The notes under the pieces: model-generated | Databases searched by the model: none | What the model was told of the DNA's origin: nothing | Seen by the model: only the letters and a program-made list of their open reading frames with translations | Program-made: the position numbers and the translations under genes | Sequence record: PP496443.1 | Direction: 5' to 3' (one strand) | Length of the DNA: 64,000 bases | Part shown: piece after piece, positions 1 to 64,000 of the stretch | Layout: each line of letters opens with the position of its first letter | Position numbering within the stretch: position 1 is the first letter of the stretch

Positions 1-117
1 ACCACGACGAAGTCTAGCTTCGACACTATCAAGGTCACGTGGGGTCACATGGCTGACCGTTACGAGTTCCGTCTTTTGCGAGTTATCCCGGAGGTGATCA
101 ATGCCGACTCCAACTGA
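1..117 (+). CDS. 3' end of a hypothetical protein (truncated by the window edge)
   Basis: Frame 1 is open from base 1 (TTTKSSFDTIKVTWGHMADRYEFRLLRVIPEVINADSN) to TGA at 115-117, overlapping the next ATG at 101. Confidence 0.5.
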   Translation, partial: TTTKSSFDTIKVTWGHMADRYEFRLLRVIPEVINADSN

Positions 118-385
118 ACAGACACTACCCACGGTCGCATCACTAGATGATATATCATCTAGTGGCACCTACCGGGTGGACTACACCATCGTTATGCAGA
201 TGAATTTCACCCCTGATTTCATGTCCCGCGTCAAGTTCATACGGGACATCATGGACTCGGAAACCAAGAAGCTGGTCTCTCAGCATGTGGGATTCGAAGA
301 CGGTAGCATCTTCACTCGTACCCACGGGGAAGATGGGGACTGGACGTATGGGCCGTGGGTGAAGGAGGTGTCAGATGTATCGTAG
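101..385 (+). CDS. Hypothetical protein resembling a stand-alone tail-fibre (pyocin-knob-like) domain
   Basis: GGAGGT RBS. TVASLDDISSSGTYRVDYTI...SQHV...IFTR...W..PW parallels the knob in the 1346 aa fibre (TVADVGTLTEGGTYQVSSTI...TQQI...MFQR...WSQW). Confidence 0.6.
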   Translation: MPTPTEQTLPTVASLDDISSSGTYRVDYTIVMQMNFTPDFMSRVKFIRDIMDSETKKLVSQHVGFEDGSIFTRTHGEDGDWTYGPWVKEVSDVS

Positions 386-545
386 CGCAGTGAAGTATAA
401 AGACCACGGCTATCTTGCTCCGGGTAGCCGTGCGTTCGAACTCTACCACGACAAGTCTGACAAAGGCCACAAGTTGCTGGATCAGCACATGGCCGAGGTG
501 GATGCAGCGTGGCGCAAACTGGAGGGGCGCAAGAATGGAAAATAA
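375..545 (+). CDS. Small hypothetical protein (56 aa, not in the ORF track)
   Basis: AAGGAGGTG RBS before ATG 375. Reads MYRSAVKYKDHGYLAPGSRAFELYHDKSDKGHKLLDQHMAEVDAAWRKLEGRKNGK and overlaps both neighbours in operon fashion. Confidence 0.7.
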   Translation: MYRSAVKYKDHGYLAPGSRAFELYHDKSDKGHKLLDQHMAEVDAAWRKLEGRKNGK

Positions 546-987
546 ATGGGTACTGGTCAAGTCCAGCCTGCTCACTTCATTGATGGTCATTATGATTATC
601 TCCGGGTACTACATGTTCACGGTCGGCCAGCACCGAAGCGAAAAGGTAATGCGTTACGCCTCAATGGTGGACACCAGCGCAGACTCCAGTCGTCACAAGT
701 CCAACTACTCGTACAACACGTCTGGTTACTTCCGCGACGAAGAGACCAACGCGTTCTTTCGCGACGACATCTCGGACAGGCTGTATCGGCAGTTCGAAGC
801 TGGAGGCAACAAGCCTATCCGCATGAGCTGGCCTTACAGCATAGACAAGCGTGAGCAGACCAGTTCAGGTGTCTTCTATATGATGGGTGGGGTGATGTTA
901 GAGGCCATCGCGATCATCATACTCATCCATCTGACCATGGTGGCGTGGGCCAAGCACGTACGGGAGCGCAAACCTGATGTGGATTGA
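535..987 (+). CDS. Hypothetical membrane protein (2 TM)
   Basis: Start reassigned to ATG 535 (GGAGGGG RBS). Hydrophobic segments near both termini. Confidence 0.75.
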   Translation: MENKWVLVKSSLLTSLMVIMIISGYYMFTVGQHRSEKVMRYASMVDTSADSSRHKSNYSYNTSGYFRDEETNAFFRDDISDRLYRQFEAGGNKPIRMSWPYSIDKREQTSSGVFYMMGGVMLEAIAIIILIHLTMVAWAKHVRERKPDVD

Positions 988-1360
988 TTACGTCTGGGGT
1001 TACAAGCTGTTTGGTGGCCTGTACGAAACAGTGCGGGTCAAGTTCCAAAGCGAAGAGATGGACAAACTGGATAACGTCTTCCTCAGTGAAACGGATGCCC
1101 GTAAAGCAGTCGAGACGTTGAACTACAAACGCATTCAAGGTGCCGTGACCTACTTGCACGCTCTCAATAAACTCGACACCGAGTCGGTTCAAGGCGAGCA
1201 GGCTGTGTACAACGTGACCGCAGGGTACGGTGAACCCGACGCGTGTATAGACGGTTACGAAGATAGGTTGTTGCTCCGAGCCAAGACGGCATGTCTGATT
1301 CGCTTTGACCGTCGCATCACTCAGAACTCACGCAACATTCCCTTTCCGGAGATCCTATGA
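977..1360 (+). CDS. Hypothetical protein
   Basis: 127 aa ORF overlapping both neighbours in the plus-strand operon. Confidence 0.75.
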   Translation: MWIDYVWGYKLFGGLYETVRVKFQSEEMDKLDNVFLSETDARKAVETLNYKRIQGAVTYLHALNKLDTESVQGEQAVYNVTAGYGEPDACIDGYEDRLLLRAKTACLIRFDRRITQNSRNIPFPEIL

Positions 1361-1896
1361 ACGTTAAAGAATTCAAGCGACCGGCTGACCACATCTGGCG
1401 TGGGCACGCTATAACCAAAGAGCAGTACCGTATCGTTATAGACGTCGCCTGCAAACGTTCCCGAGAGTTAAGTAGCGGCCCCGGACTTTCTGAAGAAGAG
1501 TTCAATGCCGCAGTAGAAATTGAACTACGGGCCAAAGGCTGCCCCGTGCCCGAAGGTAAAGGCGAATGGGAGTTGGAGCTTTCTCAAGAAGTATTGGACG
1601 CCCATGCCAACTCAGACGCTACGGATCGTCGTTGGTTGTCCGATCAGCATCGGGAGAACGGTAACTACGGAAACTTCTGCATCCACTGCAAATCTGAATT
1701 CATCGGTGGTAAGAATCGGTGCGTGTGCAAGCTCTGCCATGAAGCTTTACGGGAGATGAAGCAACGCCGGGACTTCGAGTTCCATGCCAAGGAGAACTTG
1801 GGGCTGAGTACTCACCGTCTTACTACTGGCGACTATCAATCATTCGGTGCCCAGATGGCTTGGGACACTTGGCAATACGTGAGGGCTCAGCAATGA
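1357..1896 (+). CDS. Hypothetical protein with Cys-rich (CxxC...CxxC) zinc-finger-like segment
   Basis: ENGNYGNFCIHCKSEFIGGKNRCVCKLCH; ATGA overlaps at both ends. Confidence 0.75.
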   Translation: MNVKEFKRPADHIWRGHAITKEQYRIVIDVACKRSRELSSGPGLSEEEFNAAVEIELRAKGCPVPEGKGEWELELSQEVLDAHANSDATDRRWLSDQHRENGNYGNFCIHCKSEFIGGKNRCVCKLCHEALREMKQRRDFEFHAKENLGLSTHRLTTGDYQSFGAQMAWDTWQYVRAQQ

Positions 1897-2297
1897 CCGA
1901 CAACAAAGATCCCGTAGTTGAAGACCGTGACTATCAACAGCCGGTCAACGTCGGCACCGTAGGTCACGTTGATAACCGGAACAGAGTAGGTATCCTCGGT
2001 GGTGGATCCTACCGCCGCAGTCTCGGGATGGTAGTACTGGCAATCGCTGCGGCCTCCGCTGGTGCGTTCTCAACTTCACTTCCGCCTACGGTAGAACGTG
2101 AGGTAGGGCCTTCCCGCCGACGTAAACCGGAACGCATGGTACCTCGGGTGCTGCCTAGACAATGGTACATGGATGAGGGTGGTCACCATAAGAAGACCCC
2201 GGTAACCGAGGACGATCATGCTGCCGTCTCCGCTGCCGAAGCCAAGCGCCAACGGAAAGCCAAGAAGCTTGCCGCCACCCAATCGAAGGAGTCCTGA
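1893..2297 (+). CDS. Hypothetical protein with an EF-Tu-like N-terminal peptide and a hydrophobic segment
   Basis: Start reassigned to ATG 1893 (ATGA overlap, GAGG RBS). Contains QPVNVGTVGHVD. Confidence 0.7.
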   Translation: MTDNKDPVVEDRDYQQPVNVGTVGHVDNRNRVGILGGGSYRRSLGMVVLAIAAASAGAFSTSLPPTVEREVGPSRRRKPERMVPRVLPRQWYMDEGGHHKKTPVTEDDHAAVSAAEAKRQRKAKKLAATQSKES

Positions 2298-2299
2298 TC

Positions 2300-2728
2300 A
2301 TGGCACCGCAAAAGAAAGCCAAGCCTGCACCCAAGAAGACAGTCCCCGGTCGAGACGATGGCAAGTTCGTCGCTCGGCTAGGCACCCTCCGTGATCTGGT
2401 TGCCGCACGGGCCAAGGAACAAGGCGTCAGCATGAACACGTGGCTGGTCAGCGCAGTGGCTCAGGTCCTTGGCGTGGAAAAGGATGAAGATGGTAATCAG
2501 TTGCTCCTGCCTCATCTTGGACAGACCCAGCCTCCGTTAGTACCCGGCATGACGGTACGCAACAAGAAGGCACCCTATCAGGTGTTCCAAATCAACACGT
2601 TCTCCATCAGCCGATCCGTTGAAGCCGCGAAGCAGGTGGATCAACGTCCGTTCATCAAGGTGTACGGTATCGATCTTAAAACCGGTAAGGGCGTCTCAGC
2701 GCAGTTGAACGACGTGCAGGTGGTGTAA
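2300..2728 (+). CDS. Ribbon-helix-helix (Arc/HicB-like) DNA-binding protein
   Basis: GKFVARLGTLRDLVAARAKEQGVSMNTWLVSAV has the RHH pattern (beta strand, helix, GxSxN, helix). Confidence 0.6.
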   Translation: MAPQKKAKPAPKKTVPGRDDGKFVARLGTLRDLVAARAKEQGVSMNTWLVSAVAQVLGVEKDEDGNQLLLPHLGQTQPPLVPGMTVRNKKAPYQVFQINTFSISRSVEAAKQVDQRPFIKVYGIDLKTGKGVSAQLNDVQVV

Positions 2729-2729
2729 C

Positions 2730-3002
2730 ATGGGTACTCGGGCAGATGCATATCGCCAGCTCAATAAAGAGATGAGCAGTATGGTGAACCGCCGCCAGCG
2801 TCTTGACCGAACCGTGGACCTCCTGCTGGACTCTATGGGTGTACCGGAAGACGATATCGATAAGATAATCGAAGACGTGCAGAAGTGCGACTTCCGGTCG
2901 CTGGGAAAGGTCCTTCAGGGGAAGTCTCCAGATAACCCGAATATCGAGTGGTGCCTGAAGACCCATCAAGACTACGACACTGTTCAGGTTGATAGATCCT
3001 AA
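2730..3002 (+). CDS. Hypothetical protein
   Basis: 90 aa ORF starting 1 nt after the previous stop. Confidence 0.7.
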   Translation: MGTRADAYRQLNKEMSSMVNRRQRLDRTVDLLLDSMGVPEDDIDKIIEDVQKCDFRSLGKVLQGKSPDNPNIEWCLKTHQDYDTVQVDRS

Positions 3003-3040
3003 TTACTGACTGATGATTCAACTCACTCAGGAAGATAGTT

Positions 3041-3721
3041 ATGACCATTTCGCTCTCGAATTTCGTTGTCACCACGCCGATGACCGCCAAGGTAGTTAAG
3101 GGAAAGAACATTGCCCTTACGGTCAAGGGTGACGAGGCATGCACCCGTTGCGCTGAGTTCATCTCGGTCAACGCCGACGGTGAACTCGACCTGGTTGCTC
3201 CGACCCATGGCGCAGCCACCGAGTCGGTACACAGAACCCGTACCGAGCTGATGGAAGCAGAGTACTGGTCGTTGGATTCTGCTGCCCACCACTGGCTGCG
3301 TCTGGCGATGACCGTCAAGTGCGTCAACCAAGGCGGACGAGTTGTTATCGGCCAGTGCCATGTGGAAGACAGCAACAACCCGCTGATCAAGATATTCTGG
3401 GACAAGGAGTCCATCAAGATCGGTTTCCGTGAAAAAGAAACCGAAGAGCCGGTTACCACCACGGTATGTCGCGGTGTAGAACTGGGACAGCGGTTCACTC
3501 TGGCACTGCACATCACCAAGGCGGGTAGCGTTTCCCTGACCGTATCCGTGGACGGCAAGAAGTACAACTTCACGGAGAAGATGGATCCAACGTGGAAAGA
3601 CTTCGAGTTCAACTTCCATGCCGGCCTGTACAACCAGCTGGACTACTCGGACAAGATCCCCACCACTGACTGCTCCCGTGCGACCATCCACACGCTGGAC
3701 GTAGACCACGACGCAGCCTAA
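3041..3721 (+). CDS. Polysaccharide lyase family 7 (alginate lyase-like)
   Basis: All three PL7 signature regions are present: RTELxE, VIGQCH (QxH), FHAGLYNQ. About 226 aa, beta-rich, no signal peptide. Confidence 0.8.
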   Translation: MTISLSNFVVTTPMTAKVVKGKNIALTVKGDEACTRCAEFISVNADGELDLVAPTHGAATESVHRTRTELMEAEYWSLDSAAHHWLRLAMTVKCVNQGGRVVIGQCHVEDSNNPLIKIFWDKESIKIGFREKETEEPVTTTVCRGVELGQRFTLALHITKAGSVSLTVSVDGKKYNFTEKMDPTWKDFEFNFHAGLYNQLDYSDKIPTTDCSRATIHTLDVDHDAA

Positions 3722-3819
3722 GCCCCACCAGCTGCCGCAGGTTGAATGATCCACTAGTGACATGGGCCATCGGTCCGGTTATCCACTAGCGTTCAGCCTG
3801 CGAGCGTATACGCGCCCAC

Positions 3820-3866
3820 AAAAAAGCCCCACCATCCGGTCAAGTGCCGAGTGAGTGGGGCTTTTT
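3820..3866. terminator. Bidirectional rho-independent terminator
   Basis: AAAAAAGCCCCAC...GTGGGGCTTTTT between convergent genes. Confidence 0.8.
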
Positions 3867-3870
3867 CGTC

Positions 3871-6717
3871 TTACATGGTTACCAGAGTTACGAAACGGTT
3901 GGACATTGCGCGAGCTGTCAACAGAGTTGCCAACAGTCCGGTGTCTGCCCGATACTTCAACACCACCTTGTACACTTTGCCCGGTGTCAGACCAGTCGCC
4001 ACGTATTCCCAAGAGCAAGTAGCGGCAGTCGCCGAGTAGCAGCTTCTGTCGTCACTGGCCGCGAGCACAACCGTAGCACCTTCGGTCATTGTAAAACTGA
4101 CCCGAGTACCTGCTGCACACTGAGCCCCGAAGGTCACCCGGATAATCCCGGACAGCCCACACGTTATCTGCGCAGTCGGCCCTACCGTGGTCAGATCCAC
4201 GAAGCCCACACTGAGAGTAGCCTCTGATGTGTTGAGCACAGCGTTGACCAGCGAGGTACTGTTCGGCGGAATGGCGTAGGTTCCATCTGCCTTGAGGAAC
4301 TTGCCGGTGTCAGCAATCTTCGGAGCCGGAACCAGACCATGCTTGCCGTCGGCAGTTGCAGTAGATCCCACCATGTCGGCCAGCCCGGCCAGTACGTTCG
4401 CCATGAAGGTGGAACTGTCCTTGACCGACATCAGGCTACGTCCGTAGTCCGTGGTCAGGAATGCCTTCACCGAACTCGCCAGTGCATCCCCCATGAGCAC
4501 AGCGTTCTCAGGAAGGGCCAACGCTGAGATGTTGCTAAGGACGGTAGCCTTGGCTTGATACCCCGACAAATCTGGGGGCGCTACGACGGGTTGCCCACCT
4601 TCCAGCTCCACCGTGGTTACCTTGATGGCGTTGTCCGGCAGTGTAGGTTCCGTTACCAGCCCATTGGTTTCCGTACCTTTGCGCAGCTTGAACGTACCCG
4701 TCGTGTCCGCGTAGATCAAATCAATCCGTTGCTGACTGGTACCTGCTGCGGCAATCGTGAACGTCACCGAGGTACCGTTGATGGTGTAGGTATTTCCTTT
4801 TATCCGCCACTGAATCTGAGTGCCGCTGCGCAGCGTCAGGGTCACGTTCAATCCCGTCTGTGTGACTTCCAGTGGGGTCAGCAATCCATCTGCCAGCCCG
4901 GCTTTCAACGCCAATGACTGCGTGATCGTATCCAGCGCCTGCTGAACCGTTTTGGAGATAGGCTTGTCCGTGTCCGGCGTGTTGTCTACCTTATCCAGTC
5001 CGATGTTTGTCCTCACCTGAACTTTCTGGGCGTCAGCCAAGGTCTGAGCATTATACCGAACCAGCTCGGTGATTCCCAGATTGGTACGTACCTGTGCACG
5101 CTGCTCCGCAGTGAACACCTGATCGGCATCATACCGGAGGAAGTACCCGGTCAGCAGATCACGCAGCGACGGGCTGTCACCCAACCCCAACATCTTCAGT
5201 CCGAAATCGCTGTAAGGTATGTTGACGTTGCTGCCGTCCAGCTTGAAGCCTAGAATCGTGGCGGGTGTTGTCCCCATTTTGGCGAGCGCATCCAGCACGT
5301 TACTCTTGGCTTGGAATCCCGACAGGTCCGGGGGCGTAACCATCGGCTGCGCACCCTCTACGTATACCGAGGTGATCCGAATAGTGCTGGCGGGTACAGC
5401 AGGTTCAACGGCAGTTACATTGGACTCCACGCCTTTGAGAACGTGCACAGTGCCGGTCGTATCCCCGTACAGGAGGTCGTATCGCTGCATGCCAACGCCC
5501 GACGCGTCCAAGACAAAGGATACTGAAGGTGTAGGGGACGTGTAGGTAACTCCGTCGATCCGCCATTGCAGGTTGCTGCCGTTGTCACTCGCCAAGCCAA
5601 TAAGCAGGCCATTGCTGCTGGTCGAGATTGGAGTCAGCAATCCATCCTGAAGGTCAGCCTTTCCGTCCAGCAAGGCGAGGATGTTGGACAACTGATGCAG
5701 GACCGAGGTGGGGATCGGTTTGTCGATGTCCGCTGTGTTATCTACCTTATCTAGATGCAAGTCAGCCAGTGTTACAGCACCTGTCAGTCCATTGATCGAT
5801 GCGACGACCAGGCTGTCCTTGAGCCGGTCCCACCCTTCCCCGTTGGAGATAATCCAATCCCCAATCTGCCAGTCCTTGTTGCCGTCGATACTGGTAGATC
5901 CCGCCACCTTGACGATGTAATACAGACCCTTGTTCGCTGTGCTAGCCTCAGGCATGGCTGGCAAGTTCTTATCCGCATCCCACGTCCCCGCGTACCGCAG
6001 GCTACCGAGGATGGATTCCGGAAGATAGGATAGGTCGATCTTACGATTGCTATCCAGTGGCACCAGCCCACCTGACTGACCCAGCAGAAGAGCGTCCAAC
6101 TTGGCGTCCAAAGCCATCTGTTGCGGTAGGGATACAGGCTTCTGAGAATCGGGGATATTGCTTACGTGTTCCAGGCCCACGGCGGCGGGGGTCAGCACAT
6201 CTAGCAGACGGTCGCCCCGAATGTACTGCCGGAAGGTACCCAACGGGATCAGGGAGCTGATATCTGGTGCTGTCACCTTACCCAAGTCCGCGAGGGTTCC
6301 GTCGGTGTACATCACCATCAGGTTACCCGCAGCATTGATCATCGATGTGGAGATACCCCGTCCGGCAGACCCTTTGACCGTGCCCGCATACTCCTGATCC
6401 CCGTTGGCATAGGTGATCAACAAGCGACCGTCAGAAGTCACCTGAGTTTTCTGTACCACCTTACCCGTGGTATCACTACCGGCATCCGAGGTGAGTTGAT
6501 CCTGTGCTGTCAGGAAGGCCTCGTAGCTGGTCATCAAAGAAGGACGTGAGCAGATCAACAGATTACGGTTGACCAACTTGGCGAGTTCTTTCCAGTTCTT
6601 GTCAACAACTGCTAAAGACACGTAGTACCACTCGTCTACGCGCATGCGTTTTCCATTGACCTGTACGTCTTGCTTCACATTCGGAAATTTCCGGAAGCCT
6701 ACTAATACGTTATCCAT
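3871..6717 (-). CDS. Fibre/appendage-like virion protein with an internal ~160 aa duplication
   Basis: LDKVDNTxDxDKPI fibre-shaft motifs twice and FTAEQRAQVRTNLG repeats. Start at ATG 6717 (AGGTG RBS). Confidence 0.7.
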   Translation of the reverse strand: MDNVLVGFRKFPNVKQDVQVNGKRMRVDEWYYVSLAVVDKNWKELAKLVNRNLLICSRPSLMTSYEAFLTAQDQLTSDAGSDTTGKVVQKTQVTSDGRLLITYANGDQEYAGTVKGSAGRGISTSMINAAGNLMVMYTDGTLADLGKVTAPDISSLIPLGTFRQYIRGDRLLDVLTPAAVGLEHVSNIPDSQKPVSLPQQMALDAKLDALLLGQSGGLVPLDSNRKIDLSYLPESILGSLRYAGTWDADKNLPAMPEASTANKGLYYIVKVAGSTSIDGNKDWQIGDWIISNGEGWDRLKDSLVVASINGLTGAVTLADLHLDKVDNTADIDKPIPTSVLHQLSNILALLDGKADLQDGLLTPISTSSNGLLIGLASDNGSNLQWRIDGVTYTSPTPSVSFVLDASGVGMQRYDLLYGDTTGTVHVLKGVESNVTAVEPAVPASTIRITSVYVEGAQPMVTPPDLSGFQAKSNVLDALAKMGTTPATILGFKLDGSNVNIPYSDFGLKMLGLGDSPSLRDLLTGYFLRYDADQVFTAEQRAQVRTNLGITELVRYNAQTLADAQKVQVRTNIGLDKVDNTPDTDKPISKTVQQALDTITQSLALKAGLADGLLTPLEVTQTGLNVTLTLRSGTQIQWRIKGNTYTINGTSVTFTIAAAGTSQQRIDLIYADTTGTFKLRKGTETNGLVTEPTLPDNAIKVTTVELEGGQPVVAPPDLSGYQAKATVLSNISALALPENAVLMGDALASSVKAFLTTDYGRSLMSVKDSSTFMANVLAGLADMVGSTATADGKHGLVPAPKIADTGKFLKADGTYAIPPNSTSLVNAVLNTSEATLSVGFVDLTTVGPTAQITCGLSGIIRVTFGAQCAAGTRVSFTMTEGATVVLAASDDRSCYSATAATCSWEYVATGLTPGKVYKVVLKYRADTGLLATLLTARAMSNRFVTLVTM
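4530..5754 (-). repeat. Intragenic protein-level duplication (two ~160 aa modules, approx. 5754-5280 and 5000-4530)
   Basis: LDKVDNTADIDKPI...DGLLTP...QWRIDG...RYDLLYGDTTG...PPDLSGFQAK versus LDKVDNTPDTDKPI...DGLLTP...QWRIKG...RIDLIYADTTG...PPDLSGYQAK. Confidence 0.85.
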
Positions 6718-6744
6718 TATACGCACCTATAACCGGATTGAAGA

Positions 6745-6778
6745 TAAAAAACGGGGAACCAGTTTAAGGGTTCCCCGT
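6745..6778 (-). terminator. Rho-independent terminator
   Basis: 10-bp stem ACGGGGAACC/GGTTCCCCGT followed by a T-tract on the minus strand. Confidence 0.8.
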
Positions 6779-6794
6779 GGGACTCAGATTAAGG

Positions 6795-9191
6795 TTAAAT
6801 ATGCTTTCGTGGGGCGAACTGGCCGATACGAACCACCGAGTCTTGAGCAACGTTCTGCGCGAAGTAAACGGTAACACGAACAGTCACCGCAGTCTCCGTG
6901 CCGTCCCACGTGTAGCGCTGAGTCTCCAGCGATGTCAATGGAACAACGGCGGGCAGGGTGTACGGATCTACGTACTTGTCACCGTCTCGGAAGTAGAACA
7001 CGGTTGATGCGGAGTTGACAGGTTTGGTTACCAGTACCTCGGTAGTTACCCCGAGGATACCGGACGTAGTACCGTCTACCCGAATCGCACCCACCAGACT
7101 GAACACGTCACCCACGGCCATGTTGGCAAGTGAGAAGGTAGTCGTCGGGGAGAACGCCAGATACGCAGCGGCTACACTAGGCGTACCCCCGAACTGAATG
7201 ACCTGGTATTCACCGGGGCCGTCAGTACGTACTTCTTTGCTCCAGGTGGTAGTCAACCCGGTGAACGCCGAGCCAGCAGCCTTGAAGCCGGTCGCAACCA
7301 CCGAACCTGCTGTGGGGTTGACCGAAGCCGTAGACATGTTCGAGGAACCGAGCAGCAACGGATTCGCGCTGAGAGATCCGGTCTTGTTAACCGCGCTGTA
7401 GAGGTCACCCGAGTCAACTGGCAGGTCAACTGGCAGGAACTCCAGTCTACGAACCAATGGCAGGTAGGGTTGAGCGAGCTTGAACGCACCTTGTACGTGT
7501 GGGTGCAAACCATCACGCAGGTCGGCTTCCACGATAGCGTCCCAGGTATTGACTACCGGAGTCCACTTCGACACCTCGTTGGTGATCCAGTTGTGCACTT
7601 CGATGTGGTCTGCGAGTGCTTGGCCGGTAAGTGCCTTGTCGCCGAAACGGGGAGTCTCGTTACCCACGATAACGATCTTGCCAGCACGTTGCAGGCGGCG
7701 GATGATTGCCGTTATGTTACGTTTGGAATCACCTGCAGTCATCGCGGGTGCGGAAGCGGTACGGTCGTTGGTACTGCCGAGGAAGAACACGATATCGCCT
7801 ACCGCAGCAGCAACTGCCTCGACACGTGCCAACATCTCAGCAGTGTTCTGGCCGCCGATACCGAAGTTCAGCGTGTAAGGCAACCGGATCACGCCGGTGA
7901 GCATGGCTACCCAGTTGTAGATGCCATAGTTCTTGGTCGAGAACGCGGTGGATGATGCGGTTGCCGCGAGGCCTGTAACCGCGTGGTTCATCTCTGTACG
8001 GCTGTCACCAAAGAGGATAACTTCCCGGAGCAAAGGTCGGGACGGGAACACCAGCTTGTTCCAAGACCCGTTGGACCGAGTGAACTGACCTGGAAGTGAT
8101 GCACTCACATCCGAGATCAGACCGGATAGATCTGTTTTACTTGCCAGCCCTGCCAGATCTGTTTTACTTGCCAGATTAGCGATTTCGGTCTTGGTCGCAG
8201 CTCCTGACACGCCCTGACTCAGCGTACTAAGCGAGGTGGACAACCCGTTGATCGTGTTGATATCTTGAGTGCCGGTATGAGTACCCCGGTCACGCAGACT
8301 CGCATCGGTGTCGTTCTTGGTGGCGCCGACAGCAACCCCCGTGAGCTTGTCCTTGTCTGCGGTTACGTAAGCATTGGTATCAGGGTTGCTTTCGTACAGC
8401 GTCTTGACCTGGGAAGCTGTCACCGGGGTGGCGCTGCTGGAACTCAAGACCCATTTGTTGTCCGACGCGTCCCATACGTATCGGGCTACATCTGCACCTG
8501 CAACGTCCACGTCAGCATAGTTACCAGCGACCGGCAGCGATACGCCTGCGGTGAGTGCGGACAGCGACGTGAACGTACCTCGGAACATCGGACCTTCGAC
8601 ACCCGCAAGCTTGGTCTTTTCCGCTGGGGTGAAGTTGGACTGGGACAGTGCATAGCCCGTCTGCTTTTCTACCTTGGTGTCCAACAAGTTCTGCAGGACG
8701 GCCCGAACGTAGGCATCGTCATAGTTGAACAGTTCGGCAAGCTTATTCTTCTGAGCCGCGTCGAAATCGTTGGTGGATAGCATCTTGCCGGGGACTACGG
8801 CAACCGCACCGAGGTCAGCAGCCGTCTTCGGAATGTAGGGGGCATCAACCAGATCCCCGAACAACCCGGTGGTAGCCACCTTGGCGAGTCCGGGAATGTT
8901 ACCGCCGCCACCGGAACCATCACCTGCCGCGACTGCCGCCGCCGTACTGGTGCTGATCGAGGGGTCCATGACTCGACGGTGGAACTCTTGAGCGTTGGAG
9001 TATGAGAGGATCGAGTCTTCGGAGCAAACCAACAAGCCCCGTGCTACCTGAGTCCTCAACATCTCAAAGCTTTGCAGTACGAATTTTTCCGAAGGGTAGA
9101 AGAAATTACCCTCCGTCAAAGTAGTACCTTCGATGGACAGTCCCTTCGGGGCGGAGGCCGTTCGTTTGAAACCAATAGATGATGCTGCCAT
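6795..9191 (-). CDS. Fibre/spike-like virion protein with a C-terminal SGNH/GDSL esterase domain
   Basis: SGNH blocks I (LFGDSRT), II (NFGIGGQNT), III (FLGSTND) and V (DGLHPH). N-terminal half has fibre-shaft motifs. Confidence 0.8.
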   Translation of the reverse strand: MAASSIGFKRTASAPKGLSIEGTTLTEGNFFYPSEKFVLQSFEMLRTQVARGLLVCSEDSILSYSNAQEFHRRVMDPSISTSTAAAVAAGDGSGGGGNIPGLAKVATTGLFGDLVDAPYIPKTAADLGAVAVVPGKMLSTNDFDAAQKNKLAELFNYDDAYVRAVLQNLLDTKVEKQTGYALSQSNFTPAEKTKLAGVEGPMFRGTFTSLSALTAGVSLPVAGNYADVDVAGADVARYVWDASDNKWVLSSSSATPVTASQVKTLYESNPDTNAYVTADKDKLTGVAVGATKNDTDASLRDRGTHTGTQDINTINGLSTSLSTLSQGVSGAATKTEIANLASKTDLAGLASKTDLSGLISDVSASLPGQFTRSNGSWNKLVFPSRPLLREVILFGDSRTEMNHAVTGLAATASSTAFSTKNYGIYNWVAMLTGVIRLPYTLNFGIGGQNTAEMLARVEAVAAAVGDIVFFLGSTNDRTASAPAMTAGDSKRNITAIIRRLQRAGKIVIVGNETPRFGDKALTGQALADHIEVHNWITNEVSKWTPVVNTWDAIVEADLRDGLHPHVQGAFKLAQPYLPLVRRLEFLPVDLPVDSGDLYSAVNKTGSLSANPLLLGSSNMSTASVNPTAGSVVATGFKAAGSAFTGLTTTWSKEVRTDGPGEYQVIQFGGTPSVAAAYLAFSPTTTFSLANMAVGDVFSLVGAIRVDGTTSGILGVTTEVLVTKPVNSASTVFYFRDGDKYVDPYTLPAVVPLTSLETQRYTWDGTETAVTVRVTVYFAQNVAQDSVVRIGQFAPRKHI

Positions 9192-9302
9192 AATACTCTC
9201 CAGTTCGGTCCTGACTACGTTGTATGTCTATACCACCTTTGATTAGGTGGGACGGAATGCCCGAAAACAGATCTGGGAAATAACGTCCTGATTTAACCTG
9301 GT

Positions 9303-9316
9303 ATGCGTGTAATTAG
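9303..9316 (-). promoter_or_regulatory. Candidate late promoter CTAATTA-CAC-GCAT
   Basis: One of five intergenic or gene-junction copies of STAAWTW-N3-GYAT upstream of structural genes. Confidence 0.5.
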
Positions 9317-9331
9317 GACTTTCAGACAAAT

Positions 9332-9364
9332 AAAAGCCCGCACGGCGGGGGCCAATGCGGGCTT
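9332..9364 (-). terminator. Rho-independent terminator
   Basis: AAGCCCGCA/TGCGGGCTT stem with a T-tract on the minus strand, just downstream of the 402 aa gene. Confidence 0.7.
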
Positions 9365-9367
9365 AGA

Positions 9368-10576
9368 TTATGCAGATGGTACAGGATCCCAACTCACCTT
9401 GAATACTTTGCCGAGGTATTTGACAACCCGGCTGTAGTTCTTAGACTCGTTCATAATGCCGATCACGTAGTTGAGCACGTCACCCCGGATCTGGGAGTGG
9501 CTCCACGCTTGTGGTACACCTTTCATGTAGTCCTGTGCTGGACCTGGAATCCACTTGGCGCTGGCTGCGGAGTGCAACGTCAGGTTAGTAGCACTCATCT
9601 CTGTCAGCTTGATCGCACCCAAGTCCCGGAGGACCAGCATCAAGGTGTTGATTGCCCGGTAGCTTGGCAGGTCCATATTGCGGCATACGCCTTGAACCGT
9701 GGCGAAGTCGATGAACTCATTGGGCTTGAACATTTCTGCAGGCTTCGGGTAATGATCGATAACCTTGAATGGTTCGTAGTACGGCCCCTTCTCAGTCTTA
9801 GGCGGTTCCTTTTCCATGGATCTAACCAGATCGTCGATAGCCTCCGGACACATTGAGTTCTCACGTCGCGGTTCGCTGACGATGGTTGCCAACACCTTAG
9901 GGGCATCCCACTTGGCTGGCTCTTTAACTGACAACGGCGGCGATGGGTCAACGGCCAGCACTGGCGCTGGAACTTCCGGTTTGGCCGGGGTCACCGGCTT
10001 CGCAGGCTGCGTTTTGGGCGGCTTTGCTGGTTTGGCCGGGGATTGTGTAGCTTTCGGCAGTTTGTTCAAGGCGGAGCGTTTCACGGGCTTGCGAGTGGCG
10101 AGCATGATGTCGAGCGTGTGCTTGGTCTCAGGACACTTGCACGCGTTCATCAGATCCACGATGGCGTTGATCGGCATCATCATGCTCTCAGCTTGCAATT
10201 CTCCGTCAGGAATCTTGATCGGTTTGCTTTGGCCCGGCTGACGTACTATCTCAAAGTGCAGCAGGTTGTCAGCCAGCCCCGGAATGTTGGCCCAGTAATC
10301 ACAGACGGCTTTGATGTCATCGTGAGTCTTCGGCAGTTGAAGCAGATGCTTGCGCAGGGACGCGCCGGAATAGGTTAGCCCGCAAGACTTGAGTGCCGAA
10401 GCAATCTGCTCGAACGAGGCGCCATACGTACGCATCCTGACAATACCCGGCAATGCCTTGTCCAACAACAACTGTACTTCTTTTCTTATCTTGCGCGGTC
10501 CATCGTAGTCGTACTCTTCGGCCAGCTTTAGGAACTGGTCAAGATCAAACTGTGGTTTATCAGTTGTGTCTTTCAT
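9368..10576 (-). CDS. Hypothetical protein, possibly DNA-binding (N-terminal HTH-like, Pro/Lys-rich linker, KilA-C-like C terminus)
   Basis: RMRTYGASFEQIASALKSCGLTYSGASLRKHL is HTH-like, followed by a PAKPAKP linker. The domain assignments are tentative. Confidence 0.55.
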   Translation of the reverse strand: MKDTTDKPQFDLDQFLKLAEEYDYDGPRKIRKEVQLLLDKALPGIVRMRTYGASFEQIASALKSCGLTYSGASLRKHLLQLPKTHDDIKAVCDYWANIPGLADNLLHFEIVRQPGQSKPIKIPDGELQAESMMMPINAIVDLMNACKCPETKHTLDIMLATRKPVKRSALNKLPKATQSPAKPAKPPKTQPAKPVTPAKPEVPAPVLAVDPSPPLSVKEPAKWDAPKVLATIVSEPRRENSMCPEAIDDLVRSMEKEPPKTEKGPYYEPFKVIDHYPKPAEMFKPNEFIDFATVQGVCRNMDLPSYRAINTLMLVLRDLGAIKLTEMSATNLTLHSAASAKWIPGPAQDYMKGVPQAWSHSQIRGDVLNYVIGIMNESKNYSRVVKYLGKVFKVSWDPVPSA

Positions 10577-10629
10577 TTAGGGTAGTCTCAAAGTGGGGAG
10601 GAACCTACCCTCCCCTTGTTACGTACAGT

Positions 10630-11748
10630 TTATACCGGATGGTGATCAGGGTCTGTATCAGCGAGTGTCGTATCCTTGCTGAAGTCTTCATCTTCCGCAG
10701 GTGATGTGGGCACCTCCTCGGAATCATCCATAGTCCAAATAGGGAGATCAGCTAGCGAAATGTACCGACGCTCCTGACGATTCCCACCGGCGCACGCACT
10801 TCCCTTTCCTGCCATGCGAGGGTCATCTACGCTGTCCACGTTCTTGGCACGGGCGTACGCGAACATCTTCTTGCCGAAATACTCGCCTGCGTACACGTTG
10901 GAAACTTCTGGGAGTACGTCCACTGGACCACTATAGTTAAGGTGGTCCAGTAGTCGATACAGAGTGTAAGGATCGAGCACCCGAGCAGTCTCATCCGTGA
11001 TGACCAAGTTCATCTCACTCATGTAGACCCAACCCTTGGTAGTTGCCTCCAAGATGGCGATGGCGCGGGCAGGGGTAATATGGAGGAACTTTTTGAGCTC
11101 TTCATCCCCAACCCAAGCGTTGGTCAACCGATCAGGTGATGAATCACCCTCACTCTCTTTGATATGCAGGTTGAAGTTACTGAATCCCTTACCAAACCTG
11201 TCGGCCCAGCGTGGATACCAGGTTCGCTCCAGCGCGTATTTGGTGTACAGATCAGGGAATACCCAGTGCGAAGGGTGGACGAGGTATCCGGTAGGGCTGT
11301 AGCCTAACGTGCGCTCCACGATCTCCGACATCAAGCAGCAGGTGAAACAGTGTTCCATCTTGCCGACGTCGGGGAGGAAGATCACATAACCGAAAGCGTT
11401 GCACTTGATCTCGGAATGGTGGGAGTCCATACCAAGGCACTGGATGTGCGCCGGAATGTCTTTGGACTTGACCACATCCCGGTAGAAGGCTTCGGCCATG
11501 GCGACACTGGAACCGATCAAGGTGAGCATCGCTACTTCCCCGGAAACCGCAGCTTTCATCACTTCCGTTTCACGGGTGGATCGGCATACTCTGGTCAATG
11601 CCATCTTGCTGTAGCTGTGTAGCAGGCCGCTCAGCGTGGCCGTGAACAGTGGCTCTGAATCAAGCAACACGAACTGCGACGCATCCTCGGGGAAGACGAG
11701 GGAGTGTGCAGATGATGGACGTACTTCTCTTGGTTTGATATAGCTCAT
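10630..11748 (-). CDS. Hypothetical protein
   Basis: 372 aa ORF with GAGG-like RBS; no recognisable motif. Confidence 0.75.
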   Translation of the reverse strand: MSYIKPREVRPSSAHSLVFPEDASQFVLLDSEPLFTATLSGLLHSYSKMALTRVCRSTRETEVMKAAVSGEVAMLTLIGSSVAMAEAFYRDVVKSKDIPAHIQCLGMDSHHSEIKCNAFGYVIFLPDVGKMEHCFTCCLMSEIVERTLGYSPTGYLVHPSHWVFPDLYTKYALERTWYPRWADRFGKGFSNFNLHIKESEGDSSPDRLTNAWVGDEELKKFLHITPARAIAILEATTKGWVYMSEMNLVITDETARVLDPYTLYRLLDHLNYSGPVDVLPEVSNVYAGEYFGKKMFAYARAKNVDSVDDPRMAGKGSACAGGNRQERRYISLADLPIWTMDDSEEVPTSPAEDEDFSKDTTLADTDPDHHPV

Positions 11749-11828
11749 TTGAGGTTTCCTGCGCCATTGCGCACGGGAGGGTGAAAGAGTGGCCTACGCA
11801 TTGCAGGTCCACCCCGGTTGCTTCGGTG

Positions 11829-12119
11829 TTACTCGACCGATACTTTGACGAAGGTTACGTCTTCGTATTCCCGCAGTCGCTTGGTGAAGGACTCTGCAAC
11901 TTCGGCCAACGGCACGAAGATCATGTCGCGGGCCACGGTCTCTACTGCGAAGAAAGACGCATCGGTGCGCACGTATACGCGATTGACCGCTGATTTCGAG
12001 GACGACTCATCTTCGCACTCCGTACACACGGCAGTCGAAGATCGGAGCGTGATGGTATACGACTTCGTGCCTTCCGGCTCAGGCCCTTGACTACTTCCTA
12101 CCTCTTGGGTATCACTCAT
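11829..12119 (-). CDS. Hypothetical protein
   Basis: 96 aa ORF overlapping the recA stop codon. Confidence 0.7.
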   Translation of the reverse strand: MSDTQEVGSSQGPEPEGTKSYTITLRSSTAVCTECEDESSSKSAVNRVYVRTDASFFAVETVARDMIFVPLAEVAESFTKRLREYEDVTFVKVSVE

Positions 12120-13668
12120 CTTCTACTTCCTCTTCTTCCTCATCCAGACCAGCGCCGGACAAGTGGTTGAAATACAACTCCAGGCCACGGCCCGAAGAAA
12201 TCTGTGCGGCCAGCACTTCACGGATGTCGAAATCTTTCACTTCCCATTCCGCCGTCAGCTCCTTGCGGGCCTTGCCTTTGAACAGGACCAGTTGTTTCAG
12301 ATCCTCCCACGTCAAGTCCAGCTCAGGGATAGACTTGCTGTCGGCATGCAGCGTGAAAGACTTCATGTTGCCGGACAGCTGACCAGTCATACGCAGGTAG
12401 TACCACGTATCCCAGACCGGATCGAAGCCACGACCTTTACCACTGGCGTCGCTGATCCACAAGCGCTGCCAGATTTCAAGGTTGTCAACCCCGTACTTGT
12501 TCTTGATCGCCTTCATATTGATGAAGCGATAAGTGTCTGTACCGGACGCGCCTACGCTTGGCTCTTCCATCGTGGCGCCAGTGGCCGAGATGAAGTCCGG
12601 GCAAGCGCGAGGGGTTTGCATGATCCGTGCACCGGTGGCGTGTTTGATCGCCATGCCGCCAGGTTCATAGTTCGGGTTACCCATTCGCATGCCCGGATTC
12701 TGACGGATCTGGTTGATCGACACCACGGTCGCCATTTTCTTCCGCAGTCGGCCCCACACCTTCTTGATGTGCTTGGAGTGCATACGTGCATCCAGAGCCA
12801 TACCCCGGCTACCGTCACCGTCTTCCCCTTCGTCTTCCTCGGTGGTCATCGAGGCAATGGAGTCGAGCAGGATCAGACACTGCATCATGCCGCCGTTGGG
12901 CGACTTCATCCGCAGCTTGCCTTTGTAGACGGTGTACTTGCCCTTGAACTTGCTCATGTTCTCTTTGGTGCGGTCATACAGCAGATACCACTCGCCGTTG
13001 ATATGCACCTTGTCGGGCAGCTTTTTCAGGATCGACGACATCACCTTGTAGAACTTCTCGCCCGACGATTCGTTGTAGTAACGAACGCGAGGTGGGACTA
13101 CGTAGTTGCCTTTATCGTCCTTCACGCCGAACATACGCTTCATGCTGATCTTGATGCCTTGGGCTTCGAGCATGTTGACGATGTAGTCTTCGGCACCGGT
13201 GTTCTCATAGTCCCACCAAAAGGACATTGGAACGCCAGCCAAACAGATGGAACCCAACCACGACATCAGGTTGGTGGACTTGCCCGAACCTTCCGGCCCC
13301 GAGAAGTTATACCAGCCGCCGGGATAGATACCACCCGCCAGCATCAGGTCGGTGCACAGCATCCCCGTGGACACTCGCCCTTCCCGGAGGATCTCCAAGT
13401 CCGATACACCTTGGACGATGTTGAAGTGTTCCTCCACCTCGTCGATCATGGCAGTGACGCCCATCATCTCAAGTATTTCGTCTACCATGTCTTCGCGAGA
13501 CTTGGGTGGCGCTTCAACCTTTGCAGCGGCTGCTTTGTTGGCCCCACGCTTGGCGGGTACCTTGGCGTCCTCGATCAGCTTTTCCGCAAGTGCGCTGACC
13601 TTTTTCTTGGTTGCTACCGTCGCAGTCTTGACGGGTTTAGCTTTAGCTCTGGTAATGGCTGCTGCCAT
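12112..13668 (-). CDS. recA: RecA/UvsX-like recombinase
   Basis: STGMLCTDLMLAGGIYPG, Walker A GPEGSGKST, Walker B LILLDSIASM, INQIR and PGGMAIKH (RecA NQxR and GGxAxK motifs). Start reassigned to ATG 13668. Confidence 0.92.
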   Translation of the reverse strand: MAAAITRAKAKPVKTATVATKKKVSALAEKLIEDAKVPAKRGANKAAAAKVEAPPKSREDMVDEILEMMGVTAMIDEVEEHFNIVQGVSDLEILREGRVSTGMLCTDLMLAGGIYPGGWYNFSGPEGSGKSTNLMSWLGSICLAGVPMSFWWDYENTGAEDYIVNMLEAQGIKISMKRMFGVKDDKGNYVVPPRVRYYNESSGEKFYKVMSSILKKLPDKVHINGEWYLLYDRTKENMSKFKGKYTVYKGKLRMKSPNGGMMQCLILLDSIASMTTEEDEGEDGDGSRGMALDARMHSKHIKKVWGRLRKKMATVVSINQIRQNPGMRMGNPNYEPGGMAIKHATGARIMQTPRACPDFISATGATMEEPSVGASGTDTYRFINMKAIKNKYGVDNLEIWQRLWISDASGKGRGFDPVWDTWYYLRMTGQLSGNMKSFTLHADSKSIPELDLTWEDLKQLVLFKGKARKELTAEWEVKDFDIREVLAAQISSGRGLELYFNHLSGAGLDEEEEEVEDE

Positions 13669-13690
13669 GGAGATGTACCTGCGTCGTAAA

Positions 13691-13732
13691 TAAAAATGGG
13701 GCACCGACCAGCGAACCGGCAGATGCCCCATT
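13691..13732 (-). terminator. Rho-independent terminator
   Basis: AATGGGGCA/TGCCCCATT stem with TTTTTA on the minus strand. It lies downstream of the in-frame extension at 13749-13925. Confidence 0.7.
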
Positions 13733-13748
13733 AGGGTTGCGCAACAGA

Positions 13749-13925
13749 TCACTTACGTGACTTGCGACGCTTCGCTTTGACCGTACTCACCGCCTTGAAG
13801 CCGGGCTTATTGTAGTCCGGTCTGGCATCGGCGGCGAGGTTGAACAACCCCCCGCTGCTAGGGTCAAAGCCTTTGGCGGATCGGCCCTTCGGCTTACCGC
13901 CGCCGGACTTACCGCCGGCCTGCAG
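13749..13925 (-). CDS. Candidate stop-codon readthrough extension (58 aa, Gly/Lys/Arg-rich) of the acidic protein
   Basis: In frame directly after TGA 13926-13928: LQAGGKSGGGKPKGRSAKGFDPSSGGLFNLAADARPDYNKPGFKAVSTVKAKRRKSRK*. It has no ATG or RBS of its own, and its codon choice looks coding. Confidence 0.55.
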   Translation of the reverse strand: MQAGGKSGGGKPKGRSAKGFDPSSGGLFNLAADARPDYNKPGFKAVSTVKAKRRKSRK

Positions 13926-14732
13926 TCACTCGATGTCGAGTTCGATCTTCAGCTTTTTGGCCGCTTTGACGATCTTGTCCTTGCCCGCTTCGACAACTTT
14001 CTCGACGATGGCGTCGGTGTCGTCCTTGCGGCCGATGGTGATCTTCAGCGCTTTGGCCAGCGACTTCAGTTCGTCTTCGTCCAGCTCTTCGAGGGCGTCT
14101 TGGAGTTCTTCTTCCTCCTCTTCTTCCTCCTCGTTTTCTTCTTCCTCTTCTTCGCCGTCGCCCAGTTCGATTTCCAGCTCTTCAGCTGCGTCACGAACGT
14201 CGTCTTCGTCTTCTTCGAGGATCAGCGCGATGATCGCGTCTTCGTCGTCTTTCTTGCCGACTTTGATTTCCAGCTCTTTGGCCAGCGCTTTGAGGTCTTT
14301 CAGGGAAAGTTCACCGAGTTCGGCTTCGAGGTCGCCTTCCTCTTTTTCGTCTTCTTCCTCCTCCTCCTCCTCGTTTTCTTCCTCCTCCTCTTCTTCGGAT
14401 TCCTCCAGTTCGAGGTCGATGTCCAACGCGTCGGCCGCGTCTTCGATGTCCGACTGGGACGCCGCTTCGGCCAGCGCTTCGGCCATGGCTTCTTCGTCAG
14501 CGCCCTTGGCGAACTTGACCTTCAGCTTCTTGCCCAGCTGTTTCAGCTCGTCTTCGTCCAGATCGGCCAGTGCTTCGATCAGCGCTTCCTTGTCGTCGCC
14601 CTTGTCACCGCCGCCTTCTTCGTCCAGCTCTTCCGCCAGTTCGGCGATTTCGGCGAATGCTGCCTTGGCCTTTTTGTCCTTGGTCGCTTCTGCTGCTGCT
14701 TCGGCCAGTTCGATGATTTTTTCAACAGACAT
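13926..14732 (-). CDS. Highly acidic protein with three Rho-N/HeH-like helical repeats separated by poly-Glu linkers
   Basis: LADLDEDELKQLGKKLKV..., LGELSLKDLKALAKELEI..., LEELDEDELKSLAKALKI...; strongly biased codons; GAGGA RBS. Confidence 0.8.
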   Translation of the reverse strand: MSVEKIIELAEAAAEATKDKKAKAAFAEIAELAEELDEEGGGDKGDDKEALIEALADLDEDELKQLGKKLKVKFAKGADEEAMAEALAEAASQSDIEDAADALDIDLELEESEEEEEEENEEEEEEEDEKEEGDLEAELGELSLKDLKALAKELEIKVGKKDDEDAIIALILEEDEDDVRDAAEELEIELGDGEEEEEENEEEEEEEEELQDALEELDEDELKSLAKALKITIGRKDDTDAIVEKVVEAGKDKIVKAAKKLKIELDIE

Positions 14733-14830
14733 GGTACATCCTCTTTACGGGTAGGGTGCCAACTAAGGCTCTTTAATCAACGGGGCGCCGTTTGGCTCAC
14801 CCCGTTATACGAATGATTTACAGCGGTCTT

Positions 14831-15919
14831 TCAGCGACGACTTGAACGCGAGGATCTTGTCGAAGTTTTCTCTTTGTCGCGGCTGGTACGGCTGCTGCGT
14901 TCCGACCGGCTCGACGTTGATTTACCGGACTTCTCCGGCTTATCCGCTTTGGCTTTGGTCTTCTCGCGGCGGGAAGTACGCTCGGGCTTCTCTTCACGGC
15001 TGCTGCTACGCTTGCTGCCTCGCAGTGGACGATCCGATTCACGCTTTCGCTTGCTGCCCCGGTCGAGATCCTTACCGGCTTTCCCTTCTTCTTCCTCGAC
15101 GTCCTCAGCATCAGGAGCCTTGGATTCCAAACTTGCCACTTCCTTTACAGCATCTGCGTAGGACATTGGCTGGTCGAGATTACCGAGGATGTCCCACTGC
15201 AGATACTTCTGCTCGGTACGGGACAGCGGAGTATGGCCTGTGCTGGAATCCAGCTGCACGTCATACATGTCCGACGCCGACTTCGCGTCTTTATCGTAGG
15301 ACACCAGAATGTCACGACCGAACTCGGGATCACCCAGCGGCATGATCTGCACGCCCTGCTTGGTTTTCACCTTGTTGGTGTCTTCCAGCTTCTTGATCTT
15401 GCCAGCGATACGGTCAGTAACCCGCATTACGCGAACCGGGGTCCACGAGGCGCTGTTGATGTTGTCCACGAAGCCGGTCTTCTTCTCGTTGGCCGAGTGC
15501 TCGGGGACACGCTTCGGCTCGCTGTCTTGCAGTTCCCGCACGATGACCGGTACGTAGTAGTACTTCTTGGTCTGCTTGGGGTTGCTGATTTCGGCGAACG
15601 GGCAGTCAATGGTGGTGTCGAAGGTATCCGCGTCCCGGTCGAAGTTCAACGGGGTATGCGAGATATCGAACTCACCCTTCGGCGTAACGATCTTGATCGA
15701 GTACACCACATCTGGAATCGGATCACCGACGATACGCACAGCGATGAAAGCACCACCTGGCGGGTATTCGATCATCTTCACTTTCTTGTTGAAGTACACC
15801 CGCTTGCCGCCGGTCTGGCCAGCATTGGTCGCACCGAAACCTTTACGAGCTGGGGCAGCACCAACGCTACCACCTCCGCCAGTACGGCTACGACCGGTTC
15901 TTGCACTGTCACGTGCCAT
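14831..15919 (-). CDS. gp32-like single-stranded DNA-binding protein with a basic Arg/Ser-rich tail
   Basis: CPF...KKYYYVPVIVR, VRVMRVT...I..KI, LGDPEFGRDILVSYD, MYDV and TPLS follow the T4 gp32-type SSB pattern; located next to recA. Confidence 0.65.
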   Translation of the reverse strand: MARDSARTGRSRTGGGGSVGAAPARKGFGATNAGQTGGKRVYFNKKVKMIEYPPGGAFIAVRIVGDPIPDVVYSIKIVTPKGEFDISHTPLNFDRDADTFDTTIDCPFAEISNPKQTKKYYYVPVIVRELQDSEPKRVPEHSANEKKTGFVDNINSASWTPVRVMRVTDRIAGKIKKLEDTNKVKTKQGVQIMPLGDPEFGRDILVSYDKDAKSASDMYDVQLDSSTGHTPLSRTEQKYLQWDILGNLDQPMSYADAVKEVASLESKAPDAEDVEEEEGKAGKDLDRGSKRKRESDRPLRGSKRSSSREEKPERTSRREKTKAKADKPEKSGKSTSSRSERSSRTSRDKEKTSTRSSRSSRR

Positions 15920-15978
15920 GGGACATCCTCTTTCGGTTAGCTTACATCCCGTATTTACAGGATCTGATTTGGGGTGGA

Positions 15979-16488
15979 TTATTTCGGATCTGAAACTGGC
16001 TGCATGTCCATTAATTTACCGGACACCAGCACGAACATCTCCAGAAAAGCGCGGGTAACCACGTTCTTCTTACGCTGGGACTCTTGAATCCGCAGCATGG
16101 AGTTGAAGGTGGCCAGCCGCAACGATGCCGAGGCGCTAAGCGCTGCATCGAAATACTCGGTCAGAGCCATTCCTTCCAGAACCTTGAAAGGAACCCCGGT
16201 AGTCTTCCAATCAACGGGTAGGACCACGGAGTCTGCGTCGCCGTTATAATTAGGCCACCCCGGCTTGCCCAGGCTTGGAACGTATACCGAATCCTTATCC
16301 AGACCGGACTTACCAATCTCGGATAGCACGCGGTCCACCTGCATGTCGAACCACGCCCGTAGCGTAGAATCCATGGCCTCGAACTGGGCAAGACTCATAG
16401 TGGACAGGATCACCGGGGTCAGTACTGTCTCGTTCGTGAACACCGGCAGTTCTTTATCGAACGGTGAGCTCTCGTCGTTACTGAGCAT
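15979..16488 (-). CDS. Hypothetical protein
   Basis: 169 aa ORF overlapping the upstream gene's stop. Confidence 0.7.
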   Translation of the reverse strand: MLSNDESSPFDKELPVFTNETVLTPVILSTMSLAQFEAMDSTLRAWFDMQVDRVLSEIGKSGLDKDSVYVPSLGKPGWPNYNGDADSVVLPVDWKTTGVPFKVLEGMALTEYFDAALSASASLRLATFNSMLRIQESQRKKNVVTRAFLEMFVLVSGKLMDMQPVSDPK

Positions 16489-17023
16489 CGTTGTTACCTT
16501 TGGCGACGTGCATCAGGTGTTGATCCCAGTTCTCCATGGTGGGGGAGCTCTCATCCTGAGCCATGCTCGAATAATCTACGAGCTGCTTTTTGCCTACCCA
16601 GTCCTTGAAGGCTTCTACCGCAGGCGATGCATCGTGACGGGCGCTGAGAGTGATAACTTCATCACGGGTGGTCAGGAAGCCGAGGAAGTCCATGATTGCC
16701 ATCTGCACCAGCTCGGTATTGATACGAGACTGATCCGGGTGCGGCTGGTAGTTCTGGCTGAACTGGGTCTTACCAATGACATCGAGCCGACGCTGACCAT
16801 GCTCATCCAGCTCTTTCTGCAAGCGGACCAGTCCGTCCAGTCCTGCATAACCTGGGTGTTCGGCGGCTTGTGCAGCGGAATCAATCGCGGTCTTGACGGC
16901 TGCATGTTGATCTGGAGTCAGTTCCTCCACTTTGGCGTATGCGACGCCTGTGGTGTTCAGCTGCTTGATCTGATCTTCGGTCAGTTGCGCGCCCATGGAG
17001 GGGTAGTCTTTCTTGTCAGTCAT
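16478..17023 (-). CDS. Hypothetical protein
   Basis: Start reassigned to ATG 17023 (GAGG RBS). Confidence 0.7.
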   Translation of the reverse strand: MTDKKDYPSMGAQLTEDQIKQLNTTGVAYAKVEELTPDQHAAVKTAIDSAAQAAEHPGYAGLDGLVRLQKELDEHGQRRLDVIGKTQFSQNYQPHPDQSRINTELVQMAIMDFLGFLTTRDEVITLSARHDASPAVEAFKDWVGKKQLVDYSSMAQDESSPTMENWDQHLMHVAKGNNDAQ

Positions 17024-17094
17024 TTCAGATGCCTCATTAGGGTAGGAACACCAGATGTCGTACAGTGGTGTGTGCATTGGGGTAGGGCCTTATG

Positions 17095-18054
17095 TCAGTC
17101 CAAGTTGAATGCTGACCTAGCATAACCAACTGGGTCTGCGTATACGCATAGTTGGTAGATGCGGTCCGTACTGTTCTGCTCCACGATAGCTTCCTCGTAA
17201 GACGGAACCGAAACCTCTTCCACCGAAGGATCGTCCATTCCCGTATACAGATTGGTTTGGCCCTCCCCTTCTACCGCTTCCACACTCGGGACGTAATACG
17301 CCAGCCCCAGGTAGTGGTTGAACTCGTTGCTGGTCTTGGCGTCCTTGACCCAAAACTCAAGGTAGGATGTGAACGTACCCTTACTGACCTTGTACTTGTT
17401 GATCGCCCGCAAGGTGGCCAGCATGTAGTTCTGGGCCATGTCGTTGATGTCCACCTTGATCTTGGACATCGTGACTTCCTTGCGCACCTTGGAGAACAAC
17501 CAGCGGCTGTACTTCTTGGCGATCAGCTTACGCAATTCGTTGGCCAGACCATACCACATGATCACCTGACGGCGAGCTGACCAAAGATCACGGTGGCCGG
17601 TATAGCGAACGCTGGCTTCGATCTCTGACTTGCTTCGTACCAGCGTGTGGTAGTTCGCCTTGGTAGCGGAGGCTAGCTCAAGGCACACGCCGTCGTAGCC
17701 TTCCGTTCGTTCAAGGAAGGCCTCGATGATGGCGTGATACATCGTTCTTTCCAGCTGCATATCGAAGAACAGGGTCAGCTTTTCCTGTGGATCTTTAACC
17801 GACAGGAACCCGGCCATCAGGGATACAACATCACCCCGTGAGAAGGAGGATAGCTTGCGGCGCTTGTTCATCATCTGCCACGACATGGTAGTGGACACCA
17901 CCTCATCGGCGATCAGCGTTGTTTGGAAGATGACCAGTAATGCCCGGCCAATGAGATCATCAAGTAGGCCAAACATCTGTGCACTGGTCAGGGTGAGGTC
18001 GTATGGATTATTCTGCTTCATCCACGACATCACATCTTGATGGTGACCGGCCAT
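17095..18054 (-). CDS. Sigma-70-like RNA polymerase sigma factor
   Basis: Region 2 match: DINDMAQNYMLATLRAINKYKVSKGTFTSYLEFWVKDA versus the consensus DLIQEGxxGLxRAxxKFDxxxGxxFSTYAxWWI. Confidence 0.75.
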   Translation of the reverse strand: MAGHHQDVMSWMKQNNPYDLTLTSAQMFGLLDDLIGRALLVIFQTTLIADEVVSTTMSWQMMNKRRKLSSFSRGDVVSLMAGFLSVKDPQEKLTLFFDMQLERTMYHAIIEAFLERTEGYDGVCLELASATKANYHTLVRSKSEIEASVRYTGHRDLWSARRQVIMWYGLANELRKLIAKKYSRWLFSKVRKEVTMSKIKVDINDMAQNYMLATLRAINKYKVSKGTFTSYLEFWVKDAKTSNEFNHYLGLAYYVPSVEAVEGEGQTNLYTGMDDPSVEEVSVPSYEEAIVEQNSTDRIYQLCVYADPVGYARSAFNLD

Positions 18055-18063
18055 GACCTACTC

Positions 18064-18225
18064 CTAGTTGAGCGCTTTGAGTGATTTCTTCTTCTGGAAG
18101 TCATCCCACATCACGTCGTACTCTTCACGGGTGATACCCGGCTTGGCAATCTTGGCGATGTCCCAGAATTCTTCCTTAGTCATCAAAGACAGTTTTTCTG
18201 CGTCCTCTCCCGGTAACTTTTCCAT
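18064..18225 (-). CDS. Small hypothetical protein (53 aa)
   Basis: MEKLPGEDAEKLSLMTKEEFWDIAK...; AAGGA RBS. This is the real part of the tracked 18064..18519 ORF. Confidence 0.65.
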   Translation of the reverse strand: MEKLPGEDAEKLSLMTKEEFWDIAKIAKPGITREEYDVMWDDFQKKKSLKALN

Positions 18226-18227
18226 GA

Positions 18228-18680
18228 TCAGTATCCTTTGGCCTTGATAGCCATAAGTAGGCGCAAGACGTGCTTGCATACCAGTGGAACCATCGAGGCG
18301 TTCTTGACGATGGGCTTCTCCCCGTTGGAGTACACGATGTCGGCGGCACCTACGCGGTACAGCGCCACTTCCCACGTGAAGCAATGGTCTTCGCAGTCGC
18401 ACTCCACCTTGATACCCGCAGCCCGGCTCACCTTGGAAGCACGGTCCAGCGCAGTGATCTTCACACGGCGCTTCTGCGGGTTGGTGTTGATCCGGGTGCG
18501 ACGACTCTTGGCCGTGCACTCGACGACTAGGTTACCTTCCTTGTCAACGGTGCGCTTAGGGGAATACAGGCGAACGTCACGGCTGCGCTCATACGTGTAA
18601 GGCATGTAGCGCACGGTTTCGTTGATCAGCTTCTTGAGGGGCAATCCCTTCTTACTTTTTTGCTTTACTACGCTCGCCAT
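18228..18680 (-). CDS. SWIM zinc-finger-like protein
   Basis: VECDCEDH...VCKHVLRLL (CxC...CxH). Start reassigned to ATG 18680. Confidence 0.7.
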   Translation of the reverse strand: MASVVKQKSKKGLPLKKLINETVRYMPYTYERSRDVRLYSPKRTVDKEGNLVVECTAKSRRTRINTNPQKRRVKITALDRASKVSRAAGIKVECDCEDHCFTWEVALYRVGAADIVYSNGEKPIVKNASMVPLVCKHVLRLLMAIKAKGY

Positions 18681-20253
18681 CGCTCTGCTTCCTTCTCTTA
18701 GCAACCCGATCCCGCGCTTCCTTGGAAGCCTTCGAGCCACGTTTGGTTGAAGTACTGGATGCCTTGGTATGACCCTTCGGTGCCCCGGTCTTGGACTTCA
18801 CGCCGTGCTTGACCTTGGCTACCGTGTCGGACTCGTAACGCTCCAGAATGCTGGTGATACGGTCACGTGCGTCTTCCTCGGTCATCTCCGGAACAGGATC
18901 CCCGTTCTCGTCCAGCACCTGTGTTTCAGGAACTGTGCCGAACAACGACGAGGTCTTGCCGGGGCCAGTGGTCGGCAGCGAGTTCAGGAAGAAGGAATAC
19001 TTGTTCCGAGTCGCGTCGTAACCTACGTCCACTACGCTGTCGATCAGATCGTACAGCTTCATCGACTCACCCTTGCCACCGCGAGTCTTCAAGTGACCGT
19101 TTACCACTTCACGCACTTCCTTGTCGGTAGAGTTCATGATGATCTCAGTCATCGATGTCACAATCCGATTGTAGGTGTACATGTTGTGGTAGGCCAGCAG
19201 GAAGGTGGACACGTTGCCGCCAATCACGCTGAGAACGTCGGTGTACTTGATCGCCGTGCACACTGGGCAGTTGCACGGCAGATGGTTGAACGGGCTCGGG
19301 CTGTTCACCTTGTCGAACATCTTGAAGAAGCCCGGCGGGGTGCTGATGTGCTCTTGGAAGTAGTAGCCCTTGGATACCGATTCCTGCAACCACGTAGAGG
19401 CGTCACTGGTGATCAGTGGGGCCAAACCTTTCTTCGCCATGTAGATCAGCGGATAGACCAGCGAGAGCTTGGCGACACCGAGCATGTGGTATTGCTCGTA
19501 TTTGCGACCGGTAACCATCTGCTGGATGATCTTGGCGATGGCAGTCATCTGGGTATCGTAATACGTGCCACCCATGGCCAGACGGGTGATGTCGTCGCGC
19601 TCGACCAGTTCACGGTAGCGACTCACCTCTTCCTGCGTGTTACCGTGGAAGATGTTCATCAGTTCCAAACTGGGACGCTTGTTCTGCATCATCAGTTCGG
19701 TGTTTGCAGCCTGCACTCGACCCAAGCGCTGATACAACTCTGGGTCGTTGAAGTGCATCGGGATGTCGAGGACGATGCCGATGTCTGCGTTGTTGTTGTA
19801 CCACTGGATGATCTCCATCGGGTCTAGGTAGTCGAGACGACCCATACCGAGCTGGAAACCTCCGGAGTCCGCGACGATGTGTCGAGACTTGTCAGCGAAT
19901 GCAGTCACGTCACCTTTACGAGTGTTGTGAGAGATACTGTCTTTGTTGATGTGCTGGGTGTAGTTGACCATGTACTGGCTGACGCCCATGTCTCGCGCCG
20001 TCAGATCGTCAAACGCACTCATGTGATACATCTCGTCGAACGACCCATCTGCCCAGCGCGTGGACACAGCATGGTGGGTATTGGACACGATGAACAGGTC
20101 ACGGTCGGGACACTTGAGGAAGATATGGTTGCCACCGATTTCCACTAAGTCGATCTTGTTGGGGTTCTTGGCGTAACGGACGTATACCGAAATGCCTCCA
20201 TGCGCGGGGTAGAACACTCCAGCAGGCACCAGTTTGAATTGACCAGGCGTCAC
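18652..20253 (-). CDS. tRNA-guanine transglycosylase (TGT)/DpdA-like base-exchange enzyme
   Basis: ADSGGFQ (catalytic Asp), VLDIP, IFHG, LAMGG, HMLGV, TSDASTW, and the Zn motif CNCPVC...YHN. Confidence 0.85.
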   Translation of the reverse strand: MTPGQFKLVPAGVFYPAHGGISVYVRYAKNPNKIDLVEIGGNHIFLKCPDRDLFIVSNTHHAVSTRWADGSFDEMYHMSAFDDLTARDMGVSQYMVNYTQHINKDSISHNTRKGDVTAFADKSRHIVADSGGFQLGMGRLDYLDPMEIIQWYNNNADIGIVLDIPMHFNDPELYQRLGRVQAANTELMMQNKRPSLELMNIFHGNTQEEVSRYRELVERDDITRLAMGGTYYDTQMTAIAKIIQQMVTGRKYEQYHMLGVAKLSLVYPLIYMAKKGLAPLITSDASTWLQESVSKGYYFQEHISTPPGFFKMFDKVNSPSPFNHLPCNCPVCTAIKYTDVLSVIGGNVSTFLLAYHNMYTYNRIVTSMTEIIMNSTDKEVREVVNGHLKTRGGKGESMKLYDLIDSVVDVGYDATRNKYSFFLNSLPTTGPGKTSSLFGTVPETQVLDENGDPVPEMTEEDARDRITSILERYESDTVAKVKHGVKSKTGAPKGHTKASSTSTKRGSKASKEARDRVAKRRKQSDGERSKAKK

Positions 20254-20277
20254 TGCGCGTACTCCTATGTAAGGGTT

Positions 20278-20312
20278 AAAAACCCGCGTCCCAGTTTCCC
20301 AGAACGCGGGTT
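20278..20312 (-). terminator. Rho-independent terminator
   Basis: AACCCGCGT/ACGCGGGTT stem with a T-tract on the minus strand. Confidence 0.7.
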
Positions 20313-20346
20313 GGTTACACGCTATTTACAGGCGTGTTGGCCCTAC

Positions 20347-20925
20347 TTACTTCGAGTCGGCAGCTTTGTTTCCTTTCTTGGCTTCCTTTTCCGCAGCCTC
20401 GGAATCGGCTTTGGTGAAGATCGCTTGGATCAGGTGTGCAGCGGCACGTGGGTTGTGCGAGTTGCGCTCCAGAATCGTACGGATCTCTTGCAGGCTGGCA
20501 CCCGCACCTGACTTGCCGGAAGTGGACTTCGCGCCTTCGTCGTGAGCATTGATCTCGACGGCGTGGAGTTCGTCCTTGGTCAGCAGGGTCAAGCCGTTGG
20601 CTTGGACGTAACGATCTACGACCAGCTTCGTGTCGGACTCAGACAGGTCCTCCGGGTCGAACGACTTGAGCATGGGGTCAGTACTGACTTGACCTTCCAC
20701 GTCGGAACCGATCACGTTGGTGGCTTTGGCCAGGTCTTCCGGGGTGGCTTTGTCTTTCGCAGCCGCTTGACCTGCACCGCCGGTATCGACCGCGCTCGCA
20801 TCGGAAGAAGTGGAAGGAGTGGGCTTGGCCGAGGTTTCAGACTTGGCAGCAGTTTCCTTCGCTTCGGTGGTCGCTTTGGTTTTGGTCTTTTCTTCGGCAG
20901 CAGGTTTCGAGGATTTAGCAGTCAT
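20347..20925 (-). CDS. Hypothetical low-complexity (Ala/Lys/Thr/Ser-rich) protein
   Basis: AGGAG RBS before ATG 20925. Confidence 0.75.
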   Translation of the reverse strand: MTAKSSKPAAEEKTKTKATTEAKETAAKSETSAKPTPSTSSDASAVDTGGAGQAAAKDKATPEDLAKATNVIGSDVEGQVSTDPMLKSFDPEDLSESDTKLVVDRYVQANGLTLLTKDELHAVEINAHDEGAKSTSGKSGAGASLQEIRTILERNSHNPRAAAHLIQAIFTKADSEAAEKEAKKGNKAADSK

Positions 20926-21006
20926 GGTGAATCTCCTAACATTGGAATTACCACCCAAGAGGCCTCTCGGTGTGGGATGTTACAGTGCAGCACTTGCGGT
21001 AGACGG

Positions 21007-22104
21007 TTACTCCGGGTTCCGGTCGAAGCCTTTGCCGCGCATGGCGGTGAAGCTCTTCTCAACCAGCCGGTGGATCGATTTCGGCAGCTTCTCACCCATG
21101 GCGTACCAGCGCACGGCTTCACAGAAGAATTCCGATGGGTTCTTCTGGCTGTACTCACCGATAGGTGATTCCATGATGTTGACCGGCAGGTCAGTGGTCG
21201 GCCACACGGCGTCGGGCACCAGATTGCCGGACAGGAGGATGTTCAGCTTCTCCTCATCCAGATAGTGGTTCTCGCCGACGTACGTGATGATCGCTGCCAG
21301 AGCCGCTTCATCTTTCTCGTTCATGCTGGCGTAGGCCAGTTCGGTGTTGCCCTTCTTGATCAGCGTACGCACGATCCGATCCAGCTGCTTCTTCGACGCC
21401 GTATCTTCGATTACGTACTTGTGGTACTCGCTGATCCAGAGTGCCTGAATGGAATCAGGCATCAGTCGGCTCATCAGTCCGTGGGCGAACTCATGCGCAA
21501 CCAGATGCTGCACGTAGTTGACGTTCTGAGCTTCCTTCGGTCGCAGGCGAACACGGTCCATTGGCTCTTTCGCCATGTTCACCGTGGTGTAGTCGCCGTC
21601 GTACTTACCTTTCGGTTCATGCAGCTCGATGCGCAGTGGGAAGATAGCGTCCAGTCCCCAGCCTTTGTACTGCTCGTACACCTTGTCCAGCCCGGTCATC
21701 AAACCTTTGAAGCTGGCTTCGTCCAGATCGGGGATGTAGCTGAACACCGGACCGTAAGGCTTGTCGTCGAAGCTGTCATGGCGCAGCAAAATGGTGCAAC
21801 CGTAGACGCTACCCGGCTCAGGACGTGGGCCAAGGTTGAGGATGACTTGAGCGTGCGGGACACGGGTGAGCATCTCGTCGTCCAGCTCGTAGTCTTCCGA
21901 CTTGTTCAACGCACCCAAGTCGGCGCCGGTGACTTCGGAACCTTTGAGGCTGTACACGCGCAAGGCCAACTTGCGGTACTTAGGTTCGCCGCCTTCATCA
22001 TCGTTCTTGGACGACTTGCTGATCTTGACGATCACGATATCCCCGGCGTTGACCGGGACCAACGGCACCTCTGGAGCTGCCTTATTACGGTCTTTCTTTT
22101 TCAT
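21007..22104 (-). CDS. Zincin metallopeptidase (lethal-factor/MPTase-like) with an N-terminal beta-barrel-like domain
   Basis: VAHEFAHG (HExxH) and C-terminal EYSQKNPSEFFCEA (YxxxNxxExFxE). Confidence 0.75.
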   Translation of the reverse strand: MKKKDRNKAAPEVPLVPVNAGDIVIVKISKSSKNDDEGGEPKYRKLALRVYSLKGSEVTGADLGALNKSEDYELDDEMLTRVPHAQVILNLGPRPEPGSVYGCTILLRHDSFDDKPYGPVFSYIPDLDEASFKGLMTGLDKVYEQYKGWGLDAIFPLRIELHEPKGKYDGDYTTVNMAKEPMDRVRLRPKEAQNVNYVQHLVAHEFAHGLMSRLMPDSIQALWISEYHKYVIEDTASKKQLDRIVRTLIKKGNTELAYASMNEKDEAALAAIITYVGENHYLDEEKLNILLSGNLVPDAVWPTTDLPVNIMESPIGEYSQKNPSEFFCEAVRWYAMGEKLPKSIHRLVEKSFTAMRGKGFDRNPE

Positions 22105-22123
22105 CGGTAGGGTCTCTTGCGGA

Positions 22124-22411
22124 TTAAAGGTTGGCAGCGAGTAGTTCGCAGAACTGCTGCACGGTTAAGTACTGGGCCTCGGACTGCTTGACCAGTTCAC
22201 TGACCAACTTATCTGGAACGTCACAAGCAATGCCTTCGTAGTCCTCCAATGCCATGGCAAACTCTACCCAGTCCAGCGAGTCAAGGCCCATATCGATAAC
22301 CAGTGTGTCTGGCTGGGCCATGTAAGGAGCAGTGTTAACGTTCAACCTCGGTGTGGGCAGCGCGTGCAGACATTGGATGACAGCAGATGTTACAACATTG
22401 ATGTGAAGCAT
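22124..22411 (-). CDS. acpP: Acyl carrier protein
   Basis: DMGLDSLDWVEFAMALED carries the phosphopantetheine Ser motif; small acidic protein ending ...VPD...LTVQQF. Confidence 0.8.
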   Translation of the reverse strand: MLHINVVTSAVIQCLHALPTPRLNVNTAPYMAQPDTLVIDMGLDSLDWVEFAMALEDYEGIACDVPDKLVSELVKQSEAQYLTVQQFCELLAANL

Positions 22412-22473
22412 GTATCTTACCTATGACGAATACGAACAAACCCGCCAGAAAGTAGCCTAGCGGGTGCTGGGGT

Positions 22474-23094
22474 TTAGTTTACCGCGACTTCAACCTCGGG
22501 TGCTTCCGGGATCGCATTGTCTCGGATACGGGCCGCCCAAGGCTTGTCAGCGAACGTGCCCCGTTTAAGGTGAAGGTGCGGCAGGATCGGATCAGGGATT
22601 GCCTGATTGGGCAGCAGCGTCGTCTCGATGCGCTTTCCATTACGCTTGCGGGCGCCCAGCTGAAAGATGTACGTTGGGACTCGACTGCCCGCCACCACCT
22701 TCGGGAACCTGCTATTCAGGGTAAGCTGATGTTCTACGTCTTTTGCTTGATGCAGGAACACTACACCGACCAGGTTGGGATTCGCCAAGATGACGACATC
22801 CCGTTTGACTCCGGCCAGCTTGTTATACTCTTTGCCGTCAGCCCGGTACGCAATCTCACACGGCTCGGACATATCGCCCCACGGCATCTCCACGCCGACC
22901 GGATCGTTCCCCAACTCATCCAGACAGTATGAAGCGGCATGGGTTTCAGCACCTCGGCAGCGGCTGTTAATGATCGCCACCTCCTTCGGGTCGAGTCCCA
23001 TGTGCTGAATCACAGAGTTCAAGCATGCAACCATCAAAGGATAGGTCGTGAAACCATAATCCCCGATCACGGCGATCAGCTTCTTATCGGACAT
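22474..23094 (-). CDS. SLOG superfamily (YspA/DUF2493-like) protein
   Basis: IAVIGD, IINSRCRGAETHA (the GxAxGAD equivalent) and AGVKRD (the AGxxRN equivalent). Confidence 0.6.
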   Translation of the reverse strand: MSDKKLIAVIGDYGFTTYPLMVACLNSVIQHMGLDPKEVAIINSRCRGAETHAASYCLDELGNDPVGVEMPWGDMSEPCEIAYRADGKEYNKLAGVKRDVVILANPNLVGVVFLHQAKDVEHQLTLNSRFPKVVAGSRVPTYIFQLGARKRNGKRIETTLLPNQAIPDPILPHLHLKRGTFADKPWAARIRDNAIPEAPEVEVAVN

Positions 23095-23141
23095 GGTAGT
23101 GCTCCTACAGGTAGACTTATGGGTAGTGTTGACCCATTGAA

Positions 23142-23762
23142 TTAGTAGGTATAACGGGGAGCTGCTGGAGTCTCAGGAACGACCAGTTGGTGCGTAGGGA
23201 AGAGTGAACCGATCACGATGCGGAAGTATTGGCCTTCGCCGCACTCCGGGATGTTGAACGACATGAAGAACTTGCCGTCGTCCTTATCGTTGCCGCTTTC
23301 CAGCCCCATATCCTCCCAGCGCAGGATCTTCTGAGCTTCCAGATACTTGGTATCAGCGATCTCGACGATGGTGACCTCGCGCAGCATGGTCATCAGGCTG
23401 GCGCTACCCCGCAGTGCCTTGAGTGGCAAGCGGTAGTACTCGTAGCACAGGTCGTTGAGAACTTTGAGGAACGTAACGTCGCTTACCTTGGGCAGCTTGG
23501 TGAAGTCCACCGTGTGAGAGTAACCTTGTGAACCGAGCTTGCCGCTGACGTTGCGAGACATAACAATCTCCCGTTGTGACATTCCCTTGTGGATTTTAGC
23601 CAAGGCTTCCCGAACGTCGTCCTGCGCATCACGGGCGGCTTGCTGCGCCTCGGTCAGCGGCTTGTGATGATGGCCGCGACGAGAGCTGGCGTGCTGGAAG
23701 GCGTCGTTGTTGGACGCGTTGTGCTGAGTGCGGTATGCCGGGGTAGGTGCTGGAATAGTCAT
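23142..23762 (-). CDS. Hypothetical protein
   Basis: Start reassigned to ATG 23762 (AGGA RBS). Confidence 0.7.
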   Translation of the reverse strand: MTIPAPTPAYRTQHNASNNDAFQHASSRRGHHHKPLTEAQQAARDAQDDVREALAKIHKGMSQREIVMSRNVSGKLGSQGYSHTVDFTKLPKVSDVTFLKVLNDLCYEYYRLPLKALRGSASLMTMLREVTIVEIADTKYLEAQKILRWEDMGLESGNDKDDGKFFMSFNIPECGEGQYFRIVIGSLFPTHQLVVPETPAAPRYTY

Positions 23763-23772
23763 GGTCTTGTTC

Positions 23773-24873
23773 CTATAGGTTGCGGACTTTAATGAGGTTG
23801 CCACTGGATGCGGCGATTAACATGGTCTTGGTTAGCCCTCGCTTGCTGAAGCACAAATCGTCTTCGGCCAGCGGGCAGCTGAAATAATCATTCTTCATGA
23901 TCTCGTCGTGATCCGCCTTGCAGTGGCAGGGACGCAACTTTTCGATCTTGTCGAATGTGGTCAACAATGCTGATTTACTGCGAACTTTCAACAAGTCCCT
24001 CCAGAGCTCCCATCCCAGCTCATATTCTGCCATGAGTTTTCGCAGTTGGCGCTTCTCTTTATCTGGCAGGATATCACCCACAATAACGCGGCGATGGAAG
24101 TTGTCTCGGGTGATGTAGATCAGCATCCAGCCTTCAATGACGATGTTGTGCATCATCTCAAGCAGCACGATGTACGACTTGATCTGGGGCACGTTGGCTT
24201 TGGCCGGGAATACGCCACCTTCTTTCTGGTGCTTCATCACCTTGTAGCTAGACGTGGTCTTGTAGTCGATCACGTAGTACTTGCCGTCGAGCCAGAGCAG
24301 TCCGTCGGTGTGACCCGTGATGTTCTTGCCATATCGAACTGCCAGCTCTTCATAGCGGAAGAACTTGTGCCCACACTTGACGCACTTGCCGGGATGGGGC
24401 GAGAACTCGTGGTTGTGTTTACACTTCTTGCAGTAGTAGTCGCCGACGATGGCCCGCTTGAGGCCCTTCATAAATTTCTGGCGACTCAGCTTCTTCTTCG
24501 TGGCTGTATCAAGGACCTTGGCGTTACGGCGTGCTGAATCTCCCATAGAGAACGGGGTCAGGCTGACGGCATGCTGGAACGTCTCGTGCACCGCCGTACC
24601 GATGGACGTATAGAAGCCGCCACCGACAACTTCTTCCTCACGTTCCATAACCAGACCGCTTTCCAGCGTGGCGATGGCATGGTAGATCGGGCAGAACGGG
24701 AACGAACTAGGATGAAGATCCATCACCCGTGTTTCAGACATGTGGCGAACGTCCGTGACTTTGCACGCCTCCGCCATGATGCGTTCCATTTCTTTGAGCG
24801 CGTCGGCCATCGGACCAGATACTACCTGATGCCGACTCACTAACCCGATGTTTGCTTTTCCGAAACCTTTCAT
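23773..24873 (-). CDS. Cas4-like PD-(D/E)XK exonuclease with an inserted zinc ribbon
   Basis: HPSSFPFCP, GTAVHE, TGHTDG...IDYKT, QIKSY, C-terminal cysteines, plus a CKKC...CVKC insert. Confidence 0.8.
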   Translation of the reverse strand: MKGFGKANIGLVSRHQVVSGPMADALKEMERIMAEACKVTDVRHMSETRVMDLHPSSFPFCPIYHAIATLESGLVMEREEEVVGGGFYTSIGTAVHETFQHAVSLTPFSMGDSARRNAKVLDTATKKKLSRQKFMKGLKRAIVGDYYCKKCKHNHEFSPHPGKCVKCGHKFFRYEELAVRYGKNITGHTDGLLWLDGKYYVIDYKTTSSYKVMKHQKEGGVFPAKANVPQIKSYIVLLEMMHNIVIEGWMLIYITRDNFHRRVIVGDILPDKEKRQLRKLMAEYELGWELWRDLLKVRSKSALLTTFDKIEKLRPCHCKADHDEIMKNDYFSCPLAEDDLCFSKRGLTKTMLIAASSGNLIKVRNL

Positions 24874-24897
24874 GGGGTACTCTTTTAGGTCGGGTAA

Positions 24898-26055
24898 ATG
24901 TTCGATAATTATGGGCTATTTACCGAGGTAATGGCAATGGCCAGCCACGTCAAGCAAGATTATGCAGCGATCAGTGCGGCGCACCGTACGATCCTGCGGG
25001 AGATAGAAAGAATCCCAGGTCGCAAGAAACACAAGCCGACCAACATCGAGATTCAGTGCCCGTTCCACCCCGGAGACAATACGCCGTCCTGCGGCATTTA
25101 TATAGGCACGGGCGGCACGCTACCCCTAGGTTGGTTCTACTGTTTGGGTTGTGGTGCCAAAGGTCCGTGGAATAAGCTGGCCGAGAAGTTGAAGCTGCAA
25201 ACCATTGCAAGGTCTGATACCAAACGGGACAGTGCCTCCGTATCCAGTACGGAAATGGATCGGGCCAGATTGAAGTGTATGGGCGCTGACAAGACCGGGG
25301 TGGATCAGTATGCCAGTGTGATGCGTCTGGGAATGCCTAAGCCGTTCGACAGGCCCCAGTGGCGGGGTATCAGTGGCGCCTTGATGAGGGACTTGGGTGC
25401 ACAGATAGCGGTGGATACGACCAGCAAACGACTGCGGGAGGTACTGCTACTGCCACTAACTCTATATGGGGAATTGGTTACCGTCATCAAGGCAGCGATG
25501 TACAAAGTGAAGGGTGACCTGAGCTATGTCGTATATGACGAAGCAGATACCAAGACGAAAGGGTTGTTCGGCTTCGACCTAGTGGTGGATATGCTGAACA
25601 AAGGCAAGTATCAGTGGGTGGTGCTCGTTGAAGGCCAGCGTGATGCGTTGCGCCTGATCCAGTACGGCATCCCGGCCATCGCCATCCTTGGCACCCAGAG
25701 CTGGACAGCGGAGAAGCGTGACCTGCTGGTGGGCTTGGGTACAGGTGTGGCAGTGATGATGGACGGTGACCCGGCAGGTGTGGCAGCGGCTAGGAAGATC
25801 ATGCCGGACTTGCGCCGTCTAACAGAAGTCCGGGAAATTGATCTGATGCCGTTGACCGAGGAATTCGGACAGAAGGTGGACCCCGGCAACATGCCCATCT
25901 GGAAAATCAAGGAGCTGCAGGCGCTAAATGTCAGCAGCCGTAAACTTCGGGGGCGCAGAGTTCCCCGGTACAGTCGCAGGCAGGAACGTGTCGATAAGCA
26001 AACACGTCAAGGCCAAGTTAATCGATATCAAGTTGAACTGGAGCAGTCAGAATGA
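24898..26055 (+). CDS. dnaG: DnaG-type DNA primase (start possibly 24931)
   Basis: Zn finger CPFH...TPS...FYCLGC; TOPRIM LVEGQRDAL and MMDGDPAG. Confidence 0.9.
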   Translation: MFDNYGLFTEVMAMASHVKQDYAAISAAHRTILREIERIPGRKKHKPTNIEIQCPFHPGDNTPSCGIYIGTGGTLPLGWFYCLGCGAKGPWNKLAEKLKLQTIARSDTKRDSASVSSTEMDRARLKCMGADKTGVDQYASVMRLGMPKPFDRPQWRGISGALMRDLGAQIAVDTTSKRLREVLLLPLTLYGELVTVIKAAMYKVKGDLSYVVYDEADTKTKGLFGFDLVVDMLNKGKYQWVVLVEGQRDALRLIQYGIPAIAILGTQSWTAEKRDLLVGLGTGVAVMMDGDPAGVAAARKIMPDLRRLTEVREIDLMPLTEEFGQKVDPGNMPIWKIKELQALNVSSRKLRGRRVPRYSRRQERVDKQTRQGQVNRYQVELEQSE

Positions 26056-26996
26056 AACGTAGTTCATGGGGTGCCATCTTTCGCTACACGTGGGCGGACA
26101 TGTTCAAGGGCATGGGGCCAGATTGGGCTCGTACGTGGAAAGATATACACGGGAGTATATACGGACCCAATACGCCACTTACGTGGGTTCTTAAAGCGAT
26201 CATCACCGTTATGATCATCTTAGTGTCCATGGTGGTGTTCGTTATCCCCTTGATGATCACCGTATTCTTTGGTAACCTTTGGGAGAACTACAGACGGTTC
26301 CGGACTCCAGACACGCACTATGCTGCCGGTCGCCGTACGAGAAGAAAGCTTGATCTCCTCCTTCGTGCGTATAACGTCGTAGATGTAGATAGGCAGAAAG
26401 GAACTCGGCCAATGATACGAGACGTATCCTTCGATCCGTTCTGGGGTGATTTCGTTCGACGGTGGATCTCCGTATCTTACGATAAACCTGTGAATTACGA
26501 CCATATCCCCAAACCGGATACGTCCGGGGTCATTCCAGCCGTGCACCCGCTTGTGCGTAACGCTGCAGGCGGGGTTTCCGACATTCCAGCGCCCCAACGT
26601 ACCCCGCCCCGCGTATCGAAGCGCCTGCGGCTTCCTGTGAAGCTCGTTCCCGTGTCCGTGGATGTCACTATGACGGAAGGGGAGACTTGGATTGACCCAA
26701 GCACACTCCCTGAGATGTATAGGATGTCCTTAGTTGGAGGCGGTGGACGGTCGATACAGGCGGAAGCGGGCACTGAACTCCGCCCAGGTCAGTTGGTTGT
26801 CCTTGAACGGGGTAAGGCATATCCCGTGTTAACGACTGCGGAGATCAACCGCCGCAAGTCCATACAGGAACAGGTGGTGCAGGAGTTCCTCGGTATGTTG
26901 GAACCAGACATGGCTGACTACAAATTCTCCTTCGGTCGGATGGGCACCGTGGAAGGTATGACGATCCACTGTGACCTGAGTAGACCCGAACAGTAA
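26052..26996 (+). CDS. Hypothetical membrane protein
   Basis: Long hydrophobic stretch at about aa 44-75; ATGA overlap with the primase. Confidence 0.7.
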   Translation: MKRSSWGAIFRYTWADMFKGMGPDWARTWKDIHGSIYGPNTPLTWVLKAIITVMIILVSMVVFVIPLMITVFFGNLWENYRRFRTPDTHYAAGRRTRRKLDLLLRAYNVVDVDRQKGTRPMIRDVSFDPFWGDFVRRWISVSYDKPVNYDHIPKPDTSGVIPAVHPLVRNAAGGVSDIPAPQRTPPRVSKRLRLPVKLVPVSVDVTMTEGETWIDPSTLPEMYRMSLVGGGGRSIQAEAGTELRPGQLVVLERGKAYPVLTTAEINRRKSIQEQVVQEFLGMLEPDMADYKFSFGRMGTVEGMTIHCDLSRPEQ

Positions 26997-27060
26997 GAAA
27001 TAAAAACCCCCAAGCATTCTCGGACATAGCGCCGGTGGCTTGGGGGTTTTTATTTCTTAC
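26993..27060. terminator. Bidirectional terminator formed by a perfect 23-bp inverted repeat
   Basis: GTAAGAAATAAAAACCCCCAAGC (26993-27015) and its exact reverse complement (27038-27060), between convergent genes. Confidence 0.85.
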
Positions 27061-27503
27061 TTGACAGCTCCGCCGACAATTGCGGCAGCAGGGCTGTACT
27101 TCGCCATCGGGTCTTCCGGCAAGGGAACGTCTTTGCACTGGTCCTCCTTGAGGTCACGCCGGTAGTAGCACAGGAGTACCTTGTCCGACTTGATGTACCC
27201 CATGATCGATTGCAGATTGACACCCATGCTCAGGTAGTCCTGCCATGACAATGCCACGAACGTGGTCTTTCCGTCAGCCACTTGCTTCTCGAACTCATCG
27301 ATGTTCTTGTCGCTGACCACTTTCCACGTGACCGGCTTAAGGCTTAGCGGCTGCTGCCTTGGTGGATGGAACTGGGGGATTACTCCCGCATCTTCCGCCG
27401 GTTGCACATTGGAGGTCGTTGAGCACGCTGTTAGAAGCATTGTTAATACGACGCTCAACAAGGGTAGGCTTCTTACGTACGACTTCTTCAGTCTTTTTAT
27501 CAC
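27057..27503 (-). CDS. Outer-membrane spanin (Rz1-like lipoprotein)
   Basis: GTG 27503 with GGAG RBS; signal peptide ending in lipobox LTA-C; Pro-rich; overlaps the i-spanin 3' end in another frame. Confidence 0.8.
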   Translation of the reverse strand: MIKRLKKSYVRSLPLLSVVLTMLLTACSTTSNVQPAEDAGVIPQFHPPRQQPLSLKPVTWKVVSDKNIDEFEKQVADGKTTFVALSWQDYLSMGVNLQSIMGYIKSDKVLLCYYRRDLKEDQCKDVPLPEDPMAKYSPAAAIVGGAVK

Positions 27504-27840
27504 GGTGACTCTCCAATTTATCGGTAGCGGTTTCTTTCTCACTGCGGATGATGTTCAACTGCTCGTTGACCGCGTTGGCAAAGAGTTGGGTAGACGTGGC
27601 GGAAGTCTGTAGCCGGGAAATCTGGAACGCGGCTTGACCCAGTTGCAGGTCACGTTGCGCGATAGTTCCCGCCTGCTTTTGGTTTTCTTCCTGAAGATGA
27701 TACACCACGAGAATGCTGGCACCCAGTAGCGTTGCCAGAACAAGCGTAACCCCGATCATCACCTTTCCCAGCATTGAACCGATAAGGCTCTTGCTGCCGG
27801 TAACCACCGCTTCCTCCACGGTATCGATCACGTTACTCAT
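27337..27840 (-). CDS. Inner-membrane spanin (Rz-like)
   Basis: Single N-terminal TM followed by a coiled coil; partly overlaps the lipoprotein gene. Confidence 0.8.
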   Translation of the reverse strand: MSNVIDTVEEAVVTGSKSLIGSMLGKVMIGVTLVLATLLGASILVVYHLQEENQKQAGTIAQRDLQLGQAAFQISRLQTSATSTQLFANAVNEQLNIIRSEKETATDKLESHRDKKTEEVVRKKPTLVERRINNASNSVLNDLQCATGGRCGSNPPVPSTKAAAAKP

Positions 27841-28153
27841 TGGTAGGATCTCTAGTTATGATTACAGATGGGGGAGGGCCATTGTCGAACTTCCCGTTAG
27901 GTCCGGTTTCCACGTAGAACTTGAAATAGGCCGCAGCAGAGCCGACGGTGGCAGCTAAGATTGCAGCAGCCCCCAGCCCATCCATGGACGACGCCTTCAT
28001 CCAGTTGATAACATCAAATGACAGCTTCATCCAGAAGAACAGCAGCAGGATGGGGAAGATCCGCCATGCGACCATGATGTATTGCACGTGGTCCACGAAA
28101 GACCTGAACCACGGATTTAGTTGTTGCGGATCAGGTTTCTGTGACGAAGCCAT
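27833..28153 (-). CDS. Putative holin
   Basis: 106 aa with 2 TM segments (WRIFPILLLFFW..., AAAILAATVGSAAAYF), located between the amidase and the spanins. Confidence 0.65.
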   Translation of the reverse strand: MASSQKPDPQQLNPWFRSFVDHVQYIMVAWRIFPILLLFFWMKLSFDVINWMKASSMDGLGAAAILAATVGSAAAYFKFYVETGPNGKFDNGPPPSVIITRDPTNE

Positions 28154-28625
28154 ACGGCACCCCTTGTAGTGACTGCACTAGATCTTGTACGTCGAAGCAT
28201 GGACTCTCCGTCGGCGGCTGTCCTTCCACCTGGGGATGTTCCTTGGCCCCGCGTATCTCCGTGATGGGAATCCTGTACTTGCTGACCAAACTGTCCAGCA
28301 GATAACACAGCGACTCTTTCTGCACCGGCGTGAAGTTGTCCACCCACTCGCCTTTGTTGTTCAAGCCCCCGATCAAGCAGATACCCAAGTTGCCCTGAGC
28401 CTTGTTCGGGGTGTGCATGCCGATCGACCTGTCGTCCCGACCATTGATCACGTTCCCGTTTGGAAGAATCAGGTAGTGGAAGTCAATGAACAGTCCGGTG
28501 TGTGAACACTTGCGCTTCGGGTCTGACTGGCAGGACTTCATAGTCTGGGAGTTCAGGAATTCAAGCCATGAGAACCCCGTCATCTTTTCAGTCCCGGAGC
28601 AATGGATTGTTACCTCTGAGATCAT
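28131..28625 (-). CDS. N-acetylmuramoyl-L-alanine amidase homologue (T7 lysozyme/PGRP fold) with degenerate active site
   Basis: TIHCSGT, DFHYLILPNG..I.GRD, IGMH, LGICLIGG and FTPVQKESL align to T7 lysozyme, but GH is replaced by GA and KxCP by TESP. Confidence 0.85.
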   Translation of the reverse strand: MISEVTIHCSGTEKMTGFSWLEFLNSQTMKSCQSDPKRKCSHTGLFIDFHYLILPNGNVINGRDDRSIGMHTPNKAQGNLGICLIGGLNNKGEWVDNFTPVQKESLCYLLDSLVSKYRIPITEIRGAKEHPQVEGQPPTESPCFDVQDLVQSLQGVPYGFVTET

Positions 28626-29092
28626 TATAACTCCCCTTGTAGCAATTGGCGGGTGTTGCCAGTCTTCCCGGTCAAGCCAAGGTTCTTGGTGAAGAAGTCG
28701 AACAGGACTTTGCCCGTGACCGCGTGGTTCTTAGGCATAACTTCCACCCCGTTCTCGCGAAGGCACTCGGAGATGAGTTCGAAGCAGTACCACCTGTCCT
28801 TGGAGTGAATGTGCAGGAACCACAAGGCGATCCCGAGGAAGTCGTACTTACGGCCTCTGTTCCGTAGCAAGAATTCCTTGGCATCCATCTGTGGGAAGTC
28901 GAACACCATGATGGTGCGATCCATCTCATGCTCCGGGAACGTGTTGATGTCGAGGTGACCCCGAGCCATGTTCGAGTCCCAGACTTCGTCTCCCTGCACA
29001 ATGGACGCATGCGAAACAGGATAGCCTGTGCCGATACTGACAGCCATCGATGCGATATCGTAGACATAGGCTTGATGAAGAATAACGCGCAT
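28625..29092 (-). CDS. Permuted papain-like NlpC/P60 (YiiX/YaeF-like) enzyme
   Basis: SHASI (His), GRKYDFLG, and WYCFEL (Cys after His, the permuted order). Confidence 0.75.
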   Translation of the reverse strand: MRVILHQAYVYDIASMAVSIGTGYPVSHASIVQGDEVWDSNMARGHLDINTFPEHEMDRTIMVFDFPQMDAKEFLLRNRGRKYDFLGIALWFLHIHSKDRWYCFELISECLRENGVEVMPKNHAVTGKVLFDFFTKNLGLTGKTGNTRQLLQGEL

Positions 29093-29177
29093 GATCCTAA
29101 CCTTCCCTTTTGAACTGACTTACTGGTACCTGTATGATGTTTCGGATTGGGATAGGCAATCCTTTGCCTGTTCTTGC

Positions 29178-29738
29178 TTACCAGACGATAACGTTCAACT
29201 GTTCCCGAGTTTCTGCCACTTTTATCTGGTTTTCCAGCTGATCTTTCTTGACCAGCGTATCCAGTATAAAGGATTTGGCATCTTGCCCCACCTTTTGAAT
29301 CTGGTCCTTGTTGTGCATCCGGTACTGACTCACGTTGTCCGAATCGGTGCACCAGAACGGAGTCTGCCAGTTTTCATCTTTACTCAACAGCGAATCCACG
29401 ACGGATGCTGTCAGGTTGGCCTGATCTGTAACCTTGGACGGGTACGTGTAAGACTTGCCCAGCGCCGTGCTGACAAAGCCACTGGTGATCGCCACGGCAC
29501 ACGCCTTGGCAATGATGTCCAGCTTGTTCTCTCGCAACGATTCCACGTCGATCATCTCAACTGGGGTAAGAGGCGCTTCGAACTGACCAGAACGGTATGT
29601 CCACCCCACTTGAACAGGTGAATCGTCGCGAAGGCGTTGAAGCGTTCGGTTTGCTTCAGGTTTCCAATCGGATATACCATCCCACATCGCAATAGATTCC
29701 ACGACGCCCTTGTAGATTACTGCGTAGTTGTCACTCAT
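29178..29738 (-). CDS. Tail fibre assembly protein (DUF4376-like)
   Basis: IAMWDG.S.W N terminus; KLDIIAKACAVAITSGF...YPS...DQANL...FWC; directly downstream of the fibre gene. Confidence 0.8.
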   Translation of the reverse strand: MSDNYAVIYKGVVESIAMWDGISDWKPEANRTLQRLRDDSPVQVGWTYRSGQFEAPLTPVEMIDVESLRENKLDIIAKACAVAITSGFVSTALGKSYTYPSKVTDQANLTASVVDSLLSKDENWQTPFWCTDSDNVSQYRMHNKDQIQKVGQDAKSFILDTLVKKDQLENQIKVAETREQLNVIVW

Positions 29739-29748
29739 TGTATCTCCT

Positions 29749-29770
29749 TAACTGGGCCGAAGCCCAGTTA
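29749..29770 (-). promoter_or_regulatory. C(UUCG)G tetraloop hairpin abutting an RBS
   Basis: Minus strand TAACTGGGC-TTCG-GCCCAGTTA, immediately followed by AGGAGA and the ATG of the fibre chaperone. No U-tract. Confidence 0.65.
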
Positions 29771-29790
29771 TCTAACTTGGGTATTGAGGG

Positions 29791-32700
29791 TTACCACTGG
29801 AGGAAGATTACGCCTGATTTACCCGCGCTGCCGTTCCCGCCTTTTGCCGCGCTGACGTTGGCGTAGTTCTGGCGAGTATACGCACCGCCACCGCCACCGC
29901 CACCTGCACCGTAACCAATCGAGGCTGAACCGTTGCTACCCGGACCGTTGGCCTGACGACCACCACCACCGCCCGTACCCCAAGGAGTACCTGCACCGGC
30001 ACCGCCCGCACCACCCAGATACAAGCCGGGGGCGTCTTGTCCGTCGGTAACACCGGGGACAAGGCTGATACCGCCTGCACCGGAAGAAGTACCACCGTAC
30101 GCCCCCCGTGTGCCGCCGCCCAAAGTAAGAAGTGTGGTAGATCCGAGTTTGAACGTGGTAGCACTACCGTTACCTCCCAGAGCACCTGCACCCGCCTCAC
30201 TACCTACCACACCTTGGGCCAAAGCCGGGCCACCATTACCGCCTGCGCCACCGCCACCGATGGTAATGGTATAGGTGCTTCCCGGTACTACCGTGATCGG
30301 AGTAAGAACTGCATACGTACCACAACCACCACCCGAACCCCCACCTGCGCCACTGTCTGAGGCGCCACCGCCACCCGCACCACCGCCACCGCCACCGCAA
30401 CCCGAAAGGTAAACAGTGGTCACACCTGCTGGACACAACCAAGAGCCGCTAGCAGTAAACGTCTGAACGCCGGTGAATTGTCCGATCATGTCTTGCGGAG
30501 CAACAATCGAACCTCGGTCAACGATCCAGTAGGAGGTGCCACTTGTTGCCAGCTCCAATGTCTCCAGTGGTTGCATGGTGATCTGCTGCACCGAACCAGA
30601 GTCACTGATGGTTGCACCGGACGGAGCTACAATAGTCTGAACCGTGGAAGTCGGGTTGCGGAACACGAAGGTTGCACCCGGAAGCAACGTGGTAGGATCT
30701 GGGAGCGTTACTGTGATTCCACTACCCGCCAGGTTCAACCAGTAGCCGGAATGCGAGACGTCCAACGTGATGCTGGCGGATACCCCGACACCGACACCTT
30801 TGAACTTACGCGACTGCGAGAAGTTCAAGTTCTGTGCATAGGCCGTGTTAGCCAGACGAGTGCTGTTGTCCGTGGTAGGTGGTGTAGGTGCGGTCGGAGT
30901 TCCGATTAAGGAAGGCGAGTCAGTGGCTACCGCCTCGTTCCACGCAGTCCAGTTTCCACCTGCCTGACTCCGCCAGAACATCCTGTTGTTGGAGTTAAGA
31001 GCAGTAGCAATCTGTAGGCAACCCCCACCGTTGTAGGGGACCACGATGACTGAGAAGTTAGACGAGATCGGAATGTTGGCCGTGGTAGACTGAGCGCGGT
31101 ACAAGCCACCCAATACAGCCTGGTTCATGTCGTTGCCGGTGACGATGTTGCTGACCAGCGTGCCCAGGCCCCATGATGCCAACTGGTTCTGAACGAACGC
31201 GGTGTTGGCGATGGTCAGGTCGGTATCACCCAGCGCAGCTGTAGGGGCCTGCGGGTCACCAGTGAATACCGGAGAGTCAGTAGCTGCCAGTTCTCTCCAT
31301 GGGAACCATGCACCATCATGCTTGACCCGCGTGAAGGTACGGTTGCGGCCCGACGGGAAGATCGAGCTGGCGTACTGCGTTACTCGAAACGCCCCAGGTA
31401 CACCAATGGTGATCAGGGTGAAGGCTACTGCTGTCGTACCCGCAACACCCAAGAGTGGACGGTTGTAGGTGGTCGAGTTGGTTTCCGTACCTTCGGCCTT
31501 AACGAAGGAGTTCAACGGGGCGTCGTTGAAGTTCAGAGTGTCGCCGCTGATCGCGGAACCACCCAACCCAGATGCACCCATCAAACCTTGCACGAAAGCG
31601 GTGTTGGCAATACTCAGGTCGTTGTCTGCCAACGATGCTGTAGGAGCCTTTGGATCGCCAGTGAACGTCGGCGAATCCAGGCTTGCAATTTCACGCCATT
31701 GCGACCATTGAGTAACGCTGTTTACCTGCCCGTTGGACACCCGCTGGAACATGCGGTTGTTAGCCTGCGGCATGAAAATCTGCTGGGTGTAATACAGAGC
31801 GTTAGTGGCAACAATCACAACGCCGGACAGATAGTTCACGCCGTTGATCGTGATAGTCGAACTAACCTGATACGTACCACCCTCGGTTAGCGTACCAACG
31901 TCGGCAACAGTATCGTCCATGTCTGACGTACCAATACCGTACCGCGCCAAGACATTTCGGACGAAGTTCGTGGTAGCAACCGAGGTATCGTTATCCGTGG
32001 TTACCGGCGTCGGAGCCTTAGGATCCCCAGTGAAGACCGGGGAGTCCAGCGCTGCGAACTCTTTCCACCCACCCCACGAATTCGACGCACGAACACGCCA
32101 GAAGATGCGGGTAGGGTTCAACGGTGATGCCCAGATCTGCAACGCGGCGCTGCCATCCCCAAACGGGGTATGGATCATCAGGCCGTTAGACGCAATCGGA
32201 ACACCGGTGGCAGTGGTAGAGGAGTTGTAGTAGAAACCACCTGCACCCACGGCGTTAAGGTCTGTGACGTTCGCAGCATTCGGCGTACCGATACCGAACA
32301 GGGCCATTGCTGCTCTTACGAACGCAGTGTTTGCCACCGAGGTATCTATGTCACCTGCCGCTGCCGTCGGGGCCTTGGGGTCGCCCGTGAACGTTGGCGA
32401 GTCAATTGTCGCTCTCAGAGCAATGGCGTTGTTGACCGTGGTCGCGAAGTTGGGATCGTCTCCCAGTGCCGCAGCCAGTTCGTTCAAGGTGTCCAATGCT
32501 CCCGGCGAAGAGTCGATCAGCGCAGCAATCGCCAGCTTCACGAAGGCCGTGGTAGCAACCGAGTTGTCATTATCTGTAAGCGGCGGAGTTGGTGCCTTGG
32601 GATCACCAGTGAACGTCGGACTGTTGATCGGTGCGTACGCCGTCAGGTCAACTCGGGTACTGCTTACGAGTTGGAAGCTCGCCCCGTCGTAGAACACGTC

Positions 32701-33831
32701 ATGCACCTTACCTACCGACAGCTCGCCGCCTGTGAGGGCATCCGTACCATTGGACGTAATTGCCTTGGCGCCCAAACTGTTCAGGTTCAGGGTAGCTGCA
32801 CCGGTGTTGGCAGTAGCAACCTTGAGCTGAAAGCGCTGGCCTGCTGCGTAGCTGGTGAACGCTTGCCCGAATGCACCCGCTGTCGGGATGCTGTAGGTCA
32901 GTACGTTGGCACTCGGCTGACCTACCTGACCGAGGTAGGTGAGTCCGGCACCGCGTTGAGCCGCAGTCTTGACGAAGCCCGCGTGAGTGGCATCGTCTAC
33001 CACACGCCAGCCAGTCGTGGCGTTGACGTACTGATAGCCTCGCACCCCATTGATCGATTGGATGTAGTCAGATCCAGTCACAATGCCTTCGAACGCTTGG
33101 CCCGCTGCCGCTGTGATCTTGATCGGATACAGGTTGGAGTTGGCCGAGTAGTCGCCAACAAACACCAGGTCACCAACCCGGCCTTGTGGCAGGGCTACCG
33201 AAGGTGCGGCAATACTGTTGGTGTTGTTGACCCACAACATCTCGCCGTTGTTGACGGGCAAGGCCGTGGCGATAGCTACCGCGACCCGGCTGTTACCGAA
33301 GCCGCCGACACCCATCTGACCTACAGCCAGTTGAACGTCCCACGATGCACCGTTCCAGATGAACCGGTAGTCTGCGTAGGGGGTTGCCATTACGAAGTTC
33401 GGCAGACCGCCGACAGCGACGCCGTTACCTGAGATGGTCACCGGATACGTACCGATGGTGCCCCCGGTTACCTGCACACGGACCGCATCGCCGACGACCA
33501 GAGCAGTACGCTTGGTGGCATCAGACTGGTTAGGAATCTGCTTGTCAGTAGGTAGCAGCATGGTTACAGGGTTGAGCAAAGCCTGATGCTGGTACATGCC
33601 GTTGGCGAACAACAGGGTGTTGTTGTCCGAGCCGTTGGTCTGAAGCAGTGTCAGATAGGCACCCATGGCTTGCTGCAACATCTCGGTGCTTTGGTACAAG
33701 CTATACAGCGGCCTGTTCAGCACACCTTCCGTGGGTACGGGCGGTTCTTGAATCGAACCGTCAGCATGCTCGCCGTCTTTAAACCAGCCGACCAGTGCCT
33801 TTGGAATGAATTTGAGTAAGTTATTAGCCAT
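29791..33831 (-). CDS. Long tail fibre protein
   Basis: Six SPxFTGDPKAPT shaft repeats, four pyocin-knob-like domains and a Gly-rich C terminus; flanked by baseplate and chaperone genes. Confidence 0.92.
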   Translation of the reverse strand: MANNLLKFIPKALVGWFKDGEHADGSIQEPPVPTEGVLNRPLYSLYQSTEMLQQAMGAYLTLLQTNGSDNNTLLFANGMYQHQALLNPVTMLLPTDKQIPNQSDATKRTALVVGDAVRVQVTGGTIGTYPVTISGNGVAVGGLPNFVMATPYADYRFIWNGASWDVQLAVGQMGVGGFGNSRVAVAIATALPVNNGEMLWVNNTNSIAAPSVALPQGRVGDLVFVGDYSANSNLYPIKITAAAGQAFEGIVTGSDYIQSINGVRGYQYVNATTGWRVVDDATHAGFVKTAAQRGAGLTYLGQVGQPSANVLTYSIPTAGAFGQAFTSYAAGQRFQLKVATANTGAATLNLNSLGAKAITSNGTDALTGGELSVGKVHDVFYDGASFQLVSSTRVDLTAYAPINSPTFTGDPKAPTPPLTDNDNSVATTAFVKLAIAALIDSSPGALDTLNELAAALGDDPNFATTVNNAIALRATIDSPTFTGDPKAPTAAAGDIDTSVANTAFVRAAMALFGIGTPNAANVTDLNAVGAGGFYYNSSTTATGVPIASNGLMIHTPFGDGSAALQIWASPLNPTRIFWRVRASNSWGGWKEFAALDSPVFTGDPKAPTPVTTDNDTSVATTNFVRNVLARYGIGTSDMDDTVADVGTLTEGGTYQVSSTITINGVNYLSGVVIVATNALYYTQQIFMPQANNRMFQRVSNGQVNSVTQWSQWREIASLDSPTFTGDPKAPTASLADNDLSIANTAFVQGLMGASGLGGSAISGDTLNFNDAPLNSFVKAEGTETNSTTYNRPLLGVAGTTAVAFTLITIGVPGAFRVTQYASSIFPSGRNRTFTRVKHDGAWFPWRELAATDSPVFTGDPQAPTAALGDTDLTIANTAFVQNQLASWGLGTLVSNIVTGNDMNQAVLGGLYRAQSTTANIPISSNFSVIVVPYNGGGCLQIATALNSNNRMFWRSQAGGNWTAWNEAVATDSPSLIGTPTAPTPPTTDNSTRLANTAYAQNLNFSQSRKFKGVGVGVSASITLDVSHSGYWLNLAGSGITVTLPDPTTLLPGATFVFRNPTSTVQTIVAPSGATISDSGSVQQITMQPLETLELATSGTSYWIVDRGSIVAPQDMIGQFTGVQTFTASGSWLCPAGVTTVYLSGCGGGGGGAGGGGASDSGAGGGSGGGCGTYAVLTPITVVPGSTYTITIGGGGAGGNGGPALAQGVVGSEAGAGALGGNGSATTFKLGSTTLLTLGGGTRGAYGGTSSGAGGISLVPGVTDGQDAPGLYLGGAGGAGAGTPWGTGGGGGRQANGPGSNGSASIGYGAGGGGGGGAYTRQNYANVSAAKGGNGSAGKSGVIFLQW
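30850..32630 (-). repeat. Six (D/N)SPxFTGDPxAPT...D.D.S.A.TxFV repeats alternating with knob domains
   Basis: Copies near 32600, 32385, 32025, 31660, 31260 and 30900 (the last is degenerate). Confidence 0.9.
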
Positions 33832-33901
33832 TTAAAGAATCCCTGAATCAGTGGTGGCTGTACATCTGAGGAGCCTAGGCCTTAGGCGAATATGATTGGG
33901 A

Positions 33902-34498
33902 TCAAGCAAACACAATCGTCCACCTTAGGACTAACTTGCGCTGGTTGGTCTTGACCAGTGCGGGGAACGTCTCGCGGCAAAACAGGTTGCCGTTGGTGCA
34001 AAACATCCCTGCTTCGGTATACGCCAGACCCGCCGACGGCGTGGTGGGGTTGTTACCTTCGGACTTGTCAATGACCAGCGTGTACTGAACCTGGGTCTCG
34101 CTGCCGGTCGGCTGATACGTGTAGTCTTTCGGATCGACCGACGTGTTGAAGAGCTTGCTGAACACCGTGGAAGATACGTCCAGCAGGCCAACGTCAGTTT
34201 CTTTCGGCGCAACCGGGGTCATAATGTCGCCGGTGGTCAGGTTGTGACCTTTGGTGCCGAACTTGAACGACGCAATGGAATAGGCTGCATCTGCTGACGC
34301 CAGCAAATGGGCCAGCGCCTTGGCACCGAGCGTTACCACGAGGTTGGGTTTGAAGTGCACCAGTCGAGTGATGCCGTCTTCCTCGATGTACGCTTCCACC
34401 TGACCACGGCACTTGATTCCCTCAGCCTTGTCCATGCCGATACCCGTTTCCATTGCTGCGATGGCCTGAATGGCTTCTACGGTCTGATGCGTGCTCAT
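33902..34498 (-). CDS. Baseplate/tail-collar protein
   Basis: NLVVTLG...FGT...EGN...EAGMF...LFCRETFPALVKT...WTI.F pattern typical of the gene preceding myovirus fibres. Confidence 0.75.
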   Translation of the reverse strand: MSTHQTVEAIQAIAAMETGIGMDKAEGIKCRGQVEAYIEEDGITRLVHFKPNLVVTLGAKALAHLLASADAAYSIASFKFGTKGHNLTTGDIMTPVAPKETDVGLLDVSSTVFSKLFNTSVDPKDYTYQPTGSETQVQYTLVIDKSEGNNPTTPSAGLAYTEAGMFCTNGNLFCRETFPALVKTNQRKLVLRWTIVFA

Positions 34499-35691
34499 GT
34501 GGTCTCCTCAGCTGGGGCATAGTCTACCCATTCAGCGTTAATATAATCGTGTGCGTAGATGTTGGAACCACCGATCCACTTGCCTTGGGTTGCCGGGGTT
34601 GCTCTCACTACATCGGGATTGTTGATGTAGAACCCACCGATGACCGGCATGCCTCGCCCATTACGACTTGGCTCGCTGATATTGGTGACGATCTCACCTG
34701 CGTCGAATTCTAGCACTGACAGCGAAGACGAAGGAATCGCCGGTTGCGTTATCAATACCTCAATGTCGAAGTCTAAAGTAAGCTCTAGGGCCTTGATGCG
34801 GGGTTCAACCACGTCATGGTAGCTTTCGATTGAATTAGCATCGAGGTACTTTTTGACGATATCCCGGAAGTCCGCACCGTAGAAGTCCATCTCGTACTTG
34901 TCGTACCAGCCGTCCAAGGCATTGATCGGTTTGTTCCGATGGTGGCCTCCGATAGTCGGGTAGGGGTATGGCAGCGGTGCACCCTGACCGATGAAGAAGC
35001 CCCCTATATCGAACGGCGGGTACGGGTAGTCTCGCAGCTTGCCGACACGGAACGGCTGGCGGATGTCTTCGTTGATTTGTTCCTCGATGTCTTCCGTGAA
35101 AGGAACAATGTCTTTGATGTTGACGCCCAGTTTGAAGCCGATGATGTTGGAGCAGACCCACATGAACTCTCGGGCCAGCACCAGCAACTGTGCTTCGGTC
35201 AGCAGGTCAGGGGCGGACGTAGGGGAAGCCTCAAGTCCGATCAGGATCTCGCAGTTGTTCAACCCAACCAGCTCCGGGTCATCTGCCCACGCCACACCGT
35301 TGGCGGTTTGCAGTTCGATCTCCCGCTGAACCCGCGTACCTTCGTAGATAATCGCACCAATGCCCAGCAGGCGGAGGATGAACACCAGTCCACGTGACGT
35401 ACCTTTCAACCGGTAGATCATGCGAGTGACGCCGACCAACGATCGGTCTTCAATGGCAGCACCGGCGGCACTCAGGATGCGCTTGATCTCATCCGCACCA
35501 AACTCGTCTGCGCCGATGCCCGGATCATAGGCGTCACCTTGAATGTTGAACCGGTCTACCATCTCCTCCACGTTCGCATAGTGGTTGGTCAGCGAGATGA
35601 AGTCCATGATCGCTGCCACTTTCTGGAACACAGGGTGATTACGTTGTTGTTCTGGAACCAGCTGAATGCTTGGTAGGATCTCCATAGCCAT
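34495..35691 (-). CDS. Baseplate wedge protein (P2 gpI/T4 gp7-like)
   Basis: IYRLKGTSRGLVFILRLLG motif; position between the gp6-like and collar genes. Confidence 0.7.
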   Translation of the reverse strand: MAMEILPSIQLVPEQQRNHPVFQKVAAIMDFISLTNHYANVEEMVDRFNIQGDAYDPGIGADEFGADEIKRILSAAGAAIEDRSLVGVTRMIYRLKGTSRGLVFILRLLGIGAIIYEGTRVQREIELQTANGVAWADDPELVGLNNCEILIGLEASPTSAPDLLTEAQLLVLAREFMWVCSNIIGFKLGVNIKDIVPFTEDIEEQINEDIRQPFRVGKLRDYPYPPFDIGGFFIGQGAPLPYPYPTIGGHHRNKPINALDGWYDKYEMDFYGADFRDIVKKYLDANSIESYHDVVEPRIKALELTLDFDIEVLITQPAIPSSSLSVLEFDAGEIVTNISEPSRNGRGMPVIGGFYINNPDVVRATPATQGKWIGGSNIYAHDYINAEWVDYAPAEETT

Positions 35692-35694
35692 GGT

Positions 35695-37179
35695 TTAATC
35701 CTCTGTAACGACGGTGTAACCCGTTGAGAGATCACCGTCATCAGGCCCAAAGTTAGCCAATTGGGTTTCGTCCGTGGTGAAGGAAACGTTCAACTCTCCG
35801 GGAATGAAGTACTGGTAGAAGCGCAACTTCTTATCCTTGATCGGGGTCTTGACATACACCCGAGTAACCTTGTCCAGTTTCTGCCCAATACCGCCGGTGA
35901 AGAACGTCCCACCCAGCTTGTAGCATTGGGCCAGACGTTGCTTGGCGATAGCAGCTTCCAGCGCCGTGGTGTCGGCCGTCTTATCGATTACCAGTACCAG
36001 CTCAAGGTCAACTCGTACCGCAACCGAATCGATCCACACAATGCCTTCAGCACTGATTTTGAACTTGGCCAGATAGTCCAGCAAGGCCAGCTCTTCAAGC
36101 GGGGACAGGGAATGGGTATCGTCGAACAGGTAGGCGATGGCGCACCGGCAGCAACCTTCCTGCTTGCCGTCGTCCCACGTACCCCCAGCAACTTCACAGG
36201 CTTCCTTGCTCCACTTGTCATCGAGGTTGCATTCACCCCGGTGGAACTTGGCATCGATCATACCTGGGTACGACTTCACCAGAGCTTCGTGATCGCTCGG
36301 GGTCACCATACGCCTTTGAGTCGAGTGGTACGCCGGGGCCAGTGTAGCAATCTTTTCCAGTGTGTCAGCGGGATAAAACGGGGTGGACGTCTCGATGGCT
36401 TGCGGCGTCATAAAGCCTGAATCCAGCGACACCTTGGGCAGCGTCAGGTTGAAGCTTGCCAGCACACGGGTATCTACCACCCGCAAATAGGACAATGACA
36501 CCTTACCGTTGAATGGCAACCGGTAGCCGATGGCCCCGTCACCTGATTTCAAGGCCAGCGCGTCGGGAAGGGTAGCTACAGGCAACGCACCTTCGTACAT
36601 GTCGTCGGTGAACTTGCTGGTCGGAACCACCTGATCCTCAACCGTTACCTGAACGAAATTGTTGTCCACGGTCATTATGTCTTCGACAGGAATAACGAAC
36701 GTGTAGAAGTCTGTGTCGGAGTCCACGAACGTTTCAATGGTCTCCCACGTGCCCAGTAGCAAGGTAAGTTTGTGCGTACCGACTGCAAGATACTGGGACT
36801 CTCGCAAGGAAAGCGGTTGGCTGTCAACGTAGCCGAACGGCACTTCTCGCAGGAAGTAATTCGCTTTCGTAACCTGAACCGTGACGTCGATGGTCATAGC
36901 TGTACACCTGTTGACCGGGTAGTCAAGGTGATACGCGATGTTCAGGATCGTGCTCTGAAGTTTTGCGGTGACCAGCGAGCGTTCCCGTAGCAGGGACATA
37001 CTGTGGAAACGCAAAAATGTCCCCAGGCCAGCAGCCAATTCCTTGACAACCGTACCTGTGGACATGCTGAAGTAGTCTTTCCACTTTGCTGCGTCGTCTT
37101 GACCGTCCAGAAATGTATTCAGGTCGTCCAAGATTGTAGCTTGGGAAATGCGGCTGGGATCAATGATGGTGGTGCCCAT
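35695..37179 (-). CDS. Baseplate wedge protein (T4 gp6/P2 gpJ-like)
   Basis: ERSLVTAKLQSTILNIAYHLDY and STQRRMVTPSDHEALV. Start reassigned to ATG 37179 (GAGG RBS). Confidence 0.85.
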   Translation of the reverse strand: MGTTIIDPSRISQATILDDLNTFLDGQDDAAKWKDYFSMSTGTVVKELAAGLGTFLRFHSMSLLRERSLVTAKLQSTILNIAYHLDYPVNRCTAMTIDVTVQVTKANYFLREVPFGYVDSQPLSLRESQYLAVGTHKLTLLLGTWETIETFVDSDTDFYTFVIPVEDIMTVDNNFVQVTVEDQVVPTSKFTDDMYEGALPVATLPDALALKSGDGAIGYRLPFNGKVSLSYLRVVDTRVLASFNLTLPKVSLDSGFMTPQAIETSTPFYPADTLEKIATLAPAYHSTQRRMVTPSDHEALVKSYPGMIDAKFHRGECNLDDKWSKEACEVAGGTWDDGKQEGCCRCAIAYLFDDTHSLSPLEELALLDYLAKFKISAEGIVWIDSVAVRVDLELVLVIDKTADTTALEAAIAKQRLAQCYKLGGTFFTGGIGQKLDKVTRVYVKTPIKDKKLRFYQYFIPGELNVSFTTDETQLANFGPDDGDLSTGYTVVTED

Positions 37180-37195
37180 ACGTTCCTCGAATCGG

Positions 37196-37579
37196 TTAGG
37201 AGGCTGGGCGTTTAAGATCGCCGCCAACGGAATAGTTACCGTCTAAGCCTTGGATGTAGAAGTTCAGCTGGACGTAATACATCTGGGCGTCCATGTAAGG
37301 GATAACCGAAGACGACTTCATGTCCAACCGGAGGCGGGGTTCATACTTCTGAATGCCCCCGATGAAGTGAGCCATGATCATCGAGGCCGTATCGGAATTG
37401 ATGGGCTCGAATAATAGGTCTCGAAGATCGGGATCGATGTCAGGACGAAACAATCTCTGCTTCTGCCCGGTGTTCATCAAATTGTCCAGCGCCTGATAAA
37501 CTGCTGACTCATTGAACTGGAGCGGAAGCCCAGACAATGGATCGTTGCTCAAGTCGCTGTAGAGTACCGTGATCGCCAT
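37196..37579 (-). CDS. Baseplate wedge/sheath initiator (gp25-like)
   Basis: AVYQALDNLMNT...RLFRPD...LLFEP...IQKYEPR. Confidence 0.88.
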   Translation of the reverse strand: MAITVLYSDLSNDPLSGLPLQFNESAVYQALDNLMNTGQKQRLFRPDIDPDLRDLLFEPINSDTASMIMAHFIGGIQKYEPRLRLDMKSSSVIPYMDAQMYYVQLNFYIQGLDGNYSVGGDLKRPAS

Positions 37580-37715
37580 AGTCCGGCTCCAGCGTGCCGC
37601 CCGTATACGCTCACAGGCGGGGTTTTACGTGATGAGTGGTTAAATGGTACGTCCCGATAAATAACGAGCCCGCCTGCCGCCGCTGGGGGCCGTTACAGTT
37701 CAACCTGATTCCACG

Positions 37716-38216
37716 TCAGTTCTTGCCGCGTAGTTCCAGTGTGCTCGCCGACGAAGCCGTCGGAAAGAACTCTACTACAGGGTCTCCCTTGGAATCAGTG
37801 AAAAGCCGCTCCGGTAGATTAACCTCAGGGATTGTCGTTGCAGCGTTGGACGCCGCTGACGGAGATAAGCTACTGGGAGGTGGAACGGCTACCATTTTTT
37901 CCTTGTCGTCTCCTTCCTTACTTCGGGAGGAGTTGAACCTGCTATACAACTCGCTGATTTGACTCTGTTGATTTCGGAACTGCTCCGTGGTTTCCCGGTT
38001 GAACTTGGTCTGGGTAGACACGAAGGAGATTACCGTCTTCTTCAAAGCATCGATGTCAGCGCTAACAGGAGCCTGCTTGGCATAGCGATCTTCCACAAAG
38101 AAATACATGGAGAACAACGCAATGACAATGGCTATTACTTGGGTAGGCGAGAGACGGATGGCAGAAACTTCTGTGTTAGGAGAAGGTGTGCCTCCGCTTG
38201 CGGGTTGACCAGCCAT
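37716..38216 (-). CDS. Hypothetical single-pass membrane protein
   Basis: QVIAIVIALFSMYFFV followed by a coiled coil; GAGG RBS. Confidence 0.7.
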   Translation of the reverse strand: MAGQPASGGTPSPNTEVSAIRLSPTQVIAIVIALFSMYFFVEDRYAKQAPVSADIDALKKTVISFVSTQTKFNRETTEQFRNQQSQISELYSRFNSSRSKEGDDKEKMVAVPPPSSLSPSAASNAATTIPEVNLPERLFTDSKGDPVVEFFPTASSASTLELRGKN

Positions 38217-38254
38217 ACTACCGTCCTCTACAGGCCATCAGGCAGTGGGTTAGC

Positions 38255-39262
38255 TCAGGCGAGGAATCTGTGTAAGCCCGAGGAATATTTGTTCAGGTAC
38301 ATGGTCATCACCTTATTGGACGCGGTGGTGGCTCGGTTACCTGATCGGTTAAACGACATATGCAACCAAGGTCGGTTCCCGTGTTCAAAGATGAACTGGT
38401 CATAATTGATGTTGTCTTTGACCCAATTGGCACGATCCCAATATTCTTGATTGCTAATGCCGGGCCACTGTACATCGATGGCTTGTCCCGTCTCATGCTG
38501 GGACCTACCATTCTGCTGTGTACGGAAACCGGAGTTGAAGGAGAAACCTGGGTAGGCGTCCCACAACGGTTCCAGTATATGCTCGGCCAATGCCTTGAGG
38601 TTGCAAACTATCTCCTGTTCCGTCAAGCCCCGTTGAGCCTTGATGGTGTGAGGGAAAGCAGTCTTGATCGATACGTTAGCCAGCGTAAACCTTGCAGATA
38701 GACGCAGCCCGTAATCCAGCGGTAGAGTAATCATGGCGCAGTCAGTGATAGGTGTAACTCGGTCCGGCGGGGGCACCTTGTTCTCTTCCTGTGCGGGTGT
38801 GTCTATTGGCGGTGGCGGTGAAGTCTGGGGTGCCGGTGGATAACTCTGCTGCGGAGTACCGGGACTGGTCTCGTATTCATCAGCGAAAGCGTCGTAACCG
38901 GCAGTCCGAATAAGCTTGGCTGCATTCTCAGGGCTGTTCTGATCCACCGGAATAATAGTGGCAGCGATAATCTCCACCTTACCCTTATCCGATGTACCGT
39001 CACCTACCAGCACAGTAGGTGAGCCTGTCATGGGTGCGTCATTGTCTTGGAACCCGTCACCCAGTCGGGCAACTGGTAGTCCGTTGGTGAACACCGTGGC
39101 ACTCCCAACTCTTTGCGAAGTAGGTCCGGGTGGGCCAATCCAGGTATCGCTGACCCGTACAACAGGGAAGCCATTGACCATGTGATTCGGGGATCCAGAC
39201 ACTGCCACCCGTTTAGCGTTTGACAAGTCTGGGCCTTGCCGGGCCACTGGTTTCAATGCCAT
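38255..39262 (-). CDS. PAAR spike-tip protein fused to a peptidase M15A (Zn peptidoglycan peptidase) domain
   Basis: N terminus: PVAR, PVVR..D, GSATVFTNGLPVARLGD. C terminus: NSGFR...SQHETGQAID...WLHMS (M15 HxxxxAxD and WxH). Confidence 0.85.
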   Translation of the reverse strand: MALKPVARQGPDLSNAKRVAVSGSPNHMVNGFPVVRVSDTWIGPPGPTSQRVGSATVFTNGLPVARLGDGFQDNDAPMTGSPTVLVGDGTSDKGKVEIIAATIIPVDQNSPENAAKLIRTAGYDAFADEYETSPGTPQQSYPPAPQTSPPPPIDTPAQEENKVPPPDRVTPITDCAMITLPLDYGLRLSARFTLANVSIKTAFPHTIKAQRGLTEQEIVCNLKALAEHILEPLWDAYPGFSFNSGFRTQQNGRSQHETGQAIDVQWPGISNQEYWDRANWVKDNINYDQFIFEHGNRPWLHMSFNRSGNRATTASNKVMTMYLNKYSSGLHRFLA

Positions 39263-39271
39263 GTGCCCACC

Positions 39272-39910
39272 TTAAGGGTTGTCCTGAATCATGCCAGCCT
39301 TACGAGTCTCGATACCGATGGTGTTGGTATCTTTGGTTCCTTCCACGTTCTCGGCCAGATTGCCTTTGACCAGTACCGCGCTGTCCCCCACCACCTGCCG
39401 GGAAAAGTTCCTGCCGACAACTTCGATCAGGTCGCGTTTGGCGGTTCTGATGATGTCGCCGTCGTTGGTGAACACCTCCGTGCTGCCGGTATGGTGAATG
39501 AACGTCACCTCGCCGCTGGTCAAGTCAGTGATCCATTGGTTACCCGAGGCATCGATCTGGCCGTAGGTGGTCGGGTAGTTGGTGCCCGACACGTCCGTCT
39601 GCTGCGTGCCCGCCGACTTCCAGAACCCGGTGTAGATCGGGAAGTGGGGATCTTGGCTGGGAAATTCGATGATCAGTTCAGATCCGACGATGGGTACGCC
39701 GAAGGAACTGGTTCCACCTCCGCCACCCTGATCAGCAGGAACCTGAGCGTAGCACCATGGCAGGGAGTCCACGTCTCCGTCGATGAACGGCGGTATGCGA
39801 CACTTCACCCGTGAGATGCCCCGTGGGTCTTGGTTGGTGACCACGATGCCTTTGAGCGGCTGATCGAAGAACCGCCGGGGTTTCATCACTTGATTGATAG
39901 AAAAGAGCAT
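39272..39910 (-). CDS. Baseplate central spike (gp5/gpV-like; OB fold and beta-helix, no lysozyme domain)
   Basis: GIVVTNQDPRGISRVKCRIP...PWC...VPIVGSELIIEF...PIYTG. Confidence 0.88.
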   Translation of the reverse strand: MLFSINQVMKPRRFFDQPLKGIVVTNQDPRGISRVKCRIPPFIDGDVDSLPWCYAQVPADQGGGGGTSSFGVPIVGSELIIEFPSQDPHFPIYTGFWKSAGTQQTDVSGTNYPTTYGQIDASGNQWITDLTSGEVTFIHHTGSTEVFTNDGDIIRTAKRDLIEVVGRNFSRQVVGDSAVLVKGNLAENVEGTKDTNTIGIETRKAGMIQDNP

Positions 39911-39928
39911 GGAAACCTCTCGTGCCGG

Positions 39929-40750
39929 TTAGAAATATTCCGGCTTGAACTGCTCGATCTGAACCGCGAATTCCTTTTTCAACTTCTCCTGACGATCCTG
40001 ATCTTCCATCACGATGATGTGGCGACGGATCTTCGAGCACGCGGTCAAGTCACCGGCAGCACGTTCCAGGTCACGGGCGTAATCCTCAAGCTCGCTTATC
40101 TGTTTATCCAGCTTGAACGTGGTCTCACCCTTCACATACTTCTGGATGTAGAACTTGCGCATCTGCTTGTCGTACAAGCTGCGGTAGGTCTTCTCGTATT
40201 CCGCCAGCGCATCCGCCGGTTTCATTTTGAGCGGACCTTTACGCACCTTGTCGGTCTTGATGGTATGAACGGTGTCCTTCGTTTCCACCTGCTTGATCGT
40301 CGGGATCAGCGGATTGTTCTTGTCCGCTTTGGTTTGCGTAGGAATCTGCGCTTTAGGCTTTTCCTTGGCAACCTTGACGGTGGTGTCTACCTTTGGCCGT
40401 GCACGACCGAGGAAGCCAGCAACATCATCTGCGCTAACCCACTTCGGCAGTTCCTTGACCGGCAAGGCAGTCTTGCGCACCTTATTGCTGGTGCACTTGC
40501 CCAGTACCCACTTGCGGGTGGCCGGGAACTCTGCGACTTCGCCGTCGTCGAAGCGGATGAACAAAGTCTTGTCCGCCACGCTGCGTTTGGATACGGTGCC
40601 GATGAAGATCAGCGGGTCTTGCTTCTTGCCGTCGTAGTTGATAACGAGCCGGTCACCTTTCTTGAATTCATCAATCAGGGCTGACGTTTCGATCTCTTGC
40701 TTGTCGTGCGACGACGTAGAGCGGGCCGGGTTAAGAGTCCGAATGCTCAT
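39929..40750 (-). CDS. Hypothetical protein with an N-terminal Tudor/SH3-like domain
   Basis: KGDRLVINY...IGTV...IRFDDGE; paralogous to the N terminus of 57577..58725. Confidence 0.7.
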   Translation of the reverse strand: MSIRTLNPARSTSSHDKQEIETSALIDEFKKGDRLVINYDGKKQDPLIFIGTVSKRSVADKTLFIRFDDGEVAEFPATRKWVLGKCTSNKVRKTALPVKELPKWVSADDVAGFLGRARPKVDTTVKVAKEKPKAQIPTQTKADKNNPLIPTIKQVETKDTVHTIKTDKVRKGPLKMKPADALAEYEKTYRSLYDKQMRKFYIQKYVKGETTFKLDKQISELEDYARDLERAAGDLTACSKIRRHIIVMEDQDRQEKLKKEFAVQIEQFKPEYF

Positions 40751-40791
40751 TATTTTCTCCTGTTCGGGCGCTGTGCCATGTCATTCAAATC

Positions 40792-40805
40792 ATGCCCATA
40801 ATTAG
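40792..40805 (-). promoter_or_regulatory. Candidate late promoter CTAATTA-TGG-GCAT
   Basis: Copy of the recurrent motif, about 40 nt upstream of ATG 40750. Confidence 0.5.
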
Positions 40806-40818
40806 GCCTTTTGCGTGT

Positions 40819-41982
40819 TTAGCGAACGTTGCCTTTGATGGCAGCTGGCGCTTCCCGACTCATCTCAACCCGAGTAACCATATCGCCGTTGACGATCCGT
40901 CTTGCGACCATGTTGACCAAGTACATCCCGGTATACGTCTCCGAGGTTTGCTTGTTCTGGTTATTAACCTCAAGCTCATCATCCTTGAACAGTACCAGAT
41001 CCAGCAGTCGCACCGGATAGAACTCGTTCTTGAACGACACGTCCACCGTACAGGCGGAGTAGCTGCACAGATAGTTCAAGTTGTTGATGTAAGACTCGTT
41101 ATACCGGGCGTGCACGTTGTCCCCTGCAAAGGAGTTCGGCACTCGGCGAATCTTTACATCCGCGTTCCGGCCCAGTGTCTTAGACGCGGCCAGCAGTGTT
41201 GATACCGTACTGCTCTTACCGATGCTACCCCCACTGTCCAGGTTATACTCCAGCGTTTCCAGACCGTACCCGGCGAACTGATTCAGCAGGCCGTTGGACA
41301 ACTGGATCGTGTACTCACCTTGGATAGGGATTTGTACGCTTGCTGCCTTTTGTTCTGGCGAGGATGCCCCATAGTTGAAGATGTAGGCCGGAGCCAAGCT
41401 CAACATGGACTTCAGACTGCGGAACCGGAAGATGGAATCCGACGTGATGCCGATCAGAGGAACGTTGTTCAGCCCCACGTCAGTGCGCAGCCAGGTGCTG
41501 TTGACGAACGCACGGTCTGTCGTGTACGGTTGAATCCACTTCATCTTGTCCACGGACGCGGGCAGATTGGTGTCGAACTTCATGTTGTTCCGTTGGGCAA
41601 CCCCGGCCATCACCTCGACACCCGACATCAGCTTGGTTATCTGCTGGTGGCAGTCGTTCACATAAGACGGATGGTACGCCAGCCCGGACAGGTTGAACAC
41701 ATACTCCGACTGACCATTCCGTTTTACCTTGGGATTCAGAATCCAAAGGCGATAGTCCATCATGTTGTCCGCTGTCCGACCAATGGAGATCGTCAGCGGA
41801 TTGCCTTCGTTCATGTTGTACATCACTTCCTTGTTGCTAGTCGAGAACGTCATCTCGAACTGTGGAAGCTCGCCCCCGGCACGTTCGATGATCTGGAAGT
41901 CAGTGAGCTGATCCCCGGACAAGAAGTCCTTGATGGTGCCGATGGATGCCGAGAGTCGCCACTGACCGTTAACGCCGATCAT
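40819..41982 (-). CDS. Baseplate hub protein (gp27/GpD-like)
   Basis: About 390 aa, KWIQP...F and TGMYLV...R...G...T motifs; located between the gp53-like gene and the spike. Confidence 0.7.
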   Translation of the reverse strand: MIGVNGQWRLSASIGTIKDFLSGDQLTDFQIIERAGGELPQFEMTFSTSNKEVMYNMNEGNPLTISIGRTADNMMDYRLWILNPKVKRNGQSEYVFNLSGLAYHPSYVNDCHQQITKLMSGVEVMAGVAQRNNMKFDTNLPASVDKMKWIQPYTTDRAFVNSTWLRTDVGLNNVPLIGITSDSIFRFRSLKSMLSLAPAYIFNYGASSPEQKAASVQIPIQGEYTIQLSNGLLNQFAGYGLETLEYNLDSGGSIGKSSTVSTLLAASKTLGRNADVKIRRVPNSFAGDNVHARYNESYINNLNYLCSYSACTVDVSFKNEFYPVRLLDLVLFKDDELEVNNQNKQTSETYTGMYLVNMVARRIVNGDMVTRVEMSREAPAAIKGNVR

Positions 41983-42368
41983 AATGGAGAACTCCCGTAG
42001 GACGTGGTAGGCACACCTGAAGACTTCAGCGGCTTGAGTCGGAAGTACAAGTCTTCCAAGTCAGATAGGCGGAAGTAGTTCATCACGGTGCCCACCTTCA
42101 GCTCGGTGAACAGGCACTTGTTGTTGTAGTGCATCAGCAAGGCCCAATAGTCCACGGAGCCGTAGATGGTATAGGACAAGAACTCAGGGTGGTACTCATC
42201 TTCCGCACCGACCAGCAGTGTGCCTGCCTTTTCCAACAGCGATACCTGCTTGAGGAATACACTGCTCAGGGGGTCATACATCTCAACCCCACCGGCGCTG
42301 ACCGTCTGGATGAATTTCTCCAGATCGTAGCGGCCATCACCTTTTCCTTCGTCAATGATGAAACCCAT
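41979..42368 (-). CDS. Baseplate wedge protein (gp53/LysM-like)
   Basis: PEFLSYTIYGSVDYWALLMHYN motif. Confidence 0.8.
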   Translation of the reverse strand: MGFIIDEGKGDGRYDLEKFIQTVSAGGVEMYDPLSSVFLKQVSLLEKAGTLLVGAEDEYHPEFLSYTIYGSVDYWALLMHYNNKCLFTELKVGTVMNYFRLSDLEDLYFRLKPLKSSGVPTTSYGSSPL

Positions 42369-42376
42369 GACTCACC

Positions 42377-43252
42377 TCAATTAAGCTTGGCCGCGCCGGA
42401 AGTCAATAGGTCCTTCAACTGCGCTGTTGTCTTGGTGCCTATTGCGGTGGCACTGGCATAAGACTTATCGAACTCAGATGATATCTGAGCCAGCCGTTGC
42501 TGATTGGTAAGCGAAGGGGTTGCGGCGGCAACGGCTGGCGCAGAGGCTGTAGCCGTGATGCTGGACAGCAGACCCAACCCTACGTCGCGGAAGAAGGCGA
42601 GGAACTCTTGATCGGAAACCAGACGGTACGGTTGCACCGTCAGGGAACCTGTGGCGTACAGCGGCGTGCCGTCAACGGTGACTGCCTGCGAGAATTCGAA
42701 GTTGGCATCCACCAAGATCAGGTTGGTGGCGCGGAACCACTGCCCGATCTCCAGCGTCCACGTACCCTGCGCTTCGGACTTACCCGAAGGCAAGTATCCG
42801 CCCGGCGGGGTGAGGAATGCCGAGAGGAAGGAGTCTACGCCTACCTTTTCGTTCTTACCTTCACCGATCCGAGGGTACAAGTAGCTTTGCAGCTTGGCGG
42901 ACTTTAGGTGGACGGGTTCCTCACTCTCGTTGTACCGCACGATAGCCACCTGAAGTGGGAACGTCGGGCGCTGTGTGCCGTTCCAGGTAGACACCGTGTT
43001 GAGCAGCGTCTTAATTTGGAAGGTCTTGAAGTCCGTACCGAAGGCGATGTTGGTCGCCGTGGTCAGCTCCGTGAGCTTCTGGGACTTGTCGTTGAAGAAT
43101 TGTTCAAATGGACTCTCATAGTTGGCCGAAGAGTTGATACCGAACGGCGCTGTGATGATGCACTTGAACTGATAGAGGTCTAACTGGTGGGAGAGGCGAA
43201 TCGTATGATCCGCACTCCCCATCAGCGCAGCGTAATCTAAACCGGCGCTCAT
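42377..43252 (-). CDS. Tail tube initiator (gp48/gp54-like)
   Basis: Directly downstream of the tape measure gene; LEIGQWF...LILVDANFEFS...PLYATGSLT tube-fold pattern. Confidence 0.6.
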   Translation of the reverse strand: MSAGLDYAALMGSADHTIRLSHQLDLYQFKCIITAPFGINSSANYESPFEQFFNDKSQKLTELTTATNIAFGTDFKTFQIKTLLNTVSTWNGTQRPTFPLQVAIVRYNESEEPVHLKSAKLQSYLYPRIGEGKNEKVGVDSFLSAFLTPPGGYLPSGKSEAQGTWTLEIGQWFRATNLILVDANFEFSQAVTVDGTPLYATGSLTVQPYRLVSDQEFLAFFRDVGLGLLSSITATASAPAVAAATPSLTNQQRLAQISSEFDKSYASATAIGTKTTAQLKDLLTSGAAKLN

Positions 43253-43261
43253 GGTATCCCC

Positions 43262-46200
43262 TTAGAAGGATGAATTGTTGACCATCATCACCATAATGTC
43301 ATCGATGTTCTTGGCCGCTTTGGTCGTACCATTACCAGAGTTGCTGCCCCCACCACCGGATTGAACCACTTGTGGTGCAGGTTGCTCTTTAACCGCATTG
43401 GTGGTACGGTCCTGTGTCTGAATGAGTGCTGCCGTCTGTGCAGTCTGCAACTGCGACTTGCTCTCATTGAGATTGCTGCGTGCGGAACCAACGTCCTGCA
43501 GGTTGCTGTTGGCTGCACTCAGGGACTTGAACTCACCTGTGACAAGTGGTGCCGAAGATTCTATTGGCTTGATCATCGACAGGCGTTGTGATGGTTCGGT
43601 CAGGACACCTTTGCTAACCTGGGGGTCCAGCACCACTGCCGGATCGGTAGGCTTGCTCTGGGTGATAGGAACCGGACCCGTAATGCCTTTGGTTGCCGAC
43701 ATTGGCTGATTAGCCGCAGGCGTGGACACAGTGGTGGCTGGCAGCGGAGTAATGCCTGGAATGAATGGCGTGGTAGGTGCAGCGTCGCCTTTAACCGGTA
43801 CGTCGGTAGCCGGGCCAGCCTTGCCGATAGCCAACGGAGTTACTACCTTGCCGTTGGTGTCTACCTTAGGTACAGTCATGGACGTACTGATCGCAGCATC
43901 CACTTTGTTCTTCATGTCCTTGCTGTACTTCTGGTTGTTCTCCGTACCGTTCCAGGCGTCAAGCATTTCGATGTCGGAGATCTGACCTTGGTAGCCTTCC
44001 TGACGGAACACTGCCTTGGCAATCGCCATCATCGTCGGCTGGTCGTTAGGATCCAGCTTCTGGTTTGGATCGATACCGGTTTCCTTCGAGACGGCCGTGA
44101 CATAGCCACTGGTATCGTTCTCGTTCGGCGGTGTCAGCTTGTTGACCAACTGCTTCAAGGTCATGCCTTCCGCAGACACGTGCTTGCGCGCCAGCTTGAA
44201 CCAAGCTCTTGCACCGTGCACAACGGTATCGAACTTCTCGAATCCACCTTCCTGACCGATTTCCCCTACCCACTGGTTCTTGTCGCTGGCCCGGATGTTA
44301 CCTGGGTTGAAGTTCCGGGTTGCCAGTGTGGCTTGGCCCTTGAGAGGTCCAGAACCGGAGCCCTGATACGACACACTCTGATCCAGCGTACCCGGCTGCG
44401 GCAGAACAGGGATGGCTTGACCCTTGATGTTCGGCGACGCACTGAAATCTTGGGCAGGGCTGGATACGGACTGTTCTTTGTCGAACCAGTTCATCGGGTT
44501 GATGCGGGTAGCCAGATCCTTGGCTTTCTGCACCATATCTGCAATACGGTTCGGGTTGCTGAAGAAGTCGATGGCCGCACCGATGGCAATACCCGTCGGG
44601 CCAAAGATTGCACCCTTGAGTCCACCTTCACCGAGGTAGTCCTTAGCGGTGTCCAGCATGTTCGTGCCGAGCTTGGTCACAGAGTCCAGTGTACCCGATG
44701 CTAGATCCTGTACCGACTTCCAGCCTTCCGTACCCCACGTTGTGACAGTATCCCAGCCTTTGCTTAGGCCGGTCATCATGTCATTAGTGAAACCTTCCAT
44801 ATACTTCGATGCTTTGTCCAGGCCACCCGCTACAGTGTCAGTGACGAACTTGGATGCAGGTCCCAGTACATTGGTAACCTTGTCCAGTCCCGCATAGATG
44901 TCTTTGGTGTCGATCAAGCCGAACGACAACCCCGAGGCAATCGAGGACAGTGCCGCTTGAGACTTCTGACCGAACGTGGCTTCTTGACCCGGCTTCAACC
45001 CGGCAATGTCTGCTGCGTTGTTCCAACCGTCGAACCCATCGTAGGCCGCCATCGCAGCAATACCGATAGGACCTAAGAGTTTGCTGGCGCCGGAAAGCAG
45101 CCCTCGACCTGCCAGCCGTGCTACCTTACCCCCAGCTTTGGCTAACCCAACGCCTCGACTGGCAAGCTTACCTGCACGCGTGGCTGGCCTTGGCCGGGCC
45201 GACGGGACGTGGGGCTCACCAGCAGATGGACCAGTTGGATGCGGCGTAGAAGAGTTACGAGGACGAACCGATCCGGTGGCTGTATCCAGAACAGCGTCAA
45301 TGTTGTCATCTGTTTGGTCACGACCACGACGCAGGCCAACCAGACTACCAATAGCCCCGGCACCAGCACCTACAAAAGCTGACATCTTGCCGACGCGACC
45401 GGTAGCGAAGCGGCCAACACCTTTGGCAGCACGTCCCAGCCGACTGCCACCCCGAGCAGCACCTTCCGCTGTACCCCTTGCAGCTCCTTTGCGTGCAGCA
45501 CGGCCTGTGAGGATAGCCGAACCAGCGGCACCCAGACCACCCACGATACCGTCGGACAATCCTAGAGCCGCGTCGAAGTTACCCAAGCCTAGAGCATTGA
45601 GCAAGCCAGAGATTGCGGTGGACGCTACGCCTTTACCAGCAGCAACGATGCCGGGGTTGCGAACGAAGCGATCACTCAGCTTGTTCTTTTGCAGCCCAGA
45701 CTCTACGTCGCCGTGATCCAGCAACGACTCATCGAACTTCTCGTTCAACTCTTTCAGGTTGAATACGATCTTTTCGTCAGTAGTGTCAGACTGAACTTTC
45801 TGCAAGATGTTGGCAACTTTCTTGCTGGTGTGAGCATTCAGCTTACCGTCTGCCCGAAACGCTTTCTGCATAGCCACCACTTGCGCAGCGAATTGCGGAA
45901 TGGCAGACAGCTGTTTGATCACACCTTGCATCGCATCCTTGCGTTCATTCAGGCTACCGTTCTTCAACGTCTTGATAGCACCCGCGATGTCCGCATCTAC
46001 CGACTGGCGTTGGAATGCAACCTTCTCATATCCCTTGAGCATGGTTGCAATCTGAGCGTATTCCTTCTCCGAGATGTCGCTGTTATGCGACAGGAGCTTC
46101 TCGATGTCCTTTAACTGCGGGTTCTCTTTCAGCTGGCGCGACTGGCGCAGGAAGCCAACGGTCTCCCCCGCAATGGTGCTCCGGTAGTTCTTACCCAGTC

Positions 46201-46777
46201 GGCGGTCCGTGATACGATCAGTCATCTGGCTGACGACTTTGTTGCTGTCTACGTGCGCAATCGGAGCAACCGCTTTGAGATCGATAGCTACCGCTTTGGC
46301 AGACTCGACAACGGCGTGGGCCTGATCAGAGTCAACCGACTTCCGGTTCAACACATCTTCGTACAGCTTGCGCTCGGGACCGGACCGGAACTTCTGAAGA
46401 CGCTCCAGTGCATCCATCTGGTCCTGAATGGTCTTTTGCAGGGACTCATCACCCTGCTTCTGAGCCTTCTTCATCTGCTTCATCAGTTCCAGCTGGGTCT
46501 TGCTGTAATCCAGCAGATCCGACTGGTTGCTCACCGAGTCCAGAATGGTGGTCAACTGATCATGCAAGCCTTTACCCATGAGGAAGGTGGGCACCATGGA
46601 TTTCATGGCACGCTTGAGCACGTCAACGCCTTCCGTGAAAGCACTAGAGGCCAATGCGTTTGACCGCTCGGCCATCTTGAGTTGCTTTTCACTCATCTTT
46701 TCCCGATCAATGGAACTCGGGTCGATGTTGTTGCTCTTGAGGATGTCTAAGTACGTTTCATTGATTAGGGTCGGCAT
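43262..46777 (-). CDS. Tape measure protein with a lysozyme-like domain near the C terminus
   Basis: 1171 aa, helical and Ala/Gly-rich; contains RNFNPGNIR...FDTVVHGARA...PPNENDTSGYV...EG. Confidence 0.8.
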   Translation of the reverse strand: MPTLINETYLDILKSNNIDPSSIDREKMSEKQLKMAERSNALASSAFTEGVDVLKRAMKSMVPTFLMGKGLHDQLTTILDSVSNQSDLLDYSKTQLELMKQMKKAQKQGDESLQKTIQDQMDALERLQKFRSGPERKLYEDVLNRKSVDSDQAHAVVESAKAVAIDLKAVAPIAHVDSNKVVSQMTDRITDRRLGKNYRSTIAGETVGFLRQSRQLKENPQLKDIEKLLSHNSDISEKEYAQIATMLKGYEKVAFQRQSVDADIAGAIKTLKNGSLNERKDAMQGVIKQLSAIPQFAAQVVAMQKAFRADGKLNAHTSKKVANILQKVQSDTTDEKIVFNLKELNEKFDESLLDHGDVESGLQKNKLSDRFVRNPGIVAAGKGVASTAISGLLNALGLGNFDAALGLSDGIVGGLGAAGSAILTGRAARKGAARGTAEGAARGGSRLGRAAKGVGRFATGRVGKMSAFVGAGAGAIGSLVGLRRGRDQTDDNIDAVLDTATGSVRPRNSSTPHPTGPSAGEPHVPSARPRPATRAGKLASRGVGLAKAGGKVARLAGRGLLSGASKLLGPIGIAAMAAYDGFDGWNNAADIAGLKPGQEATFGQKSQAALSSIASGLSFGLIDTKDIYAGLDKVTNVLGPASKFVTDTVAGGLDKASKYMEGFTNDMMTGLSKGWDTVTTWGTEGWKSVQDLASGTLDSVTKLGTNMLDTAKDYLGEGGLKGAIFGPTGIAIGAAIDFFSNPNRIADMVQKAKDLATRINPMNWFDKEQSVSSPAQDFSASPNIKGQAIPVLPQPGTLDQSVSYQGSGSGPLKGQATLATRNFNPGNIRASDKNQWVGEIGQEGGFEKFDTVVHGARAWFKLARKHVSAEGMTLKQLVNKLTPPNENDTSGYVTAVSKETGIDPNQKLDPNDQPTMMAIAKAVFRQEGYQGQISDIEMLDAWNGTENNQKYSKDMKNKVDAAISTSMTVPKVDTNGKVVTPLAIGKAGPATDVPVKGDAAPTTPFIPGITPLPATTVSTPAANQPMSATKGITGPVPITQSKPTDPAVVLDPQVSKGVLTEPSQRLSMIKPIESSAPLVTGEFKSLSAANSNLQDVGSARSNLNESKSQLQTAQTAALIQTQDRTTNAVKEQPAPQVVQSGGGGSNSGNGTTKAAKNIDDIMVMMVNNSSF

Positions 46778-46787
46778 GGCCTGTTAC

Positions 46788-46997
46788 CTATTTCCGCTGG
46801 ATCAAACTGGAGAGCATCTTCAACATGTTAGCGTTGCGGTCAGCCTCCTCTTTGAGACGGATCGTTAACAGGTTGTTCAGCTTCACTAGTCTGTCGTACG
46901 GCATAAATTGAATGTGGAAGGCATCAACTATCCCTTCCGCGGCCAAATCGCAAGCCATTTTTAGAAGTAGGCGTGGCTCCACGAAAGGGTGTGACAA
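46788..46997 (-). CDS. C-terminal (+1 frame) segment of the tail assembly chaperone, probably made by frameshift
   Basis: Overlaps the 3' end of 46924..47931 in the +1 frame. The tracked start is a TTG only 9-12 nt before the CCC TTT CGT site (46989-46981). Confidence 0.65.
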   Translation of the reverse strand: MSHPFVEPRLLLKMACDLAAEGIVDAFHIQFMPYDRLVKLNNLLTIRLKEEADRNANMLKMLSSLIQRK

Positions 46998-47931
46998 GCA
47001 TCGAGTCCTCCTTCACCTCGACACGAACATTTTTGATGACCCGTTCAATGAACTGCGGATAGAAGTTCTTTTGACCTTCCTCTTTCTCCGCTTCCATTTT
47101 TACCCAATCTTCGTTGAGCACTTTCTCTTTGACCGGGACGATCAAGTCCGAGATACCGTGGTAGAGCATGGTATCGATGGCCGTCAGCATCATCATCCGC
47201 TCGCCTGTGGCGTCGGCCACCAGCTTCAACATGGGCTCAAGGTCCTGATCACTGCCCAAAGCCAACCATGCGTGAGCCTGATTGATATCCTTGCGAACTT
47301 CTTCCGGGACATTGAGGTAGGCCAGATGCTGACGCAGCGTTACCGGCATGAACTCGATGCTCTGCATGCGACCACTGATCTCAGTATCGAGGATGATCGG
47401 TAGCTCTATCGTGAGTTCGTCGAATGCCAGTTCAGACGCACGCATGACGTGGTGACATTCCACCTCGTCTACCACGAAGGACAGCTGCACTTCTTCCGTG
47501 CCCATGGTGGAGAACTTGCGGTACATCGCGATGCAGATAAAGTCACCCATGGTCAGGTCAAGCGGATCAATCCCCGTGGCAGTAATGCCGTCGAGAATGT
47601 GCATGAACCGCTCAATCTCGGAGAACCGCCCTTCACTGACCGTTTCAATCTCGGCAAACGTGTAGGGACGGTAAGACACCGTGACGCCCGCCGGGTAGGG
47701 GCGGAACTGGCTCGGCAGTTCCTTCATCTGGAACCACGGCACGTCCACTTCTTCAGTGGTGAGCTTCTGAGGGGGCAGTGGCTCGGGTGCTGCTTGCATC
47801 ATGGAGGCCAAGCTTACTGCATCACCATCCACGGAGTCTTGATCAACGTCGCCCCAATCAAGGCTTTCCTTCTTAGGGTCGGGCGTATCCGCCTGCCGTT
47901 GGTGTGGGGGAATGGGGTTCTGGGTGAACAT
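46924..47931 (-). CDS. Tail/baseplate hub assembly chaperone (gp26-like)
   Basis: ELPSQFRPY...YRPYTFAEIE...LTMGDFICIAMYRKFS; immediately upstream of the tape measure gene. Confidence 0.75.
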   Translation of the reverse strand: MFTQNPIPPHQRQADTPDPKKESLDWGDVDQDSVDGDAVSLASMMQAAPEPLPPQKLTTEEVDVPWFQMKELPSQFRPYPAGVTVSYRPYTFAEIETVSEGRFSEIERFMHILDGITATGIDPLDLTMGDFICIAMYRKFSTMGTEEVQLSFVVDEVECHHVMRASELAFDELTIELPIILDTEISGRMQSIEFMPVTLRQHLAYLNVPEEVRKDINQAHAWLALGSDQDLEPMLKLVADATGERMMMLTAIDTMLYHGISDLIVPVKEKVLNEDWVKMEAEKEEGQKNFYPQFIERVIKNVRVEVKEDSMLVTPFRGATPTSKNGLRFGRGRDS

Positions 47932-47958
47932 TATGGTGACCTCATTTATAGGTAGGGT

Positions 47959-49041
47959 TTAGCTGAAGAACTGACCGATACTCGTCTTGGCCGACTTGTA
48001 GCCACTGGCTACCTGGTTTGCACCGCTGTTGATCGCGTTGTTAGCTGACTGCGAGATTCCACTGGTGGCGCTGTCGAACTTGCTGGAGACGGCACCGATG
48101 GCACTGGTGTAAGCATTGCTGACATCGTTCTGCAGGGTGGTCAAGCCGGTAGAGATGCGGTCGATGGCACTGTTGGCCGTGCTACTCAGCCCCGCAGCAC
48201 TCTTGAGCAAGCTGGTCGCCGTTCCAGATGGATCCAGGTCGCTACGGGTTGCACCTGGCGAACCGATGACCTCAAGCTTGAGCACGTACTGGCTCAAGTC
48301 ACCTTGTGACTTGCCGGAGAACGTGAGCGTACCGGAAGGAACTACCTTGTACGGTCTAATCTCTACAGTGTCCTTTTGCCGGGACATCTTCTTGATGTAC
48401 AGCATCTTGTACGCATCACCCATGGGCACGATACGACCCCCTGACCCGCCGATGTTCTGGTTCATCCACGTGGTGAAGTAGTTGAACAGACTATTGACAT
48501 GATCGTCCAAGAAGACAATCTGGATAGACATGGCGTGCGTACCTTCCATGATGGTGATCGTGGTAGGCCCCATCTGGAAGTCACGGGTGGTCACGTGCGC
48601 AGCGTCTTCCTCGATGTCAATTACCGGGAGCCAAGACTGGAAGTACGAGGGCAGCGCATTGGCGTCGGCCAGCTTAATGTCCCAGAGCTGATCCGTGTTC
48701 CACTCCACCTGTTGCAAGTCCAGCACGTTCTGCAAGTAACCGGAGTGTGCCGGGATAGGAGGTGAAGCGTTGGCATAGTTGCCGATGCTTCCCTGAAACA
48801 GCCCGAGGGACGTCAGCCCGCTCTTGATGGCCCCCAGTGACAGGGAGTTGTCACCTGTGAGTCGATACAACTTGTCGTTGATCTTTTGTTCAACGTAGCC
48901 ACCCAGCCGACTCTGAATGGTGTTGCCAATGATGCCTGTTACCGCGCCAAGTGATCCACTCTTGCGATAGGTACTGATTGCCTCGATACCCGTAGTGAAT
49001 GCCCCCAGCGCGCTATTGGTCTTTAGACTGAAAAGGCCCAT
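47959..49041 (-). CDS. Tail tube-like/initiator protein (gp19/gp54-like)
   Basis: SIQIVFLDD...LFNYFTTWM...YKMLYIKK...YKVVP tube-fold pattern. Start reassigned to ATG 49041 (GAGGA RBS). Confidence 0.6.
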   Translation of the reverse strand: MGLFSLKTNSALGAFTTGIEAISTYRKSGSLGAVTGIIGNTIQSRLGGYVEQKINDKLYRLTGDNSLSLGAIKSGLTSLGLFQGSIGNYANASPPIPAHSGYLQNVLDLQQVEWNTDQLWDIKLADANALPSYFQSWLPVIDIEEDAAHVTTRDFQMGPTTITIMEGTHAMSIQIVFLDDHVNSLFNYFTTWMNQNIGGSGGRIVPMGDAYKMLYIKKMSRQKDTVEIRPYKVVPSGTLTFSGKSQGDLSQYVLKLEVIGSPGATRSDLDPSGTATSLLKSAAGLSSTANSAIDRISTGLTTLQNDVSNAYTSAIGAVSSKFDSATSGISQSANNAINSGANQVASGYKSAKTSIGQFFS

Positions 49042-49072
49042 ACCGATATCCTCTTGTATGTAGCGGCGGCGC

Positions 49073-49086
49073 ATACACGTAATTAG
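49073..49086 (-). promoter_or_regulatory. Candidate late promoter CTAATTA-CGT-GTAT
   Basis: Copy of the recurrent motif, about 30 nt upstream of ATG 49041. Confidence 0.5.
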
Positions 49087-49113
49087 CGTAAGGGCTTAGT
49101 TGCCACACAGACG

Positions 49114-49148
49114 AAAAAAGCCCGCGCAGCTTGTGGCCGGGCGGGCTT
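49114..49148 (-). terminator. Rho-independent terminator
   Basis: AAGCCCGC/GCGGGCTT stem with TTTTTT on the minus strand. Confidence 0.75.
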
Positions 49149-49169
49149 GAGGTGGTGCAAGTACAGGGT

Positions 49170-49661
49170 CTAGCGTTTGCTTAGCAACCCCATTATCGCC
49201 AGCAGTCGATCTTTCGTTGTGGCTTCGCCTGATGCGATTGGGGGCGTTTCCGGGGTTTCCTCCACCGCTGATACGTCCAACGGGGTAATCGTGTCGCCTG
49301 CGCTGTCCTGCGTCGGTTCCGGTGCGTCGGCCACGGCCAGCGCATCGACCCACGTTGAATCTGCGGGACCACGTTGCACGTCCCGGCCAGTCAGATCCAC
49401 ATTGGTTGCGACGATGAGTTGATCGTCTTGGGCGTCAACTGCCCCGCCCTTCTTCATGGACAGCACCGAAATGATCTCCTTGACCAGCAGTACGTCATTC
49501 AGGTTGATTTGCTTGGGGTAGCGTTGCACACTCTTACTTCGCATGTAGGCCACGTAAGCGCGAGTGGTAGGTGCATCCCACACACCAGGTTCATAATCGT
49601 CGTGCAGCAGACCACGGCGTATGAACGCCCGCTGCACCTTGGCTAGCAAGGCGGTATCCAT
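49170..49661 (-). CDS. Hypothetical protein with a degenerate peptidoglycan-binding-like N terminus
   Basis: VQRAFIRRGL...PGVWDAPTTRAYVAY resembles PG_binding_1 (lQ..L...G....DG.fG..T..Av..F). Confidence 0.55.
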   Translation of the reverse strand: MDTALLAKVQRAFIRRGLLHDDYEPGVWDAPTTRAYVAYMRSKSVQRYPKQINLNDVLLVKEIISVLSMKKGGAVDAQDDQLIVATNVDLTGRDVQRGPADSTWVDALAVADAPEPTQDSAGDTITPLDVSAVEETPETPPIASGEATTKDRLLAIMGLLSKR

Positions 49662-49682
49662 TCAACAGTTCCTCTTGGTAGG

Positions 49683-49712
49683 CAGGGTGGGTGGGAATTC
49701 CCACCCACCCTG
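49683..49712. repeat. Perfect 30-bp palindrome
   Basis: CAGGGTGGGTGGGAATTCCCACCCACCCTG equals its own reverse complement. Confidence 0.95.
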
Positions 49713-49721
49713 TATCACGTG

Positions 49722-52700
49722 TTACGCCACCTCACGCAGCTTCCACTTGGTTTCGGCCTTGACTGCTTTCGCCAGTGCCCGACCGGCAGCAGCCTCGCTG
49801 ATCTTGCCGAGGTCTGTGTTGCCGTCCTGCGTTTCGAGTACGTAGCCAGCCTTGGTCTTGACCAGTGCAATGAAGCGCGTGCCAGACTTGGTTTGGAAGC
49901 GACGGATCGTCTTGCCGGTTACTTCGGTGTTCACCTTGGCAGCAGGTGTACGCTTCTTCGTGCGCAGCGTCAGCGACTTGATCGTTTCCATGACCTCGTC
50001 GTAGTTGCCCACACTTACACCTGAACGCACGATGGCGTCCAGTTCTGCCTTGGCTTCCGCCTTGCTGTTCGACAGGATGAACCACTCGCTGTCCGAAGAC
50101 TCCCACTTGACCGTAGGAACGATAACCTTGCGACGCACCTGTACAGCCGATGGTTGCTTAGTCATGTCTACCAAGATCCAGCATTCACCTTCGTAGAACA
50201 TCACGTATGGACGCAGTTCACCTTTCGGCACCGCGCGCTTGCGGTCCAGGTGGAAGTTGCGAACGTCGGTGTCGAGTGCAGCCTCGAAGTTCAGGAGTCG
50301 GCGCTTGCCTTGTGTGAACGCGGCTAGTGCGGATTCCAGATCTTTCAAGTAGCGCGGCTGAACCTCGAAGTTCTCTTTCAGCTTGTCGATGACGCTGGAC
50401 AACGCCCGATAGGTCGGCACGATTGCATAAATGAACTTCCCGGTCTCGCGGAAGCCCAACTGCGTAGCCATCTTGTCCGTGACATCCGGATCTTCGCGAT
50501 CCAATGCCAGCTGGATCATGTTGTTCAACACACCTGGGTACACGTAGATCTCACCATCAAGATCACGGTTACGTTCCACCACGGCTTTCTTGACCGGGGC
50601 ATCCGGGATCGGCGCGGGTGCGTCTTCCGGTTCCTCGGTGTCGTCTTCCTCCGGTTCCTCTACCACTGGATCGGATTCAGGCGTCGAGTACTGGGTGGCG
50701 CGTTCCGGCATGCCCACCATCTCTGCCAGTCGCTGGCGTACGGGCACCTTGTTCGGCTTGAGGATCACGAACACCGCCAGCTTGTTAACCGAGACCGTGC
50801 CGATTTCCTTGATCTTCACCTTGAGGGTGTTTTTCCCGGAGCTGATAACCTCTCCATCCCCGTACTCGGTGTGAACCTGCAAACCTTTCATGTCGGCTTC
50901 ATCAGCCGTCAAGTCATTGTCTGCCAGCCAGTCGGATACCGGAATGATACCCAGCGCGTCTGTGAACGGCAGCTGCATGTTCGAGGTGTACGGCACCGTG
51001 ATCAGCGCGGAGCCCGGCAGGTTACCCGCTGTCGGAATCTCCTTGGCTTTTGTTGGGCCGTCGTACGTCTTGAGAAAGTCGGCGTATTCATCCCGGCGGA
51101 TCTTGGTGTACTGCCCGTAAGCATCTACGTAGCTGAACAGCGAACCCTGATCGTCTTCCGAACCGAACTTGTTGGCGTCCATGATCGAATCAAGAGTCAT
51201 GCTGACCAGCGGCAGGTTAGGCAGCTTGTCGTAACGAGCGTCCGACGCCTGGAAGCGAACCATCGTCAAGAGCTTCGACATCATCCGTGCCGTCTTGGTC
51301 ACGTCGATAGTGCCGTCGGCAATGATGCGGTCGAAGAAGATCTTGCTGCGTGCACCATACTTGTTCTTCGGGTCGGGGCGGTTGAGTCGCGACTGCCCTT
51401 GTTCGAATTCCCCCGGCGACCATACCGAGTCCGTCGAGATCAAGCGATTGACGAACTGGAAGTTGTGGCCTGTGTTCAGGGATGTCTCAACCCCGATCAA
51501 GCCGATGATACTGTCATCCTTCTCGAACTTCGGCAACAGCTTGTCCTTGTCTGCGGCGTAGTACAGGATAACCTTCTTCTGGAGGTCAGGTGGAAGCGAT
51601 GCGTGCAATGCCTGAGCCGATGCCACATACGCACAGAAGATCAGCACCTTGCCGTTCGTTTTGTCGCGGCTGTGTTCATCGAACAACCGGATGATCTCTT
51701 TGGCTTTCGGGCTGATACGATCCGAGCCCTGCAATACCTTGTCACCAACCTTATCGTGCGCCGGTGCCGAGATGAACATTTCCAGTCGCTGCAAGTACGG
51801 ACGCAGCAGCATCTCGATGTTGGCGACATTTTCCTCACCTTCATCCGACGCTTTCAGTTTCTTCATCAGATCCGCATCGGCCATGATGGCTTCGACGGCA
51901 TCATTCAGAATGTCCTGATACACGGCCATCTGTTTCTTCGACAGCGACACCTTGTGGAACGTCTCAGTGGCCGCTGGCAACAATGCTGCCCACTCCCGAC
52001 GGGACACACGCACATAGTCTGCTGCGCTGTTCATCTGGGTACGCACGTCACGCTCGGCGTTGTTCTTCCAGCTGAGCGGTTTCCCTTGGAACGTCTCGGC
52101 AGCGTACCGCTCGATGAAGTCCTTCTTGGAACCGAACGTCGATGGCGACATGATCGAGAACTGACCTGCCGCATCCGTCAGTTGCCCGTGCACGTAGGTA
52201 CCTGTGGTCTGACGGAGGTTATCCGACAGGGTGGCCTGCGCCCGTACCGAGGAAGATCGTGCACTGTCCAAGTTGGCCAGATACTGCGATTCGTCCATGG
52301 ACAAGTAGATCCACTCGAAGCGGCGCATCAGCTCTGAGTTGTTCGACAGGATCAGATCGGTGTTGCCGTACTGAATGCTGTACTGCCCGTTCTTGGGGAA
52401 GTCGAAGTCACACAGAACCAACGTGTTGACCGGCGCGTTGTAGATCAAGTTGTACATGTAGTCGTGACCGTAACGGTTGATCACGTCTGTGGACAGCACA
52501 ATCACGTTGACCGAACCTTGGGTCAAGTAAGTGATGTCCTCGATGTAGTTCTTGATCAGGTTCTTCGGGCACATCATCAGCGGACGCTTCTGCTGCTGGC
52601 CTTTCAGATCGCCACGCTCGTAATACTGACCGAGGGTGTACAGGCAGTCCAACACGTTCATCAGCGTCTTACCGCCGCCCGCATCCACGTGGTCAACCTT

Positions 52701-55472
52701 CTTGTCCGGCTGGCGCTGACCCGACACAATGGGTCGGATCTGGTGAGCCAGTGCGGAGAAGTCGGAACGGATGAACGGAACCGGTGACACTTCCGTCTCG
52801 TCGTTGACCTTGACCGGGTTCAGCGAATACTTCGCCTGCTTGGCCGCTACTTGGGACTTCAGTTCATCCTTGGCTGACTGGTCTGCATACTTCGCCATGG
52901 CAAAGATCGAAGCAACACCCTGCATACGACTGGTGACCGACAACACGTTACTGGTGCCGATGGCCTTCGGATCGCTGAGGATCTTGAACAACGCGTCCGT
53001 ACCGTCTTGCATGGCTTCGACCGCAATACGGCCAATGCCTCGGAGCATAGGGATATCGGAATCAGCGGTCAGGTGGCTGATGCGCAAATCCTTGTATACC
53101 TCTTCGAACGGGTAATCGTTCGTCGCGATGTCCCGATCAACCAGACGCTTCGCCAACGATTGAATCGATGCCAGAACTTCGTGGATCGTTGGGTTGCCGC
53201 CCGCAGGGAACAGGAACTCTTGAACGCTTTCCCCTAGAACGTCGGTTACCGCCGGAGGAACCTCGAAGTCGCTCTCATTGAAATAGTCAGTAACCTTCTT
53301 GCCCTTGTAGTTCAGCCACGCCGTCAGCGAGTTACGCAGATAGCCGAACGACAGTGCCTTGGGGTTTACTTTCTCTTCCATCGACTTCTGGTATTCCATG
53401 ACGCTGGCCGGGGAATAAGCCGAGACATCATACGTGACCAGTCCACCAGACGAAGTGGTGTAGCTGAGGATGTCCGCACCCCAGTCAGTGAAGATGTAGT
53501 AGGAGCGTAGACGGCCTTGAGCGAATTGCTTGATAACCAGATTATCCGTCTTGGCGTTGTCCGGGATCATGTACTGGTTCTGGATGCTGATCTCAGGAGT
53601 TTCCTGCCCCTCAACCTCTTTGAACTTCGCTTTGACGCCACCCATGCCCACGTCTTGGCGGGTGTATTCGTTGTCTGCGAAGGCACCGCGATACGAATCC
53701 TCGATGGCCTTCTCGTACTGCGCAACGATCTGTGGATCAGCGGTGGGCACGAACACCAGGTCAGCATCGGGACCAACCATCATCTGGTCACCGTTCAAAC
53801 GCGAACGCTGCGGCATTGCGCGGGTATCTGCGATTGCCTTGCCCACGGCACGATAGAACGATGCATCTGTCTTGGCGAACGAGTACTGCGCGTCAGTCAT
53901 CTGATACGCCCACTCAGCCACGTCAACCGGGGCGGGTGGAGAGTGCTGAGTCACGAACGCAGCCACGTCTTCCGAGATAGTGAACTCGGAGAAAGCAACA
54001 ACCTCGGCGTCACCTGCCTCACCGATGTTAGACAGACGACACATGAACGAGCGGGACTTCAGACGCGCCATCGCATCCTTGTAGTCCGCCTTGTCTACCA
54101 CGTCAGTCTGCAGTGACGGTGGCACTGGCATCTTGTTGGACGTCAACCAGCCATTGAGGCGGGTCATCGGCGTGTTTTCCAGAAGCCAGTTGATGAAGTC
54201 AACCGGTGCCTTTGGCATGGTTGGTTCTTCCGGCGCGCCCGCAGTCAGGTTGCCGTCCAGCCCCCGGTACGCATGGTTCCAGTTCTTGAGCAGGCGCTCC
54301 AGAATCTTGCCGCCGACTTCCTGCCGCACTTTTTCAAAGGACGGTTTGTCTTCCTTCGAATAGGCGAAGATGATCTTGGCGACCATGCTCTCGTTGACAT
54401 CAGACCAGTTGTTGTCGTAGTCCAGATCTTCGATGCGATACTTGCGCAGCACATCTAGCTGTTGCTGGTTGGTGAAGCTGCAATACATCACGTTCTCACC
54501 AAGGGTACGACGCACGTACGGCATCTTACCGGCGGTGCCCGTGCCATTGAGGAAGCTTACCTCATTGGTGCTTTGTACGCCTGCATCACCACGGGGTGGT
54601 GATACTTCGATCAGCAGGTTGAGCCCACCAACCAGTTCCTTCAACCCATCTTTCTCGAAGGCGAAGTCGTTCTCGCCCATCAAGATTTCCTTGTCGATGA
54701 ACGGACTGTTCAACGCAGATTTGAAGTTGACAGGAATGCGCAACCGCAGCTGGCGAGTCATGTCGTCCAACGCCAGCGGATCTTCCATGAACTTGCCCAG
54801 TGCAGTCTTGAGCAGTTCCAGTTGGCTGGTCATCAGTGCGTCGACCTTGGTCTGCATCCGGCTACGCTCGTCCAGCGGCAGATACACCATGGCATTTTGC
54901 AGGATCTTAACACGCGGGACAACGTAGGCCATGTCGATTCTGCTTTCGACGCAAATGCCGATTGCGTCAAGCATCTCAGGGACCGAGAATCCGGGAATGC
55001 GGGACTCTTTGACGTTGCTGCCCATGGCCGGGATAGCCAGCGTGAAGTCACCTCGACCATTCGCCGTCACCTTGGTATACGGCGCCAGCGTACGCATGCC
55101 TTCCGACATCTCGTCCCACTTATCAGCCTTGATCGTAGCACTGTTGGCACGGAAGGAGGCCGGAGGGTTAACGCTGTAGTCCTTGAACTCCAGGCTTTCT
55201 TTCATGTCCTGCAACAGACGCTTGCCATTGTCGAACAACTTCGGCAGCTCGGTCTCGAACAAGTTCGGTACCTTGGACAGTTCGTCCATCAGCGATGCGC
55301 CGCCCACGGACAGAACCGCGTACGCCATGCTGTGCAGGTCACCAAGCTTGTAGTCGTACGTTGCTTCGTAGTCTTCAGGCTCTTCAACCGGCTCGGCCAA
55401 TGGTGCTGCCAGCGAGCGTAAGCGTTCCGTCTCTTCCGGGGCGCGACTACGCCGTTTTGATTTCTTGCTCAT
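49722..55472 (-). CDS. Giant SNF2-family (SF2) helicase/translocase
   Basis: VDAGGGKT (I), MMCPKNL (Ia), SMDESQ (II), TTGT (III), KVLIFC (IV), LNTGHNFQ (V), EQGQSRLNR (VI). Start at ATG 55472 (AAGGTG RBS). Confidence 0.88.
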   Translation of the reverse strand: MSKKSKRRSRAPEETERLRSLAAPLAEPVEEPEDYEATYDYKLGDLHSMAYAVLSVGGASLMDELSKVPNLFETELPKLFDNGKRLLQDMKESLEFKDYSVNPPASFRANSATIKADKWDEMSEGMRTLAPYTKVTANGRGDFTLAIPAMGSNVKESRIPGFSVPEMLDAIGICVESRIDMAYVVPRVKILQNAMVYLPLDERSRMQTKVDALMTSQLELLKTALGKFMEDPLALDDMTRQLRLRIPVNFKSALNSPFIDKEILMGENDFAFEKDGLKELVGGLNLLIEVSPPRGDAGVQSTNEVSFLNGTGTAGKMPYVRRTLGENVMYCSFTNQQQLDVLRKYRIEDLDYDNNWSDVNESMVAKIIFAYSKEDKPSFEKVRQEVGGKILERLLKNWNHAYRGLDGNLTAGAPEEPTMPKAPVDFINWLLENTPMTRLNGWLTSNKMPVPPSLQTDVVDKADYKDAMARLKSRSFMCRLSNIGEAGDAEVVAFSEFTISEDVAAFVTQHSPPAPVDVAEWAYQMTDAQYSFAKTDASFYRAVGKAIADTRAMPQRSRLNGDQMMVGPDADLVFVPTADPQIVAQYEKAIEDSYRGAFADNEYTRQDVGMGGVKAKFKEVEGQETPEISIQNQYMIPDNAKTDNLVIKQFAQGRLRSYYIFTDWGADILSYTTSSGGLVTYDVSAYSPASVMEYQKSMEEKVNPKALSFGYLRNSLTAWLNYKGKKVTDYFNESDFEVPPAVTDVLGESVQEFLFPAGGNPTIHEVLASIQSLAKRLVDRDIATNDYPFEEVYKDLRISHLTADSDIPMLRGIGRIAVEAMQDGTDALFKILSDPKAIGTSNVLSVTSRMQGVASIFAMAKYADQSAKDELKSQVAAKQAKYSLNPVKVNDETEVSPVPFIRSDFSALAHQIRPIVSGQRQPDKKVDHVDAGGGKTLMNVLDCLYTLGQYYERGDLKGQQQKRPLMMCPKNLIKNYIEDITYLTQGSVNVIVLSTDVINRYGHDYMYNLIYNAPVNTLVLCDFDFPKNGQYSIQYGNTDLILSNNSELMRRFEWIYLSMDESQYLANLDSARSSSVRAQATLSDNLRQTTGTYVHGQLTDAAGQFSIMSPSTFGSKKDFIERYAAETFQGKPLSWKNNAERDVRTQMNSAADYVRVSRREWAALLPAATETFHKVSLSKKQMAVYQDILNDAVEAIMADADLMKKLKASDEGEENVANIEMLLRPYLQRLEMFISAPAHDKVGDKVLQGSDRISPKAKEIIRLFDEHSRDKTNGKVLIFCAYVASAQALHASLPPDLQKKVILYYAADKDKLLPKFEKDDSIIGLIGVETSLNTGHNFQFVNRLISTDSVWSPGEFEQGQSRLNRPDPKNKYGARSKIFFDRIIADGTIDVTKTARMMSKLLTMVRFQASDARYDKLPNLPLVSMTLDSIMDANKFGSEDDQGSLFSYVDAYGQYTKIRRDEYADFLKTYDGPTKAKEIPTAGNLPGSALITVPYTSNMQLPFTDALGIIPVSDWLADNDLTADEADMKGLQVHTEYGDGEVISSGKNTLKVKIKEIGTVSVNKLAVFVILKPNKVPVRQRLAEMVGMPERATQYSTPESDPVVEEPEEDDTEEPEDAPAPIPDAPVKKAVVERNRDLDGEIYVYPGVLNNMIQLALDREDPDVTDKMATQLGFRETGKFIYAIVPTYRALSSVIDKLKENFEVQPRYLKDLESALAAFTQGKRRLLNFEAALDTDVRNFHLDRKRAVPKGELRPYVMFYEGECWILVDMTKQPSAVQVRRKVIVPTVKWESSDSEWFILSNSKAEAKAELDAIVRSGVSVGNYDEVMETIKSLTLRTKKRTPAAKVNTEVTGKTIRRFQTKSGTRFIALVKTKAGYVLETQDGNTDLGKISEAAAGRALAKAVKAETKWKLREVA

Positions 55473-55482
55473 GGATTGCACC

Positions 55483-55959
55483 TTACTTGACTAAGCCGTT
55501 GTTGTTGACCAGTAGATCCCAGTACGGAATCGGCGGGGTGATCTTGCGGCGCTGGAAGAAAACCAGAATGGTCTTGGCCACCTTGATGCGGTCGTAGGGC
55601 TTCAACCCTTCGATGAGCGTGGGACCGTACAGCGTCTCCGCCAGATTGCTCGCTTCCCGATCCGTGTAGCCATCGAGGTTGGTGCCGATGACCGTACACA
55701 ATCGATCAACTGGCATGTCCAAACCTTTTTCGTACAGCTGGACGTGCATCTCGTTGATCTGCCCGCGAAGACGACGCAGCGTGTTGTACAACTGCGTGAT
55801 CTGCTGGGCGTTGAGCTGGGGCACGTCCATGGTGCCTGAATCATCGGCGCCGGGGATAGGGGCCACCAGATTCTCAGCGATGGTCACATCCTTGATCAGC
55901 CTGTCGTACTGGTCAAGCATGGTGACGCTGATACTCTTGATTCCTTTACCTTTGTTCAT
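55483..55959 (-). CDS. Hypothetical protein
   Basis: 158 aa ORF with AGGAG RBS, just upstream of the SNF2 gene. Confidence 0.75.
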   Translation of the reverse strand: MNKGKGIKSISVTMLDQYDRLIKDVTIAENLVAPIPGADDSGTMDVPQLNAQQITQLYNTLRRLRGQINEMHVQLYEKGLDMPVDRLCTVIGTNLDGYTDREASNLAETLYGPTLIEGLKPYDRIKVAKTILVFFQRRKITPPIPYWDLLVNNNGLVK

Positions 55960-55996
55960 ACTAGTGCTGCTCCTACTCTCGAATTGGCATGTGTCA

Positions 55997-56010
55997 ATAC
56001 GGCTATTTAC
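55997..56010 (-). promoter_or_regulatory. Candidate late promoter GTAAATA-GCC-GTAT
   Basis: Variant copy of the recurrent motif, about 40 nt upstream of ATG 55959. Confidence 0.45.
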
Positions 56011-56417
56011 CGTTTGTTTTGCCGTGCGATCTTCTTCCGCTGCTCATCTTTATATAGGTGACCATGCAGGAAATTCTTGGAATGACACGCGGGGCATAAC
56101 GGGATCAGGTTGGACCTGCTGTCGGTGCCGCCACGGGATGCCTGCTTGATATGGTGCAGCGCGAGCCGCCCACCGTCAGGGATCTTGCTCTGGTGAATGC
56201 CACAGCGACCGCAGCAGTTGTTGAAGACCGCTTTGACTTCCTTCTTACGGTCCTTCCACTCGTCCGTCTTGAGCCCACCCAAGTACGTTGCCTTCTTGGC
56301 TCGCTTGACGATACCGGTCTTGCTGATACCCGAACCAGTCGATGGGCGTGCTATCTTGATGCCCGGCTTGCCCGGCTTACGGGGGCCATTGATCCGGGCA
56401 CGGGGCGGCGTTTTCAT
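56007..56417 (-). CDS. HNH endonuclease
   Basis: CGRCG...LHHIKQASRGGTDSRSNLIPLCPACH; basic N terminus. Confidence 0.88.
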   Translation of the reverse strand: MKTPPRARINGPRKPGKPGIKIARPSTGSGISKTGIVKRAKKATYLGGLKTDEWKDRKKEVKAVFNNCCGRCGIHQSKIPDGGRLALHHIKQASRGGTDSRSNLIPLCPACHSKNFLHGHLYKDEQRKKIARQNKR

Positions 56418-56420
56418 AGC

Positions 56421-57170
56421 TTACTCCAGAAACGATTTCAAGTCAACATTGATCTTCCCGTACATTTCCTCGGTCTTTTTGCCCATGTCGCGGAAACATT
56501 GCAGAACGGCATCTTCAACCTTGGCCCAGCGCTTGTCCTTGATATGCGGTGCCAGTGCAGTCTTCAGCATGTTGGCCTGACTCACGTACATGTGCGCGAA
56601 GCCAATGAAGATCGGGTACATAACCTTCTCACTGATGTTGGCCGCTAGATTGCTTTGCTCCTGATTAGCCTGCATATCGTTGATCAGCTCTCGGATCGAG
56701 TTGATCATGGCATTCAGAGAGTAGACAGCGGACTGTGAGCCTTCCGTGTTCCTCACCCGGAGTTCGAGAATGGGCACCATGTCAATCAAGGTGATCAACA
56801 TGCGTACCTGGAACATGGAAAAACCCCGATCTTTTTCCTCAGCGGACGAGATCAGGGACATAATTTTGTTTGAGTCAGTACCGAAGATCGACTCCAGCAT
56901 ATCCGGGTCAACTTCCAGCTCACCACCTTCCGCCATGGAAGTTTTCATCTTAACCAAGTAGTCCCGCAATTCATCCGGGTTCTTACTGGACACGGCGTCA
57001 ACCCCAGTGAACCCGCAAGAGTCACACACAGGGTCATCGTTGAGTATCTCGGAGGACAACTCATCTGGTGCACGGCATTTGGTACACCGGCACTTGTATG
57101 TATCTTTGGTCAAAGTCTTCACGACACGGAACGCGCCGTAGGTGGCCTTCACCTTGATTGGATCAGCCAT
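56421..57170 (-). CDS. Hypothetical protein with an N-terminal Cys-rich zinc ribbon
   Basis: YKCRCTKC...CDSCG followed by a helical region. Confidence 0.7.
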   Translation of the reverse strand: MADPIKVKATYGAFRVVKTLTKDTYKCRCTKCRAPDELSSEILNDDPVCDSCGFTGVDAVSSKNPDELRDYLVKMKTSMAEGGELEVDPDMLESIFGTDSNKIMSLISSAEEKDRGFSMFQVRMLITLIDMVPILELRVRNTEGSQSAVYSLNAMINSIRELINDMQANQEQSNLAANISEKVMYPIFIGFAHMYVSQANMLKTALAPHIKDKRWAKVEDAVLQCFRDMGKKTEEMYGKINVDLKSFLE

Positions 57171-57570
57171 GGTTGAGCACCTCTAATACATTCACGGTAG
57201 ACAGGAAGTGTTTGGTCGGCGGGTTGGTCTGGAACAAACGAAGCATCTGCGGCTGGATCCAAAGGAACCTGTCGTGTTCGTCGTTCAAAGTGATGGGTGG
57301 CACATGAGTCAGATTGATCAGGACGTACACCCGGTCGGCATCCAGCTTATCCGCCTTGATGCGTTTCCATGGCTCGCTCTTGATCGTGTGCCAGCCCAAC
57401 TCCTCTGCCAGTTCCCTGCGCAATGCAACCGCTGCCTTCTCCCCGGCGTCCAACCGACCACCGGGAAGATTCCACGTTCCTGCGTTGTTCACCTTAGCGC
57501 TGCGGCGTGCCAGTAGCACATCGCCTGTTGCAGTGTTTCGAATGATGGCGTACACGCCGCGCTTTTCCAT
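57163..57570 (-). CDS. NUDIX hydrolase
   Basis: WNLPGGRLDAGEKAAVALRRELAEELG is the Nudix box GX5EX7REUXEEXGU. Confidence 0.92.
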   Translation of the reverse strand: MEKRGVYAIIRNTATGDVLLARRSAKVNNAGTWNLPGGRLDAGEKAAVALRRELAEELGWHTIKSEPWKRIKADKLDADRVYVLINLTHVPPITLNDEHDRFLWIQPQMLRLFQTNPPTKHFLSTVNVLEVLNHG

Positions 57571-57576
57571 ACCTAC

Positions 57577-58725
57577 TTATCCTTGACGTGAAGCCCATGC
57601 TTCCAGAATCTTTTCCGCTTGCTCCGCTACATCACCTGCGAACTTCGGATTGGGTTTCTGTTGCTTCGAGCTCTTGACAGCCCACTGACCAATCTGAATC
57701 GTCGGACACGCTGGAACACCGGTCTCTTGAACTGAGGCCATGAGTTGTGCAAACTCGACTGTCCCATTTACTGCTTTGTTCAAGACGTCACGTGCGAAGC
57801 TATTCAGACGCTCCGCCGAAGCAGTGCCGGCCTTGAACGCCATGGTGACGATGAACGACGTAGTGCTCTTGTCCACCGAGATGACCAGTGGTAGGGTGTC
57901 CGTGATGCTGCCCGATGCGCTAGACGCTGTGATGCGCTGCACGTCACCGCTGGCCAGACCCTTGAGTGCGTCCAGCTCTTTCTTGCCGAGCGAAGTCATG
58001 GCCGCTTTGATCTTGTCAAGGCTGGTGTAGTCTTCGATGCGGAACGTGGACTTGTCTTTCAGCAGGGTGAACTCCTTGCGGAATCCGGTCTTGGAGCCGA
58101 TGTAGATGGCGAACGTGTCGTCTTCGTACGAACGGTACACCGCGTAGTTCTTGTCGCCGGGGTCTGCGAAGAAGAACTGGTGAATGACACCCCGCGCCGA
58201 GTCCAGCGTGCCCTTGGCGACTTCCTTGAACTGCAACGTCTTGACCAGTTCGGAGAACGCCTTGCGCAGCTTGCCGTACGTACTGTCTTCATCGCCGTAC
58301 AGAATGAACACGTCTTTGCCGTTGGGGCTGGCCTTCACCTTGTCCAATCCGAGCGATTCGGTGAGCTGATCCACGTAGCGCCTGACCACGGTGCTGCGGC
58401 CAGTGTCCGGGTTGAGCTTCTCGAAGTCCTCCGGCACTACCCACTTGGAGAGCTGGCTGGCCGGGATCGGTTTGGTACGGGCGGTGAGAATGGCAGCGCG
58501 GCCGATGATGCCAGACATATTCATCATGGCGTAGTACATTGCCACGTCATCATCGTCGAACAGCACCTTAATGCTGTCTTTGCCCCGGTACTTGGAAAAC
58601 TCTGTGATCACCACAGTGTAGTAATATGGGTCGCTCTTATCACCGTAGTTGACGATGATGCGGTCATTGATCTTTACGGGTGGGAGAGCCGCAGCCACCA
58701 CGATTTCTGCATGTACTAGGGGCAT
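57577..58725 (-). CDS. Hypothetical (probably virion) protein with an N-terminal Tudor/SH3-like domain
   Basis: INDRIIVNY...DP...VLFDDDD...IP...LSKWV; paralogue of the 39929..40750 N terminus. Confidence 0.7.
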   Translation of the reverse strand: MPLVHAEIVVAAALPPVKINDRIIVNYGDKSDPYYYTVVITEFSKYRGKDSIKVLFDDDDVAMYYAMMNMSGIIGRAAILTARTKPIPASQLSKWVVPEDFEKLNPDTGRSTVVRRYVDQLTESLGLDKVKASPNGKDVFILYGDEDSTYGKLRKAFSELVKTLQFKEVAKGTLDSARGVIHQFFFADPGDKNYAVYRSYEDDTFAIYIGSKTGFRKEFTLLKDKSTFRIEDYTSLDKIKAAMTSLGKKELDALKGLASGDVQRITASSASGSITDTLPLVISVDKSTTSFIVTMAFKAGTASAERLNSFARDVLNKAVNGTVEFAQLMASVQETGVPACPTIQIGQWAVKSSKQQKPNPKFAGDVAEQAEKILEAWASRQG

Positions 58726-58753
58726 GATTTATTACCTTGAGTTGCGTGTCCAC

Positions 58754-58767
58754 ATGCGTTAAATTAG
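58754..58767 (-). promoter_or_regulatory. Candidate late promoter CTAATTT-AAC-GCAT
   Basis: Copy of the recurrent motif, about 30 nt upstream of ATG 58725. Confidence 0.5.
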
Positions 58768-59312
58768 ACAGGCGGGAAAGTGAAGGCCGTGTGGCGGGTT
58801 ACTTCAGAGCCACTGGCATTGATGGCGTCATCGATGAATGACAAGACCTCCCAGTCACGGTCTTCCGCATACCGGGTCAGCGTGATTCGGGCCAGATCGG
58901 GAAGGGATACCGGCGGACATTCAACCTCACTCAGTGGATCCGTTTGGGACACTGCACCCTGTAGCTCGTCAACCACCATCACGACGCCTGTGATGTTACC
59001 GCTGGCGTGCATGTTCAGCAGGATGTCTACTAAGGTGCCTATGACGCGTGCCTGATCGTCTCGGTCCGCCATCAAGGCCATTACCACATTGCCGTAGGTT
59101 TCAGGGATCGACAGGTTCCACACGGTATCCAGCGGGTATGCCGGGGTAGGATCGATCAGCAGGTCAGCGTCCACTCGATCTAGATCGATGCGAAACTGCG
59201 GCATGTTAGGCAGCGCTACCGTGGCCTGCATTTTGTTGGGCGCCTGCAGTGTCCAGCTCCACTGCAAGGGCTCGAAATAGGACAACACAACCTGTTTGGC
59301 TTGTTTAATCAT
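58764..59312 (-). CDS. Hypothetical protein
   Basis: Start reassigned to ATG 59312 (GAGGTG RBS). Confidence 0.7.
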   Translation of the reverse strand: MIKQAKQVVLSYFEPLQWSWTLQAPNKMQATVALPNMPQFRIDLDRVDADLLIDPTPAYPLDTVWNLSIPETYGNVVMALMADRDDQARVIGTLVDILLNMHASGNITGVVMVVDELQGAVSQTDPLSEVECPPVSLPDLARITLTRYAEDRDWEVLSFIDDAINASGSEVTRHTAFTFPPV

Positions 59313-59334
59313 TGGAATGTCACCTCGCACATAC

Positions 59335-59366
59335 AAAAATGGGGGATGAACGTGTCATCCCCCATT
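59335..59366 (-). terminator. Rho-independent terminator
   Basis: 12-bp stem AATGGGGGATGA/TCATCCCCCATT with a T-tract on the minus strand. Confidence 0.85.
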
Positions 59367-59389
59367 GGGTGCTTCGTCTGCGCTACCGA

Positions 59390-59662
59390 TTAACGGTCGC
59401 CCAGTTTGATCTTGACTGGAGCACCAACCTTGGTACGCTTACGGGTGACACGCAGGTCACCTTTGGCTTTCCGCGAACGGCGCAGCTTGGCCCGTTTCAG
59501 GATCTCGGACTTGTTCTTGCGGTAGTACTGCTTGCTCGCCAGCTTGCGGGCAGCTTTGTTCTTGCGAGCTTCCATCAGAGCCTTTTTGCGCTCAGCGGCA
59601 GTACGGGGTTTGGTACGACGGGTCAGGCCATTGCCTTTCAGCTTCAACCGTTTCATAGCCAT
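59390..59662 (-). CDS. Small, highly basic Lys/Arg-rich protein (possible DNA-condensing core protein)
   Basis: 90 aa dominated by K/R (KQYYRKNKSEILKRAKLRRSRK); GGAG RBS and its own terminator. Confidence 0.75.
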   Translation of the reverse strand: MAMKRLKLKGNGLTRRTKPRTAAERKKALMEARKNKAARKLASKQYYRKNKSEILKRAKLRRSRKAKGDLRVTRKRTKVGAPVKIKLGDR

Positions 59663-59678
59663 GGTGGTATCTCTCCAG

Positions 59679-61658
59679 TCAATTGATTCCGTACTTTTTG
59701 ATAAAAGCGGAATAAGGGGTTTTATCGCCTTCGAAGGAATTGACCTTCGAGTTACTTGCCCCGTCTTTGTAGATCAGGGTCGTGGTAAGGTTCGCGCTGA
59801 ACGGCCCAATGACGCCGCCGTTCTTCACGATGAACTCGTTTACCTTGCTGTCCCTTACACCGGTCAAGTAGAAGCGCTGACCTTTGAACAACTGGGACGC
59901 CACCCGAACCTTCTTCGGTGGCTTCGGCAACACGTACGTCAATCCAGCCTTGGTATACGCCATGAAGGCCGTCATGAAGGCCGGAAGTGCTGCAATGAAC
60001 TGATCCGCTCGCTTAGGTCCGAATCCATCCAGTTCTGCCAGCTTTTCCCGCAATGCCTCACGGGAAGCTTTGGTCCGCTGCAAGCCCGTAGGATCGCCCA
60101 GGCTCAACGCTGCCGGTTTCAGCAGTGTGAGTCCCATCCCGTGGCCGAACGCCCCGCTGGCGACCATTAGGTCGGCTAGGTCAACGTCCACCACACAGTC
60201 GGCCAGCGCCGCAACGAACTTCTTAGCCGTCGGGGCACCGAAACCAGCTTGCTCGACCAGCTCTTTGGCGAACCGGATCGGGGTTTTGGTCACTTTACGA
60301 ATTAGGCCCTGTACGCCGCCAACGTCCATGTACTCTAGCATAGCGTCAAACGTGGCTTCCTTGAACCCTTCCAGGCCTAGCGTCACGAAGAAGAACGTCA
60401 TGGACTTCGTAAGCTGTTGCTCTCCGCTACCAATGGTGCGGATGTTAACCCCGTTCTCATCCCAGTCGTACGACCCCGACTTGGGCAGATCGGCTTTACG
60501 TGCGGGGGTGACCACACCTGTGATGTAGGGGATCACGTCACCAGACCGGACTAGGGTGATGACGGCGCCTTTCCCTATCTTGTTGTCCTTGATGAACTTG
60601 GCGTTATGCCCTGTGGCCCACGTAACTTTGACACCCGCCAGTCGTACGGGAGTTATCTTGACGCGGGGCTTGAGCGTCCCGTATCTTGATTCGTTCCACT
60701 GGACGTCCTCAACAGTTGCTGTTGCCACCTCAGACATCAGTGCGGACTTGAAGGCGAACTGATAGTCCGGGTTACCTGAACCCGAGGGGCCACGACCCAC
60801 CTTGGTCGTGGACACGATCACGCCGTCCATCTCGTATATCGACTTCTTGCGGCGGTCCAACAGGTAATCGGTCAGCTCATTGACATCCAGTCGCAGTACC
60901 TTCTTGACCGTAGGGATCAGGAAGCCCATTGCCTTGAGTTTGGCGAACTGCTTGTCCACGTCCATGGCAGGCTTGACGATCTGGTACATGACCACTTTGA
61001 TCTTCTTGCCCTTGAACACCGGCGGAATGATCTTGCTGTTCGCGGCACCGGCCACCAGATTGCGGGGGTTGGCGAAGTCGTCCTTGAACTGCTCGAAGGT
61101 GGCCACCGGCATGATCAGCTCACCCCGACCTTGCCAGCCATTGGGGATTGGGGGCAAGTCCAGATAGGGGGCCACGTGGCTGATGTCCAAGCCTTGGTTC
61201 CCGTCGCCACGGGTGTACAACTCCGGCTTCTTGGGATTGGTTGTTCCCTTGATGCCGATGGAGATGCCGTCCAGCTTGTCCGACAGCACGTAGGGGCCTG
61301 GGTTAGCTACCGCCCAGCGCAGGATGGACTTCTCGTCCAGATACTTGTTCATGCTGCCCATGCCGAACGGTAGTGACGTCTTGTTCAGCTCGTTGGACTT
61401 CGAACCCACCTGATACAGCTTCTTGTCCACGGTGAGGATGACGGTCTCGAACTTGTCGAACTCTGCGTCGCTGACAACAGGCACACCGGCGTAGTATGCG
61501 TCTTTCAGCAGTAGGTAGGCATCGGCCAGCTGCTTCTTGGGCACGGACTTCGCCGCTTCCACCTGCATGGCTTTGTTAGCCATGTGGATGATACCGAACA
61601 CGAAGTCTTTCAGTTCTTGGCGACCTTTTTTGGTGCCTATGGTGAACTTGGTCGCCAT
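59679..61658 (-). CDS. ligA: NAD+-dependent DNA ligase
   Basis: DKLDG (KxDG), TRGDG, RGE, NPRN, DGVIV, FAFK, RSGDVIP, HhH region and C-terminal BRCT; zinc-finger cysteines absent. Confidence 0.93.
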   Translation of the reverse strand: MATKFTIGTKKGRQELKDFVFGIIHMANKAMQVEAAKSVPKKQLADAYLLLKDAYYAGVPVVSDAEFDKFETVILTVDKKLYQVGSKSNELNKTSLPFGMGSMNKYLDEKSILRWAVANPGPYVLSDKLDGISIGIKGTTNPKKPELYTRGDGNQGLDISHVAPYLDLPPIPNGWQGRGELIMPVATFEQFKDDFANPRNLVAGAANSKIIPPVFKGKKIKVVMYQIVKPAMDVDKQFAKLKAMGFLIPTVKKVLRLDVNELTDYLLDRRKKSIYEMDGVIVSTTKVGRGPSGSGNPDYQFAFKSALMSEVATATVEDVQWNESRYGTLKPRVKITPVRLAGVKVTWATGHNAKFIKDNKIGKGAVITLVRSGDVIPYITGVVTPARKADLPKSGSYDWDENGVNIRTIGSGEQQLTKSMTFFFVTLGLEGFKEATFDAMLEYMDVGGVQGLIRKVTKTPIRFAKELVEQAGFGAPTAKKFVAALADCVVDVDLADLMVASGAFGHGMGLTLLKPAALSLGDPTGLQRTKASREALREKLAELDGFGPKRADQFIAALPAFMTAFMAYTKAGLTYVLPKPPKKVRVASQLFKGQRFYLTGVRDSKVNEFIVKNGGVIGPFSANLTTTLIYKDGASNSKVNSFEGDKTPYSAFIKKYGIN

Positions 61659-61669
61659 CTGGATCGTCC

Positions 61670-62254
61670 TTATATGGGAATGGTGTCTATGTCAGCGAAC
61701 CGCTGCATGCACCACTTGACGTAGGGTTTTACCTGTTCTGGCCATCGCTTCGTATACCCACGGGCGTACAACTCTACCATGCCGGGTACAGCCTCATAGT
61801 AGTTGCCGAAGGGATACACATCGAAGTTCTTGAGTTTCAAGCCGAGCAGCTGCATCAGTAATTTACCGTTCTGGATAGTCGTGGCATACGCCGGATTATC
61901 GTAGGTAAACCCCTTACGCCACTCGTTGAACTTCGGGTCTTGCGGGTTCTGGCCGAGCAAAGACAGCAGCAGGTCCCCGCTACGCAGTTGTTGCAGTGTC
62001 GTCCCTTCCTTCTCCAGCAGTGCGTGCGTACACTCATGCAGCAAGGTGGCCCAAGCTTTCGGCTCGGTGAAGAAGGAGTCCCGGAGTAAGCAGGTGCCGC
62101 CGGTGAATGAAGCGGTAGGCTGGCCGTTGCCCGGAATCAACGTGAAGGTGTGAGTCCTTGCATAACCGTAGACGGGCGCCCGCATGTTCTGCGGCATCTT
62201 GTCGATGATCTTCAGTAACGCCGAGTTGTCAACCTCTTTCCCGCTTCGATCCAC
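61670..62254 (-). CDS. Hypothetical protein with an HExxH zincin motif
   Basis: ATLLHECTHALL. Confidence 0.6.
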   Translation of the reverse strand: MDRSGKEVDNSALLKIIDKMPQNMRAPVYGYARTHTFTLIPGNGQPTASFTGGTCLLRDSFFTEPKAWATLLHECTHALLEKEGTTLQQLRSGDLLLSLLGQNPQDPKFNEWRKGFTYDNPAYATTIQNGKLLMQLLGLKLKNFDVYPFGNYYEAVPGMVELYARGYTKRWPEQVKPYVKWCMQRFADIDTIPI

Positions 62255-62259
62255 CGTCG

Positions 62260-62826
62260 TTACTTTGGGACCTCGGCAACCTCCATCAGGTGTGCCACTT
62301 CCGCAAAGTTCTCAGCGCTGGACAGAGCCGACATGCGTTCCCGGTACAGCTGAATCTCGATGGGTTCCTCCAGCTCTTTCAGGAACTTTTCCAGCTTGGT
62401 CTTGAACCGCTCAGTGTACGGCTTCTGAATGGTGATGTGTGCCTTGTAGTCGGGAAACGTCGGCGCCGCACCGATACCCAGTAGCTGGTTGTGCAGGTCA
62501 GTCAGTTCCTTGCAGTTGACCAGCAGGACCAGAGTGTCTTCCTTGGGGCCGAACACGTCAACACCTGTCACCTCAGCGGTGTACTTGTGCGACGGATTGA
62601 GAACGCCACGGGCCGCTACGTCGTCGATGGTTGACGAAGAGTACATAACGGTGCAGTGCAGCTCAGACATCGGCATCACGTCCGGCTCACGATCTTGGCC
62701 GTACTTGCTCAGGGTCATCAACATCTTGGCGAGGGTCAGCTTGGAATCCGGGTGGATCTTGACATCCACGTAAGAACCTTCCTTGATCAACGACCGGGCC
62801 GTCTCCATTACCTTAACTGTTTTCAT
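62260..62826 (-). CDS. acb1: 2H phosphodiesterase, Acb1/T4 gp57B-like anti-CBASS nuclease
   Basis: Two HxT motifs in Acb1-like context: ELHCTVMYSS and FPDYKAHITI. Confidence 0.75.
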   Translation of the reverse strand: MKTVKVMETARSLIKEGSYVDVKIHPDSKLTLAKMLMTLSKYGQDREPDVMPMSELHCTVMYSSSTIDDVAARGVLNPSHKYTAEVTGVDVFGPKEDTLVLLVNCKELTDLHNQLLGIGAAPTFPDYKAHITIQKPYTERFKTKLEKFLKELEEPIEIQLYRERMSALSSAENFAEVAHLMEVAEVPK

Positions 62827-63367
62827 TGGTGAACCCCTCGAGTGGGAATATCGTAGCCGTGGACTTGTCAGGGTTGACCTGAATACTCGCCGGGTTGACT
62901 TTCAGATACTGCTTCAAGATCTTTTCGATCCGCAGCAAGTCAACGTCCTCTCCTTCCTTTTTCTCTACCCACGGCAGCATCACGTAGGAGTACAGAGCGG
63001 GGTTGATCAGGACTACGTTGAAGAATGCAGTGATGGCGTGGATCAAGGTGTTGCCATCATGTTTGGTACTGGTCGGGTCTCCTTCCTTACTCCGGAGGAT
63101 CACCCGAGGCTGGATAGTGTCGTAGGTGATAATCACCCCGAAACTGTCCGCAAGATTAGCTGGCACATTAACGCCTGCCGGGGCGCCGCGTGTCCAGAAC
63201 GTAACGCGTGACTTGGTTCCGTCTGGGCGGTGGATTGTTGCCTTGGTGCAGTATTCCGAGGAAGTCCACAAGACCGGATAGGTCGGGAGGATATCCACCT
63301 GGGGGATAGACTTTATCATGGTTGCCTCTAAGCCAACGGGGCCTTTCGACCCCGTGCCATTGTTCAC
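62813..63367 (-). CDS. Hypothetical protein
   Basis: 184 aa ORF overlapping both neighbours. Confidence 0.7.
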   Translation of the reverse strand: MNNGTGSKGPVGLEATMIKSIPQVDILPTYPVLWTSSEYCTKATIHRPDGTKSRVTFWTRGAPAGVNVPANLADSFGVIITYDTIQPRVILRSKEGDPTSTKHDGNTLIHAITAFFNVVLINPALYSYVMLPWVEKKEGEDVDLLRIEKILKQYLKVNPASIQVNPDKSTATIFPLEGFTNENS

Positions 63368-64000
63368 TGGGGAACCAGAGGACTCAGTTTGGTCATGGTT
63401 TCCGACAGCTCTTTCAGGACGAATGCACGCTTGTCCTCCGGCAACTTCTTCATGCTGGATTGAAGCGAGGCGATCACCGCGATTGCCATCCCCAGTTCTT
63501 CCTGATACCGGCCCGTCCGGCCTTGGCGTGCACCGGACGTTTCGGTCTCGCCGTCGTCCACAATCAGACGTTCACCACAACGCTTACACCACCGAGAGTC
63601 ATCAGCGTTGTTCGCACCACAGCGTGGACACTCGATCTCGTCGTCTTTAGGCGGGCCATCCAAGTCATCGCCTTCTTCTTCGAGTTCCTCATCGGTCATC
63701 CGTGCCGGGGCGTCGGGATCCTCTTCGCTTTCCGGTTCCGCCGAGTCTTCATCTTCCGTGGTTTCATCTTCGGCGTCGGGATCCTCTTCAGGATCAACTT
63801 CAGCCTCCGGGTCTTCCTCGGTTTCGGTGTCCGCTTCCGGATCATCCTCTTCCATTTCGGCGTCCGGATCCTCTTCTTCGGTGGACGCTTCATCCTCGTC
63901 CGGTACTTCCGTTTCCTCTTCCTTCGCCTTTTTGTTCTTGGCTTTGGTCAGATTCTTGGAAGCTTCCTGCTCTTCATCAGTCGGGCGGAACGTAGGATCT
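63364..64000 (-). CDS. Acidic low-complexity protein with a double zinc ribbon (5' end outside the window)
   Basis: The frame stays open to the window edge; EDP-rich repeats and CPRCGANNADDSRWCKRCG. Confidence 0.75.
   Translation of the reverse strand, partial: DPTFRPTDEEQEASKNLTKAKNKKAKEEETEVPDEDEASTEEEDPDAEMEEDDPEADTETEEDPEAEVDPEEDPDAEDETTEDEDSAEPESEEDPDAPARMTDEELEEEGDDLDGPPKDDEIECPRCGANNADDSRWCKRCGERLIVDDGETETSGARQGRTGRYQEELGMAIAVIASLQSSMKKLPEDKRAFVLKELSETMTKLSPLVPQ

Follow-up and report, generated by a model that had tools for sequence, protein, structure and literature searches.

The gene of an extremely acidic protein in a jumbo phage of Pseudomonas ends in a UGA codon, and the same reading frame then continues for 58 further sense codons. 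Here, we asked whether this UGA is only the end of the gene or whether it is a leaky stop that some ribosomes read through to make a second, longer protein. The locus lies in a stretch of 64,000 nucleotides (the window) of sequence record PP496443.1, and window coordinates equal the coordinates of the record minus 62,000. Window positions 12100-16000 are 100% identical to Pseudomonas phage vB_PpuM-Lauda (PP496443.1, 201,030 bp) and 93.6-98.9% identical to eight sister phages, which were isolated on P. putida. In the CEPEST collection, Lauda and its sisters are classed as the 'G3' jumbo myoviruses, and the paper on this collection makes no mention of recoding (PMC7616413). On the minus strand, a sigma factor gene and two hypothetical genes are followed by the SSB gene Lauda_00096 (14831..15919), the acidic protein gene Lauda_00095 (13926..14732, UGA included), a gap of 257 nt without annotation, and the UvsX-like recombinase gene Lauda_00094 (12112..13668). 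A preliminary description, which was made from the sequence alone, had placed the acidic gene between SSB and recA, and this agrees with the annotation of the two neighbours. The extension in the gap is unannotated in 11 of 11 GenBank records.

The acidic protein has 268 residues, 40% of which are Asp or Glu, and it consists of three helical modules with poly-Glu linkers between them. The AlphaFold model of this protein, which was built from a three-sequence alignment, has a mean pLDDT of 72, with values of ~90 for residues 134-190 and 205-265 and with disordered poly-Glu linkers; modules of two to four helices are predicted, two of the three confidently. In the preliminary description the protein was called a Rho-N-repeat protein. 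Pfam returned sub-threshold matches only (best, Fan1_SAP, a SAP subdomain, at E = 0.029 and 14.8 bits against a cut-off of 27), PHROGs had no match for the Lauda protein, a sequence search of the PDB gave only unrelated coiled proteins at E ≥ 0.005, and the best Foldseek match of the model in the PDB had an E-value of 2. The label is a visual resemblance only and was not borne out by any of these searches. When the acidic protein was compared by tblastn with 50,697 phage records, only the nine sister phages were found. A word-indexed protein search with this low-complexity query returned one distant analogue (P0001), from an unrelated AT-rich contig and without an extension, and the same search with the acidic protein of the metagenome scaffold L012 (see below) returned the query itself alone. 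An antisense poly-Ser ORF on the plus strand (13840-14754) was set aside as a mirror-image artefact of the Glu-rich gene.

The internal UGA (13926..13928, minus strand) stands in the context UGA CUG, with C as the +4 base, and the 58 in-frame sense codons that follow it (13752..13925, minus strand) match the translation given in the preliminary description. In composition the extension is 5% acidic and 26% basic (Lys plus Arg). Codons 20-41 (13803..13868) form a conserved core that includes a Gly-Gly pair found in six of six aligned sequences, and codons 50-58 (13752..13778) form a polybasic C-terminal end in which six of nine residues are Lys or Arg. The extension closes with a second UGA (13749..13751), which has U as its +4 base in Lauda and is backed up by an in-frame TAA five codons on. 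As had been described, it reaches up to a terminator: an intrinsic-terminator-like hairpin with a T-run (approximately 13692..13730, minus strand) lies 3′ of the stop of the extension and not of the internal UGA.

The extension was also said to use the preferred codons of the genome, and a frame-specific codon model trained on Lauda's own long ORFs bears this out. The extension scored 0.456 bit per codon with a GC3 of 0.76, compared to a mean of 0.469 for windows of real genes and of -0.78 for off-frame windows, of which only 0.3% outscored it; its two other frames scored -0.6 and -1.2 bit per codon. Elsewhere in the genome UGA is a genuine stop, as had been noted, and it ends 76 of 194 long Lauda ORFs (39%). 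At least 58 open codons past the stop are found in 33 of the 194 ORFs, mostly because the frame is shared with the next gene, and a 58-codon open frame alone is within chance in this genome. Since the open frame is unremarkable by itself, the case was built on comparison with relatives. Rfam, Pfam, PHROGs, the PDB sequence search and Foldseek assigned no family to the RNA or to either part of the protein, and tblastn of the extension against the 50,697 phage records again found only the nine sister phages. A search of the 58-residue tail against 1.84 billion protein representatives, the sensitivity of which is low for so short a query, gave neither a fused nor a stand-alone annotated homologue. 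Two matches from this search were rejected, one to a 2,368-aa protein without a matched stretch and one to a repeat protein, a chance match.

Distant relatives were reached from UvsX, the acidic protein and the tail being too short or too low in complexity for direct search. The resulting sample is small, with 13 genomes or contigs in five lineages, namely the nine Lauda-like phages, Vibrio coralliilyticus phages vB_VcorM_GR7B (GR7B, also L013) and vB_VcorM_GR11A (GR11A, also L019), an ENA metagenome scaffold (L012) and a Logan contig (L023); UvsX of the last four is 48-53% identical to that of Lauda. The TGA, the frame and the second stop are retained in nine of nine Lauda-group genomes, among which the extension has six synonymous and four amino-acid changes. 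In L012, GR7B, GR11A and L023, an acidic gene with the same repeated helical module lies directly upstream of the recombinase gene and ends in TGA, and the in-frame extension after it is 79, 44, 50 and 41 codons long, respectively. In these four a terminator-like hairpin with a T-run again comes after the extension, ~60-80 nt before the start of the recombinase gene.

The extensions resemble each other as proteins. BLASTP matched the Lauda extension to those of GR7B (E = 8e-8) and L023 (E = 1e-6), and that of L012 to that of GR11A (E = 2e-4). In an alignment of six sequences (A4, numbered by the Lauda extension), Gly-Gly 25-26 and Ala 34 are present in six of six; Pro 22, Phe 28, Asn 29 and Asp 33 are each present in five, and position 27 is Leu in three and Phe in three. 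The extension ends in a run rich in Lys and Arg in every lineage. It is better conserved than the acidic body, with a nucleotide identity of 93.9% compared to 86.1% between Lauda and Peetri, and of 65.4% compared to 55.0% between GR7B and GR11A.

Relatives that lack the extension were also found. L024, L025 and L026, with UvsX 42-47% identical, have an acidic gene without it, and the recombinase start follows within ~80-100 nt of the stop. In PaBG, Dickeya JA13, HRDY3, NCTB and contigs L015, L016, L017 and L021 the SSB gene directly adjoins the recombinase gene, and in contig L022 the upstream gene ends in TAG and is not followed by the conserved extension. A neighbour-joining tree built from 439 columns of UvsX places the five lineages that have the extension in one clade with a bootstrap value of 88, split into (Lauda, L012) and (L023, (GR7B, GR11A)), and the relatives outside this clade are those without the extension. 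The single clade argues that the arrangement arose once and was then retained, rather than having independent origins. No further relatives were found in IMG/VR scans with UvsX, with the UvsX alignment and with the extension alignment, nor in a scan of GTDB genomes, and a metagenome scan gave only distant relatives in which an SSB-like gene is directly beside the recombinase gene.

The preliminary description had proposed an alignment of orthologues over the UGA and the downstream frame. In this alignment, both are kept in all relatives that have the segment, with substitutions biased towards synonymous changes; no orthologue has a sense codon at the position of the UGA, and none has the segment out of frame. 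For GR7B and GR11A, compared over 32 ungapped codons of core and tail, dN was 0.089 and dS was 1.40 (dN/dS ~0.06), and 13 of 20 differences were at third positions. As a control, the same nucleotides read in the +1 frame gave dN larger than dS. By this substitution pattern the extension evolves as a protein in the frame of the acidic gene, and the arrangement has been retained over a divergence wide enough to saturate synonymous sites (dS 1.4).

The identity of the two stops also differs. The internal stop is TGA in five of five lineages and never UAA or UAG, although a single transition would convert TGA to the preferred TAA. TGA makes up 39% of stops of long ORFs in Lauda, 16% in GR7B (over 50 kb), one of nine in L012, two of 10 at the GR11A locus and none of the seven other ORFs of L023, and by the stop usage of each genome the probability of TGA in all lineages is ~0.002. 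In contrast, the extension's own stop is TAA in L012, GR7B, GR11A and L023, which are the AT-richer lineages, and is doubled (TAA TAA) in GR7B and GR11A. The junction thus keeps a weak stop, whereas translation of the extension ends at strong ones. UGA is the stop codon most prone to readthrough, a +4 U lowers readthrough, and a +4 A favours misreading of UGA by tRNA-Trp in E. coli (PMC5289835), whereas the hosts here are Pseudomonas and Vibrio. The +4 base after the internal UGA is C in Lauda and G, A, A and A in the other four lineages, and never U; neither its identity nor the last sense codons before the UGA are conserved across lineages.

Could the extension instead be a small gene of its own, begun by non-canonical initiation or by reinitiation after the UGA, with no fusion protein made? 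In-frame start-type codons do precede the core in some lineages, with GTG at codon 9 in GR7B, ATG at codon 11 in GR11A and TTG at codon 14 in L012, and in Lauda a CTG comes immediately after the UGA. However, these candidate starts differ in position from lineage to lineage and have no evident Shine-Dalgarno sequence. The L023 extension contains no in-frame ATG, GTG or TTG. The Lauda extension has none of them ahead of the conserved core; it lacks an in-frame ATG throughout, as stated in the preliminary description, and its in-frame TTG (codon 27) and GTG (codon 46) are within or past the core. The codons right after the UGA are CTG, GCA, AAG, AAG and AAA in the five lineages, and no start is conserved among them. 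The similarity between extensions begins already two to three codons past the UGA, which is upstream of the candidate starts. With no start codon in L023 and none ahead of the core in Lauda, the conserved residues cannot be accounted for by a start within the extension. Moreover, a separate gene would have no need to keep the frame or TGA specifically; gene callers never called one, and no such protein was found among the 1.84 billion representatives. We therefore regard a separate gene as unlikely, although it is the best surviving of the alternatives to readthrough.

A second alternative is that the segment is untranslated and is conserved as an RNA or DNA element, such as a 3′ UTR, a leader of the recombinase gene or a binding site, its frame being open by accident. 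Annotators have treated the region as intergenic, it is 99% identical among the nine sister phages, and, as given above, long open frames past stops are common in Lauda. Against this, the changes between GR7B and GR11A gather at third positions in the frame of the acidic gene and not in the +1-frame control, and the codon usage is specific to that same frame. Conservation across genera is at the level of protein, since BLAST found no nucleotide similarity between the Pseudomonas and Vibrio phages, and RNAalifold detected no conserved structure. An untranslated element is thus a very improbable explanation.

The preliminary description had drawn attention to a hairpin shortly after the stop. 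The inverted repeat is present, with GCCGG and CCGGC separated by 8 nt (13902..13919, minus strand, about 6-7 nt past the internal UGA), and its stem has 5 bp in Lauda and 6 bp in both Peetri and L012. At two positions both partners of the pair differ between L012 and the Lauda group, as expected of compensatory changes. At the hairpin position 75% of cells pair over six sequences compared to 64% in shuffles, and the observed value was reached in nine of 500 shuffles. However, the hairpin is limited to the Lauda group and L012; GR7B and L023 have none there, and GR11A has a different one. In Lauda it is outside the minimum-energy fold, with a folding z-score of -0.42 for the stretch, and RNAalifold found no structure downstream of the UGA common to the six sequences. 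The repeat itself therefore stood up but a general requirement for it did not, and the hairpin may enhance readthrough locally or may simply result from Ala and Gly codons that happen to be reverse complements.

The same hairpin, together with the strict conservation of the UGA, is what could be said for insertion of selenocysteine by host SelB with the hairpin as a SECIS element. This would be still harder to reconcile with the data than an untranslated element. Rfam, including its SECIS families, gave no match even at E ≤ 10, the hairpin is missing at this place from GR7B and L023, the six sequences share no structure, none of the orthologues carries a Cys codon in place of the UGA, and the flanks of the UGA, an acidic end and a start rich in Gly and Lys, are unlike a redox site.

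Two further explanations have next to no probability. One genome taken alone would by default be read as showing a recent nonsense mutation, an error of assembly or what is left of a longer gene in decay, but the UGA recurs in 13 genomes or contigs that were assembled independently, with UvsX identity down to ~48%, and the downstream protein is retained where synonymous sites are saturated (dS 1.4). Some large phages use alternative genetic codes with a suppressor tRNA, but a recoding of UGA as sense, whether genome-wide or late in infection, is opposed by the finding of ARAGORN that the whole 201-kb Lauda genome has no tRNA gene and by TGA ending the extension itself as well as the 76 long ORFs. 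Frameshifting was set aside since the acidic gene and the extension share one frame, and transcriptional slippage since Lauda has no suitable homopolymer.

Taken together, the arrangement is conserved, the extension evolves in frame as protein and lacks a separate initiation site, and the phage encodes no suppressor tRNA. We consider it probable that the UGA is read through in a programmed and selected manner and yields a minor isoform with a basic tail; this interpretation of the preliminary description is well supported by the conserved UGA, the conserved frame and the protein-level selection. What we infer beyond this is that decoding takes place, how efficient it is, which residue goes in and what the tail does. 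Most ribosomes would terminate at the UGA and release the 268-residue acidic protein, whereas a minority would read the UGA by means of a near-cognate tRNA of the host, which by analogy with E. coli would be tRNA-Trp, and go on for 58 codons. The predicted product is a 327-residue isoform in which the added segment has a short conserved core and a polybasic C terminus, and the extension is a short, basic and probably disordered peptide. As no stimulatory RNA structure is common to all lineages, only the stop context would be left to set the efficiency, which could be low.

The Lauda SSB has a long basic C-terminal tail rich in Ser, Arg and Lys, and throughout the clade SSB has a long polybasic tail that is similar in composition to the end of the extension of the same genome: both are rich in Ser and Arg in Lauda, and both are rich in Lys in L012, GR7B and GR11A. 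Because the compositions match, we suggest that the tail may bring a minority of the acidic protein to the surface, nucleic acid or protein, that SSB occupies, and that the extension would putatively tether this minority there. In the preliminary description, the short form was proposed to be DNA-mimic or chaperone-like and the tail of the long form to bind nucleic acid, and both functions are putative. Our guess for the function is that, by way of the tail, a sub-stoichiometric part of the acidic protein would be anchored to nucleic acid or to some partner within the SSB/UvsX recombination machinery. In a more specific form, which we offer tentatively and which is less probable than the readthrough itself by a wide step, the leaky UGA would set a fixed low ratio of a 'tethered' isoform, in which a docking-peptide core and the polybasic end hold part of an otherwise strongly anionic, DNA-like protein on ssDNA or on the assembly of SSB and UvsX. 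The putative docking core would be the invariant Gly-Gly followed by aromatic or aliphatic residues.

Programmed readthrough of stop codons is well documented in RNA viruses and eukaryotes. The closest mechanistic precedent for the arrangement in Lauda is the UGA readthrough that produces the A1 protein of coliphage Q-beta. As predicted here for Lauda, Q-beta A1 combines a leaky UGA with an in-frame extension that has no start of its own, so that a single mRNA gives two isoforms at a defined ratio, and it relies on near-cognate decoding by the host with no need for an elaborate downstream RNA structure. Unlike Lauda, Q-beta is a small ssRNA phage whose extended product is a structural protein of the virion. 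The Lauda gene is in a 200-kb dsDNA genome, in a DNA-metabolism block with SSB and UvsX, its extension is short and probably disordered rather than a folded domain, and its longer product is a prediction from the sequence.

Other systems share parts of this arrangement. In dsDNA phages, programmed -1 frameshifting is described for pairs of tail assembly chaperones and for C-terminal extensions of Listeria phage capsid proteins (reviewed in PMC5009743). As in Lauda, recoding takes place at the end of a gene, a C-terminal segment is added to a fraction of the molecules, and the event is recognised through conservation of the downstream frame; unlike in Lauda, there is a slippery site and a change of frame, whereas the two parts of the Lauda gene share a frame with a stop between them and no slippery heptamer. 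Among cellular enzymes, examples are the readthrough of MDH1 and readthrough that directs fungal and animal enzymes to peroxisomes through UGA-CU contexts (PMC5133446, PMC4207609). These cases resemble Lauda in the short UGA context, in a +4 base that is not U and in a short extension, which there carries a linear motif that changes the location or the partners of the protein, as may be likened to the Lauda extension. However, they are eukaryotic, with eRF1 and other context rules, and the Lauda motif is unrelated. Finally, bacterial selenoprotein genes likewise have an in-frame UGA that is conserved, and two of our lineages share with them a hairpin close behind it, but Lauda and its relatives have no conserved SECIS-like element, Rfam match or Cys orthologues.

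For bacteria and phages, the table of a review lists readthrough only for Q-beta A1 and one Bacillus gene, as far as the table is available (PMC7026636), and the recoding review, in its available part, treats recoding in dsDNA phages as frameshifting (PMC5009743). In the portion of the literature that was covered, there is no report of readthrough for Lauda-group phages or for jumbo phages, and a search there for proteomics or ribosome profiling of the phages of this clade returned none. As far as the searchable literature goes, this would be the first conserved programmed readthrough in a dsDNA phage, if true. Conserved from jumbo phages of Pseudomonas to those of Vibrio, it would add a clean natural example from bacteria, of use for studying the contexts that make UGA leaky for RF2. 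It also would mean that phage annotation pipelines miss real coding sequence, as the missing annotation in all 11 records illustrates. For the biology of these phages, the acidic protein encoded between SSB and UvsX probably takes part in recombination or replication as two isoforms, and if the proposal of a 'tethered' isoform is true, the protein would act as a regulator of phage recombination under stoichiometric control, the dose of which could follow the RF2 and tRNA status of the host.

The readthrough extension proposed for the acidic gene ends at a UGA that is followed, 5 codons further in the same frame, by a TAA (window 13731-13751, minus strand), which is kept in all nine Lauda-like sister phages. 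Since the base after the terminal UGA is C in two of these, Pori-4 and Aura, the TAA may be important as a back-up stop. The mechanical ORF in the frame of the recombinase (12112-13752, minus strand) crosses the terminator, and its upstream limit is a GTG that overlaps the terminal stop of the extension; the annotated ATG at 13668 is the plausible start for the recombinase. Several recombinase homologues, among them P0008, P0011 and P0014, contain an intein or homing-endonuclease domain (Pfam LAGLIDADG_3, Intein_splicing) that breaks up the recombinase sequence, and the recombinase gene of the Logan contig L023 (453-3962) was called as two ORFs by the gene caller.

The SSB homologues of the clade (window 14831-15919, minus strand; metagenome scaffold L012, 2323-3420; GR7B, L013 2963-3958; GR11A, L019 1534-2553) have long polybasic, low-complexity C-terminal tails that lack an acidic tip, with Lys/Arg accounting for 31-42 of the final 80 residues. 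Within each genome, the SSB tail resembles the end of the proposed readthrough extension in composition. Unlike the clade SSBs, the SSB-like protein of the outgroup contig L021 carries an acidic-aromatic tip at its C-terminus.

The repeated helical module of the acidic protein is also present in P0001, a distant protein of 271 aa from an AT-rich phage-like contig (L010 4001-5161; L011 2659-3819), whose gene lies near ribonucleotide reductase genes. A separate Cys-rich ORF of 108 aa with its own GTG start lies 3' of the P0001 gene, and the UGA-plus-extension arrangement is absent there. Antisense to the acidic gene, a Ser-rich ORF of 304 codons (13840-14754, plus strand) mirrors the runs of Glu codons and was rejected, being almost certainly not a gene.

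ARAGORN found no tRNA genes in the Lauda genome (201 kb). Outside the window, at 158254-160633 and 192820-196500 of PP496443.1 (L028 and L030), Lauda encodes two QueC-like proteins, a QueE-like protein and a GTP cyclohydrolase, and GR7B has a TGT-domain gene close to its sigma factor gene. Together, these gene contents suggest DNA modification of the 7-deazaguanine type.

Follow-up and report, generated by a model that had tools for sequence, protein, structure and literature searches.

A T7-lysozyme-like protein with a degenerate zinc site, probably inactive as an amidase, in the lysis cassette of Pseudomonas phage vB_PpuM-Lauda

The stretch of DNA analysed here (the window, 64,000 nt in full) is part of the 201,030-bp genome of Pseudomonas phage vB_PpuM-Lauda (PP496443.1), the host of which is P. 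putida; a coordinate in the window equals the PP496443.1 coordinate minus 62,000. Between positions 29092 and 27057, five genes are tightly packed on the minus strand, with overlaps of TAATG (the TAA stop of Lauda_00114 and the ATG of Lauda_00113), 23 nt and 8 nt, and a terminator-like element lies past the last of them:

28625..29092, minus strand: Lauda_00114, 155 aa, weakly similar to a permuted papain (Peptidase_C92)
28131..28625, minus strand: Lauda_00113, the putative pseudo-amidase, 164 aa, intact open reading frame with the Amidase_2/T7-lysozyme fold, annotated as "amidase"
27833..28153, minus strand: holin-like gene, 106 aa, hydrophobic segments at about 24-46 and 59-77, its first 23 nt shared with the 3' end of Lauda_00113
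27337..27840, minus strand: i-spanin gene, Rz-like (phrog_739, E=5e-16), overlapping the holin stop
27057..27542, minus strand: o-spanin gene, Rz1-like (phrog_812, E=1e-19), with an LLTAC lipobox
27009..27024, minus strand: terminator-like hairpin with a T run, just past the o-spanin stop, found in a consensus scan in which shuffled sequences held a mean of 2.9 such sites

A GGGGAG Shine-Dalgarno sequence is located within the 3' end of Lauda_00114. The o-spanin gene uses a different frame and overlaps the i-spanin gene in the latter's 3' part; its true start may lie further downstream. The hairpin is likely to mark the end of the cassette transcript.

The reading frame at 28131..28625 is 100% identical to Lauda_00113 of PP496443.1, and the gene is also present in eight sister phages, at 94.5-99.4% identity. 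These phages belong to genus cluster G3 of the CEPEST collection, and the paper that describes the collection does not discuss lysis genes (PMC7616413). Word-index protein searches with Lauda_00113 and with Lauda_00114 each recovered only the protein's own cluster. In a Pfam profile search of the record, Lauda_00113 is the single Amidase_2 gene of the genome.

The sequence-only reading had placed the gene between a holin and a permuted papain enzyme. The setting stands, with a two-TM holin-like gene on one side, whereas the papain identity of the other neighbour is weakly supported: Lauda_00114 matches Pfam Peptidase_C92 at E=0.004, which is under the Pfam cut-off, its match to PDB 3kw0 has E=0.54, and a profile search of the PDB gave no meaningful match. 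Among the ESM Atlas clusters found with Lauda_00114, one, at rank 13, carries PF05708. A protein of Acinetobacter phage ME3, the one distant homologue of Lauda_00114, keeps His28 and Cys103. The fold prediction, made from a three-sequence alignment, has a mean pLDDT of 50.6 and is unusable. The label "enoyl-CoA hydratase-like" that comes with phrog_1128 was not adopted for this protein.

The family assignment of Lauda_00113 is consistent across methods. The protein matches Pfam Amidase_2 (PF01510) with E=1.7e-7 and 32 bits, above the curated cut-off of 26, and phrog_822 "amidase" with E=2.8e-23, and its best sequence match is T7 lysozyme (1LBA, E=4.9e-15), with 36% identity across 103 aa in BLASTP. 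An AlphaFold2 model built from a 75-sequence alignment reached a mean pLDDT of 85.7, and a Foldseek comparison of this model with the PDB again put T7 lysozyme first (1lba, E=3.4e-10, TM 0.70/0.78), followed by amidase endolysins, PGRPs and AmpD. The two proteins are alike in size, in having a single domain, in keeping the first Zn His and in the lack of an export signal: we detected no signal peptide, TM or hydrophobic segment in Lauda_00113 (the maximal 19-residue Kyte-Doolittle mean is 0.71), so that the protein would require the holin for access to the wall. The genomic settings differ, the T7 gene (gp3.5; 1LBA/1ARO) being located among genes of DNA metabolism and Lauda_00113 in a holin-spanin cassette.

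We compared the active-site positions in alignments of Lauda_00113 with T7 gp3.5 and 17 or 137 representative homologues of up to 260 aa; the codons of Thr139, Ser141 and Cys143 were checked in the DNA itself. The positions concerned are as follows:

28602..28604, minus strand: codon of His8, the sole kept Zn ligand, at T7 His17; His in 119 of 138 sequences
28479..28481, minus strand: codon of Phe49, at the catalytic Tyr (T7 Tyr46, PGRP-LB Tyr78, Ts2631 Tyr58); Tyr in 135 of 138
28245..28247, minus strand: codon of Ala127, at the Zn ligand T7 His122; His in 127 of 138
28209..28211, minus strand: codon of Thr139, at T7 Lys128; Lys in 100 sequences, Thr in 12-13
28203..28205, minus strand: codon of Ser141, at the Zn ligand T7 Cys130 (Asp in AmpD); Cys in 128 of 138
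28197..28199, minus strand: codon of Cys143, the ancestral second Cys of the CPCFD motif

Thus, Tyr46, His122 and Cys130 of T7 lysozyme correspond to Phe, Ala and Ser in Lauda_00113, and the residue assignments made earlier from the sequence (first Zn His kept, second His, Cys and Tyr replaced) are reproduced in the alignments with T7 gp3.5 and with the homologues. The pattern is far from random. Across the alignment with 137 homologues, the Tyr46 column is without Tyr only in Lauda_00113, in its orthologue P0002 and in one gapped sequence. Three more residues that are nearly invariant in the family are replaced as well, His27 by Gln, Gly48 by Asp and Asn76 by Ala.

The effect of such changes can be gauged from mutants of homologues. 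In the Ts2631 endolysin, 10% of the activity is left in Y58F, 3% in H131N and 12% in C139S (PMC4573324); Drosophila PGRP-LB Y78F cleaves no substrate and retains peptidoglycan binding, and PGRP-LB C160S loses zinc (PMC8124813). Lauda_00113 naturally unites the Tyr, His and Cys changes, each of which is crippling alone in these mutants, and because the mutants with matching changes are crippled, the comparison makes it very probable that Lauda_00113 lacks Zn-amidase activity. One residue drops out of the argument: Lys-to-Thr, which had been counted among the signs of inactivity, is not diagnostic, and Thr139 is uninformative alone because active enzymes carry Thr there too; the 12-13 homologues noted above have it, and so, natively, does Ts2631, an active endolysin (PMC4573324).

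Cys143 and His130 had been named earlier as possible alternative Zn ligands. Cys143 (in SPCF) was rejected as a compensating or migrated ligand: in 76 of the 137 homologues, a Cys occupies this column beside the true ligand Cys (CPCFD motif), so that the residue is ancestral. Tyr51 was rejected as a migrated catalytic Tyr, since Tyr is ancestral and commonest in that column. Three residues past the lost His, His130 (in KEHP) is unique to Lauda_00113, the column being hydrophobic in the other homologues; it is thus a lineage-specific gain and a conceivable new ligand. Residues 8, 49, 127, 130, 139, 141 and 143 are untouched by the 13 distinct amino-acid differences among the sister phages.

Among 1.84 billion representative proteins, a single close relative of Lauda_00113 was found, P0002 (138 aa, E=1.9e-22, 50% identity in that search), which is 42-50% identical to it, depending on the aligner; over spans of similar length, no other homologue exceeds 40% identity. 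Cluster look-ups gave no name to any homologue. None of the three zinc ligands is left in P0002, nor is the catalytic residue, with Arg at T7 His17, His at Tyr46 and Glu at His122, and the whole KxCPCFD segment is missing. As to whether orthologues share the substitutions, a question that the sequence-only reading had raised, P0002 also lacks the Tyr, the second His and the Cys, with other residues at the Tyr and His positions, and the first His is lost too. Equivalents of His8, His130 and Cys143 are all absent from P0002, which argues against a rebuilt Zn site in Lauda_00113. P0002, known from one 3.2-kb metagenomic contig, could itself be degenerate.

The contig that encodes P0002 (Logan ERR13715691; L010) carries the same gene order as Lauda, that is, amidase-like, holin-like, Rz-like and Rz1-like, with 65%, 39% and 64% identity between the respective holin-like, Rz-like and Rz1-like neighbours, and the 23-nt overlap of the amidase-like 3' end with the holin start is common to both. 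The contig continues upstream with genes for tail-fibre assembly and for a DUF7338 membrane protein, neither of which has a counterpart anywhere in Lauda, and the P0002 cassette has no papain-like neighbour. Since Lauda_00114 is missing there and the other genes are syntenic, the conserved unit, as judged by gene order, is pseudo-amidase, holin, Rz and Rz1. Two motifs shared by Lauda_00113 and P0002 are specific to the clade, C40-x-H42 and, at the C-terminus, L-x-GVPYG; both lie away from the former active site. Neither a search of IMG/VR with the two-sequence alignment nor a degenerate DNA pattern for HYL[IV]LPNG..RDDR run against viral and metagenome contigs yielded further members, so all known members of the clade come from the nine sister phages and a single Logan contig.

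The gene, described earlier as intact, is indeed a complete 164-aa frame, and it is under strong purifying selection. Pairwise dN/dS values of Lauda_00113 are 0.11 with Peetri, 0.05 with Voja-6, 0.07 with Illi-2 and 0.02 with Aura, which fall within the range of the adjacent genes for the C92-like protein, the holin and Rz (0-0.16). In a quick maximum-likelihood tree, which is indicative only, Lauda_00113 and P0002 form a clade (SH-aLRT 98) nested among canonical amidases, with a stem that is the longest of all internal branches (2.66 substitutions per site). In canonical relatives such as P0004, no catalytic residue has been lost, and the P0004 gene directly follows a large tail-fibre-like gene, features that fit an ancestral endolysin role. 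Because dN/dS is as low as 0.02-0.11, Lauda_00113 is, on these comparisons, a selected, functional protein with one past burst of change, as opposed to a decaying relic. The earlier proposal that the protein is catalytically dead is well supported by the three crippling substitutions, the orthologue without any Zn ligand and the long stem branch.

The best candidate for the enzyme that does cut the wall is encoded outside the window:

54640..55314 of the record, about 35 kb away: Lauda_00067, intact canonical GH19 endolysin (phrog_181 endolysin, E=5e-64)

Lauda_00067 matches solved GH19-type lysins (9eoi, 5e-46; 8p8e, 5e-40; SPN1S endolysin 4ok7, 3.6e-25), with its HES...E...NYS catalytic region aligned to theirs, and is kept at 97.8-100% in all nine sister phages. 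Its family, to which the R2-pyocin lytic enzyme type belongs, extends over 603 phage records, of which 409 are Pseudomonas phages. The Lauda "tail lysozyme" proteins and a 1171-aa "endolysin" showed no peptidoglycan-hydrolase Pfam domain at E<=0.001. Lauda_00067 is therefore the likely wall-cutting enzyme, ahead of the papain-like Lauda_00114. The suggestion that a different hydrolase performs lysis is thus supported, but by the GH19 enzyme and not by the papain-like neighbour to which it had pointed, with its weak similarity and its absence from the orthologous cassette.

Proteins of the same fold that have lost the zinc site are known elsewhere. The non-catalytic animal PGRPs (PGRP-SA, -SD, -LC, -LE) share the fold with Lauda_00113 and show a zinc-site loss of the Cys-to-Ser type, and their function has been kept as that of binders, not enzymes (PMC8124813). 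The analogy with them, drawn in the sequence-only reading, holds for the type of loss but not for kinship: Lauda_00113 is far closer to the phage T7-lysozyme-like amidases (PGRP-SD is a distant match, E=0.0056), so the resemblance is convergent, and the independent loss in Lauda_00113 has gone further, the catalytic Tyr and the second His being gone too. Asn76, which is conserved even in the non-catalytic PGRP-SD, is Ala in Lauda_00113, and with groove residues such as this one changed, canonical peptidoglycan binding by the protein is not assured. Degenerate LytM factors offer a parallel outside the fold: EnvC and NlpD, bacterial division proteins with the M23/LytM fold, are dead hydrolase homologues retained as regulators of active hydrolases, namely as activators of Amidase_3 enzymes. 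They are comparable with Lauda_00113, a probably inactive hydrolase homologue that has likewise been kept, and differ from it in fold. A division of labour between a catalytic unit and a non- or weakly cutting wall-binding unit is found in PlyC (PlyCA+PlyCB) and in the staphylococcal CHAP-Amidase_2-SH3b lysins, in which the amidase domain is nearly silent. Those are Gram-positive systems; Lauda_00113 and Lauda_00114 are translationally coupled, but the papain assignment of Lauda_00114 is weak, and this would-be catalytic partner in a PlyC-like pairing is missing from the orthologous cassette. That Lauda_00113 is a non-catalytic protein of the Amidase_2/PGRP fold, a kind already known, is well supported by the sequence comparisons and the published mutants; the literature searched held no paper on pseudo-endolysins, no described counterpart in phage lysis and no precedent for a helper role of such a protein in the lysis of Gram-negative bacteria by phages.

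The reading that we favour, with a probability of roughly 0.45, is that Lauda_00113 is a former amidase that lost Zn catalysis and was kept as a non-enzymatic binder of the wall or of muropeptides that aids lysis. Its ancestor would have been a T7-lysozyme-type N-acetylmuramoyl-L-alanine amidase endolysin; after the loss of zinc-dependent catalysis, the protein would have been retained as a working, fixed member of a compact late lysis module that consists of pseudo-amidase, holin, i-spanin and o-spanin. Lacking an export signal, it would be confined to the cytoplasm before the membrane is opened by the holin, whereupon the remnant substrate groove could bind peptidoglycan or muropeptides, as in the non-catalytic PGRPs and in PGRP-LB Y78F, and this binding might assist or tune wall breakdown, with the bonds themselves cleaved by the GH19 enzyme Lauda_00067, possibly with help from the papain-like Lauda_00114. 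Both the peptidoglycan binding and any helper role are inferred.

The evidence also has to be read against three alternatives. If the substitutions, the shortened P0002 with its three internal deletions and the presence of a redundant GH19 enzyme are taken at face value, Lauda_00113 might be a functionless relic of a former cassette endolysin that is being lost; this is most improbable given dN/dS values as low as those of the holin and spanin genes, a frame that stays intact in nine phages and in a contig with just this cassette in common, and a confidently modelled fold (pLDDT 85.7). A protein that is still an amidase, with a metal site rebuilt from His8, His130 and Cys143 or Glu140 or with a metal-independent mechanism, would suit the classical endolysin slot beside the holin, the retention of His8, the gain of His130, the position of Cys143 two residues past the lost Cys and the invariance of all three residues in the sister phages. 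We nevertheless regard this as improbable: the Tyr-to-Phe change is by itself enough to abolish the activity of PGRP-LB and to cut that of Ts2631 to 10%, Cys143 is ancestral, as is Tyr51, P0002 has none of His8, His130 and Cys143, and the invariant His27, Gly48 and Asn76 are lost as well.

A more serious contender, although we consider it rather unlikely, is that Lauda_00113 binds a protein and not the wall. T7 lysozyme binds T7 RNA polymerase through a non-catalytic face, and Lauda_00113 could likewise bind a phage or host cytoplasmic protein and thereby determine when, or how efficiently, lysis occurs, with the cytoplasmic N-terminus of the holin, the coupled Lauda_00114 and the GH19 endolysin as candidate partners. 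The synteny with the holin and the 23-nt overlap, kept in two otherwise unrelated phages, point in this direction, as do the TAATG coupling to Lauda_00114, the clade motifs C40-x-H42 and L-x-GVPYG outside the old active site, and the relatives P0031 and P0074, which have lost the equivalents of His122 and Cys130, are encoded where T7 has gene 3.5 (in a gp3.5-like setting for P0074) and indicate that the fold can persist for binding alone. Against it, the papain-like neighbour is missing from the orthologous cassette, and no T7-type RNA polymerase (PF00940) matched in PP496443.1, a weak negative since the control genomes were blank as well; the annotation of the record lists a sigma factor only.

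Going beyond the wall-binder reading, a tentative and broader possibility is that the pseudo-amidase, holin, i-spanin and o-spanin genes form a mobile four-gene lysis module common to phages that are otherwise unrelated, in which the former endolysin would serve as a dedicated non-enzymatic lysis factor, either as a soluble, antiholin-like timer of the holin or as the subunit through which a split lysin binds the wall, with C40-x-H42 and L-x-GVPYG as a new functional surface. If this is true, Lauda_00113 would represent a new class of lysis-cassette component in phages of Gram-negative bacteria, and, should it time the holin or target another lysin to the wall, a new player in the holin-endolysin-spanin scheme. 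Under any reading in which catalysis is lost and the gene is selected, it would be a natural case of a hydrolase turned pseudoenzyme and kept under selection by a lysis module. There is a practical side to this, too. An Amidase_2 gene beside a holin is routinely annotated as "the endolysin", which in this case is probably wrong, and for lysin mining in P. putida jumbo phages the likely cutter is the GH19 gene some 35 kb off.

Loss of the zinc site is not confined to this clade. Four other representative homologues, P0014, P0031, P0074 and P0135, lack the equivalents of His122 and Cys130. In their T7-like contigs, P0031 (L019) and P0074 (L020) occupy the place of gene 3.5, and the neighbours of P0031 are replication genes and the gene for a phage RNA polymerase; like Lauda_00113, they are intact and have lost two Zn ligands, but they keep the Tyr at the catalytic position. 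The setting of P0031 suits a role as an RNA-polymerase inhibitor rather than in a lysis cassette. Because P0014 and P0031 branch apart from the Lauda_00113 clade in the quick tree (from which P0074 was left off), the Zn-ligand losses in P0014, P0031 and this clade look independent. Zinc-site loss thus seems to have occurred several times independently among phage T7-lysozyme-like proteins, and in the T7-like contigs it fits the RNA-polymerase-inhibitor role.

Two clade-specific motifs are kept between the pseudo-amidase Lauda_00113 and P0002, its orthologue on a metagenomic contig:

28500-28508, residues 40-42: C40-x-H42, in an insert directly before the old active-site strand
28149-28166, residues 154-159: L-x-GVPYG, in the C-terminal tail

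His50 is invariant, and C40-x-H42 could combine with it into a new metal site or binding site. In P0002, a stretch of 12 residues in this region includes four His residues and one Cys.

Homologues of T7 lysozyme are encoded at the gene-3.5 position in two T7-like metagenomic contigs (L019:5001-5465 and L020:3896-4432). In both, His17 and Tyr46 are kept and the equivalents of His122 and Cys130 are lost (replaced by Tyr/Ser and Ile/Asn), and these proteins are probably variants that act only as RNA polymerase inhibitors. Similar losses were also observed in two further T7-lysozyme-like homologues, P0014 and P0135.

A canonical endolysin gene of the phage lies outside the window, distant from the holin and spanin genes, as a lone minus-strand gene amid plus-strand genes:

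PP496443.1 54640-55314 (L007:4640-5314), minus strand: GH19 endolysin of the pyocin R2 lytic-enzyme type

The overlapping gene upstream of it encodes a 98-aa protein in which neither a TM segment nor a family assignment was found. Within the window, the 1171-aa protein annotated as 'endolysin' (43262-46777, minus strand) has no Pfam match at E<=0.001, and the PAAR motif is the sole match at this threshold for the PAAR protein (38255-39262, minus strand).

The lysis cassette itself includes an i-spanin ORF for which no CDS is annotated in the GenBank entry of Lauda, where the 'Rz-like spanin' label is attached to the o-spanin frame only (27057..27440); in the records of sister phages, the i-spanin is annotated and the o-spanin is split differently:

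27337-27840, minus strand: i-spanin (phrog_739, E=5e-16)

In the orthologous cassette of contig L010, a DUF7338 protein with a hydrophobic N-terminus (phrog_2143; L010:1046-1744) is encoded upstream of the pseudo-amidase, and no relative of this protein was found in Lauda. Upstream of the Lauda cassette, there is a spacer:

29093-29177, minus strand: 85 nt between the tail-fibre gene and the papain-like Lauda_00114

Within this spacer lie a short hairpin (GGCAA-AGGA-TTGCC) and a strong ribosome-binding site (AAGGGAAGG), and the spacer may be a site of processing or attenuation ahead of the lysis genes.

Follow-up and report, generated by a model that had tools for sequence, protein, structure and literature searches.

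A gene of 335 codons in a 64,000-nucleotide stretch of sequence record PP496443.1 (hereafter, the window) very probably makes two tail assembly chaperones by a programmed +1 ribosomal frameshift at CCC-UUU-C, a reading to which we give a probability of about 0.88. Most ribosomes would stop after 335 amino acids (aa), and a minority would slip forward by one base at CCC-UUU-C, producing a 380-aa form that carries an extra helical domain. By analogy with gpG and gpGT of phage lambda, coating of the tape measure protein may fall to the short form and recruitment of the tail tube protein to the long one. The genes and elements concerned are as follows:

47959..49074, minus strand: upstream gene, 371 aa, orthologue of the gene preceding the chaperone in relatives
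46924..47931, minus strand: probable tail assembly chaperone gene, short form of 335 aa; an open reading frame (ORF) for a T4 gp26/gp51-like protein, likely the lambda gpG counterpart
46981..46989, minus strand: predicted +1 shift site CCC UUU CGU (Pro315-Phe316-Arg317), from sequence and codon conservation
46788..46985, minus strand: +1 frame entered by the shift (65 codons, counting the re-paired Phe); encodes a helix-loop-helix domain at the C-terminus that is likely the counterpart of gpT / gp51-C
43262..46777, minus strand: gene for a likely tape measure protein of 1171 aa, which carries an endolysin-like domain at about residues 813-961

The shift site and the +1 frame

An earlier note on this DNA had placed CCC TTT CGT at codons 315-317 of the chaperone gene, and these codons were read directly at 46989-46981 in the ORF running from 47931 to 46924 on the minus strand. 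The family consensus at the shift site is CCN UUU YGY. In the +1 frame, an ORF extends between 47012 and a stop at 46788 and reads ...SHPFVEPRLLLKMACDLAAEG...IQRK, and the sequence agrees with the earlier observation that this ORF stops 10 nt before the likely tape measure ATG (46777). If TTTC is decoded in a single step, the product has 380 aa and F316 is the sole residue changed; the tryptic junction peptide predicted for the +1 fusion is EDSMLVTPFVEPR.

The site appears to be more than a product of chance because TTT is rare among the Phe codons of the window (81 vs 570 TTC), because CCC TTT occurs in frame only once in the 18,554 codons of its 49 long ORFs, and because the motif is kept in distant relatives. 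At 13.4 per 1000, CGU is no rare codon in this window, and thus no hungry codon is evident. Within the 64-kb window, no tRNA genes were found.

As for the mechanism, the tRNA-Phe in the P-site would re-pair from UUU to UUC. One tRNA-Pro reads both CCC and CCU. When the preceding codon is CCC, as in 46 of the 60 loci compared below, the tRNA-Pro could also re-pair, to CCU, and both tRNAs would then move together.

Genomic setting and identity of the proteins

The 335-aa protein is 100% identical in the Pseudomonas phages KoPa-5 and Voja-6 and has 98% identity to its counterparts in Illi-2, Aura, and SKa-4, all five phages having genomes of ~200 kb each. The last three are assigned to cluster G3, jumbo myoviruses of P. 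putida, in the passages of PMC7616413 that deal with them, and the size of the relatives together with this placement upholds the earlier description of the phage as a jumbo myovirus. The word 'frameshift' is absent from the passages on G3 phages in that article.

On the minus strand, the 371-aa gene is followed by the 335-aa gene, the small +1 ORF, the 1171-aa gene, and then genes with baseplate, hub/spike, and PAAR matches. A phmmer comparison paired the 371-aa gene with the gene just before the chaperone in each of the seven relatives tested (E 1e-8 to 9e-50). Where a tail tube gene is annotated, the orthologue of the 371-aa gene sits between tail tube and chaperone, and in Rhizobium and Acinetobacter phages the sheath and tube genes lie just 5' of this orthologue. 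The 1171-aa protein, whose gene precedes the baseplate genes, matches the tape measure family PHROG 2276 over part of its length (residues 660-951, E 2.5e-18) and PHROG 873 (E 4e-33). In 62 of 66 loci, the start of a long ORF was found close to where the +1 ORF ends. In Vibrio phage GR11A, a 167-aa gene separates the +1 ORF from the long gene (L005:2991-3494), and in Thermus phage phiLo the overlap is short and is not directly followed by a long gene.

Several other genes on the minus strand of the window deserve mention. A PAAR domain, a Pro-rich linker, and a peptidase M15-like / endolysin-like domain are fused in one protein (38255-39262), and a 1919-aa SNF2-type helicase adjoins the tail gene block (49722-55481). 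Further PHROG matches are to a Cas-associated family (phrog_1706; 23776-24873), a lipase-like family (6798-9191), a sigma factor (17098-18054), and an NAD-dependent DNA ligase (59682-61658).

The 335-aa window protein itself has no Pfam match, and five of 13 aligned relatives match PF12322 (T4_baseplate, best E 5.3e-8) and PHROG 150. The profile of the chaperone family aligned with that of the T4 gp51 family at a probability of 87. The AlphaFold model of the 335-aa protein (pLDDT 91.9) matched T4-like hub assembly proteins in a Foldseek search of viral models (E about 1e-5 to 1e-4). Searches of the PDB by sequence or Foldseek gave no match for the protein. In a structural scan of 48,161 PDB chains, the best match was 2OB9, which is the tail assembly chaperone of HK97 (77 aligned, Z 5.4, rmsd 4.4), a Z of ~5 being in the range that the tool calls common. 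The next matches, again with modest Z, were 3KLU (Z 5.3) and 3FGX (Z 4.4), that is YqbN and Rbstp2171, which we take to be tail chaperones. The Pfam and PHROG matches of the relatives and the fold searches agree with the chaperone identity presumed earlier, and the 335-codon gene is likely a tail assembly chaperone of the T4 gp26/gp51-like type.

The +1 domain was modelled as a helix, a loop, and a long helix (pLDDT 93.5). It had no significant match to the T4 gp51 family, its fold search gave no match under E 0.001, and the 66 +1 peptides compared with Pfam and PHROG produced nothing consistent. Its alignment to the -1 domains found at T4-like gp26 loci was weak (E 0.0024, probability 12), and its nearest named clusters among ESM neighbours, which serve as leads only, included P2 GpE (0.90) and Gp51_C (0.89).

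Most relatives (L008-L011, L013, and many metagenomic ones) have two CxxC pairs resembling a zinc ribbon, whereas the Pseudomonas and Vibrio chaperones are without these pairs and have a beta-hairpin insertion before the site instead. Two relatives probably carry erroneous annotations, namely 'DNA methylase' in Thermus phiLo (L013:1974-2720) and 'peptidase domain-containing protein' in Rhizobium TM39 (L008:1968-2753).

Codon conservation at the shift site

A tblastn search found relatives in 22 cultured phages of Pseudomonas, Vibrio, Rhizobium, Escherichia, Acinetobacter, and Thermus. Twelve of the 13 cultured relatives that were fetched have CC[CG] TTT CGT near the gene end, and in these 12 the +1 frame around the site runs 25-61 codons beyond the stop; Va2 has TTT CCC TAT instead. 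Peptide patterns taken from a single protein retrieved no relatives among viral contigs. Because selection on the motif was to be avoided, viral and metagenome contigs were scanned with degenerate N-terminal patterns, and loci were kept by an HMM without the C-terminal region. The 183 loci scanned included 163 with HMM matches, of which 145 were complete and 67 remained under 70% identity; those dropped were 20 of 183 without a chaperone match, 14 cut before the stop, 4 with <220 nt downstream, and 78 that were redundant at 70% identity. Median pairwise identity among the 67 loci is 31.6%. The rows share ancestry, and nominal p-values therefore overstate their independence. Seven of the 67 loci lack Phe at the aligned column and were handled apart, so that the main counts refer to n=60.

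The aligned column holds Phe in 60 of 67 loci, and its codon is TTT in 60/60 (background 61%), with TTT also in 39/39 of the loci under 42% identity. The base after TTT is C in 55 loci and U in five, corresponding to UUU-CGN in 55/60 and UUU-UGY in 5/60. Where Arg follows Phe, its codon is CGN in 55/55 (background 50%). The Pro codon before Phe is CCN in all 60 loci, with a strong preference for CCC (background 17%). Codons for other conserved Phe, Pro, Arg, and Tyr residues, taken as controls within these genes, are free to vary, and silent sites elsewhere in the chaperone genes are scrambled. Conservation of the motif at synonymous positions in orthologues, which the earlier note had proposed as a check, is thus borne out for TTT (60/60), CGN (55/55), and CCC (46/60) against variable controls. 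The preference for CGU in particular is confounded with Val in the +1 frame. The invariant UUU followed by a pyrimidine suggests that tRNA-Phe can re-pair one base forward. At the protein level, PF[RC] occurs in the last 45 aa of 127 of 150 protein representatives and gives three matches elsewhere in 35,148 aa.

Among the seven loci without Phe at the column, three (L012, L081, L115) have TTT CCC TAY and two (L111, L168) have TTT TTT CGT, and in these five TTT-C lies two codons before the aligned column. In L175, CCC TTT AAG is found eight codons earlier, ~26 codons before the chaperone stop, and the +1 frame opens two codons before it; this site possibly uses a Pro CCC-U slip instead of a Phe slip. 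Each of these six variant sites retains a run on which re-pairing is possible. Only L025 (1/67) has neither the site nor the +1 ORF. With CCG, CCA, or CCT present in 14 of 60 loci, a pure Pro CCC-U slip was discarded as the mechanism for the family in general. The preference for CCC, taken together with the swapped and doubled variants, suggests a tandem move of two tRNAs on XXX-YYY-Z runs.

Reading frames around the site

The +1 frame is stop-free from codon -2 to codon 42 in 60/60 loci and extends 18-60 codons past the 0-frame stop; in 27 of the 60, it is closed no more than four codons upstream of the site. The -1 frame gets past the 0-frame stop in only four of 60 loci, and the shift is accordingly treated as a variant of the lambda G/GT type. 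At the site, the conserved bases shift from 0-frame to +1-frame codon positions, and the conserved tail of the short form, 'IRFG', is therefore likely the shadow of 'FxLA' in the +1 frame, where the conserved family pattern is FVxxxxLLxxxFxLA...MDYxEV. No longer, fused protein carrying the +1 domain was found by search, a result that is weak evidence. Taken together, the conservation of codons and frame favours the earlier interpretation of the site as a +1 variant of the conserved chaperone frameshift.

Start codons and the upstream Shine-Dalgarno-like motif

The small +1 ORF could instead be a separate gene with its own start (TTG 46997 or ATG 46958), Pro-Phe-Arg being kept for protein reasons, which we consider unlikely. 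Three sequences in this phage bear on it:

47007..47013, minus strand: internal Shine-Dalgarno (SD)-like AAGGAGG, 20 nt 5' of the UUU codon, duplex energy -11.7 kcal/mol
46995..46997, minus strand: TTG in the +1 frame, 9 nt after AAGGAGG; rival start in this phage, not conserved
46956..46958, minus strand: ATG of the small ORF in the KoPa-5 GenBank annotation (KoPa5_00131), +1.9 kcal/mol, no SD-like pairing

The earlier note had reported no strong ribosome binding site and only a TTG and an internal ATG as possible starts. Both statements proved wrong, because AAGGAGG (47013-47007) lies 9 nt before the TTG with a duplex energy of -11.7 kcal/mol, and the +1 ORF has further candidate starts, namely one GTG, another TTG, and two additional ATGs. 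With AAGGAGG before the TTG, the small ORF of this phage could be initiated independently there, possibly in addition to the shift. An in-frame ATG (Met311, 47001-46999 on the minus strand), which is not conserved, also lies 5 nt behind AAGGAGG; a ribosome initiating at Met311 could make a peptide of 25 aa or, after shifting, the C-terminal domain on its own.

Across the family, 14 of 60 loci, this phage included, have an SD-backed start in the +1 frame, as a separate gene would lead one to expect, but no start is conserved in the +1 ORF, and 13 of 60 loci are devoid of ATG, GTG, and TTG as far as codon 6, which encodes the first conserved hydrophobic residue. SD-like sequences are enriched upstream of the site, which also suits a separate gene; of the 48 SD-bearing loci, however, only six place an open +1 start at a distance suited to initiation, and ten place a 0-frame start there. 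The GTG right after the site was rejected as a start, for it is present in 25 of 60 loci and never with an SD stronger than -3.5 kcal/mol. The small ORF is annotated as its own CDS in several records, yet conservation reaches upstream of the annotated ATG, and ATG 46958 falls within the conserved part of the +1 domain. A separate gene also leaves the invariant TTT and the preferred CCC unexplained where the +1 frame is closed just upstream.

The SD-like motif itself is a property of the family. Pairing with the anti-SD sequence is at its maximum 14-24 nt upstream of UUU. In an analysis window picked after this peak was seen, the mean best pairing was -9.0 kcal/mol vs -6.3 +/- 0.27 in synonymous shuffles (0/300). 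Two windows farther upstream had no excess pairing, and the scan of the 60 loci found none within 10 nt of the site. GGAGG is present in 30 of 60 loci vs 9.1 +/- 2.3 expected from synonymous shuffles (maximum 16 in 1000), in 21 of the 39 loci under 42% identity vs 7.1 expected, and in 18 of 1547 gene-body windows; it occupies all three phases, under differing amino acids. Its spacing from UUU is variable (11-29 nt, mostly 14-25 nt). In PMC5009743, the SD is placed 3 nt upstream in the +1 shift of prfB and 9-14 nt upstream at -1 sites. The spacing found here is mostly beyond both, and the motif may act as a pause, a stimulator, or, in some lineages, a true start signal. Under the programmed +1 shift, the motif would likely modulate slippage, perhaps by slowing the ribosome, and this is the weakest step of the proposed mechanism. 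A 3' structure as stimulator was not found (mean z -0.2 to -0.3).

Only tentatively, with the odds somewhat against the full statement, do we extend the +1 shift to the claim that large myoviruses of a widespread clade share a bacterial +1 signal absent from the papers searched, in which two tRNAs slip forward in tandem on XXX-YYY-Z (CCC UUU C, UUU CCC U, UUU UUU C), the A-site holds a sense codon, and SD pairing 14-25 nt upstream drives the slip.

Other routes to the fusion protein

A -2 slip, with the upstream SD pairing pulling the ribosome back as at -1 sites, would enter the same frame as a +1 shift. The SD spacing of 11-29 nt is indeed nearer to that of -1 sites than to the 3 nt of the +1 site, and phage Mu uses -2 in the same type of gene. 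A -2 slip would nevertheless bring no re-pairing, with tRNA-Phe landing on CCU; no conservation is seen at the two bases preceding the Pro codon, and the sole invariant, UUU followed by a pyrimidine, fits forward re-pairing. We regard this route as very improbable. Least probable of all is transcriptional slippage, in which one base lost from a share of the messages would yield the same long protein, given that the runs are merely 3 + 3 bases and that the motif is bound to the 0 frame at every aligned site.

Comparison with known frameshifting systems

According to Atkins et al. (2016, PMC5009743) and PMC3498833, G/GT frameshifts are mostly -1, with Mu at -2. Lambda gpG/gpGT represents a conserved tail-chaperone frameshift (Levin 1993; Xu, Hendrix, Duda 2004, as cited in PMC5009743) with an output of about 30:1. 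The +1 shift predicted here resembles lambda gpG/gpGT in that the chaperone gene lies directly before the likely tape measure gene, the shift site is conserved near the 3' end, and the overlapping second ORF is poor in starts and has no conserved one, although this phage has the SD-backed TTG. The fold may also be chaperone-like, the HK97 chaperone being the top PDB match at a modest Z of 5.4. Unlike in lambda, the shift would be +1 and not -1, an X XXY YYZ heptamer is absent, the search for a 3' structure gave none, and the chaperone is of the larger gp26/gp51 type.

A close precedent is in haloarchaeal myoviruses of the HF1 group, for which the relevant part of PMC7230728 proposes a +1 shift at TTT-CGC between two chaperone ORFs before the tape measure gene and already likens it to PA-X and amalgaviruses. 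For HSTV-2, a +1 shift is listed as very likely in PMC5009743, in its portion on tail chaperones. The finding is thus not wholly new, since a +1 shift at TTT-CGC had been proposed for chaperones of haloarchaeal myoviruses. The HF1 group comprises six close archaeal genomes, whereas the loci described here come from bacterial phages of many hosts and differ by the CCC preference, the Cys-codon and swapped-order variants, and the upstream SD-like motif.

T4-like chaperones are described as using poly-T -1 signals (Vladimirov 2022, as cited in a passage of PMC12846349). The present family resembles T4 gp26/gp51 in protein likeness and in having a short helical domain after a gp26-like gene. In each of the six cultured T4-like gp26 loci that were fetched, the short gp51-like domain lies in the -1 frame across U-rich ends, e.g. 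GAT TTT TTC, while in T4 itself genes 26 and 51 are separate and divergent. These six loci (L184-L189) are from Rhizobium IG49, S-RIM8, phiMAM1, MDA2066, SJ2, and Va3, and the gp51-like -1 ORF is unannotated in the three Ackermannviridae records.

The influenza PA-X site is UCC_UUU_CGU, with a shift of about 1%, in the part of Firth et al. (2012, PMC3498833) describing it. The phage sites are like PA-X in having UUU followed by C, a preference for CGN in the A-site, and no evident 3' stimulator. They differ in being read by a bacterial ribosome, in having CCN in the E-site (60/60, CCC in 46) and not UCC, in that CCC can itself re-pair, and in the SD-like motif upstream. The likeness to PA-X is likely a case of convergence. 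With prfB, the phage sites share an internal SD-like sequence 5' of the shift site; the A-site codon is here a sense codon and not a stop, and the spacing is mostly 14-25 nt and variable.

Significance

In the literature searched, with subscription papers and supplements outside the search, there was no report on this clade, its CCC UUU CGU site, or its upstream motif. One practical consequence is a corrected annotation, as present annotations either omit the second ORF or start it at an internal ATG. The family also offers a natural bacterial +1 site in dozens of divergent copies, some of them in cultured phages of harmless hosts (P. putida, Thermus, and Rhizobium), which makes the mechanism of UUU-CGN slippage directly testable in bacteria. 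The SD-like motif, lying so far upstream, could widen the known rules for rRNA-mRNA stimulators. If the +1 shift is true, one chaperone superfamily would reach the same pair of short and long proteins by -1 slips, by +1 slips, or by two genes, and such a variety of routes to the same pair would point to selection on the ratio of the two forms and not on the route.
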